DNA of 64,000 bases from Candidatus Marinacidobacterales bacterium (GCA_965219415.1 OZ244742.1:1248001-1312000), one strand, 5' to 3'. Positions 1-64,000 are shown, numbered from the stretch's first letter. Numbers and translations are program-made. Notes: generated by a model not told the origin, from the letters alone.

Positions 1-1069
1 CGGCGTGTACCGCCCCAGGGCCATGATCGTCGCGACGAACCCGAGAAGCACCCAGAAACGACACCAACGGTCTCGACGACTTGCGCAGAATCCGAGGATC
101 GCGAGCGCGACCGCACCCAAGCCGAAGTACATCGACGTGAAGAGCGGTGGGTACCCGCCGTTCAAGGCGCGGAGCCAAAGGTTGGGTTGGCCCGCCGGGG
201 GAAAGCGTTCTCCGAAGACGGGCCACGCTATGGTCTCAGTAAGTGCCAATGGATGAAGAGCAAGGAGCTCACCGAGTTCCTGTTGCGCACGAGCCGAACG
301 GCTGGTGGCTTCGAAGAGCGGCAACAGCTGCACCGCAACCAACAGGCCGCCCAAGCCAACCGCGACGAGAGCCAAGCCGAGGCGTTTGCTTAGACGGGGT
401 CGCTCTCGGCCTCCCGCCGCAAATACCACGTAGGCGAGGGCGACCGCGCCGGTCACCGCGGCAGTCAGTGGTTCTCCGGCCAGGATCTGAATCCCTTGGA
501 GCACGCTCCAAGCTGCAAACCGCACGCCACGAGGGCGCTCGTGCGAGAGCATCCGCGGCCCAGAGAATCCAAGGCACTAGGGCGAGCGACCAGGAGAGGT
601 TGAGCGAGCTTGCGGTGGAAACAACGGGACCGGCTAGTGAGAAAATACTCGCCGCGAAGGACGCCCCCACCAACGAAAGGTGGCGCCGAAAAAAGAAAAA
701 CGCACCCGACCCGGCCAAGACGATCGGCAGCAGAACCAAGAAGTTGAACCCGAGCACCGGGGGCAGGAGCAAGCGGATTGGGAGCGTCGGGAAGAACAGA
801 ATCTGACGCACCGGATCCGCAATCGCCGATTGTCCGAACGCTACATACGGGTCCCACAGTGGTAGCTCACCGGAAAGGAGAGACCCGCGCAGCCACAAAT
901 GCTCGGGCCAGTAGAAGAACGAGAGAGCCCGATCGAAAAAGAGGCGCGAGGTGCTCAGTCCCTGGCTCATCACCAACAGGGCACCAAGCGTCGGCGGTAG
1001 AGCCCAAACCCATTCGCGGCAAGAGCTAGTCTTGATCATACGGGAAAAACTGTAGGGGAGAGGAAACAC
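1..1069 (-). CDS. YfhO-like (GT-C-type) polytopic membrane protein; frameshift near 505; runs off the window start
   Basis: ORF 269-1069 has ELPLWDPYVAFGQSAIADP and several TM segments. After a shift near 505 another frame reads QILAGEP...VQLLPLFE...SMYFG...ALGRYTP to position 1, which are motifs typical of YfhO-like proteins. Confidence 0.7.
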
Positions 1070-1577
1070 ATGATTGTACCGCCCGGTTGGAGAGTGCGCA
1101 ACCGTTCAGGAGAACGACTTGGCCGCGAGAACGGTGACTAAATCCGCAAGCTACAGCATCGGGGCGTTCGACACGTCGCGTGCGAAATCTCACACTTGAG
1201 GCGCGCTCTACCGCAACACACGCATGTCCCTACCCTCCATCTTTTCGGGAAGGCGTAGGCCAGGAGATATCTCCAGCCCCGAGTACTTGAGGCGCGCACT
1301 CAACACCGACTTCTCATTCCTCTTCTGGTTGAAGGAGAACGGCTACGAAACAGTCGCCTATACGCCGGACATGTACGAGTTCGACCTAGAGCTCTTCGAT
1401 CACGTGACCTTCCACAAGCAGAACCCGGGTGCCGAGGCTCTGGTCGAAATGAACATGGCCACTTTCCAAAGGTTGTGGGTATGGAGCAATTCCCCACGAT
1501 TGTTGACGAGGATGCTCTTGGGCACCAAGTGGTTCATCGAGTTCGGCGGAGAGAATTTGCGGTTGGTTAAGAACAGA

Positions 1578-2961
1578 GGGTTTACGCGGATTCGTGTGGG
1601 TAAGTTCTGACGGGAAAACAGTGTAACTCATTGTGTGGAAAAGGTATCGAGTACTTCATCAGGTGCTGAAAAGTGGTCCATTTTTAGGATAGGCTAACCG
1701 AGTGAAAAATTCCCAGTCGATCCGCTCGCTGTTCGCGCTGCCAGGTTTCGTGGTTGGTGCCGGATTGAAGGGTCTATTCGGTGACCGATACGCCCGTGTC
1801 ATCCAGCTCAAGAGGCGAAAAAAACAGCTGTGTGCTCTTACTGTGGGCAACGGTGCCGGGGGCGCTATGACAAGCAAGTGTGCCGGGTCCGCGACCTGTC
1901 GTTGGCAGGCTGGCGGATCTATCTGGAATACGAGCGTTGGCGCGTCAACTGTTCTGGGTGCGGCGGTGTGCATGTAGAACACCTAGACTGGCTGGCGAAC
2001 AACTCGCGCTACACCCAGCGTTTTGCGACGCATGTGGGCAAGCTGCGCCGGGATATGCCGAACAAGGCGGTGGCCGAGATGGAACGTCTGCACCACGGTA
2101 CGGTGAAGGCTCTGGATACGCTCTACATGCAAGAGCAGGTCGACCGGGCGGGGCTACCGGCGCCTCGGGCCATCGGTGTCGATGAGATCTCCATCCGCAA
2201 GGGACATAACTATCGCGTCATTGTCAGCGACCTGGAGCGGGCGCGTCCCATCTGGGTGGGCGGTGAGGGTCGCAAAGAAACCGACATCGATTTGTTCTTC
2301 AAGGCGCTGGGCGGAAAGAAAAGCGCCCGTATCAAGCTGGCCGCCATGGATATGTGGAAGCCCTTCCGGAACTCGGTGATTCACAACGCGCCTAATGCGC
2401 GGATCATCTTCGACAAGTTTCATATCATGCGTCATCTGTCAAAGGCCCTCGATGAGGTCCGGCGCGGTGAGTACAAACGCCTCAGCGGCAAGGACCGGTC
2501 GTACATCAAGGGGCAGCGTTACACTTTGCTTTCCCGGCGGGAGAACCTGAGCCTAGACGGTCGCCGCGCACTCAAAAAGTTGCTCCAGGCCAACCGGCGC
2601 CTGAACACCGCCTATATTTTGAAGGAGATCTTCGGGCAACTCTGGGATTACCGCACCGAACGCGGCGCTCGCGCCTTTTTCACTCGTTGGAAAGACAGCC
2701 TCAAATGGCAACGCCTGCATCCGTACCAGAAGTTCGCCGGTATGATTGAGTCCCATTGGGATGGTATCGCCTCCTACTGTCATCCGGAGAACAAAGTCAG
2801 TCTCGGCCTAGTTGAAGGGGTCAACAACAAAATCCGTGTTCTGCAACGACGCGCCTACGGCTATCGCGACGAGGAATATCTCAAGCTGAAGATCGTGGCG
2901 GCTTTCCTTCCGCCATTACCCAGAAATGCAGTTTTCAACCCACACGAATCCGCGTAGACCC
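1578..2961 (+). mobile_element. ISL3-family insertion sequence, copy A
   Basis: 24-bp terminal IRs GGGTTTACGCGGATTCGTGTGGGT / ACCCACACGAATCCGCGTAGACCC (1 mismatch); 8-bp TSD AGAACAGA at 1570-1577 and 2962-2969; near-identical copy at 48849-50233. Confidence 0.95.
1702..2957 (+). CDS. ISL3 transposase (zinc finger + DDE), probably joined by a -1 frameshift at A7 1818-1824
   Basis: ORF 1702-1977 overlaps ORF 1830-2957 in the -1 frame. Motifs are CSYC/CSGC, IGVDE, MDMW, FDKFH and EGVNNKIRVLQRRAYGY. Confidence 0.9.
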
Positions 2962-3490
2962 AGAACAGAAACTTCCTACCCTTTTCGGTTCCGATAACAT
3001 CCTATCTGAGTTTCTTGAACGTCCTGAAGCAAGAGGCCGAGCTCCCTGCCACAGGCCGTTATACGTTGATCCACGCCGTGCTCCCGCACACTCCGGAAGT
3101 GCTCGCCGCCGACTGCTCGTACGATGTGAGGGGCAGCGAGACGACGCAAGTGGAGCAAGCCGGCTGTACGACGAAGCTATTGGTGGACTTCGTAGAGCGA
3201 CTGAAGGAACTGGGACGATTCGACAACTCGCTGGTTATCGCTCACGCCGATCACGGGGTGTACGCGCCAGAGAGCAGTGCCGAGAACCCGGCGGAGAGGG
3301 TCTCGATGCGCGCACTGCTCCTGATCAAACCGATCGGCGGTCGCGGCGAACTAGCTGTCTCAGATGTGAAGAGCACCGTCATCGACATCGCACCTACTCT
3401 CTTACGCGCGCTCGCGGTCGAGAACCAGCTCCAAATGGAGGGCAAACCGTTGTTGGACGCGATGCCCGGCAACCGACTCGTAACGATGGA

Positions 3491-4225
3491 TTGACTCCGT
3501 TGGGACTTCGAAGGGGGCTCTCACCGTTTGCCCTGCTCGTGGTCTTGGCTCTCAACGGGTGCCAATCCGGTCCGCGAGATCGAGGAAAACCCAAAGACCC
3601 GGCCGGAGCTACTTCCCCGAAGCGCCCGGTCATCGGCGTCGGGTTGATTCTCGACACCGACCCGGGAGTCACCTACAAAGCTTACCAGCCCTTGATGGAT
3701 CATCTAACCTCCCACGCGCCGTTCTCATTTCAGATCCGGCTAGGAAGGACCTCGGAAGATCTGCTGAGATCGCTGGAAGAAAGAATGGCCGAGCTCGCTC
3801 CACTCGGGACGATCAGCTATCTCGAAGCTCACAAGCAGTTCGGAGCGGTGCCTCTGGTGAAGCCGCTGAATCGAAGCGGTGAGCCGCTGTCCCGAAGCGT
3901 CTTGATCACGCGAGAAGACAGCAATCTACGTTCCCTCGGCCAGCTAAAGGGCGGCTCGCTCGTTCTCGGATCGCACCACTCAACATTCGGCAACCTCATC
4001 CCTCGCCACGAGCTGATGCGTGCGGGCATCGATCCCGATGACCTAGCGAGCATCGAGCACGTGGACAGCGACGACGAGGTCGTGGCCGCCGTTTTGGAGG
4101 GCCGATTCGATGCCGGCGCGGTAGCGGATCTGGTAGCCCACGCCGCCGAAGGGGTTCGGGGGTTCGGATTTTTCATACCTCCGAGCCCTTTCCTAGCGCT
4201 CCGCTGGTGATCCGCGACGACCTCC
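3491..4225 (+). pseudogene. PhnD/SsuA-like phosphate/phosphonate substrate-binding lipoprotein copy 1; frameshift near 4145 and C-terminal truncation
   Basis: Lipoprotein-like signal (LALNGC), YQPLMDHL, GSHHSTFGNLIP and VLEGRFDAGAV. A second frame continues IFHTSEPFPSAPLVIRDDL and then homology to copy 2 stops. Confidence 0.75.
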
Positions 4226-4304
4226 GGGCAGTAGCATGAGCTCGAAGAGCGGTGCCGCGAAGGCAATGCGAATGCTCCTCGCATTCATGTCTTTGGTCCC
4301 GACT

Positions 4305-5297
4305 CCACTTACCATATCGTTCTCGATGGTTTCCAAACGGATGTTTTCGAGCTCGTTCGTTCCAGCGAGACAGAAAAGGCGTTGCGCGGCTTTACCTACT
4401 TCCCCAACAACACCGCCATCTACCACCTGACGGCGACCTCCCTTGCCTCGACCTTTGGCAGTTCACGCTACGACTATCGGAGAACTCGATCCGAGTACCT
4501 CTATGAAGCTCTGAACGGAAAGGACTCTCTCATCCAGCGGTTGAAGGACCGCGGCTACACCGCGGAGGTGTACATCCCAGCACGTCAAGAAACGCGGTTC
4601 AAGATTCCGGACTACGTGTTTAGCCACGCCGACTATGCCCGCGCCGACCTGTTGGTGATGAACACTTCATCGTTCGCTAGGCTGTGGCTATACAGCCAAG
4701 TTCCCCGAGCCTTGAGAATGCGCTTCTCCTCCGCCGCTCTCGATCCAGTCGACTTGAAGCGTCTGGAAGAAGGCCGGTTCCTCCCTTACTCCGGCCGTAT
4801 CGGCCCTGGGCTTCAGTAAATTGATGAAGGAGGAAGAAAGACTGCCGGCTTCGGGTCGGTACAGCTTTACTCACTTGCTCATGCCGCACCCACCGTACGT
4901 GCTGCGGCCCGACTGTTCCTATGAGCCATCGGGAGCGAAGACGGACATGTTGGCCCAAACGCAGTGCACTATGGAGCTACTCTTTGATTTCCTAGGCGTC
5001 CTACAAACGCTAGGGCGCTTCGAGGACAGCCTGATCTTGGTACACGGTGATCACGGAGGACACTACCGGATGAGAGACGGGAAGTTGATCGACTACCGCT
5101 CCCGGTCCTTGAGATCGCTGTTGCTGGTCAAACCTGTCGGGCGGGGCCAGGAGGACCGGTTCGAGGTGTCGCCACGGAAGTCGTCGCTGCTCGATATCGC
5201 ACCGACCATCTTGGACTGTGTCGGTATCGACGTCTCCCGAGAGTTTGACGCTTTCGAGGGAAACTCCCTCAGCGACGCGGTACCTTGCTCCGACTGA
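4305..5297 (+). pseudogene. Sulfatase-like (AlkP superfamily) protein copy 2; N-terminus missing, frameshift near 4795
   Basis: The frame of ORF 4382 extends upstream as YHIVLDGFQTDVF (paralog: YHLIFDAYQTDLF). ORF 4821-5297 has HLLMPHPPY, HGDHG and DIAPTIL. Confidence 0.75.
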
Positions 5298-5361
5298 GAA
5301 TCGAGGGAGAATTAGTATTAACCAATTTAAACACAAAAGGTTAGATGCCGTCGCCTCTCCC

Positions 5362-5390
5362 TTGACACTGGCAAACCCGCATGGCATCCT
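5362..5390 (+). promoter_or_regulatory. Putative sigma-70 promoter for PhnD-like copy 2
   Basis: TTGACA-17 bp-CATCCT with TG before the -10 and an AT-rich upstream stretch. Confidence 0.4.
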
Positions 5391-5862
5391 AACTGATACC
5401 AACTGACATCGGCGCTTTCGGCTTCGCCGTCTAACGCAATCTTGAGTCCCGATTCTCCACGACCCTTTTCCCAAACGGCCGGGCGAGTACCGGAAGGCTA
5501 TTATTAACCTTGATGACGTATCTGCGCTCCTCCCTGATCCTGTTGCTCGCCCCGGCGATGCTCGTCCTTCCCGTTACGGGCTGCCATCAAGGGAGCGGAA
5601 ACAGAGAGGAGGCGCCGCCGGCAGAGCCGGAGCAGAATATCTCGTCGCTCGATGGCGACCGCTCATCATGTTGTCCTTCATGGAGCCGATAGACAGCGTC
5701 CTTTCGACGAAAGCGCATCAGCCTCTCGTGGACTATCTCACCGCACAAACCCCTTTTCGCTATCGGGCCATTTTCAGCAGCGAGTCCGAGAGGAACGTCG
5801 GCTTCCTCGAGGAACGACTGGTCGAAATTTCACACCTGAGAGTCGTAAGTTACCTGGAGGCA

Positions 5863-7300
5863 GAGTCAAGCCCATTCTTAGTTGAAACTCTCCACGGCTC
5901 ACGTTTAAGCGACCTTCTTCTTCGATACGGTTGATGTCTTCGCCTCGATCTTCAGTTCCCGCTTGAGAGCTTCGCGAAGCTTGGGAAGATGGCGGTAGCC
6001 ACCACCACCTTCCTCAAGCGCGGTTCGATGTCTACGAGCGCCGTTGCCAACCAGCGCTGGCGTTGGCTCGAGTTCTTCCAGTGGTCGACCTTCGCGCAGC
6101 GTTCCTCGACGAGAGCATTGACGGACTCAAGGCAGTTCGTCGTCTTGAACGAACGGCCCAGCACCGCGTGCACGCCGAGTCGATGCAACGTCAGCGTCTC
6201 CTCGAGGCCTTCCTCCAGGCTGCCAGCTGCGGATTGGTTCCGCTCTTCTAACTCACCGTGGAGTTGCTCGAGCGCAGTGAGGGCCTCTTCGTACTCCGGC
6301 CTGTTGTAGGCCCACTGGAGCCGCTTGCGCCATGACGCCTGCTCGCCCTTGGACAGGTAGCTCACTACGTTTTCACGTTTGTTGCCACTGGCAGCGTTGT
6401 ATCAGGGCCCGCTTACGGAATGCCTTCTTGACTGCCGCTTGGAGACCCTTGCCGCCGTCGATGATCACCAGCAGACCCTGGGAGATATCGAGTCCCCGCT
6501 CGAGCAGTGAACGCAGGAACGGCGTCAACACCTGCGCGTTCTCCGTGTCCGTCTCCACGAAGCCCAAGAAGCGTTTTTCCCCGCAAAGCGTGATGCCCAG
6601 AGCCACGACCATCGTTGCCTCGGCGAATGTCTTCCCATCCAGAAACAGCGCCACCACATCCTCGCCGGTCAGATCCCGTTCCTGCATCTCCCGCAGCTTC
6701 GCAGCGCTCGCTTGCACGAACCCTCGGGACACCGTTGAGCTCGACAGCCCGATGGCGCCCGGAATCGCTTCCGCTGCCGCCTCGTAGTTGCGACAAGAGA
6801 TTCCGTAGAGAACTCGTTTCAGCAGAAGATCATTCACCTCACCGCCGTGGCTCACCGCCTCGTAGCAGCGAAGCGGAATCTCTCCTCCCTCGATGCTCCG
6901 AACCCGTGGCACACGGATCGGTACCCGCTGGCCGCCAAGCCCTACCGTGCCCGGGTTGCTTCCGGGACGGCGACCGCGCTCCAGCTCGTCCTTGCGAGAG
7001 TATCGCTCTCCCGCCAACGCCTTCACTTCGTCGTCGAGCAACTCGTGAACGTGCATTAGACCAAGGGGGACCAACCAACGGATCATCTCTACCTTGGCGT
7101 CCAGCACGAGTTCCCCGTAATCCTCGTGCCTCACCATCTCGACCTCACCCAAACGACGCGACTTCTTGCGTTTCTTGACCGAACGTAGCAGACTTCCCAT
7201 CTCGGCTCCTTTCTTCGCGGCTTGATTTTGTTTTGTCCAACGCCATCAAACCACGGGGTTTGGAGCCGTTTCAATTCCCAACTAAGATTGGCACACTTTC
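5863..7300 (-). mobile_element. IS256-family insertion sequence
   Basis: 8-bp TSD TGGAGGCA at 5855-5862 and 7301-7308. Imperfect terminal IRs share CCA-TCTTAGTTG (GAGTCAAGCCCATTCTTAGTTG vs GAAAGTGTGCCAATCTTAGTTG). Confidence 0.88.
5952..7200 (-). pseudogene. IS256/Mutator transposase, frameshifted near 6385
   Basis: LFLDG, IIDGGKGL, QRCQW then (shifted) KRENVVSYL, and TTNCLESVN are IS256 DDE motifs. Confidence 0.85.
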
Positions 7301-7918
7301 TGGAGGCACGCGACCAGTTCGGAGCGGTGCCGATAGTAAAACCTCTGAACCGCGACGGTGAACCGATCTCGCGGAGCGTCTTGATCACGCGAGAGGACAC
7401 CGATATCGATACACTCACGGATCTGAGAGGACGGTCTTTGGCACTGGGATCGTTTCATTCCACGTTGAGCAACCTCGTACCGCGCTACGAGCTCATCCAA
7501 GCGGGAGTCGATCCTAAAGATCTCGAATCCATGGAGCGTCTGGCCAACGACGATGAGGTGGCGAAAGCCGTTTTGGCCGGTCGGTTCGACGCCGGGGCGG
7601 TGGAGGACATCGTCGCCGAGCGTTACAGCCAGAAAGGGCTTAGAGCTTTCCACGTTTCCGGTCCGATTCCGAAAGGCCCGCTGGCCATTCGCGACGACCT
7701 TCCTCGGCGAGTCGAATCGGCGATTCGCGACGCTCTCCTGAAGTTGAACCCCAAAGGGGCAGAAAGCCGACAGGATTGGGCCGAGGAGATCCGATACGGT
7801 TTCCAACCCGCGGTGGACTCCGACTACGAACCCATTCGAAAAATTCTGAACACCGCACCTACCGGATGTCGTGAATCATGTCACGGAAGCTCTTGAAGTG
7901 AGGTTAGAAGGGAGCGCT

Positions 7919-9864
7919 TTGCGTCACTCTATCACCCTTGCCCTATCCCTCCTGCCCACTCCCCTGCTGGTATTTGTCTCATCCTCGAGCGCCATTTACC
8001 TGAAGAATCAAAGTCTATTGCAGTACCAGTACCAAGTGCTGACTCCGTTCGCCAAGTTTGCCTTCGTGACCCTGTTGGTTGGGATCGCGCTGGCGGTCTT
8101 GTCCAAGTACCGTCGCCTTTTTCAATATGGTTTGTGGGTCTACTACTTGGCCGGCCCCGTTTTCCTACTCTTCGGTTTCTTCCGGCCTCTCCAGGCAGAG
8201 TTGCCGGGCCTGGACGTGCTCTACCAAACGATGGCGGGGCTTGCTTTCTGGCCGGCTCTACTCGTCGTCGCGACCATCGTCCTGACAAGGCGGTTGAGAA
8301 CTCAGTCGCGGGCCACCATGACGAGGGCCTTCGCGGTATTCGGTCTCGCTTTGTTCGTCTATGAAGCGGGCGGCTTGCTCTATCACGTGTCCTCCTCCGT
8401 GCCCGGCCCCCCGCTAATGTCCTCGAGGGTCGGCAACGGGCAGGCAAGGGAAACTCTTTACCCAACGTGTACCACCTCATCTTCGATGCGTATCAGACCG
8501 ATCTGTTCGACCACACCTTGTCCCCTAGAGCGAAGGAATCGTTAGGAGGATTCTCCTACTTTCCCAGCACGACAGCCATATCCGCATACACGCCCATCTC
8601 CCTGGCCTCGATCTTCTCCGGCCGACAGTATTTCTATGACCAAGCCCGCGGCGACTACATCACTCAGGCGTTCAGCTCCGAGAAATCGCTTCTCTATTGG
8701 CTCAAGTCGCACAAGTACGAGATCGTGGGGTACGGGACGAACACCTGGCGCCGTCGTGATCACTTCTTCGATCGGATGGTCACCCATGGAGACGCGGCGC
8801 GGGACGACCTCCTGGCACTCAATACCGAAGCCTTTCGGGACCTCTGGCTCTTCAGTAACATTCCCGTCCCTTTGAAGCCCGCCGTCATGCGGACCACCTT
8901 GTTCGCTCAGCTCGACGAAAAGGACCTGAAGCTACTGGAAAACGGGAGATTGTTACCGTACTCGGCACCGGTGACGTCTTACATCGGCTTCAGGAAGATG
9001 ATGGCCGACGAAGAGAGCCTCTCGCCCACCGGGCGATACACCCTCGTGCACGTCGTGATTCCTCATCATCCTCACAAGTTGGGCGCGGATTGCACCTACA
9101 CCCTGGGTTCGACGAGAACCGGGGTCATCGAGCAATCCGAATGCGCGCTCAAGATGGTCTTGGAGTTCATCGATCATCTCGAGAATCTGGGCCGCTTCGA
9201 CGATTCTTTGATACTCATCCACGGCGACCACGGCGGTCCGTATCGCACCAAGAACGGCGAATTGGCAACCGAGGCCCGGTCCCGTTCCTTGAGCACCGTC
9301 TTGCTCATCAAACCGATGGGGCAGGCGAGGACCGGTAGGCTCCAAGTCTTGGACTCGGAATTGAGCCTCATGGACGTTCCCTCCGTTGTGATTGGTTCAG
9401 TCGCCGAAGCGGCGTTAAGCGAGCCGCGAACAGTCCCTTGGGACTTGAACCAAAGATTCGTCCCTCTCGTTGAAGGTGAGCTCTTCGAATCGGCGCAACT
9501 GATTTTGAAACGGCAAGGATTCTCGCTCGGCGAGGTGAAAGAGATCGCTAACGAGAGCTACCCGGCGGGTACCGTCATCTCGCAGGATCCTCCCGCCTAC
9601 CAAGAAGGCCCGAACCCCGAAGCCATCAAGATCGTCCTCTCCACTGGCCATCCGGGCGGTGCGGATATCATGCCCGACTTCGTGGGCCGCGACATCACCG
9701 AAGTGAGCGATTGGCTGAAACAAAAAAGTCTCCCCGCTTCGAGCATCCGCCACGTCGTCCATGCGTGAGCTCCCGAAGGAATGGTGGTGAGGCAGACCCC
9801 TCGTGCCGGGGCGGAAACCAAAGGCAGTGGTAAGATTGCGTTCTACGTGAGTAAGGGCAGATAG
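7919..9864 (+). CDS. Membrane-anchored sulfatase-like (AlkP superfamily) transferase/hydrolase with C-terminal PASTA repeats (frameshifts near 8460 and 9765)
   Basis: Multi-TM N-terminus (ORF 7871-8545); catalytic domain PNVYHLIFDAY...YTPISLASIFSG...HVVIPHHP...HGDHG. PASTA-like VPLVEG...YPAGTVISQDPP...IVLSTG and MPDFVGRDITEV...PEGMVVRQTPRAG...FYVSKG (last part in a shifted frame, stop at 9862-9864). Confidence 0.75.
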
Positions 9865-9937
9865 AGAGCCCTGAGCCCGAGCGGAGCGCGAACGCAGCCC
9901 TGAGCGAGCGCGGAGTCGCCTGCCGACGAAGCGCTTC

Positions 9938-10065
9938 CCGTTGGGGGTGGGGCCCCAACGGATTGAATGCAGTGAGTCGCGGAGCGAGCAGCGAGTGGGG
10001 GGAGCCTTCAGCCGTCGCGCAGGCACCGGTTGCCGAAGCGACGAGCACGGGGTGGGGCTCCGTGC
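9938..10065. repeat. REP-like hairpins with GGGGTGGGGC(C/T)CC core
   Basis: CCGTTGGGGGTGGGGCCCCAACGG (9938-9961) and GCACGGGGTGGGGCTCCGTGC (10045-10065); the same core occurs at 63503-63520. Confidence 0.55.
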
Positions 10066-10115
10066 GACTGAGAGATTGCGTCCCCACGAGCGCTAATGGA
10101 TGCCCTGGCGGGCGG

Positions 10116-11990
10116 CTACACCCACTCTTGTTCAGTCGCCGTGGTCACATCGGGCTGCGCAGGAACGTTCAAAATAAACGTCGTGCCGTCCCCGGGTGAG
10201 GATTTCACGTCCACCTCGCCGTTGTGGCACACCGCAATCTTCTGCACGATCGAAAGCCCGAGGCCGGTACCCTCTGACTTCGTAGTGAAGAAGGGTGAAA
10301 AGATGCGAGGAAGATCCTCTTCTTGAATGCCAGGACCGTTGTCCGACACACGTACGAAGGCCACCCCGTTACGACCTCCGGCTTCCAGCCGGACCTCACC
10401 CGCTTCGCCACGCTCATTTCCTGACGCCGCCTCGATGGCGTTGAGCACAAGGTTGGAGACCGCCTTTCTGAGGAGCATCTCATCGGCCTCCACCGTTAGT
10501 TGTACTTTCGCAGCGTTGGCCTGTGGCTCGAGGTCGCGGGACAGATCTCGGGCCATTTCCGCCATATCGAAAGGCACCGCACGCAGGGTTTCCGGCCGTG
10601 CGAATTGGAGAAACTCCGTCACCACTCGATTGAGCGACGAACACTCCTCGACCAACGCGTCAACGACCGTATTGTCTTCCTCAGAAGACACCGATTGCCC
10701 CAGGAGCTTGGCGTTACCAAGCATAGTGGCCAGACTGTTGCGAAACTCATGGGCGATTCCGGCCGCCATCTCGCCGAGACGCGCCAAATTCTCCTTGATG
10801 AAGAGTCTCTGACGAAGCTCGATGACTTCGGTTAAGTCGGCGAAAAGACAGAGCGCACCTCGTACTTTTCCTTCCGTCGACGGAAGTGATAGCACGCTCG
10901 TCCCTAGATGGATCGACTCGCCGGACTGGCGTCGGTAGTCCACACGCCGTCGAAGCGACTGCGATCCCTCGGCGAGCGCTCGAGCCATCCATTCGGCAAG
11001 TACCTCAGAGCCAGGAAAGGCTTCCTGAAAACACTTTCCTTGAAGCGACTGCGCGTCCACACCGAAGATTCTCTCCGCCGCCGGATTCACCACGGTGACT
11101 CGACCAGTATCGTCGAGGCTGACAAGACCGGTGGTCATACTACGGATAATGTCGGTGGCCAGGGCCTCGGTCTCATCCGCCCGTGCCTTCTCCATTCGAT
11201 GCATCTCGGCGAGCTGCTTCTCCTTTTCTTTCAGCTTCGCTACGACATCTTGGAAGGTGGAGAGAAGAAACTGGCCTTCGTCCGCGGAAGCTGAAGTGGA
11301 CGTTAGATCTCCCGCTACCGAGCGGGCTTCCGCTAGGAGCCGGCGGTGAGGGGCCAGGAGACCATTGAGAAAAAGCACCAGAGTCAGTAGGACCAGGCTG
11401 AGTGCCGAGACCTGGTAGACGAGCGTGGAGCGGAAACCCCGATTCGCTTCCGCCAGCGACGACGCGGAAAACTGTAGGCGGAGCACCCCTCGTTCGGTCC
11501 CGTCCGGATACTTTAGGGCGAGGTAGCCGAATGCGGTAGCACTCTCCGGCTGGTAAGCGGGGGAGACCTCGGTCATGCTCCACCCGCGATCGACGAGCTG
11601 ATACTTCCCCACCCGATCCAATCGATCGAAATCGAGCACATCTGAGAGTCGACAGTCGGACGAGCCGGCGAGGATCCTTCCGTTCCAATCCAAGAGACAA
11701 GCAGAGCCAGCGCCGTGTTTTTCCGCTAGCTCTTGGAGAAGCTTGGACAGGGCTGCCGATACCCGGAATCGATCGGCACCGGCGGAGTTCCCGGTTGTTG
11801 CCAGCAGGCCCGCCAGACGGGAGGCCATGAGCTCCGCCTTCGACCGAGCGGCCTCATCGAAGGCAGTGGTGAGAATTTTGCGCGACGTGTGCGAGAAGTG
11901 CAGACTCTGACTGTTGACGATGACCAGGACGATGATCAGGAACGCCAGAAACAGCCGGACCCGATTCTCGTGAGAAACAAAGTCAGCCAC
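10116..11990 (-). CDS. Membrane PAS-domain sensor histidine kinase (PilS/NtrB-like)
   Basis: Two TM helices, PAS (VNPAAERIFG), H-box AHEFRNSL, N-box NLVLNAIEA, and DNGPG / GTGLGL boxes. Confidence 0.9.
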   Translation of the reverse strand: MADFVSHENRVRLFLAFLIIVLVIVNSQSLHFSHTSRKILTTAFDEAARSKAELMASRLAGLLATTGNSAGADRFRVSAALSKLLQELAEKHGAGSACLLDWNGRILAGSSDCRLSDVLDFDRLDRVGKYQLVDRGWSMTEVSPAYQPESATAFGYLALKYPDGTERGVLRLQFSASSLAEANRGFRSTLVYQVSALSLVLLTLVLFLNGLLAPHRRLLAEARSVAGDLTSTSASADEGQFLLSTFQDVVAKLKEKEKQLAEMHRMEKARADETEALATDIIRSMTTGLVSLDDTGRVTVVNPAAERIFGVDAQSLQGKCFQEAFPGSEVLAEWMARALAEGSQSLRRRVDYRRQSGESIHLGTSVLSLPSTEGKVRGALCLFADLTEVIELRQRLFIKENLARLGEMAAGIAHEFRNSLATMLGNAKLLGQSVSSEEDNTVVDALVEECSSLNRVVTEFLQFARPETLRAVPFDMAEMARDLSRDLEPQANAAKVQLTVEADEMLLRKAVSNLVLNAIEAASGNERGEAGEVRLEAGGRNGVAFVRVSDNGPGIQEEDLPRIFSPFFTTKSEGTGLGLSIVQKIAVCHNGEVDVKSSPGDGTTFILNVPAQPDVTTATEQEWV

Positions 11991-12003
11991 AACTAAGTGT
12001 GCG

Positions 12004-12810
12004 CTAAAAGAGGTTGAAGTACCAATCGATCAGCGGGGGCCCGGCGAACAGCGTGCCCACCGCGGCCACGCCGAGAAAAGTCCCGAAGGGAAGTGCGGTC
12101 TTGAGGTCCTTTCCGCGTGTGACCATGAGCGCTACGCCGACCAGAGATCCCAAGAGCGAGCCGAAGAAGATGGTGAGCAGAACACCTTTCCAACCGACGA
12201 AGGCCCCCACCATGGCCATCATCTTCACGTCCCCCATTCCAAGCCCTTCGACCTTTCTTACCTTGAAATAGACCTCGGCCACGACATAGAGTAGGCCGGC
12301 TCCCAGCGCCGCTCCTGTCAAGGCCTGGGTTACGTTGATGGGCTCACGAATTGATGCCAAAAGGAGACCGACAAGAGCTCCGGGTATGGTTATGACGTTG
12401 GGGAGTATTCGATGATCGTAATCGATGAATACCAGGGCGACCATCGCCGCAACGAATGCGAACTCGACTCCGTACTCGACTCCGAAGCCGTGGCGTAGGT
12501 ACGCGATCAGAGAGGCGGCAGCCACCAACAGCTCTACTAAGGGGTAGCGGATCGAGATCGGAGCTTTGCAATGTCGACACCGACCCCAGAGCAACAGATA
12601 GCTCAGGACCGGAATGTTGTCATAGGGCGCGATCGGTTTCTTGCACTTGGGGCACGCCGAGGGCGGAAAAACAACCGACTCATCCCGAGGCAAACGGTGA
12701 ATGAGCACGTTGACGAAGCTGCCCCAAATGAGCCCGAAGAGAGTGATCAATAAAGGTCCCAACCAAGGGAGGTCCCTGAAGGTCGAGATGTTCGCGATGA
12801 GCAGGCTCAC
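12004..12810 (-). CDS. pilD: Prepilin peptidase / N-methyltransferase
   Basis: GSFVNVLIHRLP, CPKC...CRHC zinc site, IDYD and GMGDVKM aspartates, LPFGTFL. Confidence 0.93.
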   Translation of the reverse strand: MSLLIANISTFRDLPWLGPLLITLFGLIWGSFVNVLIHRLPRDESVVFPPSACPKCKKPIAPYDNIPVLSYLLLWGRCRHCKAPISIRYPLVELLVAAASLIAYLRHGFGVEYGVEFAFVAAMVALVFIDYDHRILPNVITIPGALVGLLLASIREPINVTQALTGAALGAGLLYVVAEVYFKVRKVEGLGMGDVKMMAMVGAFVGWKGVLLTIFFGSLLGSLVGVALMVTRGKDLKTALPFGTFLGVAAVGTLFAGPPLIDWYFNLF

Positions 12811-12849
12811 CTTGAACCCGATCGTCTTCCCAATGGCGGAGGTGTTCAG

Positions 12850-13767
12850 CTACCGATCCGGCAGTGCAGAGAGGAAAGAGTCTTCGGAGACTTCCGCCTT
12901 CTCGTCGCGGGGGTTCAAAACGTACGGCACACCGATGGGGTCCACAGGCACTCGCCGCAAGTAGCGGGCTTCGACCAGCGCCCGCCAGCTTTCCGGAAAT
13001 TGTCCAAACTGTTCTTTGTATTTTCGGGCAAGCTTCGTTAAGACCTCTATCTGATCCAGTGCGTCGAGCTGCTGCAGATGGATCTCGGCGTTGGCCTGCA
13101 TTTGGCTGTTCTCTGCGGTCTCGTAGAGTATTTTCCACAATTCCCGCGCCGTTTCGCGCTCTCCACCGCGTGCCAACGTCCGTCCGGCCGTGGCCACCAT
13201 CCAATAGGGTGCACCCGGAAGCTCGCTGCCCTCGAGAAAGATCTCGGCGGCGGTCTTGTAGTCTTTGAGAACCCAGAAATAAATGAAGCCCTTGTCCAAG
13301 TAAAAGCGCCAATAGTCGGGGTTGTTCTCGATTCCCTTGTCGATCAGGTTCAGGCCTTTGAGCGGCACACCCGCTCCCGTCGGCCAGGGCTCGGACAGCA
13401 AGGTCGCGCCGTAGGTGTAGGCGACATTCAGATGCGGGTCGAGAGTGGTGGTAATGTCGAGCAGCGGCTCGAGCAACTCGAATCTCTTATCCTGAGAATA
13501 AAGGCGCTGCCCGCCAAAGTACTGAACGGCCCGGAGCCAGTATAGGTCGGCGGCCACGCTCTCGAAGCCCAAAAGCACCTTCTTGAGAGTCTCTCCGTCC
13601 TCGACATAGAGGATTTCCTCGGTGGCGCGGTACTCGCCGAACCCGTCGTCGATGGCGACCTGGAGAAGCCAGACCGCGACAAAGAGCTGGGAGAGAACCG
13701 CGAGAAGGAGGAAGCCTTGGGATCGCCCGAGGGGGCTCGACGGCGCCTTATCTGTCACCTCGGTCAC
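12850..13767 (-). CDS. Membrane-anchored TPR-like pilus accessory protein (PilG/XapA-like position)
   Basis: One N-terminal TM, ADLYWLRAVQYFG, TTLDP, helical repeats and a C-terminal DPxG. It lies between the pilus ABC genes and pilD. Confidence 0.6.
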   Translation of the reverse strand: MTEVTDKAPSSPLGRSQGFLLLAVLSQLFVAVWLLQVAIDDGFGEYRATEEILYVEDGETLKKVLLGFESVAADLYWLRAVQYFGGQRLYSQDKRFELLEPLLDITTTLDPHLNVAYTYGATLLSEPWPTGAGVPLKGLNLIDKGIENNPDYWRFYLDKGFIYFWVLKDYKTAAEIFLEGSELPGAPYWMVATAGRTLARGGERETARELWKILYETAENSQMQANAEIHLQQLDALDQIEVLTKLARKYKEQFGQFPESWRALVEARYLRRVPVDPIGVPYVLNPRDEKAEVSEDSFLSALPDR

Positions 13768-13970
13768 GAGCTCATCTCGTCCCCGGCCTTCGCCAAGGCC
13801 ACGAGGTCCTCCACTTGTTGGTCGGTGAGCCCACCCATGACGTTCTCTTCGACCGTACCGCCGGGAGCGACCACGATACCGCGGTGCCTTCCGCTCTGCC
13901 GGATGTAGAGCTCGATCCCCCCTACCGCAAGGAGGAAGAGCGCTACTGCCAGCCAGCGCTTTCCCTTCAC
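13764..13970 (-). CDS. Small membrane-anchored hypothetical protein
   Basis: 68-aa ORF with an N-terminal hydrophobic helix and a GGAG RBS; its stop overlaps the next start. Confidence 0.5.
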   Translation of the reverse strand: MKGKRWLAVALFLLAVGGIELYIRQSGRHRGIVVAPGGTVEENVMGGLTDQQVEDLVALAKAGDEMSS

Positions 13971-13983
13971 GTAGAACCGACTC

Positions 13984-14751
13984 CTACTTGAGATTCCGGC
14001 GATTGAACACCACCGCCGCTATAATGAGCAAAATCGCGATGTAAATCACGCCATACGCGGTCGAGTAACCGAGCATCGTCAACGGAACCGCATCGCCTGC
14101 GACGACCCGAGACTTGACGTCGAAGTTTCGGAGGTTTGGCACCACGTAATAAACGACCTGGGTCAATTGCGGCAAAAATCCCGACTCGACAACCGTATCG
14201 AGATGCTTGAGCTCGGTCGAGAAATGCCCCACCACGTAAAAGAATCCGGTAAAGACCGCGCTCAGAATAGACGAAGTGAACGTACTAAACAGAAGGGCCA
14301 GAGCTGTGATAAGCGCCATCTCGAAGTAGAGGAGGTAGATGGCCTTCAACAGCGCCGGTTCGAAGCTGCGGGTCATGGCGAACAAAAGCGCATAGAGCCC
14401 GGCCGTCATGATCGCCACGTTCACCGCGAGCGTTAGGCAGAGTCCGAAATATTTCCCCAGAATGAAATGAACCCGAGAGATCGGTTTCGGTAACAGCGAG
14501 TAGAGGGTGCGTTTGTCCATCTCCTTCGAGACCAGGCCGATCCCGATAAAAATGGCGATCACCGAACCAAAGACGGCGATCGCTGCGAGCCCCAGATCCT
14601 TGATGATCTTGACTTCCTGGTAGACGGAGATCTGTCCCAACACGTAGGAGCAGGCGATCATGATGAGCGCGAAGAGGATCAGGTTGTAGAGCACCTTATC
14701 GCGGACCGTTTCCCGGTAGGTGTTCAGCGAGATGAAGGCGATCTTACTCAT
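13984..14751 (-). CDS. ABC-2 permease (PilI-like)
   Basis: NTYRETVRDK, EMDKRTLYSLLPKPISR...GKYFG and about six TM segments; coupled to the ATPase gene. Confidence 0.85.
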   Translation of the reverse strand: MSKIAFISLNTYRETVRDKVLYNLILFALIMIACSYVLGQISVYQEVKIIKDLGLAAIAVFGSVIAIFIGIGLVSKEMDKRTLYSLLPKPISRVHFILGKYFGLCLTLAVNVAIMTAGLYALLFAMTRSFEPALLKAIYLLYFEMALITALALLFSTFTSSILSAVFTGFFYVVGHFSTELKHLDTVVESGFLPQLTQVVYYVVPNLRNFDVKSRVVAGDAVPLTMLGYSTAYGVIYIAILLIIAAVVFNRRNLK

Positions 14752-15686
14752 GGTCTCTCGACTCCGGTGGCGGCCACTTCACGGACGAAATACTCCTCGA
14801 GTGTCTGACGAACAGGTTGCACCGAAACGAGACGCGCTCCGTTCGACTGCACCATGCTCAGAACCTTATCCAGAACCTCCTCGCCTCCCAGTTCCAACTT
14901 GATGCTCTCACCTAACCGGTGCAGGCGAGACGCGATGGCGCCGAGCTCTTGCTCCAATCCGTTGGAGACATTCCCCAAAACGACTTCTATCGTCAGCGAC
15001 AGGTCAAGGATTTCCGAGAGCTTGCCTTCCCTGACCTTCTTCCCGTGGTTCAAGATCGCGACCCGGTCGCACAAGGCCTCGACGTCGGGGAGGATGTGCG
15101 AGCAGAAGAGAACGGTAACCCCTTCGTTCTTGAGCTCTCGAACGAGCACTGTCATGTCGCGCCGCCCCATGGGGTCGAGGCCCGACATAGGCTCGTCCAG
15201 GAAAACGATACGCGGCCGGTTGAGCAGAGCCTGTGCCACACCGAGTCGTTGCGTCATCCCCTTGGAGTACTCGCGAAGTTGAGAATCTCCCGCCGCTGTC
15301 AGACCCACTCGTTGAAGCAAGTCGTTCGTTCTGCGGAGGCGCTCGCCGCGCCCGAGGCCAAAGAGTTGCCCGAAGTAGTTCAGCAACTCCCGACCGGTCA
15401 AATAGTCGTAAAAATAGGGCTGCTCGGGGAGATAACCGATCTGTGCCTTCATGGTGAGATCATGGAGAGGCTTGCCGAGAATCTTGGCCCGCCCCTCGGT
15501 CGAGAATACCAGCCCCATCAGAAGCTTGAGCGTGGTGGTCTTCCCGGCACCATTGGGACCGATCAAACCGAAGATCTCGCCTTGGTCTATGCTGAGGGAG
15601 AGATTGTCGAGGGCCCGCTTCGTCTTTCGGGAGAACGGGCCCACGGGATAGTCCTTCGTCAAACCATCGATTTCGACATCGGTCAT
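14748..15686 (-). CDS. ABC transporter ATP-binding protein (PilH-like)
   Basis: Walker A GPNGAGKT, signature YSKGM, Walker B FLDEP, H-loop SH. Confidence 0.9.
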   Translation of the reverse strand: MTDVEIDGLTKDYPVGPFSRKTKRALDNLSLSIDQGEIFGLIGPNGAGKTTTLKLLMGLVFSTEGRAKILGKPLHDLTMKAQIGYLPEQPYFYDYLTGRELLNYFGQLFGLGRGERLRRTNDLLQRVGLTAAGDSQLREYSKGMTQRLGVAQALLNRPRIVFLDEPMSGLDPMGRRDMTVLVRELKNEGVTVLFCSHILPDVEALCDRVAILNHGKKVREGKLSEILDLSLTIEVVLGNVSNGLEQELGAIASRLHRLGESIKLELGGEEVLDKVLSMVQSNGARLVSVQPVRQTLEEYFVREVAATGVERP

Positions 15687-15814
15687 GCGCACTTCCTCGA
15701 AAACTGTCAGAACTTGTAGGTTTCTACGTTGTTTCTGAAACTGCTTCGCGCCGAGCCTTCGCGGGAGCGAAAGCTAGCGTCTTCGTAGAGAGGCGGACTC
15801 CTTCTTAGCGACGT

Positions 15815-16361
15815 CTAATCCAGAGTGAACGTTCCCGAGGGAATCGGACAAGCAATGGGGTTCCCTGCCTGGTCAAAGTAAATCGCGCCTGCCGGCGTGC
15901 CCGAGTAGGCCCGCACGCCGGTCAGCCCCATGTTGATTGGTACGGAATGGTAGCAGAAATCGAATAATGATCCGGGATCGCATCTCGCCGTATCCTGTCC
16001 CGCGGCTGGATTCGTCAAATAGTCCCTGGTGCACCCCCTCTTACTGTATGGCGTCGTTCGACCTGTATGGCGTCGTTCGACCGAGGTCCCGCCCCAAGAA
16101 CGCAGGCGCGGCCGTTGGATATCCCGGGATGCAGACCGAGTCGTCGGTCATGCAGACCAAAGACGCAGCGAACAGGCCGCAATTGCTCGAAGCATAAGTG
16201 ACCGCAGCGGAAATGACGGTTCGGGTATCCCCAATGACCCGGGCTTCGTTAGCCGCGACGCGGGCGCGAAGAAGGCTGGGGATGGCGATTGCGGCGATGA
16301 TACCGATGATGGCTACGACGATAAGAAGTTCGATGAGTGTGAATCCGTTTCTCTCTTTCAT
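15815..16361 (-). pseudogene. pilA: Second type IVa pilin, frameshifted by a 19-bp tandem duplication
   Basis: MKERNG|FTLIELLIVVAIIGIIAAIAIP. Deleting one copy of 16044-16081 joins ORFs 16041-16421 and 15815-16018 into a full paralog of the 16460-17005 pilin. Confidence 0.85.
16044..16081. repeat. Exact 19-bp tandem duplication (CTGTATGGCGTCGTTCGAC)x2
   Basis: Read directly at 16044-16062 and 16063-16081. Confidence 0.95.
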
Positions 16362-16395
16362 CGTGGCCCCCTCATCCATCCGCCAGAAGAAGTTG

Positions 16396-16430
16396 GAGGA
16401 AAGGGTGGCTAACACAGCCACCCTTTCCTC
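16396..16430 (-). terminator. Perfect 15-bp stem-loop between the two pilin genes (terminator/attenuator)
   Basis: GAGGAAAGGGTGGCT-AACAC-AGCCACCCTTTCCTC, followed on the minus strand by CAACTTCTTCT. Confidence 0.75.
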
Positions 16431-16435
16431 TCGGG

Positions 16436-16465
16436 GCTGCTACTCGCTGCTACTCGCTGCTACTC
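16436..16465. repeat. 10-bp tandem repeat (GCTGCTACTC)x3 overlapping the pilA stop codon
   Basis: Read directly from the sequence. Confidence 0.9.
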
Positions 16466-17005
16466 GAGGAAGAGCGAGCTGCTGTCAGCCGGGCAAGCCA
16501 CCTGAGCACCATCCGGCGTGATATAGATGGCTCCCGTCGCGGAACCCATGAAACCCCGCACACCAGTGAGCCCCATGTTGGTCGGAGTCGAGTGGTAGCA
16601 GTAGTCCGTCTCGCTACTGCCGTCGCAGCGCAGGCTGTCAAACCCGCTCGGGGACGTTCCAACAGCTTGCCATTCCCGGTCGTAACCAGACTTCTGGTAG
16701 GTCGAGTTCCTTCCGAGGTCGCCACCCACGAACTCAGGCGCTGCCGTCGGATAGTTCGGAATTCCCACACCGGCGCAGTCTCCGCCGTTCCGGCACAGGT
16801 TGATCAGGTCAGAGAAGAACCCGCAGTTGGCAGAAGCGTAGGTCTGCTCTGCCGAGATGACCGACCGGGTGTCCCCGATGGCCTGCGCTTCGTTCGCGGA
16901 GACGCGAGCACGAAGCAAACTGGGAATGGCGATGGCGGCAATAATGCCGATAATCGCCACGACGATCAACAGCTCGATCAGCGTGAATCCCTTCCGATTT
17001 CTCAT
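16460..17005 (-). CDS. pilA: Major type IVa pilin (six Cys)
   Basis: Class III signal MRNRKG|FTLIELLIVVAIIGIIAAIAIP; AAGGAG RBS; sigma-54 promoter upstream. Confidence 0.92.
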   Translation of the reverse strand: MRNRKGFTLIELLIVVAIIGIIAAIAIPSLLRARVSANEAQAIGDTRSVISAEQTYASANCGFFSDLINLCRNGGDCAGVGIPNYPTAAPEFVGGDLGRNSTYQKSGYDREWQAVGTSPSGFDSLRCDGSSETDYCYHSTPTNMGLTGVRGFMGSATGAIYITPDGAQVACPADSSSLFLE

Positions 17006-17142
17006 TTGTAGCTCCTTTTCCCTTGCTTACCCCATCCAAGGGGTCGATTGTGTTTGTGCCTGCCCTTCTTGTGTCGTTTCCGGCTTTGATGCTCAGTTGT
17101 GAATCGACTTACCCGGGGCGAGGCAAGTTCGCTGGGAACTAT

Positions 17143-17158
17143 AGCAACCCATGTGCCA
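17143..17158 (-). promoter_or_regulatory. Sigma-54 (-24/-12) promoter of pilA
   Basis: The minus strand reads TGGCAC-ATGGG-TTGCT, an exact consensus about 140 bp upstream of pilA, with pilR nearby. Confidence 0.85.
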
Positions 17159-17273
17159 GGAGGTCCGCCAACCAAGCCTCGACGATAAATCCCTCTAACC
17201 TATTTTTTTGAGTAACTTGAGCCGCCTGCCCTGTCCACGTCACGGTCAGTCGGATAGGAAGACGATAGCGGAC

Positions 17274-17304
17274 TTGCCATTTTTTGTCAACGCGCGAATG
17301 GCAA
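17274..17304. promoter_or_regulatory. Candidate enhancer (PilR upstream activating sequence)
   Basis: Inverted repeat TTGCCATT...AATGGCAA about 120-150 bp upstream of the sigma-54 site. Confidence 0.35.
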
Positions 17305-17387
17305 AAATTAGAAGGGGTGAGAGCCCCGCAGGCCCGTATTCGCAAGGGAAGAAAAAGCGAAACAGGCTATCCGGAGGCGCAGAGAAC

Positions 17388-17834
17388 CTACGCGGTTTCC
17401 TGGCGCCGCTCGAGCAGCGCGGCTCGCAGCACCACCAGGCCGGCCAACAACAACACGACATCTTGCGCAACCGTCATCGCCCCGATACTCCTTCCTTCTC
17501 CGGAAGTGCTGAAGCAACCGCAATCGAGGTTCACGCCACGATAGAGGTTCACGGAAATCGCGGCGATGAAAAGCACGAGAAGCGCGCTCAGGAGAAGCGA
17601 GCTCTCCCTTTTGAAGACACCAATGATGAGTGCGAGCCCTGCGAACAGCTCCATCCACGGCAGACTCATCGCGAATAGGTTTGAAGCCACCACCGGCAAC
17701 ATCTGGTAGTTGTATACTTGTTTGGCGAAAGCGGCGGGGTGTTGGATCTTATCGATGCTGGCGTAAATGAACACCGCGCCCAGTACCAGCCGGCACGCCA
17801 GCACCAACCAGCGATTGTCAAGTAGCTTCTTCAT
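17388..17834 (-). CDS. MauE/DoxX-family membrane protein
   Basis: RLVLGAVFIYASIDKI, LPWMEL, DCGCF motif and about four TM segments. Confidence 0.85.
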   Translation of the reverse strand: MKKLLDNRWLVLACRLVLGAVFIYASIDKIQHPAAFAKQVYNYQMLPVVASNLFAMSLPWMELFAGLALIIGVFKRESSLLLSALLVLFIAAISVNLYRGVNLDCGCFSTSGEGRSIGAMTVAQDVVLLLAGLVVLRAALLERRQETA

Positions 17835-18322
17835 TCGTTGTTCTCCACCTCAGAAGGCAGCCCGTCTTCGCTCCACTCCGGCCACCCGCCTTCGTAAACA
17901 TAAACGCGTCGGTACCCTTTCTCGGTCAGCTTTTCCGCCAGCGCGGTGCTTTCTTCACATCCAAACCCACTGCAATAACAGACGATCTCTTCGTCAGGAG
18001 AGGGCAAGCGATCCTTGACTCGAGCGAAAGCCGCATCGAACTCCATGACGGGTAACGAAATGGCACCCGCGATGTGTCCTTCGTAAAGATAGAAGTCCTC
18101 CGCTCTCGCATCCACGAAGATGACGCCTTGATCCCACTTCTTCTTGGCTTGCGGGGTGTCTAGAAACCAAGACGCGCCCAGCTCACTTACCGCTTGCAGA
18201 GGATGCTGACCGATACCGATCCCCTCGGGAGAGATACGATTATGGATGAGACCAACCGCGGTCGCGCAGGCAACGATTACCCCCGCTCCCAGAATCGTCT
18301 TTCCCCAAAACGACACGTTCAC
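17831..18322 (-). CDS. Membrane-anchored rhodanese-domain protein
   Basis: FVDAR, GHIAGAISLP, YCSGFGCEES and YEGGWPEW, with an N-terminal TM. Confidence 0.88.
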   Translation of the reverse strand: MNVSFWGKTILGAGVIVACATAVGLIHNRISPEGIGIGQHPLQAVSELGASWFLDTPQAKKKWDQGVIFVDARAEDFYLYEGHIAGAISLPVMEFDAAFARVKDRLPSPDEEIVCYCSGFGCEESTALAEKLTEKGYRRVYVYEGGWPEWSEDGLPSEVENNE

Positions 18323-19700
18323 CTCAGATCGTATTTCTGAAGAAGATAGCGAAAGGAGCGAAGATTCATGTGTAGGAACTTGGCGGCTCGGGTTTGCACT
18401 CCCCCCGCCCGCTCCAGGGCGAGCGATAGCAGACGCCGTTCAATACCTCCGATGTGGTCATGGAAATCCAGCCCGTCCTCTGGGAGCTCGACGAGTCCCT
18501 CTCCGTCGGCCGCCGCGATCGCCGCGGTGCTGCCTTCCTGAATCTTCTCCGGCAGCCTCTCCGGCAGAATGACCTGCGAAGGCTCGAGCGCCACCGCACG
18601 CTCGATGACGTTCTCGAGCTCTCGCACGTTACCTGGCCAGTCGCATCGGGTCATGAGCTCCATGGCTTCATCGGAGATCTTCGCAATGCGTTTGTTCATA
18701 TCCTTATTGGCCTTCGTCAAAAAATGTTCCGCCAACATTGGGATGTCGTCTCGGCCGTTCTCGGAGCGGGACCATGTGAAGGGGATGACGTTCAGGCGGT
18801 AAAAGAGATCTTCACGGAAGGTCTTTTCCCCCACCATTCTCTCGAGGTCCTTGTTGCTGGCGGCGATGATCCGAACGTCAACCTCGATCTCCTCAGTAGA
18901 GCCGATACGGCGGATTCTCTTGTCCTGCAGGACTCGCAGCAGCTTCACTTGCATCGCTGGGCTCATCTCGCCGATCTCATCGAGAAAGATGCTCCCGGTA
19001 TGAGCCACTTCGAACAGGCCCTTGTGGTTGGCATGCGCGCCGGTAAAGGACCCCCTGAGATGACCGAATAGCTCACTCTCCAGCAGGGTCTCGGGTACCG
19101 CCCCGCAGTTGACGGAAACGAAAGGATCCGACTCCCGCGTGCTGTTCCCGTGGATGGCACGGGCGGCGAGCTCCTTCCCGGTGCCGCTCTCCCCGGTAAT
19201 GAGGATGGTGCTGTTGGTAGGAGCTACGGACTTGATCAAATCGAAGAGCTTGATCATCTTGGAGCTCCGCCCGAGCATCGCACCGAGGCCGTGCTTCTTG
19301 CGAAGCGTCCGCTTGAGGCTTACGACTTCCTCGGTCAGTTGCTGCTTTTCGAGTGCGTTTCTGATGGTGACTTTGAGCTCGTCGATCTTGAAGGGTTTCG
19401 CAATGTAGTCGTAGGCGCCCAGGCGCAACGCTTCCACCGCAGTTTCAGCGGACGAATAGGCGGTGATCATGATTACTGGGGTTCCCGGCGCGGATTGCTT
19501 CACTGCTCACAGGACGTCGACACCACTCATGTCGGGCATTTTGATGTCGGAAATGACCAGATCATAGGCAGCCTTCGAGAATGCCTCCACCGCCTTTTGC
19601 CCCGACTCCGCCATCGTTACCCGATAGCCCCCTTGCGAAGAGTTATCTCCAGAAGCTGGCGCATGGAAGTCTCGTCGTCGACCACCAGAATGCGGTTCAA
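18319..19700 (-). pseudogene. pilR: Sigma-54 response regulator PilR with an in-frame TGA (19507-19509) and a frameshift near 19630
   Basis: RILVVDDE...DLVISDIKMP receiver; GESGTGKE, GSFTGA, FLDEIGE, WPGNVRELEN and a Fis HTH. Also a compensated double shift near 18755-18780. Confidence 0.85.
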
Positions 19701-20940
19701 CCGATTGTCCTCCTGCCCAGCGGAAAGTGTACGGAGACCTCCGTACCCCGTGGCTCGAGACTGTCCACACGGATGACTCCGTTGTAATCCTTCACGATTC
19801 TATAGACGATGGCCAGACCTAGTCCGCTCCCCCGCTCGAACTTTCCGGAGAAGGGTCGGAATACCTGATGCACGTCACCCTGGCTCAGGCCAACGCCTTG
19901 GTCACGAAAAGCCATGACCACTTCCCCCGAGCCGTTGCGCTCGAGCTCTACCTCCAAGCGACCTCCCTCCGGCATCGCTTGAATGGCGTTGCGGGCTAAA
20001 TTCCAAGTTATCTGTTTCATGTGATTGGCATCGGCGAAGAGCTTCACCTCCGACTCGGGTAGCTTCAAGGCGATCTCGTGCTCCGGCTGAACTTCCGCGC
20101 TGTTTTCGAGCAGAGCAACCGTTTCCCCCACGACCTCCCGAAGGTCGATGTTGCGGGGCTCGAACTTCGGGGGCCTTGCGTAGACCAGGAACTCGTTCAA
20201 AATGGACGAGAGGCGCTCCGATTCCCTCACAATGATGTCCATCAATCGAGAATCGAGAATTTTCTCCCGCCAGGCCCAGCTCTTCCTCGAGGACCTGAAC
20301 GGAACCGCTGATGGACGCCAACGGGTTGCGGATCTCGTGAGCCATCCCCGCCGCCATCTCTCCCATCGTGGCGAGGTTTTCCTTTAGGCGGACCTCATTC
20401 TCCAACCGTTTGATCTCGGTGAGGTCCTGAAACGTAAAAAGGAATCCGCTCCTGCTCTCCCCCTTATAGAGGAGGTGGGAGACGCTCAACCCCAGGTAGA
20501 TCTCATCGCCATGCCCGTTCAGATAGGCCCCCTCCATCCGACAGTAGCGACGCACTTCCAACATCGAGTCGATGCGTTCGATGAAGCCTTCGTCTTCCCC
20601 GAGGAGCTCACCGGCCTTTTGACCCATCGCTTGCGCCGCCTTCACCTTGAGAATCGCCTGCGCGGCGTCGTTGAAGAAGTTGATGCGTCCTTCGGTATCG
20701 GTGGTCATCAAGCCCGAAGAGAGTGAGTCGATGACCGTTTGGTTGAAAGCTTGAAGGTCGGCGAGATGATCGGACGCCACCTCGAGCTCGCGGCCCGTCT
20801 CGCGGAGACTCTCGGAAAGATAGCTGGTGAGAAACCCTACGGTGAAGAAGAGAAACGTGTTCAGAAAGATCGTGAAGTGCACGGCCTTCGTTGGAAAGGA
20901 CGGCTGGCCTTCCAGGGAACGCCAGTCGTCGCGAAGAAAT
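19697..20940 (-). pseudogene. pilS: Sensor kinase PilS; N-terminal TM region missing and frameshifted by a 7-bp duplication
   Basis: PAS and AHEIRNPL in ORF 19902-20882; HATPase in ORF 19697-20245. The (AATCGAG)x2 at 20244-20257 separates the frames. Only one TM helix remains, directly after the pilC stop. Confidence 0.8.
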
Positions 20941-20949
20941 AGGATTAAC

Positions 20950-22149
20950 TCACAGCTGGTTGATCAAATGGAAGATAGGCAGGTACATCGAGATAACGAT
21001 TCCACCCACGACCGTACCCAGGAAGAGGATCAGGATCGGCTCCATCAGCGTCATCAAGTTAGCCACCGACTGATCCACTTCGTCTTCGTAGAAATCTGCG
21101 ATCTTCGAGAGCATAGTATCCAAGGCACCGGTTTGCTCGCCGACCGAGATCATTTGAACCACCATGGACGGAAAAACATCGGTCGCCTTGAGCGGCTGGG
21201 CGAGCGTCTGACCACCCTCGACGCTCTTCCGAGTGGTCATGATCGCGTCTTCGACGATGGCGTTACCCGCCGTCCGCGCAGTAATCTCCAGTCCGTCCAG
21301 GATGGGCACACCACTAGACATCAACGTGGCAAGCGTCCGGCAAAAACGGGCCACCGAAATTTTCCTGAGGATCAACCCCAGAACAGGCGCTTTCAACAGC
21401 AAACCATCGAGCACTCGCCTGCCCTTGTGGGTCGCATGGTAACGACGGATGCCGACTACCGTCCCGATTGAGCCCAAGACGAGAAACGGCAGGAGCCGAA
21501 CGAACCAGTTGGACATGGCGATGACGATTCGCGTGGGCAGAGGCAACTGCGCCCCGAGCCCGGCAAACAGAGCCGCGAAAGTCGGAATCACTTTCCAGAG
21601 AATGACACCCACCACCAAACCGGCGATGCTGACCACCGTCGCCGGATAGATCATCGCCGACTTCACTTGGGACTTCAGCTTGACATTTTTTTCTATATAG
21701 ATGGCCAGGCGTTTGAGAATCGTGTCCAAGATACCGCCAGCCTCGCCGGCGGCGATCATATTGGTATACAGATCATCAAATGCCTGAGGATGCTTTTTCA
21801 TAGCATCGGCTAGGGACGAACCGCCTTCCACGTCCTGACGCACGGCCAGAAGCACTTTCTGGAAGCTGGCATTGTCCTGCTGGGTCCCCAGGATCTCCAA
21901 GCACTGCACCAATGGGAGTCCGGCATCGATCATCACCGAGAACTGACGGGTGAAGATGGCAATGTCCTTGGACTTGATGCCGCCCCCCAACTTGGGAAGC
22001 GCCAACTCCTTGCCCTTCTCCTTGATGCTAGTGACCAGGACCTGCTCACGACGGAGCATGGCAATCACCGCGTCCTTGGAATCGGCGACCCTTTCTCCGC
22101 TGGTGGCCACGCCGCGACGCGTCTTGCCTTTCCAAACGTACGCCGGCAT
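20950..22149 (-). CDS. pilC: Type IV pilus platform protein
   Basis: FTRQFSVMIDAGLP, AGEAGGILD, AMIYP, GEQTGALD and LMEP. Confidence 0.95.
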   Translation of the reverse strand: MPAYVWKGKTRRGVATSGERVADSKDAVIAMLRREQVLVTSIKEKGKELALPKLGGGIKSKDIAIFTRQFSVMIDAGLPLVQCLEILGTQQDNASFQKVLLAVRQDVEGGSSLADAMKKHPQAFDDLYTNMIAAGEAGGILDTILKRLAIYIEKNVKLKSQVKSAMIYPATVVSIAGLVVGVILWKVIPTFAALFAGLGAQLPLPTRIVIAMSNWFVRLLPFLVLGSIGTVVGIRRYHATHKGRRVLDGLLLKAPVLGLILRKISVARFCRTLATLMSSGVPILDGLEITARTAGNAIVEDAIMTTRKSVEGGQTLAQPLKATDVFPSMVVQMISVGEQTGALDTMLSKIADFYEDEVDQSVANLMTLMEPILILFLGTVVGGIVISMYLPIFHLINQL

Positions 22150-22238
22150 CCTGTGCCTCCTTTACTCCTTCAAACCAATTAAACGGTTTTGGATGGCCTC
22201 TTACACTTGGCAACCTGACGTCCGGGGCCATCTGTTCT

Positions 22239-23366
22239 CTACCGACCGCCCCCGGCGCGGTTGCCCGCCATCTGCGGTCGGTGGCCACCGGAAATTCCGG
22301 CGCCCCGATTGATCATATCCTGGAGCTCATCCGGGATGGATGACATCGAGAGGGCCAATTGCAGCGTGATCTGCTTCTGAGCGTAGAGCGTTGACAAGCA
22401 TTGATTGAACGTCTGCATCCCGTGTTTTTCCTGGCCGGTCTGCATCGACGAATAAATCTGATGGATCTTGTCCTCACGAATCAGATTCCGGACTGCCGAA
22501 TTCGGAATCAGAATCTCCATCGCCAATACGCGGCCGGTTCCGCTCGCACGGGGTAGCAAGGTCTGACACATGATCCCCTCGAGCACGAACGAGAGTTGGG
22601 CTCGAATCTGGGGTTGCTGGTGCGCCGGGAAGACGTCGACGATACGGTTGATGGTTTGAGCGGCGGAGTTGGTATGCAGGGTAGCGAACGTCAAGTGGCC
22701 GGTCTCAGCGATGCGAAGCGCCGATTCTATGGTCTCGAGATCACGCATCTCTCCGATGAGCACCACGTCGGGATCCTCACGAAGCACGGATCGCAGCGCA
22801 TTGGGGAAACTGAGGGTGTCGGCATGGAGCTCACGCTGATTCACGATGCACTTCTGGTGGTTGTGCAAGTACTCGATGGGGTCTTCGATGGTGATGATGT
22901 GCTCGGCTCTTTCCTTGTTGACCTTGTCCAGCATGGCGGCAAGCGTCGTCGACTTGCCGCTCCCCGTCGGGCCGGTCACCAGCACCAACCCTCTCGGCTT
23001 GTCGCAGATCTGTGACACCACGGTCGGGAGTCCCAACTGCTTGAATCCGAGGATTTCGTAGGGAATCGTCCGATAAACGGCCGCCACCGATCCCCGTTGC
23101 ATGAACACGTTGGCGCGGAACCGTGCCAGATTCTTGATGCCGAACGAGAAATCCAGCTCGAGGTTCTCTTCAAAACGATGCTTTTGGTTGTCGGTGAGCA
23201 CACTGTAAGCGATCTGTTTCGTTTCCACCGAAGTGAGGGGAGGCATGTCGAGCGGACGAAGCTTGCCGTCCACCCGCACCTGAGGCGCCGAGTTATTGGT
23301 CACGTGTAGATCGGACCCGCCCATCTCGAGCATCGTCTTCAGCAACTGATGAAGGCTAACCGCCAT
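22239..23366 (-). CDS. pilT: Pilus retraction ATPase
   Basis: GSDLH, GPTGSGKSTT, EDPIE, TGHL..TLHT and the AVRNLIRE motif. Confidence 0.95.
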   Translation of the reverse strand: MAVSLHQLLKTMLEMGGSDLHVTNNSAPQVRVDGKLRPLDMPPLTSVETKQIAYSVLTDNQKHRFEENLELDFSFGIKNLARFRANVFMQRGSVAAVYRTIPYEILGFKQLGLPTVVSQICDKPRGLVLVTGPTGSGKSTTLAAMLDKVNKERAEHIITIEDPIEYLHNHQKCIVNQRELHADTLSFPNALRSVLREDPDVVLIGEMRDLETIESALRIAETGHLTFATLHTNSAAQTINRIVDVFPAHQQPQIRAQLSFVLEGIMCQTLLPRASGTGRVLAMEILIPNSAVRNLIREDKIHQIYSSMQTGQEKHGMQTFNQCLSTLYAQKQITLQLALSMSSIPDELQDMINRGAGISGGHRPQMAGNRAGGGR

Positions 23367-23493
23367 ATCTTGACCTCACTGATATTCTTTCTGGAATCCC
23401 TGTCAAGTCATGTCAAGTTTGTCACGTTAACTTGCCGCCCAAGAGTTTACCGGCGAGCATCCAAAGTGGTCCGCCCCCAGATCCTCCAAGGAA

Positions 23494-25209
23494 TTATTTT
23501 ACGGTCTCGCGAACGACCTCGTCGATGGTCGTCATGCCGTCCGCGATCTTCTGGAGTCCGCTCCGCCTGAGGGTGAGCATACCTTCCTCGACCGCTTGCT
23601 TCTTGATCTCCATCGACGAGGCACCCTCCAAGACCATCTGACGAATCTCGTCGGTGCACTCGAGGACTTCGTAGAGGCCTAGGCGCCCTTTGTATCCGGT
23701 GTTGTTGCAGGTCGTGCACCCCTTACCCTTGAAGATCGTAAGGTTCTTCGCCTCATCGGGCTCGAATCCGACATCGATGAGCGCCTGAGGAGGCACTTCC
23801 ATCGGCCCCCGGCACTCCTTGCAGATCTTTCGCACCAACCGTTGAGCACAAATCAGGTGGACCGACGTCGCCACCAGGAAAGGCTCGATGCCCATGTTCA
23901 TGAGTCGATTGATCGTTGAAGGAGCGTCATTAGTGTGCAACGTGGATAGAACCAAGTGGCCGGTCAAGGCGGCCTTGACCGCGATCTCGGCCGTTTCGAA
24001 GTCTCGAATCTCTCCGACCAAAACGATGTTGGGATCCTGACGGAGGAAAGAGCGCAGGGCGGCCGCGAAGTTCAAGCCGATCGACTCCTTCATCTGCACC
24101 TGGTTGATGCCTACCAAGTTGAACTCCACCGGATCTTCGGCGGTCATGATGTTAGTTTCGGGTGTGTTGAGCCGGCTGATCTCGGAATAGAGCGTATTCG
24201 TCTTGCCGCTGCCGGTCGGCCCCGTCACCAGTACCATCCCCCACGGCTTGAGGATGGCCTCTTCGAAATGCTTCAACGAAGCAACCTCGAAACCCAGCTT
24301 GGTCATGTCGAGCATGAGGTTTTCTTTGTCGAGCAATCGAAGCACAACCTTCTCGCCAAAGAGGGTGGGCAGAGTCGAAACGCGGTAATCGAGCTCTCGC
24401 ATCTTGCCGTTGCTGTTCATTCGGATCTTGATCCGGCCATCTTGAGGGAGACGCTTCTCCGAGATGTCGAGCTTGGCCATAATCTTGAGACGCGAAGTGA
24501 TCGCGTCGCGAAGCTTCATCGGCGGGTTCATTACAACGTAGAGAACACCGTCGATGCGGAAGCGCACGCGAAACTCCCGCTCATACGGCTCGATGTGGAT
24601 ATCGCTCGCTCCCCGACGCAGCGCGTCGGTGAGGATCAAGTTGCATAGCTTGACGACCGGAGCTTCTTCGCTGGAGCGTTCCAGCTCTTCGAGGTCGATG
24701 TCCGAGGTCTCCTCGAGGACCTCGACGTCGCCGGCGTCGGTCTCGGCCAGCTCGCTCATGACTTCCCTGAGCTGCAAGGAATGCGCGGAGCCATAGTACT
24801 TGTCGATGGAATCCATGATGGCGGTTTCTGACGCCACGACCGGCTCGACGTTGTAGCCAGTCATGAATTTGATGTCGTCCATCGCGAAAACGTTCGTCGG
24901 ATCCACCATGGCGATGGTCAAGTTGGCGCCTGCTCTCGAAAGCGGAATGATCTGATACTTCTGGGCGGTCTCGGCGGGCACGAGCTTGATGACGGAAGGG
25001 TCGCTCTCGAATCGCGCGAGATTGATGGCCGGAACGCCGTACTGACGAGACAGCAAGCCGGTGATCTCCTCGTCCTTGACGAAGCCTAACTTGACGAGGT
25101 TGTACCCTAGCTTGCCACCGTGTTGTTTTTGATAGGTTAGGGCTTCTTGAAGTTGCTGGGGTGAAATCAGGTTTTCCTTAACCAGCAACTCGCCGAGCTT
25201 AATTGGCAT
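23494..25209 (-). CDS. pilB: Pilus assembly ATPase
   Basis: N-terminal MshEN-like repeat, ASDIHIEP, GPTGSGKT, LRQDP, and a CKEC/CTTC zinc site. Confidence 0.95.
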   Translation of the reverse strand: MPIKLGELLVKENLISPQQLQEALTYQKQHGGKLGYNLVKLGFVKDEEITGLLSRQYGVPAINLARFESDPSVIKLVPAETAQKYQIIPLSRAGANLTIAMVDPTNVFAMDDIKFMTGYNVEPVVASETAIMDSIDKYYGSAHSLQLREVMSELAETDAGDVEVLEETSDIDLEELERSSEEAPVVKLCNLILTDALRRGASDIHIEPYEREFRVRFRIDGVLYVVMNPPMKLRDAITSRLKIMAKLDISEKRLPQDGRIKIRMNSNGKMRELDYRVSTLPTLFGEKVVLRLLDKENLMLDMTKLGFEVASLKHFEEAILKPWGMVLVTGPTGSGKTNTLYSEISRLNTPETNIMTAEDPVEFNLVGINQVQMKESIGLNFAAALRSFLRQDPNIVLVGEIRDFETAEIAVKAALTGHLVLSTLHTNDAPSTINRLMNMGIEPFLVATSVHLICAQRLVRKICKECRGPMEVPPQALIDVGFEPDEAKNLTIFKGKGCTTCNNTGYKGRLGLYEVLECTDEIRQMVLEGASSMEIKKQAVEEGMLTLRRSGLQKIADGMTTIDEVVRETVK

Positions 25210-25292
25210 CCACTACTCCGCTCGAACTCGATCTGGCCGGAGGCCTTAAGTTTCTCTGTTCACTATGGATTACCGGAATAGCGTGTTCAAAT

Positions 25293-25321
25293 ACTTTAAC
25301 CTCCGGGTCGAGAATTGTCAA
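25293..25321 (-). promoter_or_regulatory. Sigma-70 promoter of pilB operon
   Basis: Minus strand TTGACA-17 bp-TAAAGT. Confidence 0.6.
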
Positions 25322-25423
25322 GGGAGAACCCATATCGGGGGGCCGGGAAGCCAGTAATGGCGGGGCTTACCGCGTGTCTGGGGGTCCGGACCCGCTTCAG
25401 AATAGCACAGTTCCCGACACCTC

Positions 25424-26488
25424 TCAGCGGCTGAGACTGACCCCTAGCCAAAGGGCTCCTTGCCGCCTTTTCGTGCTCGTCATCACACCGAGATCAACGA
25501 TCACCATGGCAATTCGAACGCCAACCCCGAGAGAAACGCCCGGTCGTGTCATTGAACCGGCGGCGAGCTCAGTCCTCAAACCACCACGCACCGCCACCCG
25601 CCGACTTCCCCAAGCCTTTTCGACACCGACCGAAAGCTCGCGCCAGTGCTGAGTGCTCCCTGCCGGAGAAGATACCGGAGGAGACCACGGAGAATCCCGC
25701 GAAGTCAGATCGGCGTCGACCGCGACAAGAAAGTCGGACTCCAACATGAACGCCACGCCGGCGCGCGCATGTGTGGGCAGAACGATCTCATTGTCGCTTT
25801 CGGTGTGAAACGTGGGCTCGGTAAGGTTTCGTGCCATGAGACCGAGCCGGAGCCAGTCGTTCGGTTGGTAGAGAAGACCAAGGTCTAGACCAAACTCGTT
25901 TTCGATCCGGCCCTCGCCGGCGACAGCTCGATCTACTAGATCGCCAACATTGCGGTTGGCGGTTGGAACAAAGCTAGCCGGCTCACCCTGCTCGAACGCC
26001 GTACCGCGGATCAACCTGGCATTGACACCCACCGTCAACTCATCCAAAGGCAGCGATTGTACGAGCGAGACCGCAACATCCAACGTCTCGAGTCCTCGCG
26101 AATGGAGTACGTCGTCCTCTAGGAAGGAGGAGGTTTCCGTTAAACCCGTTACAGCAACACCCAACATGGTGAAGCTAGTCGAAGAGCCTATCCCATCGCC
26201 GGCATCCAGAACCGAATTGTCGCCGGGAAGCCCCTGCCGAACACCGTTCACCAGTTCGTTGCGATCTTGAAAAGAAGTGCCGGCATAGAACCCGGCTCGA
26301 ATGAGGTTTCCATATACGATTCCGGCCGGATTCCAATGAAAGGCCGTTGAATCGTCGGCCACCGCCGTGAAGGCACCGGCGAGGCCAGTTGCTCGTGCCC
26401 CCAAAAACGGTGCTGACGTGTCAGCACTGGTGCTGCGCGCCATGACCAAGAGGCAAACAATCAACAGGGTCGCCGAGGCTCGCAACAT
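25424..26488 (-). CDS. Outer-membrane beta-barrel of the TraF/PorV/FadL-like superfamily
   Basis: Signal peptide, GARATGLAGAFTAVADDSTAFHWNPAG, GLDLGLLY and amphipathic strands. Confidence 0.7.
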   Translation of the reverse strand: MLRASATLLIVCLLVMARSTSADTSAPFLGARATGLAGAFTAVADDSTAFHWNPAGIVYGNLIRAGFYAGTSFQDRNELVNGVRQGLPGDNSVLDAGDGIGSSTSFTMLGVAVTGLTETSSFLEDDVLHSRGLETLDVAVSLVQSLPLDELTVGVNARLIRGTAFEQGEPASFVPTANRNVGDLVDRAVAGEGRIENEFGLDLGLLYQPNDWLRLGLMARNLTEPTFHTESDNEIVLPTHARAGVAFMLESDFLVAVDADLTSRDSPWSPPVSSPAGSTQHWRELSVGVEKAWGSRRVAVRGGLRTELAAGSMTRPGVSLGVGVRIAMVIVDLGVMTSTKRRQGALWLGVSLSR

Positions 26489-26554
26489 CCGACCACTATA
26501 ACTCCCGAGGGGAAACCGTTGCCAATGGTGACGATGTCAAAAACGAAATCGTTG

Positions 26555-26584
26555 TTGACACCGAAGATCCGGCGAGGATATGAT
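26555..26584 (+). promoter_or_regulatory. Sigma-70 promoter of the kdsB-pyrG operon
   Basis: TTGACA-18 bp-TATGAT. Confidence 0.55.
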
Positions 26585-26625
26585 TGCGAGTGCGCTACAA
26601 AGTCACCACAACATTTTCTGGTTGA

Positions 26626-27444
26626 ATGCGGACAATAGCGGTCATACCTGCCCGCTTCCACTCTGAGCGTCTCCCCGGAAAGCCTCTCGCCGATCTCGGC
26701 GGCCGCCCTTTGGTGGAACACGTATACCGGCGTTCCTCGGAGGCACGTCTGATCGATCGAGTGCTCGTTGCTACCGATGATTCCAGGATTCGAGACGCGG
26801 TGACTTCCTTCGGCGGCGAATGCGTCCTTACCTCCCCCAACCATCCGAGCGGAACGGACCGGGTGGCGGAAGCGGTGGCCGATATCGAAGTCGATTTGGT
26901 GGTCAACATTCAAGGGGACGAGCCCTTCCTCGAAGCGCAAGACATCGATCTAGTCGTGGGCGCGTGCCAACCGAGCGAAACGGGCCCAGTGATTGCAACG
27001 CTCGCCAGTCCGATCGCAACCCCAGAAGAGTTCAGCGATCCCAACACCGTCAAGGTGGTGGTCGACCGACGCGGCTTTGCTCTTTATTTTTCTCGCGCGC
27101 CGATCCCGTTCGTGGCGACGACACAAATGAGCGGCGATACACGGCGCCCCCGTTTCGACCAAGGTGAAGACGCCGGGCTCGGCTCGTGCTTCAAGCACGT
27201 CGGCCTATATGTGTACCCGAAACCGGTTTTGCAAGAGCTCACCCGCTTCGAACCGAGCCCATTGGAGCGCATCGAGAGGCTCGAGCAGCTCCGCGCTTTG
27301 GAAAACGGCATTCCTATTCGGGTCGAGATTACCGAGAGCGTGAGTGTCGGCATCGATACGCCGGCCGATCTCAAGCGAGCGAGAGAGTTGCTTAGGAAAT
27401 TGTGTAGTCAGTCCGGAGACACCGCTCGCCGGTCTCTCCAATAA
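26626..27444 (+). CDS. kdsB: 3-deoxy-manno-octulosonate cytidylyltransferase
   Basis: IPARFHSERLPGKPL, SGTDR, NIQGDEP, LEQLRALE and GIDT. Confidence 0.95.
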   Translation: MRTIAVIPARFHSERLPGKPLADLGGRPLVEHVYRRSSEARLIDRVLVATDDSRIRDAVTSFGGECVLTSPNHPSGTDRVAEAVADIEVDLVVNIQGDEPFLEAQDIDLVVGACQPSETGPVIATLASPIATPEEFSDPNTVKVVVDRRGFALYFSRAPIPFVATTQMSGDTRRPRFDQGEDAGLGSCFKHVGLYVYPKPVLQELTRFEPSPLERIERLEQLRALENGIPIRVEITESVSVGIDTPADLKRARELLRKLCSQSGDTARRSLQ

Positions 27445-29187
<1,743 letters not shown>

Positions 29188-29270
29188 CGCCGGGGGCCAC
29201 CGGGACAGGTCAGTTTCGGCCTCAGTCAGCCCGTTCAAGGCCAGTTCAGGTTAAGATGGGCCCGAGATCC

Positions 29271-30116
29271 ATGCCAACAGACGATCGAACCCGCGCTGTG
29301 CGTGTCGCTGACACCACCTTTGGGGCCGGCCATCCGTTCGTCCTCATCGCGGGCCCCTGTGTCATCGAAGACGACCGCCATCCGTTCTACATGGCCGAGC
29401 AACTCAAGTCCATCGCTCGCGAGGCGGAGGTTCCCTTCATCTTCAAGGCTTCGTTCGACAAGGCGAACCGAACCGCGGTGGATTCCTTTCGTGGTCCGGG
29501 CCTCGAGGACGGCCTCGCTGTACTCGGTGAGATCCGTCATAAACTCGAGCTTCCCGTGACGACCGACGTTCACGAACCCGAGCAAGCCGAGGCAGTCGCA
29601 GAGGTCGTGGACCTCTTGCAGATCCCTGCATTTCTCTGCCGCCAGACCGACCTCATCACGGCCTCGGCTCGAACCGGTAAGCCGATCAACATCAAGAAGG
29701 GGCAGTTCCTGGCCCCCTGGGATATGGCTCACACCGCCGACAAGGCTCGTGCCACCGGGAACGAGGACGTTCTTCTGACCGAACGCGGAACTAGTTTTGG
29801 GTACAACAATCTCGTGGTCGATGTGCGCGGCTTCTCTGTCATGCGCGAGACCGGATGCCCGGTCGTGTTCGACGTGACCCACAGCCTGCAGCTACCCGGG
29901 GGGGCAGGCAAAACGTCCGGAGGGCAGTCTCGCTTCATCGCCGAGCTCGCCTCTGCGGGCGTCGCCGCTGGGGTAGACGGCATTTTCATGGAGGTACACG
30001 ACCGCCCGGATCAAGCTCGCTCGGATGGACCCAATAGTTGCCCACTCGATAAATTGGCGTCAGTCCTGAAACGCCTCAAAACCATCGAACGGGCGGTCCG
30101 AGAGGGTGGGTCATGA
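29271..30116 (+). CDS. kdsA: KDO-8-phosphate synthase
   Basis: IAGPCVIE, KASFDKANRT, IKKGQF and SDGP. Confidence 0.96.
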   Translation: MPTDDRTRAVRVADTTFGAGHPFVLIAGPCVIEDDRHPFYMAEQLKSIAREAEVPFIFKASFDKANRTAVDSFRGPGLEDGLAVLGEIRHKLELPVTTDVHEPEQAEAVAEVVDLLQIPAFLCRQTDLITASARTGKPINIKKGQFLAPWDMAHTADKARATGNEDVLLTERGTSFGYNNLVVDVRGFSVMRETGCPVVFDVTHSLQLPGGAGKTSGGQSRFIAELASAGVAAGVDGIFMEVHDRPDQARSDGPNSCPLDKLASVLKRLKTIERAVREGGS

Positions 30117-31072
30117 GCCTGGAGCTTGCACGCAGGGTTCTGACCATTGAGGCCCGCGCGATCGAGAAACTCATCGAGAGACTGGACGAGAATTTCGCCC
30201 GTGCGGTAGAGCTGGTGTCCAATTGTCAGGGTCGGGTCGTGGTGACCGGCATGGGAAAGTCCGGAATCATTTGCCGCAAAATCGCGGCAACCCTGAACAG
30301 CACCGGAACGCCGTCGGTGTTCCTTCATCCCGCCGAAGCACTCCACGGTGACCTCGGAATGGTGGTCAAAGACGATGCTGTCGTCGCCGTCTCCAACAGT
30401 GGCGAGACCGAAGAGCTGGTGCAGCTACTCGAGACTCTCAAGCGTCTCCGCGTGCCCCTGCTCTCACTCCTTGGTCGCACACGCTCGACATTGGGTAATG
30501 CCTCCGACGTGGTTCTGGATGTCTCGGTAGATGAAGAGGCCTGCCCAATGGGCCTGGCACCTACCGCTAGCACCACTGCCCTCCTCGCCTTGGGCGACGC
30601 CTTGGCGATGGCAGTGTTGGAAAAGAAAGGGTTCACTACCGAAGACTTCGCGGTGCTCCACCCGCGTGGTCAGTTGGGGTTCAAGCTCCGAAGAGTCGAA
30701 AACCTGATGCACACCGGAGAGGAGCTCCCAAAGGTGAAGACGGATGCGCTGATGCGCGACGTGATATACGAGATGTCTCGCAAGGGGCTCGGTGTCACCA
30801 GCGTGGTCGACGACAATCAGAAACTCGTCGGCGTCATATCCGACGGTGACTTGCGTCGCCAACTCGGCAAAGATGCGGAACTCTTGGGCCGGAAGGCCGG
30901 TGAGTGCATGACTCACGATCCAGCAACGATCGACCGTAAGGAGCTCGCCACGAGCGCCCTCGCCCTCATGGAGGACCGCAAGATCACGTCCCTCCTCGTC
31001 CCTGATGGGGTTGGCGGTATCGCGGGCATTATTCACCTCCACGATTTGTGGAGACTCGGCCAATATTTTTGA
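30113..31072 (+). CDS. kdsD: Arabinose-5-phosphate isomerase (KpsF/GutQ, SIS+CBS)
   Basis: TGMGKSG, EALHGDLG, EACPMGLAPTAST and CBS domains. Confidence 0.94.
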   Translation: MSLELARRVLTIEARAIEKLIERLDENFARAVELVSNCQGRVVVTGMGKSGIICRKIAATLNSTGTPSVFLHPAEALHGDLGMVVKDDAVVAVSNSGETEELVQLLETLKRLRVPLLSLLGRTRSTLGNASDVVLDVSVDEEACPMGLAPTASTTALLALGDALAMAVLEKKGFTTEDFAVLHPRGQLGFKLRRVENLMHTGEELPKVKTDALMRDVIYEMSRKGLGVTSVVDDNQKLVGVISDGDLRRQLGKDAELLGRKAGECMTHDPATIDRKELATSALALMEDRKITSLLVPDGVGGIAGIIHLHDLWRLGQYF

Positions 31073-31129
31073 AGAGTACTGGTGGGCTGACGCGCGTGAG
31101 GGCCGCCAAACTAGGTTATTGCTGAAGCC

Positions 31130-31220
31130 CGACGTGGCCAGGCGGCGGGACCTAGCCGAAGCCGTGGGCGCTAGAGGAGCCTGCCACGGCGTAGGCGGGA
31201 GCGAGCGAAGAGCGAGCACT
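31130..31220. repeat. REP-like GC-rich palindromic intergenic element
   Basis: GCCGAAGCCGTGGG...GCCTGCCACGGCGTAGGC forms an imperfect stem; similar GGCGG/CGAAG elements occur at 35156-35184 and near 15755-15800. Confidence 0.4.
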
Positions 31221-31231
31221 AGGTTAAGACT

Positions 31232-31756
31232 GTGGACAATATCTTTAGAGAAAAAGCGAAGAAGATCCAAATGCTCCTCCTCGACGTAGACGGGGTCCTC
31301 ACCGACGGCACGTTCGAGCGACACGGCAGCGAAGAGGTGAAGCGCTTCCATTCCCGTGACGGCATCGGACTCGTGCTGGCCCGAAAGGCAGGGTTAAAGG
31401 TCGGGCTCATCTCTGGCCGCAAGTCTACGGCGGTGACCCACCGGGCCAAGGAGCTGAAGTTGGACTTCGTCCGCCTGGGCGCCGGTGATAAGCTAGCCGC
31501 TCTTCAGGAAGCACTCGGTCAGGAAGGACTGTCACAGGAAAAGGTCGCGTTCATGGGTGACGACCTTCCTGATCTGCCAGTCTTGAGTCGAGTTGGACTC
31601 TCCGCGACGGTCGCGGACGCCCATCCCGAGGTCAGAGCGCGCGTCGACCTCGTGACTCGGGCGAGAGGAGGTTCCGGCGCGGTGCGAGAGCTCGTCGATC
31701 AAATCCTGACCGCCAAGGGAATGCTCGAAAACCTAGTCCAAGAATATTTGAGGTAG
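31232..31756 (+). CDS. kdsC: KDO-8-phosphate phosphatase (HAD)
   Basis: LDVDGVLTDG, RDGIG, GDDLPD and GGSGAVRE. Confidence 0.93.
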   Translation: MDNIFREKAKKIQMLLLDVDGVLTDGTFERHGSEEVKRFHSRDGIGLVLARKAGLKVGLISGRKSTAVTHRAKELKLDFVRLGAGDKLAALQEALGQEGLSQEKVAFMGDDLPDLPVLSRVGLSATVADAHPEVRARVDLVTRARGGSGAVRELVDQILTAKGMLENLVQEYLR

Positions 31757-31758
31757 CC

Positions 31759-32154
31759 GTGCATACTTTTACCATGTTGTTCTATTTGATACTTGGCTCT
31801 GCCCTGACGATATTCTTCATCTCCAACTTCGACCAACGGGTCATCGTCTACTTCGGTTGGCCGCCGTACCTGGGATTCCAGACGGTCGACATTCCTCTGG
31901 CGTTGGCGCTCTTGGGCGCCATGCTTGCGGGCTTTGTCATCGCGGCGTTTCTTGCCATCACCGATCAGTTTCGACTTCGAACCCGCTTGAGACAGTTGCG
32001 TAAGACGAACGAGAGGCTCGAGTCCGAGCTGGAAGCCCTCCGGAATCTTCCCTTGACGTCGTTGGCCCCGTCCGAAGGTCGGCCTGACATTCCCGAAAAT
32101 GAAGATACCGAGGAAGATACGAACCGGGACCCGGAACCCCGCCTGCTCGATTGA
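31759..32154 (+). CDS. lapA: LPS assembly protein A-like
   Basis: Two TM helices plus a coiled coil ending LRNLP, directly before lapB. Confidence 0.7.
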   Translation: MHTFTMLFYLILGSALTIFFISNFDQRVIVYFGWPPYLGFQTVDIPLALALLGAMLAGFVIAAFLAITDQFRLRTRLRQLRKTNERLESELEALRNLPLTSLAPSEGRPDIPENEDTEEDTNRDPEPRLLD

Positions 32155-32182
32155 ACCCGCTTCCGGCGACCATACCTAAGCG

Positions 32183-33403
32183 TTGATGAGTATCAATGAA
32201 CTGATTTCTCTCGTGGCGCTCATCGCCTTCGTCGTCGGTGTCGCGCTGGCTCAGCTTTGGGGAAAGTTGACCGGCCGGCGCCGGCCGGCGGGGCGTAGAG
32301 GAATCGGAGAGTCTTTCCATTACATCTTGGGGCTCGAGCTACTTGCCTCACGAAACGTCGATCGCGCCATATCCGAGCTCTCTCGTGCCGCCCGCTCTGA
32401 CACCGAGGCCATCGAGATCTATTTGATCCTTGGCAATCTCTTTCGGGAAAAGGGACAGGTCGAGCGTGCCATCCAGATACACCAAAGCATCTTGCATCGC
32501 CCTGGTCTTGTCCCGCGGGAGAAAGCCCATGCGCTTCTGTGTCTCGGGGTGGACTTTAAACGCGCCGGATTCCGTGACCGAGCGGTTGATACGTTGGCAG
32601 AAGTCCTGGCGATCGAACCCACGAATTCGTACGCACTCCTACACCTTCTGCGCATCCATGAAGAAGACCAGGATTGGGAAAAGGCTCTCTCCGTGCTTCA
32701 GAAGCTTGATGCGGCCAGTGAAGAGCCCAATCCCACTTTGGCCGCTTTCTTACACGACAAGATCGGCCAAGCGGCTCTCGACGCCGACGAGAAGCGAGCC
32801 GCGAGGAGCTTTGAAACGGCTATCGGCTATGACCGAACTCTGGCCCCTCCCTACCTCCATCTCGGCGACTTGTTGGAACGGCAGGGGTCCCTCTCTGCAG
32901 CGGTTGAGCAATGGGAGATGCTAGCCCGCGAGAATCCAGAGCATGCGTATTTGACGTTCGAGCGGCTGGAGAGGGTTTTTCTTCAGATTGGCGAAGAGGG
33001 GAAGCTGGATCGACTCTATCAGGACGCGATGGCGCGTGACCGCAGGGACTGGCGAGCGCATCTCGCCCTAGCGCGCGGAAAAGCTCGCAGGGGCGACACC
33101 GACGAGGCGCTCCAACTGTTGGCAACTGCCGCGGCGCACAATCCTCATGCTATCGAAGTGCATCTCGATTATTGGGATCTCCTGCTCGCCCATGGCGCGC
33201 CCAACGAACGTATCCAAAGCTATCTCGACAACGTACGCGACTCGATGTTCTTCCTCGATCCGCACATCTGCGTGAAATGCCACTACCGTGCCAACGGGAT
33301 TTTGTGGCGATGTCCCCACTGCCAAGAATGGAATACTTTCGTCGAGGAAAGGCTCGCGGCGCGGCAGCATTCGCCCGCAGCCGCGAGCGGACGGAACGCC
33401 TAG
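32183..33403 (+). CDS. lapB: LPS assembly protein B (TPR + rubredoxin)
   Basis: N-terminal TM, LGNLFREKGQVERAIQIHQ, and CVKC...CPHC..W. Confidence 0.88.
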   Translation: MMSINELISLVALIAFVVGVALAQLWGKLTGRRRPAGRRGIGESFHYILGLELLASRNVDRAISELSRAARSDTEAIEIYLILGNLFREKGQVERAIQIHQSILHRPGLVPREKAHALLCLGVDFKRAGFRDRAVDTLAEVLAIEPTNSYALLHLLRIHEEDQDWEKALSVLQKLDAASEEPNPTLAAFLHDKIGQAALDADEKRAARSFETAIGYDRTLAPPYLHLGDLLERQGSLSAAVEQWEMLARENPEHAYLTFERLERVFLQIGEEGKLDRLYQDAMARDRRDWRAHLALARGKARRGDTDEALQLLATAAAHNPHAIEVHLDYWDLLLAHGAPNERIQSYLDNVRDSMFFLDPHICVKCHYRANGILWRCPHCQEWNTFVEERLAARQHSPAAASGRNA

Positions 33404-34005
33404 CCAGCAGCGTCGCGCACCAAACTAGCCCAGACCTCCCCCACTCGCCGCTCGGTGTCTTCTAGACTCCCTGAGCTATCGACCACATAGTCGGCATAGA
33501 GTTTCTTTTGCTCGACGGAAAGCTGGGCGTCGACTCGGCGCGCCGCATCCTCGGGTGAGAGACCGTCCCGTGCCACCAAGCGCTCCAGCTGGACGTCGCG
33601 AGGACAGTAAACGACCACCACGCGATCATAATCACGATACGTTCCGGTCTCGATCATGAGTGCCGCGTCGATAACCCCGATTTGCATTTCCTCTCGCTCG
33701 GCCTGCTGCAAAAGCTTTTTCTCCTCTGCAATCACCTTCGGGTGAACGAGGCGGTTGAGCTGCCGTCGCGCGTCGGGATCCGAGAAAACAATGGCTCCCA
33801 ACTTTTTTCGATCGACCGACCCATCGGATGCCAGGACTTCCGGCCCGAATTGCCGACCGATCGCTTGGGTCAACTCAGTTTGCTGACCGAGGAGCCGGTG
33901 AACGACGGTATCGGCGTCCACAGTGAAGGCTCCTCGTTCGGCCAACAGTTTCCGAACGTGGGTCTTGCCGCATGCGATGCCCCCGGTGAGGCCTACCCTC
34001 AGCAT
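33400..34005 (-). CDS. coaE: Dephospho-CoA kinase
   Basis: VGLTGGIACGKT, DAD, DRKKLGAIVF and HP. Confidence 0.95.
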   Translation of the reverse strand: MLRVGLTGGIACGKTHVRKLLAERGAFTVDADTVVHRLLGQQTELTQAIGRQFGPEVLASDGSVDRKKLGAIVFSDPDARRQLNRLVHPKVIAEEKKLLQQAEREEMQIGVIDAALMIETGTYRDYDRVVVVYCPRDVQLERLVARDGLSPEDAARRVDAQLSVEQKKLYADYVVDSSGSLEDTERRVGEVWASLVRDAAG

Positions 34006-34937
34006 GGCGGGCGACTAGAGGAGAGGCGTCTCTGGCGCGCCAAACGCGCGGCATTGACGAGCAGCATCGCGATGGTGAGTGGACCAACACCTCCCGGCAC
34101 GGGGGTGAGCGCCCCGGCCACTTCCTCCGCTTCGCGCGGATGCACATCTCCCACCAAGGTGTAACCCTTCTCCTCGAGTTGGGCGAGGCGTGGCGAGTCG
34201 TCTCCGAAGTAATCCCGCACCGCTTGCGGATCCTCGATGCGGTTGATGCCAACATCCACCACCACCGCTCCCGGCTTGATGAAGTCTCGCCCGACTAACG
34301 CCGGCCTACCGAGGGCCGCGATCAAGATGTCCGCCTCTGCGGCCACCTTGGCCAACTCCCGTGTCCGCGAGTGGCACACCGTCACCGTCGCGTGCTCATG
34401 GAGGAGTAGAAGCGCCATGGGCTTTCCAACGATGTTGCTCCTTCCGAGCACCACCGCGCGGGCGCCTTTGATTTCCACCTTTTCCCTCTTAAGTAGCTCG
34501 AGAATACCCGCGGGAGTGCATGGCCGAGGCGCTGGCTCGTTTTGAACTAGCCGACCGACGTTTACCGGATGAAAACCGTCCACGTCCTTGTCCGGCCGAA
34601 TGAGAGGAATGAACTCGCTCGCGTCGAGGTGATCGGGAAGCGGAAGCTGCAGCAGAATAGCGTCCACGTCTTCCTTTTGGTTCAGAGTCTCGATCTGCTC
34701 GGCGAGCGCCTCGCGGCTGGTGTCGGCTCCGAGGCGGATGGCTTCGGAATGAATGCCTGCTTTTTCCGAGGCCCGCGTCTTGTTCCGCACATAGATCTCG
34801 GATGCCGGACTGTCTCCAACCAGAATCGCAACTAGTCCGGGAACCACTCCTCGAGCGGCTAGCTCGCTCACGTCTTGGCGGACGTCTTCACGGATAGCCT
34901 GCCCCACTTTCTTGCCATCGAGTACGTGTGCGCTCAA
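33999..34937 (-). CDS. folD: Methylene-THF dehydrogenase/cyclohydrolase
   Basis: YVRNK, KDVDGFHP, GRSNIVGKP and PVPGGVGPLT. Likely start is TTG at 34937 after AAGGAG. Confidence 0.95.
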   Translation of the reverse strand: MSAHVLDGKKVGQAIREDVRQDVSELAARGVVPGLVAILVGDSPASEIYVRNKTRASEKAGIHSEAIRLGADTSREALAEQIETLNQKEDVDAILLQLPLPDHLDASEFIPLIRPDKDVDGFHPVNVGRLVQNEPAPRPCTPAGILELLKREKVEIKGARAVVLGRSNIVGKPMALLLLHEHATVTVCHSRTRELAKVAAEADILIAALGRPALVGRDFIKPGAVVVDVGINRIEDPQAVRDYFGDDSPRLAQLEEKGYTLVGDVHPREAEEVAGALTPVPGGVGPLTIAMLLVNAARLARQRRLSSSRPPC

Positions 34938-35155
34938 ATTCTCTCCTTGTCCGGCCCACTTGCACTTTCGCGATGCCTCTACCAAAGGATTAACGGTAAA
35001 GGAAACCACTTGCACCCTCACCCGCCGTCTGACCGACGCCTGGCCAACTGTTTTATGGCTACTCCCTATTTTGGCGTCCCTCATGAGCACGACGTATTTT
35101 GACGGCCACTCTCCCGACCCGCCTCCGCCCGCCTCAACCCCAATGACTTCGGCGG

Positions 35156-35184
35156 GTCCGCCGGAGCTTCCAGCGAAGGCGGAC
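35156..35184. repeat. REP-like hairpin GTCCGCC...GCGAAGGCGGAC downstream of accC
   Basis: Inverted repeat seen directly. Confidence 0.45.
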
Positions 35185-35215
35185 GGGAGAGGGACTAAAG
35201 GATGAAGAAACTAAA

Positions 35216-36574
35216 TTAAAGCACAGGTGCAGTGTCCTTCGCCGCAAAACGCTCGAGGAATCGTGTGTTGTAACGCCCTTCTTGAAAATCTTGGTCGGCG
35301 AGGATCTTCTGATGCAACGGGGCGGTCGTCTTCACGCCCTCGATGACGGTCAAGCTCAAGGCACGTCTCATTCGCCCGATGGCCGCCTTGCGAACGCGGT
35401 CATGCACGACTAGCTTAGCAATCATCGAATCGTAGTATGGGAGCACTTTGCACTCGGAGTGCGCCGCAGTGTCGACCCGAACGCCCGGTCCACCCGGAAG
35501 GTGAAAGGCGTGGATAGTCCCCGGCGATGGCGTGAAGGTGTCGGGATCCTCGGCGTTGATCCGACACTCGATACTCGCACCGTAGAAGGAGACTTCTTTC
35601 TGAGAATAGCCAAGCGGCTCTCCACAAGCGATACGGATTTGCTCCTTCACCAGATCGATGCCGGTGACCATTTCGGTTACCGGATGCTCTACTTGGATGC
35701 GCGTGTTCATCTCCATGAAGTAGAACTTCTCGTTCTCATCCAGCAGGAACTCGATGGTGCCGGCATTGACGTAGTCTACGGCGCGCGCTCCGTCCACCGC
35801 CAAGCGTCCCATTTTCTTGCGCAGGCGGTCCGTTAGTCCCGGCGAAGGCGACTCCTCGAGAAGCTTTTGGTGGCGCCTCTGGATGGAACATTCGCGTTCT
35901 CCGAGATGCACCACGTTGCCCTTCGAATCGCCCAGAATTTGTATCTCGATGTGCCTTGGACTCTTCAGGTATTTCTCGAGGTAGACATCGCCCACTCCGA
36001 AAGCGGACTCCGCCTCCTGACGAGCGGCCCGGAACGCCTTGGACAGCTCGGCCTCATTGTCCACGATTCGCATACCGCGGCCACCACCACCGGCAGAAGC
36101 CTTGAGTATGACCGGGAAGCCGATGCCTTTCGCCACCTGAACTGCTTGCTCCGCATCTTCCATGATTCCGTTCGAACCAGGTAGAACGGGAACACCGGCC
36201 TTCTTCATCGTCCGCCGGGCGAGGGCCTTGTCTCCCATCAATCGGATGGCACGCGGGCTGGGTCCGATGAACTTGATGTGGCATGCCTCGCACACTTCGG
36301 CCAAGTACGAGCTCTCAGCGAGGAACCCGTAGCCAGGATGAATAGCGTCGGCGCCCGTGATCTCAGCGGCGGAAATGATATTCGGAATATTGAGATAGCT
36401 GTCGACGCTTCGCGCCGGACCGATACAAACTTCCTCATCCGCAAAGCGAACGTGCAGCGAGTCTCGATCGGCGTCCGAGTAGACCGCTACCGTGCGAATG
36501 CCCAGCTCCTTACAGGCGGAGAGGACCCTGAGCGCAATCTCGCCGCGGTTGGCGATCAGGATCTTTTTGAACAT
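35216..36574 (-). CDS. accC: Acetyl-CoA carboxylase biotin carboxylase
   Basis: [27 protein letters not shown] and [10 protein letters not shown]. Confidence 0.96.
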
Positions 36575-36626
36575 GGATGCATCTCGCTGGGAGTGAGGGG
36601 GGGCGGTGTTCGACGAGAACCGCCGC

Positions 36627-37100
36627 TTAACTGTTCACCCGAATGGCAAAGAGCTCGTCACCGAATTGAACGGGCTGCCCGTTCTCGACGAATACCTTTA
36701 CGATCTCACCCTCCTCCTCCGATTCGATCTCGTTCATGAGCTTCATCGCCTCGATGATACAGAGCACTTGCCCTAGTCCCACCGGGTCGCCTTCGTTGAC
36801 GAACGGAGGAGCACTGGGGTCGGGTGACCGGTAGAACGTCCCCACCATCGGTGAACGCACCAGAGTCACGCCAATTTCCTCCGCCGCAGCCGCCTTTTCA
36901 GGGCGTGGCTCGGCGGTCTCCGTCGGCGGGAGGAAGGCTGCCCCCGGATTGCTACGTGCGGCAGCGATCGGGGTTGGCGGTGCTGGCGAGTCGTGGCCCT
37001 TCTTGATCTTGACCTTGACTCCCTTTTCTTCAAGCTCGAACTCGGTGATGCCTTTCTCCAATACGAGATCGAGCAACTCCTTGAGCTCTTTCAGATTCAA
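36627..37100 (-). CDS. accB: Biotin carboxyl carrier protein
   Basis: SPMVGTFY and the EAMKLMNEI biotinylation motif. Confidence 0.95.
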
Positions 37101-37143
37101 AGACGTTGGTCTCCGCTACCGGCACCTACTACGTGAGAAGGCG

Positions 37144-38247
37144 CTAACCATAACACACCCATGAAAAGTCCTGCAATCCGTCCTCGTTGCGACTGAGGAG
37201 CCGGTACCCGTCCTCGGTCACCAGAACATCGTCTTCCAAACGCACTCCACCCTGTCCCGGGATGTAGATCCCAGGCTCAACGGTGAAGACCATTCCCGGC
37301 TTGAGCCGCTCCACCCGACCCGGCGAGATCCAGGGGGCCTCGTGAACCTCTAGGCCGATTCCGTGCCCAGTTCCGTGCCCAAAAAACTCGCCAAAGCCGG
37401 CCGCTTCGATGACTTCTCGAGCTGCGGCGTCCACTTCCTGAGCCTCCACCCCGGGCCCGATCCTTTGAATCGCAGACTGTTGAGCGACGGCGACCACTTC
37501 GTAGATCCGTGCCATCTCCTTCGGCGGGTCCCCGATCGAAAAAGTCCGGGTGATGTCGCTCGCGTACCCTTCCATGACGCCACCGAAGTCCGCGACCACG
37601 ATGTCTCCAGCCCCAAAATGACGGTCTGTGGGGCGACCGTGCGGAAGCGCCGAACGCGAACCTGAAGCCACAATAGTCTCGAAAGAGTTCTTTTCATAAC
37701 CCTCTCGTCGCAATCGGTAGTCGAGCTCGGTAGCCAACGCTCGCTCGGTTGTCCCGACTCGGAGCGAGCCCCGTATCGAATCGAGTGCGGGCATCAAGCC
37801 GACCGCCGCGCGTTCGAGCACCGCGAGCTCGGATGCATCCTTCACGACGCGCAGCTCTTCGACCCACTCCTGCGTTCCTAGGAGTCGAGCCGTGGGCAGT
37901 TCGGACTCCAACAACTTCAGCTGGGAGACCCGAAGGTGGGCCTCTTCGTATGCTAGGCTCTTGAAAGCTCGAGCACGAGTGAATCGCGCCAGGGTCTCCT
38001 GGTAGGAACCGGAGACCAAGTGGATTTCGAGCTGGCCGGTCTCCTCCCGAGACTGGCTCTTGTATCGCGAGTCCGTGATGAGTGTGGTGGTCTCGTCTTG
38101 TTCGACTACGAGCACCGCAGCGCTTCCCGAAAATCCAGAGAGATACCGGACGTTGGGCAAGTGAGTGACGATGAAAGCCAGGACGGTCAGCCCGTCGAGA
38201 GATCGCGCCAGCCGCGCACGGCGATCCACGAACTGGAACGATGACAT
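37144..38247 (-). CDS. Xaa-Pro aminopeptidase (M24B)
   Basis: RYLSGFSGS, SALPHG, SDITRT, HGTGHGIGLEVHE, EPGIY and LEDD. Confidence 0.92.
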   Translation of the reverse strand: MSSFQFVDRRARLARSLDGLTVLAFIVTHLPNVRYLSGFSGSAAVLVVEQDETTTLITDSRYKSQSREETGQLEIHLVSGSYQETLARFTRARAFKSLAYEEAHLRVSQLKLLESELPTARLLGTQEWVEELRVVKDASELAVLERAAVGLMPALDSIRGSLRVGTTERALATELDYRLRREGYEKNSFETIVASGSRSALPHGRPTDRHFGAGDIVVADFGGVMEGYASDITRTFSIGDPPKEMARIYEVVAVAQQSAIQRIGPGVEAQEVDAAAREVIEAAGFGEFFGHGTGHGIGLEVHEAPWISPGRVERLKPGMVFTVEPGIYIPGQGGVRLEDDVLVTEDGYRLLSRNEDGLQDFSWVCYG

Positions 38248-38282
38248 GGGACGAGCGAGGCGTCGAGCCCGAGCTAAGGCCC

Positions 38283-38642
38283 CTAAGCGAACTCTTTTTC
38301 CAGCCTAAGCGTGGCGCGCCGCATCGCGAAGCGGGCCCGCCCATGGTTCGAGCCTCGCCTCATGACCCCGAGAAGGATGTAGTCCTCGGTGATGGCGACG
38401 GCGAGGATCACGAGAAGTTCGGTAGTGATCGTGATCTCCCGTAAGTTTCCGGCGCCGACTTCCTCCGATGCTTGCCGCGTGTTCTTTAGGAGTGCGGTAC
38501 ACTCGGCGGCCAACGTCTCGAAGTTGACCGTCTCGTCCAAAGCGAGCTGCTCGATGGGGATGCCATCCATTCCCATCACCACGAGACCTACCCAGCCATC
38601 GACCTTCTTCGCTACGTCCTGCAAGACTTCCGAGAAAACCAT
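38283..38642 (-). CDS. Roadblock/LC7 domain protein (MglC-like synteny)
   Basis: 119 aa with VMGMDGIPI and NHGRARF, located between pilQ and accB. Confidence 0.75.
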   Translation of the reverse strand: MVFSEVLQDVAKKVDGWVGLVVMGMDGIPIEQLALDETVNFETLAAECTALLKNTRQASEEVGAGNLREITITTELLVILAVAITEDYILLGVMRRGSNHGRARFAMRRATLRLEKEFA

Positions 38643-38652
38643 CCTTACTCCT

Positions 38653-40170
38653 TCAGGATCTGCCGATGGCGACGAGCCACCCTTCTAACGCGCGGATCGC
38701 CTTTTCGAGAGCATGCACGTTGGGATTGGCTCGACCCGTCGCCGCACTGCCCCCCCCTCGCTCGGCAGGCGCGGGTTCCTGTGACGCTTTGACCAACATC
38801 TCGAGCTCTTCCATACGGCCACTTAGTTCCACATTGTCTGGCTGAATGGCGACCAGTTGCCGGTACACCCCCAAGGCACGGTCGAGATGACCCTGGGACG
38901 CGTAAAGCTCCGCCAGGGTCTCAGTGGCGAGCCCCGGCTTGTCTTCTTCAGCCGGTTCAGCCGATTCAACTGGCGTCGCGGTGGCACCGAAACCAACCGG
39001 CCCGATGGGCTGGACAGGCACTACAGGCTCAGTCGTCTGCTGGAGGGGTGACGGCTCGAGGGCCATCGGTTCGACACTCTCGATAGGCTCAATGGGCTCT
39101 ATAGGCTGAAAAGGCTCAGCAGGGACTACGGCAGCATCGACGCCTTCGTCGACTGGAAGCACGGGTTGCCCCGGTTCTTCCGGCGAGGCCAGTTCTTGAG
39201 GTTCGGACGGTATTCCGAACTCAGATCCAGCGGGTTCCAACGGGGCCAATTCTTGGGGTTCCTGGGGTATACCAAACTCGGTGCTAGATGAAGCCGGCGG
39301 TGGTTCCGACGCAACGGTTGGGCCTTGCGGAACAATAGTGGGTGGGGTAGGCGGGGTGGGCGCCGACGCCTCGCTCTCCCGATCCTGTGGTGCCCCCGGT
39401 CGTACCGATGCCGGGTCCACCATGGGAGTCGGTTCATTGAGCGCCGGGGGAGCCGCGTCATCAGGAACTCCTGGCGCGACAGGTGGTGGCTCCCCGCTCT
39501 TGTTCACCGGTGGAGGAATGGATCCGACATCCATGATCTCCCGGGCCTGTCGCTTGAAAATCGAAGTGACCGGTTGATCTTCGAGCTCCTCCTGTATCGA
39601 ACGGACATCCTCCGACAGGGAGTCAGAACCACCCATCTCGCTGGCCTGCCTCTCGATGAGGAAGGACGAAGGCGGCCTCTTCGGGGGTATCGTCGGGGTC
39701 GTGCTTTGCTCGCCCATGGGGGGCGTGCCGGCACCATCTGCGGGGCTTGCAGGCGGCGACGCAGGTGGAGCGGCGATGGCCGCCTCGACCTGCCCGATAC
39801 GATCGACGAGGTCCTTGTCCTCCGGCGACAAGGTGCTCGCTAGCTGGTATTTCGAAAGCGCCTCTTGAAGATGGCCCAGCCCGTGGTACGTTTCTCCAAG
39901 AAACTTCAACGCGAGAAGATTGTCCGGCACTTGCTGGAGTACTTGCTCGAATTCCCCGCGGGCTTCCTCGAGCGAATTCGACTCGAGTAGTGCTCGGCCT
40001 AGGGCGACCCGGGCAGAGAAGTAATTGGGATGTTTCTCGAGGCCGTCGCGGCAGGTCGCGACGGCATCCTCTTGCAGGCCGGCCTTGCGGTACTCCTCGG
40101 CAAGCTGGACGAAGATTTTGGAGTTGGGGTCGGCGGCCAGCCATTTTTCCAGATCTTCAATCCGACTCAT
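38653..40170 (-). CDS. TPR protein with long Pro/acidic linker and C-terminal TPR
   Basis: N-terminal DPNSKIFVQLAEEYRK...HPNYFSARVALG TPRs; C-terminal TETLAELYASQGH. Confidence 0.8.
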   Translation of the reverse strand: MSRIEDLEKWLAADPNSKIFVQLAEEYRKAGLQEDAVATCRDGLEKHPNYFSARVALGRALLESNSLEEARGEFEQVLQQVPDNLLALKFLGETYHGLGHLQEALSKYQLASTLSPEDKDLVDRIGQVEAAIAAPPASPPASPADGAGTPPMGEQSTTPTIPPKRPPSSFLIERQASEMGGSDSLSEDVRSIQEELEDQPVTSIFKRQAREIMDVGSIPPPVNKSGEPPPVAPGVPDDAAPPALNEPTPMVDPASVRPGAPQDRESEASAPTPPTPPTIVPQGPTVASEPPPASSSTEFGIPQEPQELAPLEPAGSEFGIPSEPQELASPEEPGQPVLPVDEGVDAAVVPAEPFQPIEPIEPIESVEPMALEPSPLQQTTEPVVPVQPIGPVGFGATATPVESAEPAEEDKPGLATETLAELYASQGHLDRALGVYRQLVAIQPDNVELSGRMEELEMLVKASQEPAPAERGGGSAATGRANPNVHALEKAIRALEGWLVAIGRS

Positions 40171-40298
40171 CTTGGGTTCGCTTGATACCAGTGTAACGCA
40201 TAAAGGCGGAGCGGAACCAGGTCCGCTCCGCCTTTCGGATAGTTGTCGAGCGTCAAAGCCCATTTGAATCTATTCCACATGAACGCCTCCCTGAAGCT

Positions 40299-40938
40299 CT
40301 AATTGCCACCTTCGCTTGCAAAATCAGCGAAATGGATGTTGAGGACCGACTTGGCCGAAATCTCTCGGCCCGCGCCGTCGGTGCCGAAGAATTCGACCTC
40401 GGCGATGACCGACAGCACAACCGCTCCCCCGTTGAACGCGAGGTTGCGTAGCGGTGCCTCGAGCTTGGCCTGATCTCGTACGATGACGAAGCTTCGCGTG
40501 GCCGCGCCTCCACCGACCGCCACCGTAAAGTTCGCGGCGCCATCGAAAGGAAAGGGCACGTCCTCGCCGGGCCGGTTCCGCCCGTCGGTGCGAATGAACG
40601 TGACCCTATAGGTCCGGAACGTCACAATCGTTGAAGAACGAAGTCTGGGTCTGAAGCGGGTTCTTCAAAGTGGCCGAGAGTTGGACGAGACCGAAATCGG
40701 CAGTGACCGTGCACGTCCCCTCGGTGAAGCTATCGTTGGAGCAGATGTCGGACAGTAAGTCATCGGTTCCCGAACCGGTCGGGGACCCGGCTACGCCCTG
40801 CATGGTGTCGATGATAATGATCGTGTTTGTCGTATCCTGCTCCAACACGTTGGGGGTGCTGCAGCTAATCAAGTGCAGGCAGAACACCGCCGCAATGAGT
40901 AGGAACGCTTTAGCTCTGAAAAACGAAGTCATTCCCAT
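40299..40938 (-). CDS. Putative lipoprotein downstream of pilQ (frameshift near 40622)
   Basis: Lipobox LISC. ORFs 40606-40938 and 40299-40625 join as FND|VTFRTYRVTFIRTDG if one base is removed. Confidence 0.6.
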
Positions 40939-40943
40939 GCCTC

Positions 40944-43637
40944 CTAAACCTCGCCCTTCCGGATCCTGGGGGTGAGAAAAATCAGGAGTTCCTGGTTCTC
41001 GTCCTGTTTCTGAGTCGTTTTGAACAGATTGCCCAGGATTGGAATCTTATATAGCAAGGGCACGAATTGTTCGGCGACACTTTGGTTGTTGACGAAGACG
41101 CCGCCGATGACGGTCGTTGATCCATCCGCAACCAGAACTTGGGTCGTTGCGGACTGAGTGATGATGCTCGGAATTCCGTTCACCGAACGACCGAAGTCGG
41201 CGGTGTCATTATTGAGCTCGATGTCGAGAATGACGGTATCCGACGAGGTGATTTGCGGCGTAACCAGTAGCTCTAGTACCGCGTCCTTGAAGGTCACGGT
41301 CACCGTGTTGTTGGCCACGACCTGCACCGGGAAGGTCAAGCCTTGTTTGATCTCGGCGGGCTTGTTGTTCTGCGTGATGATCTTGGGCGACGAGATGATC
41401 CGCACTTGACCTCTCGACTCGGCTGCTGCCAGCGCAACATCAATGCTGAAGGCTCCGGAGATGCTTCCCAACGCGAGCCCGATGGCACCGGTGGGCGCGA
41501 TGGGTATTGGTAGATTCACCGCATAACCTCGTTGAGCTTCGTCGGCGCCGACCACCGGGGATAGAACGCCGGGGTTTCGTGAAGCCGGAGCACGGAACTC
41601 TTGGTCCACTTGGGAGCCTATGGACTGCCCATCGAGCAAGACCGAGTTAGGGAAGGTCAGCTCGTTGCTGTTCCCGAACGCCGCGTCAGAATGCCCGGTG
41701 AATCCCCACTGGATTCCCAAGTTGCGGGTAAATATCCGAGTTGTCACGACGACGCGGGCCGCGATCTCGACACCGGGGATAGGCGCATCCAGGGTATCGA
41801 TGAGGCTATCGATGGTATCGAGACGCTCGGCAAGGTCGGTGATGATAAGGGTGTTGGTCCGTGCGTCGATGGCGATGTCGCCGCGAGCGGAAAGGTTCCG
41901 CTGCACCAGGCCCTGCACGTCAGCCGCCTTCGCGTACGAGAGCTCGCGGAGCATGGTGCTAAGTTCTCCCGCCAAGGCCTGTTCCTCGGCCAATCGGCGT
42001 CGGTCCGCTTCCTCCTGGGCCAGCTCGGTGAGCGGAGCGATACGGATGACGTTTCCCTCCACGACGTAGCCCAGTCGATGCGCCTTAAGGATGAGATCCA
42101 GCGACTGATCCCACGGAACCTCCGTGAGCACCAGGGTGATCCTCCCGGTAACGCCCGGCTGAACGACGATGTTGAGCCCACTAATATCTGCGAACAGACG
42201 AAAGATGTCTTGGATGTCACCGTCTTTGAAATCCAAGCTGATGAGCTCTCCGGTGTATTTCGTCTGATCTCCGCCGATGGTGGTCCTCTGCAGTACACGC
42301 TGACCGGGAGCATCCGCGTCGCCAGCAGTGGGTGGTTCTTGGAACGGCGGTTCGGGCAGTCCCGGCATGGGAGCAGCGAGCCCGCTATCGGGTGCCCCCT
42401 GAGCGGGGCTTAGGCTCTGCGCCACCACCGCCACCGGTTTCATAGAGGCGACCGGCGAGCTCGACGCGTCGAAACCGTAACTCGTAAACTCGCCCGTTGC
42501 ATCCCGGTCACCGCTCCCGACCATGGTGATCTGAACGGTGCCCTCCGACTCGGGCAGAGGGCCGAGGGCGGCGAGGCGGTCGGCGGAGTTCGAGAAGTAA
42601 ATCTTGAGGTCGTTCCCTTCGGAGACGGCTCGATGGAGAATGTCGGATTCGAGATCAAACACGATGCGAGTGATCTTCGGGTTGGCACTCTGAAACTGCG
42701 CCACCCGCACTCGATAAACTCCTACCGCATCGATGGGTATTCGCCCGGTCTCCACGCGGTTCAGCGTTCCCGCGAAGTCGAACACCAGGCGGCTCGGATC
42801 GTCCAACCGGAAGCTTGTGTAGTTCAACCAGCCATCGGCTTGAACGGACACGGCCAGGACCCCTTCGGAAATCGAGTGTGATACGGCGTCGATAAAGGCA
42901 GCCGGCCTCGTCGGTTTGGGAGGTTGAACGTAACTGGGAGCGCTCGGGGCTGCCGACGGGACTTTCGTCGACTCTGGCATCGACTCCGGCTGGTCTTGTT
43001 GAGGAAGCTCACTACTGGTCACCCGCTGTCGCTCGATCGCGACATCTGAAGCGCCTTCGTTGGCGGGCGCTTCGTTTACAGGGGGGACCTGCGCGGCGTT
43101 CTCGGAAGAGGTGGAAGGGGTGGAAGGCGACTCGGTCAGGTCAGTTAGTGGCGTCCGCTCTCCAGATTCCTCACCGGCGATATTCACAGGTCCCGACTCG
43201 GCAGGCGATTCCGCACCCTCGAAGAGAATTGTGAGGGCGTGCTCGCCCGCCGAAATCTGGTAAGGAACGAGGGAGCCCAATTTGACCTCGATTCGGGAAA
43301 GGCTCTTGCCGCTCGAGCCGTCCAAGCGAGTAGCACTAATGGACTCGACTTCCTGACTCCCGACGACGGTGTGCTCTGCTATCGCCGTGATATCGGTGCC
43401 AGGTAGATCGATGACCAGCGTCAGCGGGTCAGGGCTGTAGTGGGTGTAGAACAGCGCGCCGCTCGTCTCGAACCACACTCGAGTACGCGCCGGCTCGACG
43501 TGATAGCGGACGGCGCGAATCGCCGTCTCGCTCACCCCGAGTGGGGCGCCGCCCTGGGCCGCCACGACTGACAGACCCAACAAGACGATCACGGGAGCCA
43601 GGATCGCTGCCCGAACAATTGACCAACGTTTCATCAT
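40944..43637 (-). CDS. pilQ: Type IV pilus secretin with AMIN domains
   Basis: DPLTLVIDL and DPSRLVFDF (AMIN), ISLDFKD, VPWDQ, DARTNTLI, and ELLIFLTPRI. Confidence 0.94.
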   Translation of the reverse strand: MMKRWSIVRAAILAPVIVLLGLSVVAAQGGAPLGVSETAIRAVRYHVEPARTRVWFETSGALFYTHYSPDPLTLVIDLPGTDITAIAEHTVVGSQEVESISATRLDGSSGKSLSRIEVKLGSLVPYQISAGEHALTILFEGAESPAESGPVNIAGEESGERTPLTDLTESPSTPSTSSENAAQVPPVNEAPANEGASDVAIERQRVTSSELPQQDQPESMPESTKVPSAAPSAPSYVQPPKPTRPAAFIDAVSHSISEGVLAVSVQADGWLNYTSFRLDDPSRLVFDFAGTLNRVETGRIPIDAVGVYRVRVAQFQSANPKITRIVFDLESDILHRAVSEGNDLKIYFSNSADRLAALGPLPESEGTVQITMVGSGDRDATGEFTSYGFDASSSPVASMKPVAVVAQSLSPAQGAPDSGLAAPMPGLPEPPFQEPPTAGDADAPGQRVLQRTTIGGDQTKYTGELISLDFKDGDIQDIFRLFADISGLNIVVQPGVTGRITLVLTEVPWDQSLDLILKAHRLGYVVEGNVIRIAPLTELAQEEADRRRLAEEQALAGELSTMLRELSYAKAADVQGLVQRNLSARGDIAIDARTNTLIITDLAERLDTIDSLIDTLDAPIPGVEIAARVVVTTRIFTRNLGIQWGFTGHSDAAFGNSNELTFPNSVLLDGQSIGSQVDQEFRAPASRNPGVLSPVVGADEAQRGYAVNLPIPIAPTGAIGLALGSISGAFSIDVALAAAESRGQVRIISSPKIITQNNKPAEIKQGLTFPVQVVANNTVTVTFKDAVLELLVTPQITSSDTVILDIELNNDTADFGRSVNGIPSIITQSATTQVLVADGSTTVIGGVFVNNQSVAEQFVPLLYKIPILGNLFKTTQKQDENQELLIFLTPRIRKGEV

Positions 43638-44188
43638 TGCCCCTCCTCCACCGGATGGAGCCATTTTTCGAGTCTTTGGAATTTCTCTATTCGCAAGGGG
43701 TCGTTGATTTCCTGGCGGAAAACAACTTTTTGGGAATCAATCGATTCGATCATACCGTCGTGCATTCGTACCCCTTCCCGGGCAAAGTAGCTCTTGTTGT
43801 CAGTACCCTGGATCATGGCGATGTAGCCTTCCGATGTCTTGACAAGACCCCGCAAGCTCACTTCCTGAATGAGCATGCTGCTCAGCCCGGGTGGTCTGGG
43901 TGCACCATCTGAGATGTTCAATCCCAATGCGAGACTGATGAAGGGGTCCCTTCGGCCGCGAGCGTCGTAACTGAAGCCTGTTCCCTCTACGAGTTGTATC
44001 TCGTCTGGGACGATAGGCACCGCTTGACCGACACCTTCTCCTCCGTCTTGAGACTCTTGCGTCTGCTCTCCTTCACCACCCTCTTCTTGAGCGTGGACCC
44101 CCGAGACACTCGTCACGAAGACCATCACCAAGATGATGCTCGTCGCGCAAAAAACCCTAAAGGGTCTCAAGAACTTTTCAGACCGCAT
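43634..44188 (-). CDS. pilP: Pilus alignment protein PilP
   Basis: YDARGRRDPF motif; position between pilO and pilQ. Confidence 0.8.
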   Translation of the reverse strand: MRSEKFLRPFRVFCATSIILVMVFVTSVSGVHAQEEGGEGEQTQESQDGGEGVGQAVPIVPDEIQLVEGTGFSYDARGRRDPFISLALGLNISDGAPRPPGLSSMLIQEVSLRGLVKTSEGYIAMIQGTDNKSYFAREGVRMHDGMIESIDSQKVVFRQEINDPLRIEKFQRLEKWLHPVEEGQ

Positions 44189-44213
44189 GGCTTCCTGCTC
44201 CCTTAAGCCCGAC

Positions 44214-44819
44214 TCAGCGTCGCTTCCGACCCTTCTTCGCTTTCGACGGCGGAGGCGCTTTCCTCTCGATGAAAACGAAGGTCGTGGCGATGCATGTGGC
44301 TCGAATCGTCGACGAACTTGTCGGACTCTTCTGCGTGGTGATCTTCAGGTTGCTAACGTTCACTATTCGAGACAGCTTGCTCAGGCGGTCGAAGAAGTAG
44401 GCAAGGTTGTGATACGTCCCGTTCAAGTCCAGACTGATGGGCCATTTCGCGTAGAAATCGACGGGCTGCGTCGCTTCCGGCTTGAACCGAAGGACATTCA
44501 GGTTTGATTGGGCGGCGAGTGCCTGCACTTTCCGAAGAAGGTCATCCACCTCTTTGCTGTCGGGGAGAATCCGCGAAAGCGTTTGCAGCTGTGCTTCGCG
44601 CCTCTCAACTTCCCGCTTGAATTCAGGAAGTTTGGCGGCGGTGAGTTTGCCGCTTTCGACCTCGTCGGAAAGGGCTTGGCGTTCTTGCTCTTTCTTCACG
44701 ATGTCTTCCTGCATGCCGCTATAAACGAGATAGTGGAAGGCGCCGTAGAACGCTGCTCCCAGAACGACGAAAAGGGCTAGCTGAGCACCGAAGGACATCT
44801 TTCCCATATCGAGAGCCAT
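44214..44819 (-). CDS. pilO: Pilus alignment protein PilO
   Basis: N-terminal TM, LPDSKEV..LL and GTYHNLAYFF..LSRIVN. Confidence 0.9.
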   Translation of the reverse strand: MALDMGKMSFGAQLALFVVLGAAFYGAFHYLVYSGMQEDIVKKEQERQALSDEVESGKLTAAKLPEFKREVERREAQLQTLSRILPDSKEVDDLLRKVQALAAQSNLNVLRFKPEATQPVDFYAKWPISLDLNGTYHNLAYFFDRLSKLSRIVNVSNLKITTQKSPTSSSTIRATCIATTFVFIERKAPPPSKAKKGRKRR

Positions 44820-44884
44820 GGCTATTCTCCCCCCACCTGGAACCGCCGGCAGCTGCCAGCTGGTCGTCCGGGGCTCCGGGAGCC

Positions 44885-44934
44885 TTAGGGATGACCACTT
44901 GGGCGCGTATTAGGGATGACCACTTGGGCGCGTA
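44885..44934. repeat. Exact 25-bp tandem duplication (TTAGGGATGACCACTTGGGCGCGTA)x2
   Basis: Read directly at 44885-44909 and 44910-44934. Confidence 0.93.
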
Positions 44935-45499
44935 ATTGGAAAGTGGTGAACTCCGCCTTGTCCTGCTTGGCGTCGATGAGCTCGACGTTTCGAAAGTAGT
45001 CGGTGTCCTCGAGCTTACGGATGTAGTCGGCGATACTCACGTAAGAAGCCGCCATCCCGTTCACCGCAACGCCTCTGCCGGTCTGAGTCAGGTTAGTCAA
45101 CCAGATGAAGTCCGGGAGCTGAGCGGAGAGCTCGTCCAGCATGCGGACCGGCCCCTGCCGTTCGCTCATGAGGCGTTGAATGAGCTCTTCCTTCTCCTTG
45201 AGCTCCTTCAACTGCTTCTGATACTCGTTGACTTGGGTGATGATCGTTGCCAGCCGAGCTTTTTCTTGGTTGAGAGAGGCGATGTCCTCATCCAACTTAG
45301 AGAGTTCTTGCTGGGCCGACCACCACTGATAGCCGATAAACGCGAGGGACCCTCCCAAGACCACGATGGCCAGGAGAAGACCACTCTTTTCCGAAGGCTC
45401 AGAGGGAATTCCCGGTTCAGGTCCCGGCCCACCACCGCCTCCAAAAATTCCTCCCCGCGCGGCCGGCTCTTTCGATCCTAAAAGGTTGACCTTGATCAC
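44885..45499 (-). CDS. pilN: Pilus alignment protein PilN (C-terminus altered by a 25-bp duplication)
   Basis: MIKVNLL motif, TM, coiled coil and LPDFIWL. Confidence 0.9.
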   Translation of the reverse strand: MIKVNLLGSKEPAARGGIFGGGGGPGPEPGIPSEPSEKSGLLLAIVVLGGSLAFIGYQWWSAQQELSKLDEDIASLNQEKARLATIITQVNEYQKQLKELKEKEELIQRLMSERQGPVRMLDELSAQLPDFIWLTNLTQTGRGVAVNGMAASYVSIADYIRKLEDTDYFRNVELIDAKQDKAEFTTFQLRAQVVIPNTRPSGHP

Positions 45500-46554
45500 T
45501 ACTCACCCGGCTTTCTCAGAGCCAGCCCGACCGCGATGGCACAAGCGGGCCCCACTTCTTGGAGATACTCTGCATCGAAATCTTTCGGGCTGTAGCTGAC
45601 GCTCTGAAACGGATCGAACAGCTCGACTCGCGTGTCGAACCGCTCCCCCATTTTGTCCTGCAAGCCGACAACCCTTGCACTTCCTCCGCTCAAAACGATG
45701 AGATCGATGCGATCCTCCGACGTTGTGGCCTTGAAAAAATCAAACGTCTTCTGGATCTCCATTAACACGGTTTCTGTGACCTGGTCGATGATGGGCATCA
45801 CCGAATCCATTCCCTGCCCACCCTGCCCTGTTTTGAGATTTTCAGCCTGCTCGAAACTGACGCTTAGGTCCTTCTGGATGGCATCGGTGTACTGATTGCC
45901 CCCGACGGTGGTGATGTCGCGGGTAAAGACTGAGCTGTCGCCCTTGATAGCATTGATGTTGGCCTGACTGGCGCCGATATTCACCAGGGCCACGATGCGG
46001 CCGGGCCCGGCGCCGTAGTTCACGTCGTACGCGTTCTGGAGAGCGAAGGAATCGATATCCATCACCACCGGGTTTCGACCCGCCTGGTTGATGACGCTCA
46101 TATAGTCGTTGATTTTGTCCTTCTTCGCGGCCACGAGGAGGATGTCCATATTCCCGCCGGCGGCGCCTGGATCCAGAACTTGGTAGTCGAGGTTGACGTC
46201 TTGGATGTCGAAGGGGATATACTGCTCGGCCTCCCAGTGGATGGACTCTGCCAGCTCTTGCTCGGTCATACTCGGGAGCTGTATCTTCTTTACAATCACG
46301 GAATTACCGCTAATGGCCGTCGCCACTTCTTGGGTCTTGATCTTGTATTCGGTGAAGAGACGATGGATGGCATCGATCACGGTCGTCGAGTCCATGATTT
46401 GGCCATCCACGATGGCCTCGGGAGGGAGGTACTCGATGCCCACGTTGGCTAGCTCCCACGTGTCCCCCTTGGCAGGTTTGACCTCGACCGCCTTGATAGA
46501 GCTCGATCCGATGTCCAACCCTACGAGGTTTTTCTTCTTGCCGAACAGAGCCAC
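45499..46554 (-). CDS. pilM: Actin-like pilus protein PilM
   Basis: VGLDIGSSSIK, EAEQYIPF, LSGGSA and AVGLALR. Confidence 0.94.
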   Translation of the reverse strand: MALFGKKKNLVGLDIGSSSIKAVEVKPAKGDTWELANVGIEYLPPEAIVDGQIMDSTTVIDAIHRLFTEYKIKTQEVATAISGNSVIVKKIQLPSMTEQELAESIHWEAEQYIPFDIQDVNLDYQVLDPGAAGGNMDILLVAAKKDKINDYMSVINQAGRNPVVMDIDSFALQNAYDVNYGAGPGRIVALVNIGASQANINAIKGDSSVFTRDITTVGGNQYTDAIQKDLSVSFEQAENLKTGQGGQGMDSVMPIIDQVTETVLMEIQKTFDFFKATTSEDRIDLIVLSGGSARVVGLQDKMGERFDTRVELFDPFQSVSYSPKDFDAEYLQEVGPACAIAVGLALRKPGE

Positions 46555-46624
46555 AGGTCCGTCTCCCCGCTAACTCATCCCGATTTGATGAAGACTTACT
46601 GGAAGAAAGTTAAAGTACTGGTTG

Positions 46625-46654
46625 AGGCTACAGCATAAAGATTCTATCTGTCAA
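46625..46654 (-). promoter_or_regulatory. Sigma-70 promoter of pilMNOPQ
   Basis: Minus strand TTGACA-18 bp-TAGCCT with TG extension and an upstream T-tract. Confidence 0.5.
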
Positions 46655-46863
46655 GAAAAAAAATCCTTCTAAAGTGAGCTTGGGCTTTGGGTAGCATTAT
46701 GAAGCATGTTGGGCAATTCGTCAAGGGTTTCATGGGGCAGGGCCCCCGTGGGGAGACCCCCACTGGCTTTTCGGCACCCCGCCCTGGACTCCGACCGGTT
46801 CCCGGGGGGGTGAGCCGAATCACCGGAAACCCGCGGAAACCAACGGCCTGGCCTGCTTTTTCC

Positions 46864-46892
46864 TTGACACCATCGCCAAGGACAGTTAGATT
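46864..46892 (+). promoter_or_regulatory. Sigma-70 promoter of rplM-rpsI-rpsB
   Basis: TTGACA-17 bp-TAGATT. Confidence 0.65.
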
Positions 46893-46981
46893 GGCGGATT
46901 GCCGTCCCGAGGCATCGAAACCCAGGATGGCTTTCGCTTTCCGCTGAAACCGGTAGGCCCGGGCGGAGCTGGAACTTGGAA

Positions 46982-47431
46982 ATGTCCACACCATTCGTCA
47001 AGAAAGCCGACATCGAGCGCCACTGGTATGTCGTGGATGCCGAGGGCCAAATCCTAGGACGGCTGGCGAGCCGCATCGCCAGAATCCTGACCGGTAAGGA
47101 CAAGCCAATCTACGCCCCGTTTCTGGACACCGGCGATCACGTCATCGTCATCAACGCCGAGCGAGTTCGACTCACCGGCTCCAAGGAGACCGGGAAACAC
47201 TATTACCGTCACTCCGGACACCCAGGGGGAATTCGGGAGCAACGGGCCGAGGAGGTCCGCGCCAAGCATCCGGAGAGGCTCGTCGAGGCAGCGGTCCGAG
47301 GAATGCTTCCCAAGAACAAATTGGGCCGCGCCCAGTATCGAAAGCTAAAGGTCTACGCCGGACCGGAACATCCGCACGAAGCACAGCAGCCTAAGCCACT
47401 CGAAGCCGGGGCGGCCTCCCGAGCCAGCTAA
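46982..47431 (+). CDS. rplM: 50S ribosomal protein L13
   Basis: [29 protein letters not shown] and HPHEAQQP. Confidence 0.97.
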
Positions 47432-47468
47432 ACCACTAAAACAAAACCGGATATAAAGCCAAAACACT

Positions 47469-47870
47469 TTGACAACTACCAACAAGATTCAATACTACGG
47501 AACCGGGAAGAGGAAGACCTCCGTAGCCCGAGTTTTTCTGCGCCCAGGCAAAGGACAAATTCTGGTCAACGGACGTCCTATCGAGGACTACTTCCCCAGC
47601 GACACTCACAAAATGGTCGTCAAGCAGCCGCTTCAGCTCACGGAGTCGGCGGACCAGTTCGACGTCCACGCCAAGCTTCGCGGTGGAGGACTCACGGGGC
47701 AGGCCTGGGCCTTGCGGCTCGGCATGAGCCGCGCGTTGTGCGACTTCAACCAGGAACTCCGCGGGAAGCTGAAGGCGGCGGGTTTTCTCACTCGGGATGC
47801 GCGCATCAAGGAGCGCAAGAAGTATGGCCAGCCGGGTGCCCGCAAGCGGTTTCAGTATTCCAAGCGTTAG
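47469..47870 (+). CDS. rpsI: 30S ribosomal protein S9
   Basis: [20 protein letters not shown] and [19 protein letters not shown]. Confidence 0.97.
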
Positions 47871-47881
47871 GGAGGATCTTT

Positions 47882-48718
47882 TTGGCGTCAACTTCGGTAA
47901 CGATGAAAGAGCTGCTGGAGGCGGGGGTCCACTTCGGCCATCAGACTAAGAGGTGGAACCCGAAAATGAAGGAATTCATATTCGGGGAACGAAACGGAAT
48001 TTATATCGTCGACCTTCAAAAAACGCTCAAACTCTTTAGAGAAGCCCTGAAGTTCGGGACCCAGCTCGGCGCCGACGGCAAGACCGTCCTCTTTGTTGGC
48101 ACCAAGCGCCAGGCTCAGGACGTCGTCGCCGAAGAGGCCGCCCGCGCCGAAATGTTTTTCGTCAACCAACGCTGGTTGGGTGGACTCCTCACGAATTTCG
48201 TTACCGTTCAGAAGAGCGTCGCGCGGCTGCGAGAACTGAACGCAATGGCCACCGAGGGCCGCTTCGACGAACTGTCGAAGAAAGAGGTTTCCCGTCTCGA
48301 GAAGGAACGGCGGCGACTGGAGAAGAATCTGCGTGGAATCCAACATATGGACCGGCTGCCGGACGCGGTTTTCGTGATTGACTCGAACCGCGAGGCGATT
48401 GCAGTCCACGAAGCCCGTAAGCTCGGGATTCCAGTGATCGCCATTGTCGACACCAACTGCGACCCGGAGCAGGTCGACCATGTGATCCCGGGGAACGATG
48501 ATGCGCTCCGCGCCATCAAGCTTTTCACGTCGCGGTTGGCTGATGCCATCATCGACGGCCGCCAGATGCGGGAGAGCCTACTACCGCCCCTGCCATCTAA
48601 AGAAGGTTCCGGCGAAGACGTGGAGCCTTCTGAAACCCCTGAAACCAAAGAGACGGCCCAAGGTGGGGAGCCAGGTGCGGGACCACAACAGCCCGCTCAA
48701 GTTCTTCCCCCCGCTTAG
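47882..48718 (+). CDS. rpsB: 30S ribosomal protein S2
   Basis: [34 protein letters not shown] and PGNDD; TTG start after GGAGG. Confidence 0.96.
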
Positions 48719-48848
48719 TCAAGAACTTCCTAGCTCCTTCTCCCCTTGGGCGTCAAAATAGGGCACAGTGCTATCAACGTGGCCAGACGCCGGTCGTCGC
48801 CGCTTCGCTAATCCCCCGCCACGCGGACGCCCGCAGGTCATTATTTGG

Positions 48849-50233
48849 GGGTTTACGCGGATTCGTGTGGGTAAGTTCTGACGGAAAAACAGTGTAACTC
48901 ATTGTGTGGAAAAGGTATCGAGTACTTCATCAGGTGCTGAAAAGTGGTCCATTTTTAGGATAGGCTAACCGAGTGAAAAATTCCCAGTCGATCCGCTCGC
49001 TGTTTGCGCTGCCAGGTTTCGTGGTTGGTGCCGGATTGAAGGGTCTATTCGGTGACCGATACGCCCGCGTCATCCAGCTCAAGAGGCGAAAAAAACAGCT
49101 GTGTGCTCTTACTGTGGGCAACGGTGCCGGGGGCGCTATGACAAGCAAGTGTGCCGGGTCCGCGACCTGTCGTTGGCAGGCTGGCGGATCTATCTGGAAT
49201 ACGAGCGTTGGCGCGTCAACTGTTCTGGGTGCGGCGGTGTGCATGTAGAACACCTAGACTGGCTGGCGAACAACTCGCGCTACACCCAGCGTTTTGCGAC
49301 GCATGTAGGCAAGCTGTGCCGGGATATGCCGAACAAGGCGGTGGCCGAGATGGAACGTCTGCACCACGGTACGGTGAAGGCTCTGGATACGCTCTACATG
49401 CAAGAGCAGGTCGACCGGGCGGGGCTACCGGCGCCTCGGGCCATCGGTGTCGATGAGATCTCCATCCGCAAGGGACATAACTATCGCGTCATTGTCAGCG
49501 ACCTGGAGCGGGCGCGTCCCATCTGGGTGGGCGGTGAGGGTCGCAAAGAAACCGACATCGATTTGTTCTTCAAGGCGCTGGGCGGAAAGAAAAGCGCCCG
49601 TATCAAGCTGGCCGCCATGGATATGTGGAAGCCCTTCCGGAACTCGGTGATTCACAACGCGCCTAATGCGCGGATCATCTTCGACAAGTTTCATATCATG
49701 CGTCATCTGTCAAAGGCCCTCGATGAGGTCCGGCGCGGTGAGTACAAACGCCTCAGCGGCAAGGACCGGTCGTACATCAAGGGGCAGCGTTACACTTTGC
49801 TTTCCCGGCGGGAGAACCTGAGCCTAGACGGTCGCCGCGCACTCAAAAAGTTGCTCCAGGCCAACCGGCGCCTGAACACCGCCTATATTTTGAAGGAGGC
49901 CTTCGGGCAACTCTGGGATTACCGCACCGAACGCGGCGCTCGCGCCTTTTTCACCCGTTGGAAAGACAGCCTCAAATGGCAACGCCTGCATCCGTACCAG
50001 AAGTTCGCCGGTATGATTGAGTCCCATTGGGATGGTATCGCCTCCTACTGTCATCCGGAGAACAAAGTCAGTCTCGGCCTAGTTGAAGGGGTCAACAACA
50101 AAATCCGTGTTCTGCAACGACGCGCCTACGGCTATCGCCGACGAGGAATATCTCAAGCTGAAGATCGTGGCGGCTTTCCTTCCGCTATTACCCAGAAATG
50201 CAGTTTTCAACCCACACGAATCCGCGTAGACCC
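48849..50233 (+). mobile_element. ISL3-family insertion sequence, copy B, between rpsB and tsf
   Basis: Same IRs as copy A; 8-bp TSD TTATTTGG at 48841-48848 and 50234-50241. Confidence 0.95.
48973..50229 (+). CDS. ISL3 transposase copy B (-1 frameshift site conserved; extra C near 50138 alters the C-terminus)
   Basis: Nearly identical to 1702-2957; TATCGCCGAC here versus TATCGCGAC in copy A. Confidence 0.85.
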
Positions 50234-50365
50234 TTATTTGGTAAAGCTTGGGGCGCGGCCCCATGCCTCCGCAACTTTCTGTTTCAGCCTGGGCACGCTT
50301 CATGGGATGATGGGCGCCGGCGAGCGCTAGAAGCACCCGCAATTGGGAGAAAGTAGGCCTGAGAA

Positions 50366-50974
50366 TTGAGCAACGTATCCGCTTCCGAAGTAAAAAACCT
50401 GAGACAGAAGACCGGCGCAGGTCTCATGGAGTGCAAGAAGGCCTTGGTCGAGGCCGACGGTGATGTGGACCAAGCGGTCACCATCCTCCGCAAGCGAGGT
50501 CAGGCGGCCGCCGAAAAGAAGGCCGGCCGTGCAACCTCAGAGGGGCTCATCGGCTCCTACATTCACGGAGGCAAGATCGGGGTCCTCATCGAGGTCAACT
50601 GCGAGACCGACTTCGTCGCCAAAACACCGCAATTCCAAGACCTGGTCAAGGATTTGGCGATGCAAGTCGCAGCGGCTAGCCCGGCCCCGGCACGGTTCGT
50701 ACGTCGCGAAGACGTGCCCGAAGAGGTCCTGGCTAAAGAACGAGAGATCCTGAAGAGCCAGGCAGAAGCCTCGGGCAAACCGCCCGAAGTAGTCGACAAG
50801 ATCGTCGAGGGAAAACTGGGCAAGTTCTACGCGGAAGTGGTTCTTTTGGAGCAGCCGTTCATCAAGAACCCGGACACCACGGTCCAGGAGCACGTCACGT
50901 CCGCGATCGCAGTTCTCAAAGAGAACATCCAGGTGCGCCGCTTCCAACGGTTCGAGCGCGGCGAGCCCGTCTAG
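50366..50974 (+). CDS. tsf: Elongation factor Ts (short form)
   Basis: [16 protein letters not shown] and [10 protein letters not shown]. Confidence 0.96.
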
Positions 50975-51020
50975 GGTTCGACGCGGGCGCTCTTACCGAA
51001 GAGGTCAGCCGGACACGGAG

Positions 51021-51743
51021 ATGCCGACGAAGAAGCCGGTCTACGAACGCATTCTGATCAAGCTTTCCGGCGAAGCCCTGATGGGCGGGCAGGCATTCGG
51101 CATCGATCCCCAGGTGTTCGACGTCATGGCGCGGGAGATCCAAGAAGTGCAGTCGTTGGGGGTGCAGACTTCGGCGGTGATCGGTGGAGGGAACATCTTC
51201 CGTGGAATGGCGCCCGCCGCTCGAGGGATGGATCGAGTCGCGGCGGATCACATGGGGATGTTGGCAACCGTCATCAACGCCCTCGCCCTGCAAGACGCCC
51301 TCGAGAAACTGGGCACCCACACGCGTGTCTTGTCCGCCATCGAGATGCGTGAAGTCGCCGAGCCATTCATTCGCCGCCGGGCCATTAGGCATCTAGAGAA
51401 GGGCCGAGTCGTCATCTTCGCCGCCGGCACCGGCAACCCTTACTTCTCCACCGATACCGCCGCGGCGCTGCGCGCCATGGAAATCAAGGCGGAGATCATC
51501 CTTAAGGGTACTAAGGTTGCGGGGATTTACTCGGCCGACCCAGAGAAGGAGAAAGACGCGACGCGGTTCGACACCATCACCTACCTCGAGGTCATCGAGA
51601 AGGGTCTCAAAGTCATGGATACCACCGCCATATCCTTATGTATGGACAACCGTCTTCCGCTCATCGTGTTCGACGTGAGAAAGCCGGGCAATATGAAGCG
51701 AGTCGTCTGCGGCGAGAAGATCGGAACAATGGTCCGCAGCTGA
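51021..51743 (+). CDS. pyrH: UMP kinase
   Basis: [15 protein letters not shown] and [11 protein letters not shown]. Confidence 0.97.
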
Positions 51744-51788
51744 GCCGAGGGAAAAGCGGCTCCGCAGGTTCCCAAGGAGGTCAGCGCC

Positions 51789-52346
51789 ATGTCAAAGAAA
51801 ATTATCGACGACGCGAAACGGCGCATGGACTCATCCCTCGACGTGCTCAAGAAAGAGCTGGTGGCGATTCGAACCGGCCGCGCCTCGCTTGCCATCCTGG
51901 ATGGTGTCACGGTGGATTACTACGGAACTCAGACTCCCCTAAATCAGGTCGCCAATCTTGCGGTGCCAGAAGGGAACCTGATTACGGTGCAGCCGTGGGA
52001 GCCGGCCCTACTAGCGGAGATCGAAAAGGCTATCTTGTCTTCCGAGCTAGATCTCAATCCGGCCAACGATGGAAAGCTCCTCCGGATTCCCATCCCTCCT
52101 CTCACAGAGGAACGACGTAGGATCCTCGTGAAACACGTCGGCAAGGTCGCCGAAGAAACCCGGACCGCCATCCGACAGGTTCGTCGGGATGCCAATGATC
52201 ACTTGAAGAAGCTCCTCAAGGAGAAGGAGCTCTCGGAAGACGAGGAGAAGCGTGCACTGAAACAAGTGCAGGACCTTACCGACCAGCACATTAAGATAGT
52301 CGATGAGCTCGCGACGAAGAAGGAAGAAGAGCTCATGACGGTCTAG
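51789..52346 (+). CDS. frr: Ribosome recycling factor
   Basis: IRTGRAS, VDYYG..TPLNQ and PPLTEERR. Confidence 0.97.
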   Translation: MSKKIIDDAKRRMDSSLDVLKKELVAIRTGRASLAILDGVTVDYYGTQTPLNQVANLAVPEGNLITVQPWEPALLAEIEKAILSSELDLNPANDGKLLRIPIPPLTEERRRILVKHVGKVAEETRTAIRQVRRDANDHLKKLLKEKELSEDEEKRALKQVQDLTDQHIKIVDELATKKEEELMTV

Positions 52347-52394
52347 AAACGACGCGCCAAGAACCCTTTCCGCAAGAAACCGTCCTTTCTCGAC

Positions 52395-53582
52395 ATGCCC
52401 CAAACCCTGTTTACGCATTTGGAATGCGCTCGATGCCACCGAGAGCTCGATGGCGGGAAGCCGCAGCGGTTGTGCTCCTGCGGCTCTCCCCTGCTGGCGC
52501 GCTACGACCTCGACCAAGGCCGCCAGATCATCGGTGATCCTGGTGTGCTTCGGGACAGACGCCGCGACTTGTGGCGCTATGCAGAGATGCTACCGGTCCG
52601 CGACCCGAGGTTTCGCGCCGCCCTCGGCGAGGGAGGAACGCCGCTCACCTTGGCTTCTCGCCTGGGCGAACGGCTGGGCATGTCGCGTCTTTTCATCAAA
52701 GACGAGTCGCTGAACCCGACCGGGAGTTTCAAGGCACGCGGACTTTCTCTGGCGGTGTCGATGGCCAAACAGGTAGGAGTCAAGGAGCTCGCCATTCCGA
52801 CGGCCGGAAACGCTGGAGGAGCGCTCGCCGCTTACGCCGCTAGGATGGGACTCCCCGCCCACATCGTCATGCCTCGCGACGTTCCACGGGCCAACGCGGT
52901 GGAATGTGAAGCTTATGGTGCCGACGTCCGCTACGTTGAGGGATTGATCACCGACGCTGGACGGCTGGTCGGCGAGCTCTCGGAAGAGCACGGATGGTTC
53001 GACGTATCCACTCTCAAGGAGCCCTATCGGATCGAAGGCAAAAAGACCATGGGTTACGAGCTCTTCGAACAGCTCGAGAGACGACTCCCGGACGTCATCT
53101 TCTACCCTACCGGCGGCGGTACCGGCATGATCGGCATGTGGAAAGCCTTCGACGAGATGCAAGGTCTCGGTTGGATCGACGATCGCCGACCTCGGATGGT
53201 CACGGTCCAGTCCACCGGCTGCGCCCCTATCGTACGTGCCTTCGAAGAAGGAACGGAGACCGCCGAGATGTGGGAGAACGCACATACGATCGCTTCCGGT
53301 CTCCGTGTACCGAGAGCGATCGGTGACTTCCTCATTCTTCGCGCCATCAGGGAAAGTGACGGCACAGCCGTCGCGGTTTCCGACGAGGCCATCCGCGAAG
53401 CCGTGTCGTCCATTGCGGCGGAGGAGGGCATCTACGCCGCCCCCGAAGGAGCGGCTTGTCTCGTGGCGACGGAAAAGCTCCTAGAACAGGGCTGGCTCGA
53501 CCGAGAGGAGACGGTCGTGCTTTTCAACACCGGCTCGGGCTTGAAATATACCGAGGCGCTCTCCATCAAGTCCGCGATATAA
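52395..53582 (+). CDS. thrC: Threonine synthase-like PLP enzyme
   Basis: LGEGGTP, NPTGSFKARG, TAGNAG, EGKKTM and PTGGG. Confidence 0.85.
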   Translation: MPQTLFTHLECARCHRELDGGKPQRLCSCGSPLLARYDLDQGRQIIGDPGVLRDRRRDLWRYAEMLPVRDPRFRAALGEGGTPLTLASRLGERLGMSRLFIKDESLNPTGSFKARGLSLAVSMAKQVGVKELAIPTAGNAGGALAAYAARMGLPAHIVMPRDVPRANAVECEAYGADVRYVEGLITDAGRLVGELSEEHGWFDVSTLKEPYRIEGKKTMGYELFEQLERRLPDVIFYPTGGGTGMIGMWKAFDEMQGLGWIDDRRPRMVTVQSTGCAPIVRAFEEGTETAEMWENAHTIASGLRVPRAIGDFLILRAIRESDGTAVAVSDEAIREAVSSIAAEEGIYAAPEGAACLVATEKLLEQGWLDREETVVLFNTGSGLKYTEALSIKSAI

Positions 53583-54775
53583 CCAGGAAACTCTATCTCG
53601 ACGACCCTTACCAGCTTTCTTTCGATGGTCACATTGTGCAACGAGAGGAAACGTCGGACGGCTCCGCGGTGGTCTTGGAGGAGACATACTTCTATCCCGA
53701 GTCCGGAGGCCAACCGTACGATCTCGGAACCATCGACGGCATTTCGCTCCGTCGCGTGGAGGAGCGGGGTGAAGAAATTTTCCACCTCCTCGATCGGATG
53801 CCGGAGAAAGATCGCGTCCGTTGTGTCGTCGATGGAGCGCGGCGCCATGAGCACATGCAGCAACACAGCGGCCAGCATATTCTCTCCGCCGCCTTCATCA
53901 AAGAAGCAAACGCTCAGACTCTCTCGTTTCATCTCGGGAGCTCAACCAGTACCATCGACCTAGACGCGACGGCACTCGCTCCGGAATCCTTGTCCGCGGC
54001 AGAGCGCGAAGCGAACCGCGCGGTGCGCGAGGCAGCTCCCATCCGAAGCTTCTTCGTGAAGCCCAATGAAGCGTCGAAACTCAAGCTCCGCAAGGCGCCC
54101 GAGGTGGAAGGGATCCTTCGCATCGTGGAGGTCGAGGGTTTCGACATTCAGGCGTGCTGCGGCACCCACCCCAGAAACGCCTCCGAAGTCGGTCCCATCC
54201 TGCTCCGGAGGGCAGAGCGGTTCAAGAAAGGGATGCGGGTGGAGTTTGTTTGCGGCGACCGGGCGCTAAGAGACTACCGGGTCACGGTCGAGAAACTCCG
54301 TGCGCTCTCCCAGCTGTTCGCTGCTTCTGAGGAGAAGTTGTTAGAAGCGGCGGAAAAACTCTCCGAAGAGAAAAACAACCTTCGCAAGACTCTTCAATCG
54401 CTGCGGGAGGAACTGGTCCAACACCGGGCGCTTCGTATGGCCGAGGAGTCACCGGCGGTGGATGCGATCACGGTCGTCGTGCAGCGCGTGGACGATGTGA
54501 CGCCCGCGGAATTGAGGCTCCTCGCCAACCATGTCGTCAAGGAGACCGGACGCATCGCGTGCCTGGGATGCGTCGCGGAGGAGCGTGCCCATTTGGTCTT
54601 CGGCCGCTCCAAGGAGCTAACCGTCGACATGGCCGCCTTGCTTCGCGAGTGCCTCGGCCCAGTAGAAGGCAAAGGAGGCTGCTCCCCTCAGATGGCCCAG
54701 GGCGGTGGCCCCAAGACTTCAGATCTGGATGACGCGCTCGCAATCGCCCGGCAATCTCTCGAGAAACAACTTTAG
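53579..54775 (+). CDS. AlaX-type tRNA editing protein with DHHA1 domain
   Basis: TRKLYLDDPY, FYPESGGQP, MQQHSGQH, ACCGTH and GKGG..QGGG. The natural start position reads ATA. Confidence 0.85.
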   Translation: MTRKLYLDDPYQLSFDGHIVQREETSDGSAVVLEETYFYPESGGQPYDLGTIDGISLRRVEERGEEIFHLLDRMPEKDRVRCVVDGARRHEHMQQHSGQHILSAAFIKEANAQTLSFHLGSSTSTIDLDATALAPESLSAAEREANRAVREAAPIRSFFVKPNEASKLKLRKAPEVEGILRIVEVEGFDIQACCGTHPRNASEVGPILLRRAERFKKGMRVEFVCGDRALRDYRVTVEKLRALSQLFAASEEKLLEAAEKLSEEKNNLRKTLQSLREELVQHRALRMAEESPAVDAITVVVQRVDDVTPAELRLLANHVVKETGRIACLGCVAEERAHLVFGRSKELTVDMAALLRECLGPVEGKGGCSPQMAQGGGPKTSDLDDALAIARQSLEKQL

Positions 54776-56208
54776 GCCCGCCGCTTCACGCCCCGCTCGC
54801 GCGAGTTCCTCTCGAATTTGTACCAAGACTTGTCTCCCCGAACGAATTCGATAATACCCTGCCAACGAGCCAGGAGAATGAGCGGCCTGTAGACTAGGAA
54901 CTCGATCGAGCCGAGAAGAACGAGCTCCCCCAGAGAGCTCAAGCTATAGCTACGGGAGCCGATATCCTGTAACAACACTCCGGCATTGGTGAGAATCCCG
55001 TTGGCGAACACCTGTGCACCCAAGAAGAGAAAGAACCCCGGCCACCCGATGACACCCAACCACCAAGCGAGCCCGACCACCAACAAACTCAAGAATTCCA
55101 TGAAAGGGGCCAGGCCTTCGTAAAACACGTAGTACGGCATCCCGAGCAGCCCAACTGCGCCGTAGCGAGGGTTAGCGAACAAGCGCCGGTACGCCCAGAT
55201 GGCCTCCAAGATCGTCCTCTGCCACCTCGCGCGCTGTGAGATCAAAGGACCCACTCGAGTCGGACCCTCCGACGCACCCACGATGTCCGGCATGCAAAGG
55301 ACCTGGTACGGCTTCTTGGAATGGAGGAAGTGCCTGTGAACCCGGAAGGTAAACTCCAGATCCTCGCACGTGAAGTCGGGTGAGAACCCACCCAGTTCCT
55401 GGACCACGTCCCTCCTCCAAACCGAGAAGACACACGCCACGCAGAGCATGATCTTCAATCGGCTCCAGGCAAGACGGTTGTTGAGGAAGGAACGGAGGAA
55501 ATCTAGGTATTGGAAATCGACCAACGGTCTCCTGTCGATCACCATCTGCCCAGAGCCATTCATGAGGCGCGCCTCTGGCTGGCTGCCTACCGCCACCGGG
55601 CTGGTGATCCCAATGACTCGCGCGGGATCCTTCTGCGCCAACCGCATGGTCTTGAGCAAAGCGTCCGGGGCATAGAACGTGTCGGCGTCAACGCAGCACA
55701 CATAACGATAGCGGGACAAGTTGACGCCGCAATTCATGGCATCGGCCTTGCCTACGTTCTCCTTGTCTACGACAACGAGCCGGGGCTCTTTCTTGCTGCG
55801 GTAGATGCTACGTATTTCCCGGCACGGCAAAACTCTCCGAAAAAAAACCTGGCGCAGCTCCAGCTCGAACTCTTCCTTCAGCAGATCCAACGTTCGATCC
55901 GTCGAACCGTCGTTGACCACAACGACTTCGTGCTCCGGATACTCCAATTCCAAGAGCGAACGGACGGCCGCCAGAATGATCACCTCCTCGTTGTAGGCGG
56001 GGGCGATGACGCTCACCGGGATCGTGAATCGGGACGCCGCAATGACATCGAAGTCTTCGGCTCTTTCTTCCCGGTTCCGAATCAACGCTTGCACGCCGGC
56101 GACCAGCGCCAAAGACAAGTACAGGAGTGTCGCCCCAACGAGGTAAACCAGACAGCCGAGATAGCCCCAGTAGACCAACGCCACCAACGATGCCGGAGGG
56201 GGCATCAT
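54772..56208 (-). CDS. Processive GT2 glycosyltransferase
   Basis: PAYNEE, VNDGSTD, GKADAMN, VDADT, EDLE and QRARW motifs with flanking TMs. Confidence 0.9.
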   Translation of the reverse strand: MMPPPASLVALVYWGYLGCLVYLVGATLLYLSLALVAGVQALIRNREERAEDFDVIAASRFTIPVSVIAPAYNEEVIILAAVRSLLELEYPEHEVVVVNDGSTDRTLDLLKEEFELELRQVFFRRVLPCREIRSIYRSKKEPRLVVVDKENVGKADAMNCGVNLSRYRYVCCVDADTFYAPDALLKTMRLAQKDPARVIGITSPVAVGSQPEARLMNGSGQMVIDRRPLVDFQYLDFLRSFLNNRLAWSRLKIMLCVACVFSVWRRDVVQELGGFSPDFTCEDLEFTFRVHRHFLHSKKPYQVLCMPDIVGASEGPTRVGPLISQRARWQRTILEAIWAYRRLFANPRYGAVGLLGMPYYVFYEGLAPFMEFLSLLVVGLAWWLGVIGWPGFFLFLGAQVFANGILTNAGVLLQDIGSRSYSLSSLGELVLLGSIEFLVYRPLILLARWQGIIEFVRGDKSWYKFERNSRERGVKRRA

Positions 56209-57437
56209 TTCGGAGGGCCCCCCGCCTCCTCGAGCCCCAGCTCCTCGAGTAGCTCGGCCAAGCCGGGAAGCTCGCGATTACGCCAAGCCACAAACTGGAC
56301 GAGACGTGCCCCTCCGGCGGAGAAAGCCTTGCGGAGGGCCTCTCGGGTGGTCTCGTCTTTGTCACCGCGAGCGGCGCGCTCGACCGCCTCCTCCAACCAG
56401 CCTCCGTTTTGCAAGACTTCGGCGGCGCCATTGCGGGCAAAGCGGTCATCATGGTCCAGTAGCGCTACGACGCTTTCCCAGGCTCCTTCTCCCATCGCCA
56501 GAAGAGATTCCTTCGCAGCCATGCGGACCCACCACTCCCGATCGCTGAGCAATGGAACAACGTGTCCGGCAAGGTCTTGGCGCCCCAGATCCCCGAGAGC
56601 ACGAGCCGCGTGTGCTTTCACGTACCAAATGGGATCATCGAGAAGCTTCAACGCCGCCGATGCCGCGGCAGGTCCGCCGATAAGCCCTAAACTTTCGACC
56701 GCCGCTTTCCTCACTAGCGGTTCCGCATCCTCGGCCAGCTCGTCGAGCTTGCCCCCCAGCCAGGTCGTCTCCGGGTAGCGTGAAAGAAGAGTCGCGGCCC
56801 AAAAACGAGCCGGCGGCGACGGCGAGCCGAGCAGCGGAAGAAGTTGGTCGGGGATCGGAACCGGGAAGCCATCTAGGTGGGCCGCGATACGCGATGGCGG
56901 GTAGAGCTCGCGTGAAAGAGCGTCAACAAGAAGCTTGGCCGCCTCATGGATTCCCATGTCCCCGAGGATAACCACGGCGGCGCCAACCACATCCTGATCT
57001 CGATCGATGAGCGCCCGCTCGAGCAGCGGCAGAATGTCTTCGTAAGCAATGTGAAAGAGTATGCGAAGCGCGGTCACTCGTTTCCATTTCCCGTACTCGC
57101 GACGATGCGAGCTCGCGTACGCGAGCCAGGTAGTAACGCCCCATTTGTTTACCAAGTAGGTCGAAAACGCTTCAGCAACCCACCGCGAGGACGCCGCGTC
57201 GGCAGGCACTCTTTCCAACGTTCTTCGTGGGAGCCGGCTAAGGCGCCGCTCCATCCACCTCCCGCGCTCCTCGGATGACGCCTCGCGACCGATATCCGCC
57301 AACCACTCCCGAGCCCGGCGCACCCGCCGACGCCAATCGTAGACGGAACGACTAATTAAGATGTATGCCAAGGACGCCAACCAAAGGAAGGCGACGACGA
57401 CGAACAAGGGAAGAAGAAACGAATCGAACTCTTTCAA
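56205..57437 (-). CDS. Membrane-anchored HEAT-repeat protein
   Basis: N-terminal TM; repeats such as DAEPLVRKAAVESLG, DPIWYVKAHAARALG and DREWWVRMAAKESL. Confidence 0.85.
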   Translation of the reverse strand: MKEFDSFLLPLFVVVAFLWLASLAYILISRSVYDWRRRVRRAREWLADIGREASSEERGRWMERRLSRLPRRTLERVPADAASSRWVAEAFSTYLVNKWGVTTWLAYASSHRREYGKWKRVTALRILFHIAYEDILPLLERALIDRDQDVVGAAVVILGDMGIHEAAKLLVDALSRELYPPSRIAAHLDGFPVPIPDQLLPLLGSPSPPARFWAATLLSRYPETTWLGGKLDELAEDAEPLVRKAAVESLGLIGGPAAASAALKLLDDPIWYVKAHAARALGDLGRQDLAGHVVPLLSDREWWVRMAAKESLLAMGEGAWESVVALLDHDDRFARNGAAEVLQNGGWLEEAVERAARGDKDETTREALRKAFSAGGARLVQFVAWRNRELPGLAELLEELGLEEAGGPPK

Positions 57438-58260
57438 AAGGATCTCCGGTAATTCAGAGACCCAAGCTCCGCCTATCGAAGGAGGGCTCCTCGTGGGCGA
57501 CGTCGAGCACGATCCCTACCTGATCTTTGGGCGTGATACCGAAGCGCAAGTCGACGAAGGTCAGCCACCCCTCCGCCAGCTCATTGACCAGCGAAGTGAC
57601 GTCGAAGATACGCTCCCCGGCTGCGACTCCCCCTGAAAGGCGAAAACGAGGTGCGACATACCAAAGTCCTCGAAGCAGGTAGGAGGCTCGAATTCACGTC
57701 GAGCGCTTGGTTGCGTACCAAGTTGACCTGCCCACCAACCTCGCCCTTCGCGAAGTAGTAAGTGGCGCCCGGCGAGACGATGCGAACCTCGGTAGAACTG
57801 AAGTTCACGTATCGATAGGCCACGGTGCCGACCAAACCCCCCGCCAGCCGACGTGAGAGCGCCCCCTCGGCCATGTATCGAAAGTAGAATTCTGGGTCGG
57901 CGGTGAACCCTGCCCGACCATTGATGGCCCAGTCTCCAAAACGCTTATAGGCGGCACCGATGAACACGTGATCGACGAGCCGATCCCGCCGCTGCACTTC
58001 GAAGGCAATGTAAAAGCCGCCGGTGGTCGGGTTCTGATAGGTGAGCTGGGCGCGGTCGGTGCCCCAAGTCACGTCACGCTCACCGATGGAAACATCGGAA
58101 CGGGCGGCTCCGATTTGGAAAGACCAGAACTCGCCCTGCGCGAGTGTCTCTGGCGGGAGAAGTAAGAGGGCGACGGCTAGCGCCGAGGCAAACGCCCCCC
58201 GGCGGGCAATCCTAGCCGGCCTAGCCGGGAAGCCGCGGGCTTTCGTCCGCGTGATCACCA
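57434..58260 (-). CDS. YaiO-family outer-membrane beta-barrel (frameshifts near 57685 and 57455)
   Basis: Signal peptide and alternating beta strands (VAYRYVNF, VSPGATYYF). The shifted frame continues YLLRGLWY...GERIFD toward NYRRSF. It precedes HEAT and GT2. Confidence 0.6.
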
Positions 58261-58505
58261 GACGTACTCTTGACTCCGAACATCTACACCCATCACCCCT
58301 CGACACCCCCACCCTTTACGAGGATCTCGGTCTCCCGGGCTCCGGCACACAACTGGCCGGGAGACGACGCACTCGTCGGACTTGGTTGGGTGAACAAAGC
58401 TTATACCATGGCACTCGTTCTAAGAAACCACGGAGCCCGGGAGCTCCGGCCCCGGAGGCATCAGTTTTTTGGTACATTAGCGGCGACGTCGAGGAAGAGG
58501 ATCTT

Positions 58506-59561
58506 ATGCGGATCTTATTAAAGGGTTGGGCTACGTTGCTACTAACGGCAATCTGCGTGGCGGGGTGCGCCCAAACCGAACCAGAAGGCACCGGTGCGAC
58601 GCCCTCCGGGGAGAGGAAGTTCCTGAGCATAGGTACCGCCCCTCCCGGGGGAGCGTTCTTCGTGGTCGGCGGCGCGATCGCCGAGGTGCTCAACCAACAT
58701 AGCGGTGCGAACAAATGGGATGTGACCGCGGAGGCTACGAAAGGATCGCAAGAGAACATCCGTCGACTCGCAAGCGGTGAGCTCGAACTCGGCTTGGCCA
58801 ACTCAGCCATTACGTACTTCGCCGTCCGCGGCGAAGGGGGCTGGGAAAAAGGCTACGAGATGCGCACGGTGATGACTCTCGCTTCCAACGTCGCCCTGTT
58901 TGTTGCTCCTGCCGACTCCGGAGTCCGCGAGATTACCGACTTCAAGGGAAAGCGGATCGTCGTCGGCGTTGCGGGGGCTGGCTTCGAATACTTCGTAGGA
59001 CCTTTGCTGGCAGCTCACGGTGTGACCTATGAGGACTTCAAGCCACTCCACAACACCCAGCTAGGCGCAGTCGACATGCTTAGCGACGGCGCAGCAGCGG
59101 CAGCCTTCCTCGGTGGCGCGGTGCCCACCGCCTCCATCACTCAAGCCTCCACGTCTCGGGACGTCCTGTTCGTTCCATACTCGGACGAAGCGAAAACCCA
59201 GCTTGTCCGAACGTATCCATTCTTCCGCCCGGCCACGATTCCGGCCGGCACCTACCCCGGCCAGAACGAAGACTTCGACGGCCTGGACGTTGGTTCCATG
59301 CATTTGATCACGAGCTCTGCCGCGGACGCGGAGTTGGTCTACCAGCTCACGCGCACGATTTATGAGAATCGAGACGGGGTTACCGAAAGGCACGCCGCCG
59401 GCCGGGCCATTACTCGCGCGAACGTGATTCGCGACACAGGAACGCCCTTTCACGCGGGAGCGGTCAGGTACTACGAGGAGATCGGCATCTGGACCGCAAG
59501 GCCTGCAAGACCTGCAAGGAACGACAACGCGGGCGCCGTTCAGAACTCCGAAAACCCCTAA
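58506..59561 (+). CDS. TAXI-family TRAP solute-binding lipoprotein
   Basis: Lipobox VAGC, SIGTAPPGGAFF, ATKGSQENI and PFHAGAVRYYEE. Confidence 0.9.
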   Translation: MRILLKGWATLLLTAICVAGCAQTEPEGTGATPSGERKFLSIGTAPPGGAFFVVGGAIAEVLNQHSGANKWDVTAEATKGSQENIRRLASGELELGLANSAITYFAVRGEGGWEKGYEMRTVMTLASNVALFVAPADSGVREITDFKGKRIVVGVAGAGFEYFVGPLLAAHGVTYEDFKPLHNTQLGAVDMLSDGAAAAAFLGGAVPTASITQASTSRDVLFVPYSDEAKTQLVRTYPFFRPATIPAGTYPGQNEDFDGLDVGSMHLITSSAADAELVYQLTRTIYENRDGVTERHAAGRAITRANVIRDTGTPFHAGAVRYYEEIGIWTARPARPARNDNAGAVQNSENP

Positions 59562-59572
59562 ACCACCCCCTC

Positions 59573-61528
59573 ATGTCGAGCCGGGCACGCGAAACGAGCA
59601 TGAGTGTGCTCGCGATCCTCCTCTCCGTTTTCACTCTGGTGGAAGTAAACTATCCCCTGCTCTCCCCGCAGTCGCAGTTAGCGATCTTCGCGATGCTGGG
59701 GATCATCTGGGGTTTCCTGGCGTCTCCGATGAGCCGGCGTTCAAGAGGCACTCGGATTTCGACGGCAGTCGACATCCTGGTCTCTATCGCCACCGCGGTC
59801 ACCTGCCTCTACATCGTTGTGCAAACGGAACCCTGGCTCCAGTCCTTCTGGTTGGACGGGCGCTCCCTGGGTAATCGTGCCGGAGCCGAGACCGCTGCCG
59901 ACTTCTTTATCGGGGCCGTCGGCATCCTGCTGGTACTCGAGGCGACACGACGCTCGATCGGTCTCGCCCTGCCGCTGCTGGCCACGCTCTTCTTGGTGTA
60001 CGCGTACTTTCGAGCCTATTTCCCGGACTGGCTCTTCCCTCAACGCGGCTACTCAGTGGAGCGAATCGTCGCTCAGACGTTCCTTCACGACCTCGGAGTC
60101 TTCGGCACCGCGCTCAAGGTGATGTTCACATATGTCTTTCTCTTCGTTCTCTTCGGCGCCCTGCTCGAGGTGACCGGAGCGACACAGTTCATCATTGATT
60201 ACGCGCAAAGGATCTTTCGCGGCTCCCGGGGAGGCGCGGCCAAGGTCGCGGTCCTCAGCAGCGGATTGATGGGCTCGCTCTCTGGCAGTGCAGTCGCGAA
60301 CGCGGCGACGACCGGAACTTTCACCATTCCCCTCATGCGAAGCGCCGGCTTCCGGCCCCACATCGCTGCCGGAGTGACCGCCGCGGCGAGCTCGGGCGGT
60401 GCACTCGTTCCTCCGGTCATGGGAGCCGGTGCTTACATGATGCTCGAGATCATCGATCCTCCGGTGACTTACCTCGAGATCATTCGGGCCGCGGTGATAC
60501 CGGCGTTTCTTTTTTATTTGGCGCTCTTTCTCATCGTCCATTTCTACGCACGGCGGGTTGGCACGACCGAACCAGTAGACGTATCTTCCGGTGGAGGTAA
60601 TAGCAATCGATTCGAGGGCTTCGTCTTCGTCAGCGCGCTGGGGTCTTTGATCTCTTTCTTGCTCGCCGGCTACACCGTCTTTCGCGCCGTCACTCTTGCC
60701 CTGGTGGTGGTCTTCATCACCAGCTTCTTCCATCCCCGCACACGGATCGGCCTCAGGCGCGCCGCCGACGCGATGGGGAAAGCTGCTCGCGGGGGCATTT
60801 CGTTGATCGCCGCTTCTGCCTGCGTCGGAATCATTCTCGGCGTGGTGACACTCACTGGCATCGGCACCAAGTTCCCATCCATGATCTTGCAGATGGCTGG
60901 CGACAACCTCCCCCTCGCGTTGGTGTTGATCATGATCGGCTCCATCGTCCTGGGAATGGGCCTACCTTCAGCCGTCTGTTATCTGCTCATGGCGACCCTC
61001 ATCGGATCCGTCCTCAACCAGTTGGAAGTGGTGCCCCTCGCATCGCACCTCTTCATCTTTTATTTCGGAATGATGTCGATGGTGACGCCGCCAGTCGCGC
61101 TGGCGGCCTATACCACCGCCTCCATTGCTGGCAGCGGGATCATGCGGACCGCGTTCGCGGCCTTCCGGTTCGCTCTCGTCGGCTTCACGCTTCCCTTCAT
61201 GTTCGTGTTTCGGCCGGAGCTTTTGTTCATGACACCGAGCGGCGACACCCCGGGATTGACTAGTGTCGGGATCGCGGTAACGATGGCGATTCTGGGAATC
61301 GTCCCTCTCGCCGCCGGTATCGCCGGCTACCTTTGGACGCCTCTTTCCATAGCCGTGCGCGGCTGCTTGCTACTGGCATCGGCACTCCTTCTCTACCCCG
61401 GTCAAGACGATTTCTTGAGGTTGGGAATTTCGTTGGTGAACCTCATTGGCGCGACCCTACTGGGTATACTCGTTTTCACACAGTGGGCCCGAAGGCCGCA
61501 GCCCGGTCGAGCCGACGAGAATGGCTAG
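59573..61528 (+). CDS. TRAP transporter fused 4TM/12TM permease
   Basis: EATRR, GGAAKVAV, SGSAVAN, PPVMGAGA, LGMGLP and VTPPVALAA. Confidence 0.92.
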   Translation: MSSRARETSMSVLAILLSVFTLVEVNYPLLSPQSQLAIFAMLGIIWGFLASPMSRRSRGTRISTAVDILVSIATAVTCLYIVVQTEPWLQSFWLDGRSLGNRAGAETAADFFIGAVGILLVLEATRRSIGLALPLLATLFLVYAYFRAYFPDWLFPQRGYSVERIVAQTFLHDLGVFGTALKVMFTYVFLFVLFGALLEVTGATQFIIDYAQRIFRGSRGGAAKVAVLSSGLMGSLSGSAVANAATTGTFTIPLMRSAGFRPHIAAGVTAAASSGGALVPPVMGAGAYMMLEIIDPPVTYLEIIRAAVIPAFLFYLALFLIVHFYARRVGTTEPVDVSSGGGNSNRFEGFVFVSALGSLISFLLAGYTVFRAVTLALVVVFITSFFHPRTRIGLRRAADAMGKAARGGISLIAASACVGIILGVVTLTGIGTKFPSMILQMAGDNLPLALVLIMIGSIVLGMGLPSAVCYLLMATLIGSVLNQLEVVPLASHLFIFYFGMMSMVTPPVALAAYTTASIAGSGIMRTAFAAFRFALVGFTLPFMFVFRPELLFMTPSGDTPGLTSVGIAVTMAILGIVPLAAGIAGYLWTPLSIAVRGCLLLASALLLYPGQDDFLRLGISLVNLIGATLLGILVFTQWARRPQPGRADENG

Positions 61529-61563
61529 AATAGGGCCAGCAAACTGAGGAGCCGGTAAAGGTA

Positions 61564-63385
61564 ATGTTCGCAGCTATCGCATTCGCCCTGGTCGTCGTGA
61601 GCGGGGCCCTCTGGTGGGTGACTCTACGATTCCTCGGCGTCTATCGACGGGTTCCGGTCGAGAACTACCTAATCCTTGCCTTGGCTGCAGGAATAGGGCT
61701 CTACGCACTGATTCACCAACCGTCCGTATTGAACGGTGCCGCAGTCCTAGTGCCCACGGTTGTTTTGGGATTAGCGGCTTGGTATCTCAACCGGCGTCCA
61801 AGTTTTCGCCATCAGTGTAGATGCCCCGGACGTCTCGGAAGCGTTTCGCACCAAGGTTGGTGCCGAGTTCACGTTCCTTTCCGACCAAGAACGAACCCTC
61901 ATCGACCGGCTAAACATCAAACACGACGACCCCTACGTGGACGCGGAGATCGCGTTCCCTACCGCGATATTGGTCGACAAATTCGGAATCGTCCGGTGGA
62001 TTAACGCGATGCAGTATGGGAACACTCGAATGACGCCGAACGAGTTGTTCGAGGCCATCGAGCGCATGACCCTCGAAGAACAAAACCGCGAGCTCAGAAG
62101 AGCGCGGGCGGTCAGCCAGGTAGTGCGGCAGGTCTTCTTGATGGAAAAGAGCGGTGATTTGGCGCAAGCGATCCATGTCATGAGGGAAGAGCTCCAACGG
62201 CTCGGGCTCGTTTTTTCGCTATGTTCGATCACGATTTTCGATGAGGGGGCCGACTCGCTCAAAATCTACCAGGATGCGAATGAGACCACAGACGGAGCAG
62301 CGGTCAAGAAGCGTCCGGTATCCCCGGTATCTGATGTCCCGATTCTCCAAGACCTAGTGGCGGCATGGCGGGAAACGCGTGTTTTTTGTGAGAACGTCGA
62401 CATATTTGATATTCGCTCCACACTAAGCATCCCCTTCAGTCACGGAACCGTCGTGCTCGGCGGAACGGAGCCGGATCAGTTCGAGGAAGACGACATCCAT
62501 ACGCTCGAGGAGTTCGCAAAAGCGATCTCCGTCGGTTACAAACGCTTCCTCGACTTCCAAGAGCTGGATCGCCGCAACCATGAGCTCCAAGAGACGCAGT
62601 TGCAGCTCATTCAATCCGAGAAGATGGCCTCGCTCGGGCAGTTGGTGGCGGGAGTGGCCCATGAGCTCAATACCCCAATGGGAGCGATCAATAGCAACAC
62701 TCAGATCGCCGCGACGGCTCTGGAGCGAGTTCGGAAGGCCCTCGACGATGGTCGGCTCTCCGAGGAATCAAACCGCCGGCGCTTCGGAGAGCTCGTTGCA
62801 AACCTCGAAAGTCTCAACGGGGTCAATCGGGATGCCTCCCTTCGCATGATCAGAATCGTCGACAGCCTCCGAAGCTTCGCACGGCTCGACGAGGCCGAGT
62901 GGAAGCGCGCCGACCTGAAAGAGGGGCTCGAAGACACACTCAGCCTCATGCAGCATGACCTCGGCGACCGTATCAAGGTCGTCAAGGAGTATGGAGACCT
63001 ACCCGATGTTCCCTGCTATCCCAAGCAGCTGAACCAAGCCTTCATGAGCCTCTTGATGAACGCCATCCAGGCGATCGATGGCCACGGGGAGGTCCGTATC
63101 CAAACTTATAGCGACGCGGCTCATGCGATTGTCAGGATTACCGACGACGGGCGTGGGATCCCCGAGGAACACCTTGGCCGGATCTTCGATCCCAGCTTTA
63201 CCACGCGCGGGGTCGGAGTGGGGACCGGTTTGGGGCTCGCGATCTCGTATCGGATTATCGAGAACCACCAAGGGACCCTGAGCGTGGAAAGCGAAGTTGG
63301 CGAAGGCTCCACTTTTACGATAGAAATACCGCTTCGCGCCGAGGCACCGCGGCCTGCGCAAACGAAGGTAGCGCACTCGCAGTAG
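61564..63385 (+). CDS. Sensor histidine kinase with N-terminal TMs, partial AhpC/TSA (redoxin) domain and GAF; internal deletion/frameshift near 61792
   Basis: Three TMs at 61564-61790. The frame of ORF 61937 extends back to 61793 as GVQVFAISVD...FTFLSD...PTAILVDKFGIVRW. It then has a GAF-like region, SEKMASLGQLVAGVAHELNTP, and DDGRG / GTGLGL. Confidence 0.75.
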
Positions 63386-63502
63386 GCGGCGGCCAAAGAG
63401 GTCGGTGCTACCAATCGACTTCGCCAGGCGGCGGGCCGATGGCAGGAAGCCGAGCAGAGCGGTCAGCTGTCCCGCAGCCACTTGTTGGCGAAGGGACCAG
63501 CC

Positions 63503-63520
63503 GTGGGGGTGGGGCCCCGC
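63503..63520. repeat. REP-like GGGGTGGGGCCCC hairpin
   Basis: Same core as 9938-9961 and 10045-10065. Confidence 0.5.
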
Positions 63521-63583
63521 CACCCTGACAAAAGAAGGAACTTTTGAGCGCCCCGGACCGTTTCAACCCGAGGAGATACTCTT

Positions 63584-64000
63584 ATGCTGGATAGAGCTTT
63601 TCGAACCTCACTCGCCCTGCCGCCGCTTCTGCTAGTCGGCCTCATGGGTCTTACGGAACGGGCTGGATGGGCCTATTCCGCTCAATCGACAAGTGGCACA
63701 CTCTTCGAAGAGCCGTTGAGCCCACGCATCGCAAACTATCAGATCGACGTGAAGTTGACCCCCGAGACGCGGACCCTCGAGGGAAAACAGTGCTGACTTG
63801 GTACAACAAAACCGGAGAGACGATCGACGAGCTCCGATTCCATCTCTATCTCAACGCCTTTCGCAATTCTCGCACGACCTTCATGCAGGAATCGGGGAGT
63901 ACCATGCGCGGCCACGCCATCGACGAAGAAGGATGGGGTTTCATCGAGGTCGACCGCTTGAGCCTCTCCCAGCTAGAGGAGCAAACCGACGATCGCCTGC
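63584..64000 (+). CDS. M1-family metallopeptidase N-terminus (frameshift near 63790; runs off the window)
   Basis: SPRIANYQIDVKL then, shifted, LTWYNKTGETIDELRFHLYLNAF. Confidence 0.7.

Follow-up and report, generated by a model that had tools for sequence, protein, structure and literature searches.

What is the function of an array in which phosphonate-binding-like proteins alternate with putative enzymes of the alkaline phosphatase (AlkP) superfamily? The question is raised by positions 1-9864 of a 64,000-nucleotide stretch of a Candidatus Marinacidobacterales genome (the whole stretch is here called the window, its genome G000 and a sister genome G001). Enzyme genes and proteins were designated E, and the binding proteins (SBP) D. 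What remains in this region is an inactivated copy of an array, E1-[D1-E2]-[D2-E3], that is conserved among Vicinamibacteria/Marinacidobacterales and lies in a type IV pilus cluster. The reading preferred here, at a probability of about 50%, is that it specified a periplasmic phospho- or phosphono-headgroup transferase module partnered by a binding protein, dead in G000.

A degraded array in a pilus cluster

The following features were identified, the boundaries of the pieces being set by alignment to intact G001 proteins and DNA.

1..1102, minus strand: YfhO-like (GT-C type) membrane-protein pseudogene, 5' part; frames 269-1069 and 1-552, with a third frame upstream of the window
1203..1577, plus strand: E1 fragment, equivalent to residues 229-360 of G001 E1 (82% amino acid identity)
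1578..2961, plus strand: ISL3-family insertion sequence inside E1; transposase 1830-2957 (DDE_Tnp_ISL3, 1.3e-68)
2962..3494, plus strand: E1 C-terminal fragment, residues 351-527, carrying HxxxPHxP and HADHG
3467..4228, plus strand: D1 pseudogene, predicted PhnD-fold lipoprotein (Pfam Phosphonate-bd and G001 alignment)
4227..5303, plus strand: E2 pseudogene (Pfam Sulfatase and G001 alignment)
5513..5862, plus strand: D2, 5' part, with lipoprotein signal (G001 alignment)
5863..7299, minus strand: IS256/Mutator-family insertion sequence inside D2 (Transposase_mut, 7.5e-20)
7300..7896, plus strand: D2, 3' part (Phosphonate-bd, 8e-41), with terminal CxxxCH tail
7871..9861, plus strand: E3 pseudogene; TM domain, predicted AlkP-fold catalytic domain and two PASTA domains
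10116..11990, minus strand: intact sensor histidine kinase; two TM helices, periplasmic domain of ~160 aa, PAS, HisKA and HATPase
12004..12810, minus strand: prepilin peptidase PilD, the first of the downstream pilus genes (profile matches)
15818 up to 25209: further pilus genes; pilins (15818-17005), then PilR, PilS, PilC, PilT and PilB

The order E1-D1-E2-D2-E3 on the plus strand, broken by two insertion sequences, had been proposed from the sequence alone and was confirmed by Pfam and the G001 alignment. Pfam Sulfatase pieces were found at 3015-3494, 4821-5297 and 8467-9768, the last also holding a PASTA match (E 7.8e-12), and Phosphonate-bd at 3491-4210 (1.1e-38) and 7222-7896 (8e-41).

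Relative to G001, E1 has lost ~683 bp of 5' coding sequence and with it the TM domain; its piece at 1203..1577 is 88% identical in nucleotides to L022 9164-9539. D1 carries an 8-bp tandem duplication near 4151 and lacks ~208 bp at its 3' end, while E2 shows a 481-bp deletion at ~4310, which removed most of the TM domain, and a 5-bp deletion near 4797. The 5' part of D2 has a 1-bp deletion near 5654. E3 has a net +2 frameshift at 8389-8412, and its frame ends early at a TGA (9766-9768); a protein 94% identical to it (P0001, 654 aa) is intact. The ISL3 element is bounded by 24-nt inverted repeats (96% complementary) and an 8-bp target duplication, AGAACAGA, and has 45 near-full copies in G000 at 98.8-100% identity. 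The IS256/Mutator element, whose transposase is split into two frames (6373-7200 and 5952-6365, minus strand), is flanked by the target duplication CTGGAGGCA and has 34 near-full copies at 99.4-100% identity, the IS end being repeated genome-wide. Both elements have burst recently in G000. The two insertions and their target duplications, the three deletions, the small indels and the TGA make pseudogenes of all five array genes, and the adjoining YfhO-like gene is likewise inactivated. The decay suspected by the sequence-only reading was evident against intact G001, and in a second D-E locus of G000 (on C3) E is broken too. The same reading had supposed a tandem amplification. Duplicates they are, but old ones: E1 and E3 are only 37% identical, and the paralogues find separate best matches in other genera.

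G001 keeps the complete array, intact, within an equivalent type IV pilus cluster with matching flanks. In the window it sits between minor pilins and PilD, pilins and PilSR/C/T/B, and the histidine kinase recurs as a neighbour in G001 and G003 (L048 is among the loci showing this). The divergent YfhO-like gene reported earlier is real, but is a three-frame pseudogene running off the window start. It is 29% identical to an 850-aa membrane protein that follows E3 in G001; in the C-terminal piece, which lies outside the window, PF09586 (YfhO) matches no more than the final 50 residues (E 3.9e-8, 32.6 bits, cut-off 28.5), and a Pfam search with the pieces inside the window gave no match at E<=1.

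Enzyme family E and its neighbourhoods

The family in which the E proteins fall by sequence is large and uncharacterised, with 1656 representatives at E<=1e-30. The motif T-x-x-S-L-x-S, with Thr in place of the usual sulfatase residue, was present in E1, E2 and E3 as previously noted, and T231 and S234 were each conserved in at least 90% of 43 sequences. The accompanying motifs needed amendment: HGDHG occurs in E2 and E3, but E1 has HADHG, and what had been given as HxxPHxP is really H-x-x-x-P-H-x-P, one residue longer. Residues N189, H192, D196, H384, P388, H389, P391, D443, H444 and G445 were invariant in the 43-sequence alignment, and P22, N37, Q38 and Y82 of the TM part stood at 90% or more. 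The model (pLDDT 87.8) has 5-6 N-terminal helices, and its catalytic domain aligned over ~250 residues to sulfatases, EptC, YejM, LtaS and MCR-1 at Z 20-21, a tie between AlkP-superfamily branches in which fold and sequence do not separate transferase from hydrolase. Because of the Pfam Sulfatase matches, these Z scores and the invariant D196, H389, D443 and H444, E is assigned to the alkaline-phosphatase superfamily (sulfatase fold), with its predicted core fold and Asp/His metal ligands. Assignment as a formylglycine sulfatase (S1) was rejected, C/S-x-P-x-R being absent at the nucleophile and replaced by Thr in T-x-x-S-L/V. The comparison with Sulfatase, LtaS and EptA families proposed earlier yielded the first only: Pfam returned Sulfatase and PASTA with no EptA- or LtaS-specific domain, and NCBIfam gave no match for E1 or E3 and a mere PehA trace for E2 (E 6.9e-4).

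In other phyla, glycan-synthesis genes lie within 3.5 kb of E in 11 of 22 loci. A pilin motif occurs within 10 kb in 6/63 loci, four of the six coming from one order and so not independent. In 4/63 loci from three lineages (L050, L056, L066 and L083) E adjoins a PntC-PepM fusion with the EDKx5NS motif; the order in L083 is pilA, GT-C/TPR protein, E, PntC-PepM, Ppd, Fe-ADH and TagF-like gene. These glycan, PntC-PepM and pilin neighbours fit the proposal that E decorates surfaces. The link to phosphonates is local: strong PepM matches were found genome-wide in 8/47 other E-bearing genomes and true PepM in only 3/41 relatives. In the host itself it was not seen: a six-frame scan of G000 showed no in-gene EDKxxxxxNS, the PEP mutase motif given in PMC6697681, and neither G000 nor G001 matched the G005 PntC-PepM protein at 1e-15.

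Binding proteins D and their coupling to E

D (PF12974, E 1e-46; model pLDDT 85.7) is assigned from sequence and model to the PhnD/PtxB/AioX two-lobe type II binding-protein fold, aligning to PtxB, HtxB, ArrX, PhnD and AioX at Z 26-29 (rmsd 2.2-3.1 A, ~250 residues); it bears a C-terminal CxxxCH tail. ArrX was the second-best PDB sequence match (6e-11). As a PhnD equivalog D was rejected, scoring 94.8 and 98.4 bits against the TIGR03431 cut-off of 261.1.

The oxyanion pocket of PhnD and AioX comprises two Tyr, S-x-S and His (PMC5908839). These positions were compared between 17 E-coupled D and 52 other D sequences. The first Tyr was present in 0/17 against 43/52, the second in 0/17 against 51/52 and the His in 0/17 against 52/52; the first Ser was kept in all of both sets, and the second is L/W/I in 17/17 versus S/A/T in 52/52. 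With four of five positions altered, the canonical pocket appears lost in the E-coupled clade, and the idea that D binds phosphate or phosphonate is not supported. The absence of a permease stood: PhnE (TIGR01097) exceeded its curated cut-off in none of five D-bearing genomes (G000, G001, G005, G012 and G020; controls 5/14), and the ABC genes at 13984-15692 (minus strand) are of the ABC-2 type.

Among the nearest relatives not coupled to E, a histidine kinase directly follows D in 13/15 sampled loci and a sigma54 regulator is found in 12/15. The E-coupled D sequences group in a single clade (SH-aLRT 99) placed among these kinase-coupled relatives, with support of only 84-90 at the nesting nodes (both from a quick, midpoint-rooted tree). 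D is thus placed, phylogenetically, as a descendant of sensor-partner binding proteins rather than of transporters. Location of homologous SBPs in signalling operons had been named as grounds against the module; more distant D homologues are indeed so located, but in the close subfamily D is always accompanied by E.

In 41 relatives, D matches lie directly upstream of an E match in 13 of 15 cases, the other two being cut by contig ends (the unpublished genome G007 supplies three of the former and one of the latter). Close D loci in metagenomes have E next in 8/9, and in the ninth the contig stops 34 bp beyond D. The partnership put forward earlier was supported by adjacency in every assessable case (13/13 and 8/8), across two families and metagenomes. 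Prediction of the D-E complex lends weak support to pairing: the score was 0.44, against 0.01 for the best of three controls, with at least 61% of contacts agreeing between runs and partner pLDDT of at least 81. The mark passed is reached by 116/157 solved complexes and 2/215 mismatched pairs, but passes at 0.60 or below include only 18 of the 157 and both mismatches, so that 0.44 falls in a weak band.

Competing explanations and known systems

In the transferase module as reconstructed, E would be an inner-membrane enzyme with 5-6 TM helices and a periplasmic AlkP domain bearing a Thr nucleophile and a full metal-ligand set. By analogy with EptA/PptA, LtaS and GacH, its most likely reaction would be to move a phospho- or phosphono-headgroup from a lipid donor in the membrane onto a surface glycan or pilin. 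D would be a periplasmic lipoprotein whose ancestors docked on sensor kinases and whose canonical pocket is gone; because of the obligate adjacency and the weak complex prediction, we infer that it docks on the E whose gene comes next, serving there as a regulatory or substrate-presenting subunit. The array probably served to decorate pili or surface sugars.

Scavenging is considered unlikely. In this reading E would be a membrane-tethered ecto-hydrolase that acts on polymers or lipids to release phosphate, phosphonate or sulfate, which D would then catch so that it can be imported. D shares the fold of the transport proteins PtxB and PhnD, E2 faintly matches the model of PehA, a phosphoric/sulfuric ester hydrolase, the tied fold matches of E include phosphonate monoester hydrolases, and true sulfatases adjoin the array in G000, G001 and G005. 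However, the lack of a PhnE over cut-off in five genomes with D, the altered pocket, the service of D's nearest relatives to kinases rather than transporters, the conserved polytopic TM domain of E and its place in glycan-synthesis clusters (11 of 22 other loci) all count against it.

A signalling role is considered quite improbable. Here D would still sense a ligand, and E (with PASTA in E3) would regulate in the manner of a receptor, as PbgA/YejM does; instead of modifying a substrate, it might talk to the adjacent histidine kinase. The kinase-coupled sister clade, the conserved kinase neighbour with its periplasmic domain, the YejM/PbgA periplasmic domains among the tied fold matches of E and the PASTA domains, which are ligand-binding modules, count towards it. 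Unlike those of a pseudoenzyme, though, the predicted catalytic and metal residues of E are all invariant over 43 diverse sequences; moreover, a D-E pair occurs without that kinase in L024, and the periplasmic part of the kinase has no similarity to sister-clade kinases. That D and E are merely unrelated neighbours and the frameshifts assembly errors is very improbable even for a three-contig assembly with 8.45% estimated contamination, given the adjacency across two families and metagenomes and since base-calling errors do not yield insertion sequences with target duplications, an 8-bp tandem duplication or deletions of hundreds of bases.

With PhnD/PtxB/HtxB, D shares fold (Z 27-29) and Pfam family, but it lies far under the PhnD equivalog cut-off (98 vs 261 bits), has an altered pocket and the CxxxCH tail, and is accompanied by a PhnE over cut-off in 0/5 genomes. 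AioX, ArrX and ArxX have the PF12974 fold without an ABC partner and act by docking on a membrane protein (PMC5908839). D's sister clade has their SBP-kinase-sigma54 regulator layout, and ArrX matches D in fold at Z 27-28; in contrast, E-coupled D precedes an enzyme gene and not a kinase, and has both pocket Tyr, one Ser and the His replaced.

In Pnt clusters, PntC-Ppm fusions make CMP-phosphonates for cell surfaces (PMC6697681), the later tailoring steps being called enigmatic there and sulfatase-family genes having 0 mentions in its text. The likeness lies in the four of 63 loci where E stands beside a cytidylyltransferase-PepM fusion, Ppd, Fe-ADH and a TagF-like transferase; the difference is that the searches of G000 and G001 gave no true PepM.

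Like LtaS and GacH, E is predicted to have about five TM helices and an extracytoplasmic sulfatase-fold domain, and its gene is found within surface-polymer clusters; LtaS is a tied fold match (Z 20.5). E has no family-level sequence match to them, however, and its host is diderm.

PptA is a phosphoethanolamine transferase that modifies Neisseria pilin. With EptA, MCR-1 and PptA, E shares a polytopic N-terminal TM domain joined to a predicted periplasmic AlkP-fold domain, and a nucleophilic Thr set in T-x-x-S-(V/L)-P/x-x-x-F-S, with His and Asp as metal ligands; in some genomes it adjoins pilin genes. It matches neither the EptA NCBIfam models (P_eth_NH2_trans/EptA) nor the EptA N-terminal Pfam domain, however, and its structural alignment shows only 10-12% identity, tied with sulfatases. 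What further distinguishes E from these transferases is its pairing with a binding protein and, in E3, the PASTA domains.

The decayed array and its intact counterpart

The genome carrying the window (G000) is 8.05 Mb in three contigs, with 59% G+C. A Pfam run on 24 ORFs from the first 15 kb of the window recovered all parts of the array described by the sequence-only reading, in which TM-bearing enzymes of AlkP/sulfatase fold (E1, E2 and E3) alternate with PhnD-fold binding-protein lipoproteins (D1 and D2).

Pfam matches in the first 15 kb of the window
1830-2957, + strand, ISL3 transposase
3015-3494, + strand, Sulfatase-family piece
3491-4210, + strand, Phosphonate-bd piece
4821-5297, + strand, Sulfatase-family piece
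6373-7200, - strand, Mutator/IS256 transposase
7222-7896, + strand, Phosphonate-bd piece
8467-9768, + strand, Sulfatase-family piece with PASTA domain
10116-11990, - strand, PAS histidine kinase
12004-12810, - strand, prepilin peptidase

The enzyme motifs quoted earlier were present, except that the second is really HxxxPHxP and that E1 has HADHG. The full-length array was kept in the same-genus genome G001.

The array in G001
E1, 527 aa, intact
D1, 329 aa, intact
E2, 555 aa, intact
D2, 314 aa, intact
E3, 663 aa as ORF and 654 aa as called, intact, two PASTA domains

It is flanked on the 5' side by pilin genes, a 730-aa TM-sulfatase and a true sulfatase, and on the 3' side by an 850-aa membrane protein which is weakly YfhO-like, the same kinase as in the window, PilD and two pilins. 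Both genomes carry a second D-E pair elsewhere, intact in G001 and consisting in G000 of an intact D and a broken E. Because E1 and E3 are 37% identical and other genera have E1-like, E2-like and E3-like proteins as separate best matches, the E paralogues are, judging from sequence, old; the tandem amplification suggested earlier stands as to the existence of paralogues, but these are not young.

The lesions were mapped by protein and DNA alignment against G001. E1 has lost approximately 683 bp of its 5' end, and the remainder is interrupted at 1578-2961 by an ISL3 element, which is bounded by inverted repeats of 24 nt and has produced a target duplication of 8 bp. In D1 a tandem duplication of 8 bp was located near 4151 and approximately 208 bp are missing from the 3' end, and E2 shows a 481 bp deletion corresponding to the TM domain and a further 5-bp deletion near 4797. 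An IS256-family element (5863-7299), with target duplication, interrupts D2, which has also lost 1 bp near 5654. In E3 a net +2 shift was located in the linker (8389-8412) and a TGA at 9766-9768; its homolog P0001 from another assembly, 94% identical to the E3 protein, is intact. The YfhO-like minus-strand gene is spread over three frames and extends beyond the window start. Near-full ISL3 copies number 45 in G000 (98.8-100% identity) and near-full IS256-type copies 34 (99.4-100%). By these alignments the lesions are not base-calling errors. Insertions, deletions, frameshifts and the TGA confirm the decay proposed earlier, and the D-E module in this window is dead.

The IS256-type transposase itself (5952-7200, minus strand) lies in two frames (275 and 137 aa), despite its near-identical genome copies. 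In the pilus neighbourhood, comparison with G001 revealed one of two tandem pilins in two frames (15818-16361), a 194-aa gene without its middle (13767-13970) and a split PilS-like kinase (19697-20882). In another genus (L048, genome G003) the same locus, beside the kinase and PilD, likewise has a broken E, with transposase genes of IS66 and IS256 alongside, so that the module seems to have been lost repeatedly or the site to attract IS elements. The window itself records the IS-driven loss of the D-E module and some pilus genes in one lineage, a modest result.

The enzymes and their genomic neighbours

In an alignment of 43 E sequences N189, H192, D196, H384, P388, H389, P391, C415, D443, H444 and G445 were invariant, while T231, S234, C398 and several TM-part residues were conserved in at least 90%. 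The active site of E is of the AlkP type, with Thr where sulfatases have Cys/Ser-x-Pro-x-Arg, and the local Thr motif resembles that of pEtN transferases. The AlphaFold model (pLDDT 87.8, pTM 0.82) has 5-6 N-terminal helices, a catalytic domain at approximately 186-520 and two PASTA domains. Based on Foldseek and a second structural comparison, in which the TM domain was barely covered, the catalytic domain was tied between choline sulfatase, YejM/PbgA, EptC, LtaS, phosphonate monoester hydrolases and MCR-1 (Z 20-21, rmsd 3.3-4.5 A, approximately 250 residues). Since Z is equal for many AlkP members, the modelled fold puts E in this superfamily and in no known branch. NCBIfam has no model for E, an Atlas look-up of E1 returned unnamed 'Sulfatase domain' clusters alone, and no characterised family member was found. 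At a threshold of E<=1e-30 the family numbered 1656 representatives among 1.84 billion proteins, rising to 7385 at 1e-10, part of these matches being due to PASTA repeats alone. In several genomes the D-E loci are directly preceded by other large proteins of 727-771 aa that combine TM and Sulfatase parts (L028:6151-8334; L025:2950-5259; L026:2565-4880); by BLASTP their two types are dissimilar to each other and to E.

Of the alternatives to a surface-modifying role, that of a scavenging hydrolase survives best: phosphonate monoester hydrolases are among the tied matches, and on the other side stand the surface-related neighbours of E. These were surveyed at 63 loci from species-representative genomes. 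D adjoins E in only eight, all Acidobacteriota. A PEP mutase (PepM) with EDKx5NS, named as the diagnostic motif in sections of PMC6697681, was found within a few kb of E at four: L050 in the acidobacteriotal genome G005, L056 and L066 in Woeseiaceae, and L083 in Pseudomaricurvus alkylphenolicus KCTC 32386. At each of the four, PepM is fused to a cytidylyltransferase and accompanied by Ppd, an Fe-ADH and a TagF-like transferase. A prepilin motif occurred within 10 kb of E at 6/63 loci, of which four belong to the same order as the window, and glycan-synthesis genes (glycosyltransferases, Wzx, Wzz, Wzt/ABC-2, sulfotransferase, AT3-SGNH, MBOAT) within 3.5 kb at 11 of 22 further loci from other phyla.

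The gene order at L083 is pilD-pilC-pilB (minus strand), pilA (plus strand), a 655-aa TM+TPR protein, E and then the phosphonate genes; in Atlas the 655-aa protein falls among ArnT/PMT-like GT-C proteins, no more than a lead. This stretch (L083:2592-16285: pilA, GT-C/TPR protein, E homolog, PntC-PepM/Ppd/Fe-ADH/TagF-like set) makes this cultured strain a candidate for carrying phosphonate on its pilin or pilin glycan.

PF13714 proved useless as a PepM probe, matching in 31/41 relatives and 9/14 controls, and PepM was detected instead by its EDKx5NS motif and with the fusion protein of G005 as query. True PepM was found in three of the 41 relatives (G005, G020 and G026) and in neither G000 nor G001. 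Genome-wide, strong matches were obtained in only 8 of 47 other E-bearing genomes, and on this count a phosphonate link holding throughout the E family was rejected; four more weak matches of approximately 300 aa resemble other isocitrate-lyase-family members. Portions of PMC8942020 mention sulfatase-family genes near pepM only in passing, and in PMC8931226 the term 'pilin' is confined to the reference list.

The binding proteins and their kinase-coupled relatives

D carries a lipoprotein signal and matches Pfam Phosphonate-bd, scoring far under the PhnD equivalog cut-off. Its nearest solved proteins are PtxB (1.4e-18) and ArrX (6e-11) by sequence and PtxB, HtxB, ArrX, PhnD and AioX by structure (Z 26-29; transferrins Z 20); D has the PhnD fold. 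The pocket was compared between 17 E-coupled D and 52 other D at positions common to PhnD and AioX, as described in part of PMC5908839. The first Tyr was found in 0/17 versus 43/52, the second in 0/17 versus 51/52, and the His in 0/17 (Asp in 14) versus 52/52. The first Ser was kept in all 17 and all 52; the second Ser position holds Leu, Trp or Ile in every E-coupled D and Ser, Ala or Thr in every other. The oxyanion pocket is therefore changed in E-coupled D, and the phosphate or phosphonate binding once attributed to D was not borne out. Its description as an orphan was supported, no PhnE over the cut-off being found in G000, G001, G005, G012 and G020 (0/5; control genomes 5/14). On both grounds, D feeding a phosphonate importer was rejected.

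In a quick tree search with midpoint root the 17 E-coupled D grouped as a single long-stemmed clade (SH-aLRT 99), which lies within the kinase-coupled proteins at nodes with support of 84-90. A C-terminal CxxxCH was present in 17/17 E-coupled D (window D2 end, 7860-7896; D alignments A2 and A3) and in 34/52 of the other, kinase-coupled relatives. This tail follows the last helix, is disordered in the model and stays unaligned in the D-PtxB alignment shown; it may serve as a metal site or haem-c-like site or form a disulfide.

A metagenome search with a 9-row alignment of D gave 79 loci. E follows D in 8/9 cases at identities to D2 of at least 44%, the ninth contig being too short to tell, and in 0/70 at 42% or less. 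In 15 sampled loci of the latter group a sensor kinase, mostly sCache_3_2-HAMP-HisKA-HATPase, lies directly after D in 13, with a sigma54 response regulator in 12 and a GGDEF-EAL protein in one, the same layout as that of AioX-AioS-AioR described in parts of PMC5908839 and PMC8050422. A signalling receptor as the role of D-E draws on these relatives and is the less probable alternative: the distant group does occupy signalling operons, but the close subfamily is E-adjacent in all assessable cases. Signalling by D to the adjacent kinase (10116-11990) found no support, its periplasmic part being unlike that of the sister-clade kinases.

Loci L117-L167 represent an apparently uncharacterised, broad clade of PhnD-fold SBPs with the oxyanion pocket fully kept, each followed in AioXSR-like manner by an sCache/HAMP kinase and a sigma54 regulator; tandem double-SBP fusions of approximately 570 aa occur within it (L163, L167). 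In the window, a weak Phosphonate-bd match (28.9 bits; 58677-59147) lies within a 506-aa open frame, which may be a sensor with an SBP-like domain; a kinase-like match (62582-63346) was found a few kb away.

Pairing, proposed function and known systems

Fifteen D matches were found in 7 of 41 relatives' genomes, four of the 15 coming from the unpublished genome G007. In thirteen cases an E match follows directly on the strand of D; the other two are cut by contig ends. Chance or artefact, as an account of the pairing or the lesions, is the weakest alternative in view of these counts and of the nature of the lesions, which include IS elements with target duplications and deletions of hundreds of bases. 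A complex was predicted for E3 residues 1-520 and D2 residues 25-314, with alignments for both. It scored 0.44, the best of three controls reaching 0.01; at least 61% of contacts agreed between runs, and partner pLDDT was at least 81. The score mark was reached by 116/157 solved complexes and 2/215 mismatched pairs, but at scores up to 0.60 just 18 of the 157 reached it, as did both passing mismatches. The prediction is weak support for binding which, given the obligate adjacency, moderately raises the odds of D-E docking and of the partnership that had been proposed.

We infer that E moves a headgroup, phospho- or phosphono-, from a donor lipid onto pilin or a surface glycan, and that D docks on it as regulator or presenter. 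E would act as a lipid-donor headgroup transferase modifying type IV pilin or its glycan; in Vicinamibacteria a dedicated D, evolved from AioX-like kinase co-sensors, would switch on or feed it. The full reading, that E supplies the missing final step, in the periplasm, of 'phospho-form' and phosphonyl tailoring of the surface and that D of AioX-like descent controls it, is tentative, with a probability of roughly three in ten. The idea is directly testable, since one carrier of E, P. alkylphenolicus KCTC 32386, is a named strain in culture in which pilA, GT-C, E and phosphonate genes stand in a row.

Three uses of PhnD-fold binding proteins are known, with ABC importers, with sensor kinases (AioX/ArrX) and in sterol trafficking (BstB). 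An obligate partnership with an AlkP-type enzyme of the membrane would add a fourth and a new control of envelope modification and, if true, D would be the first SBP to control an envelope-modifying enzyme rather than a transporter or signalling protein. In the literature searched, no PF12974 protein was described as the partner of a membrane enzyme of the sulfatase family or of an envelope-modifying enzyme; portions of PMC10942540 place this fold in transport, signalling and sterol binding. The steps placing phosphonates on cell surfaces are called "enigmatic" in sections of PMC6697681, and E is a concrete candidate for them because of its position beside PntC-PepM clusters. The nearest known logic is that of AioX/ArrX for D and of EptA/PptA, LtaS and GacH for E, but in both cases membership at the family level fails.
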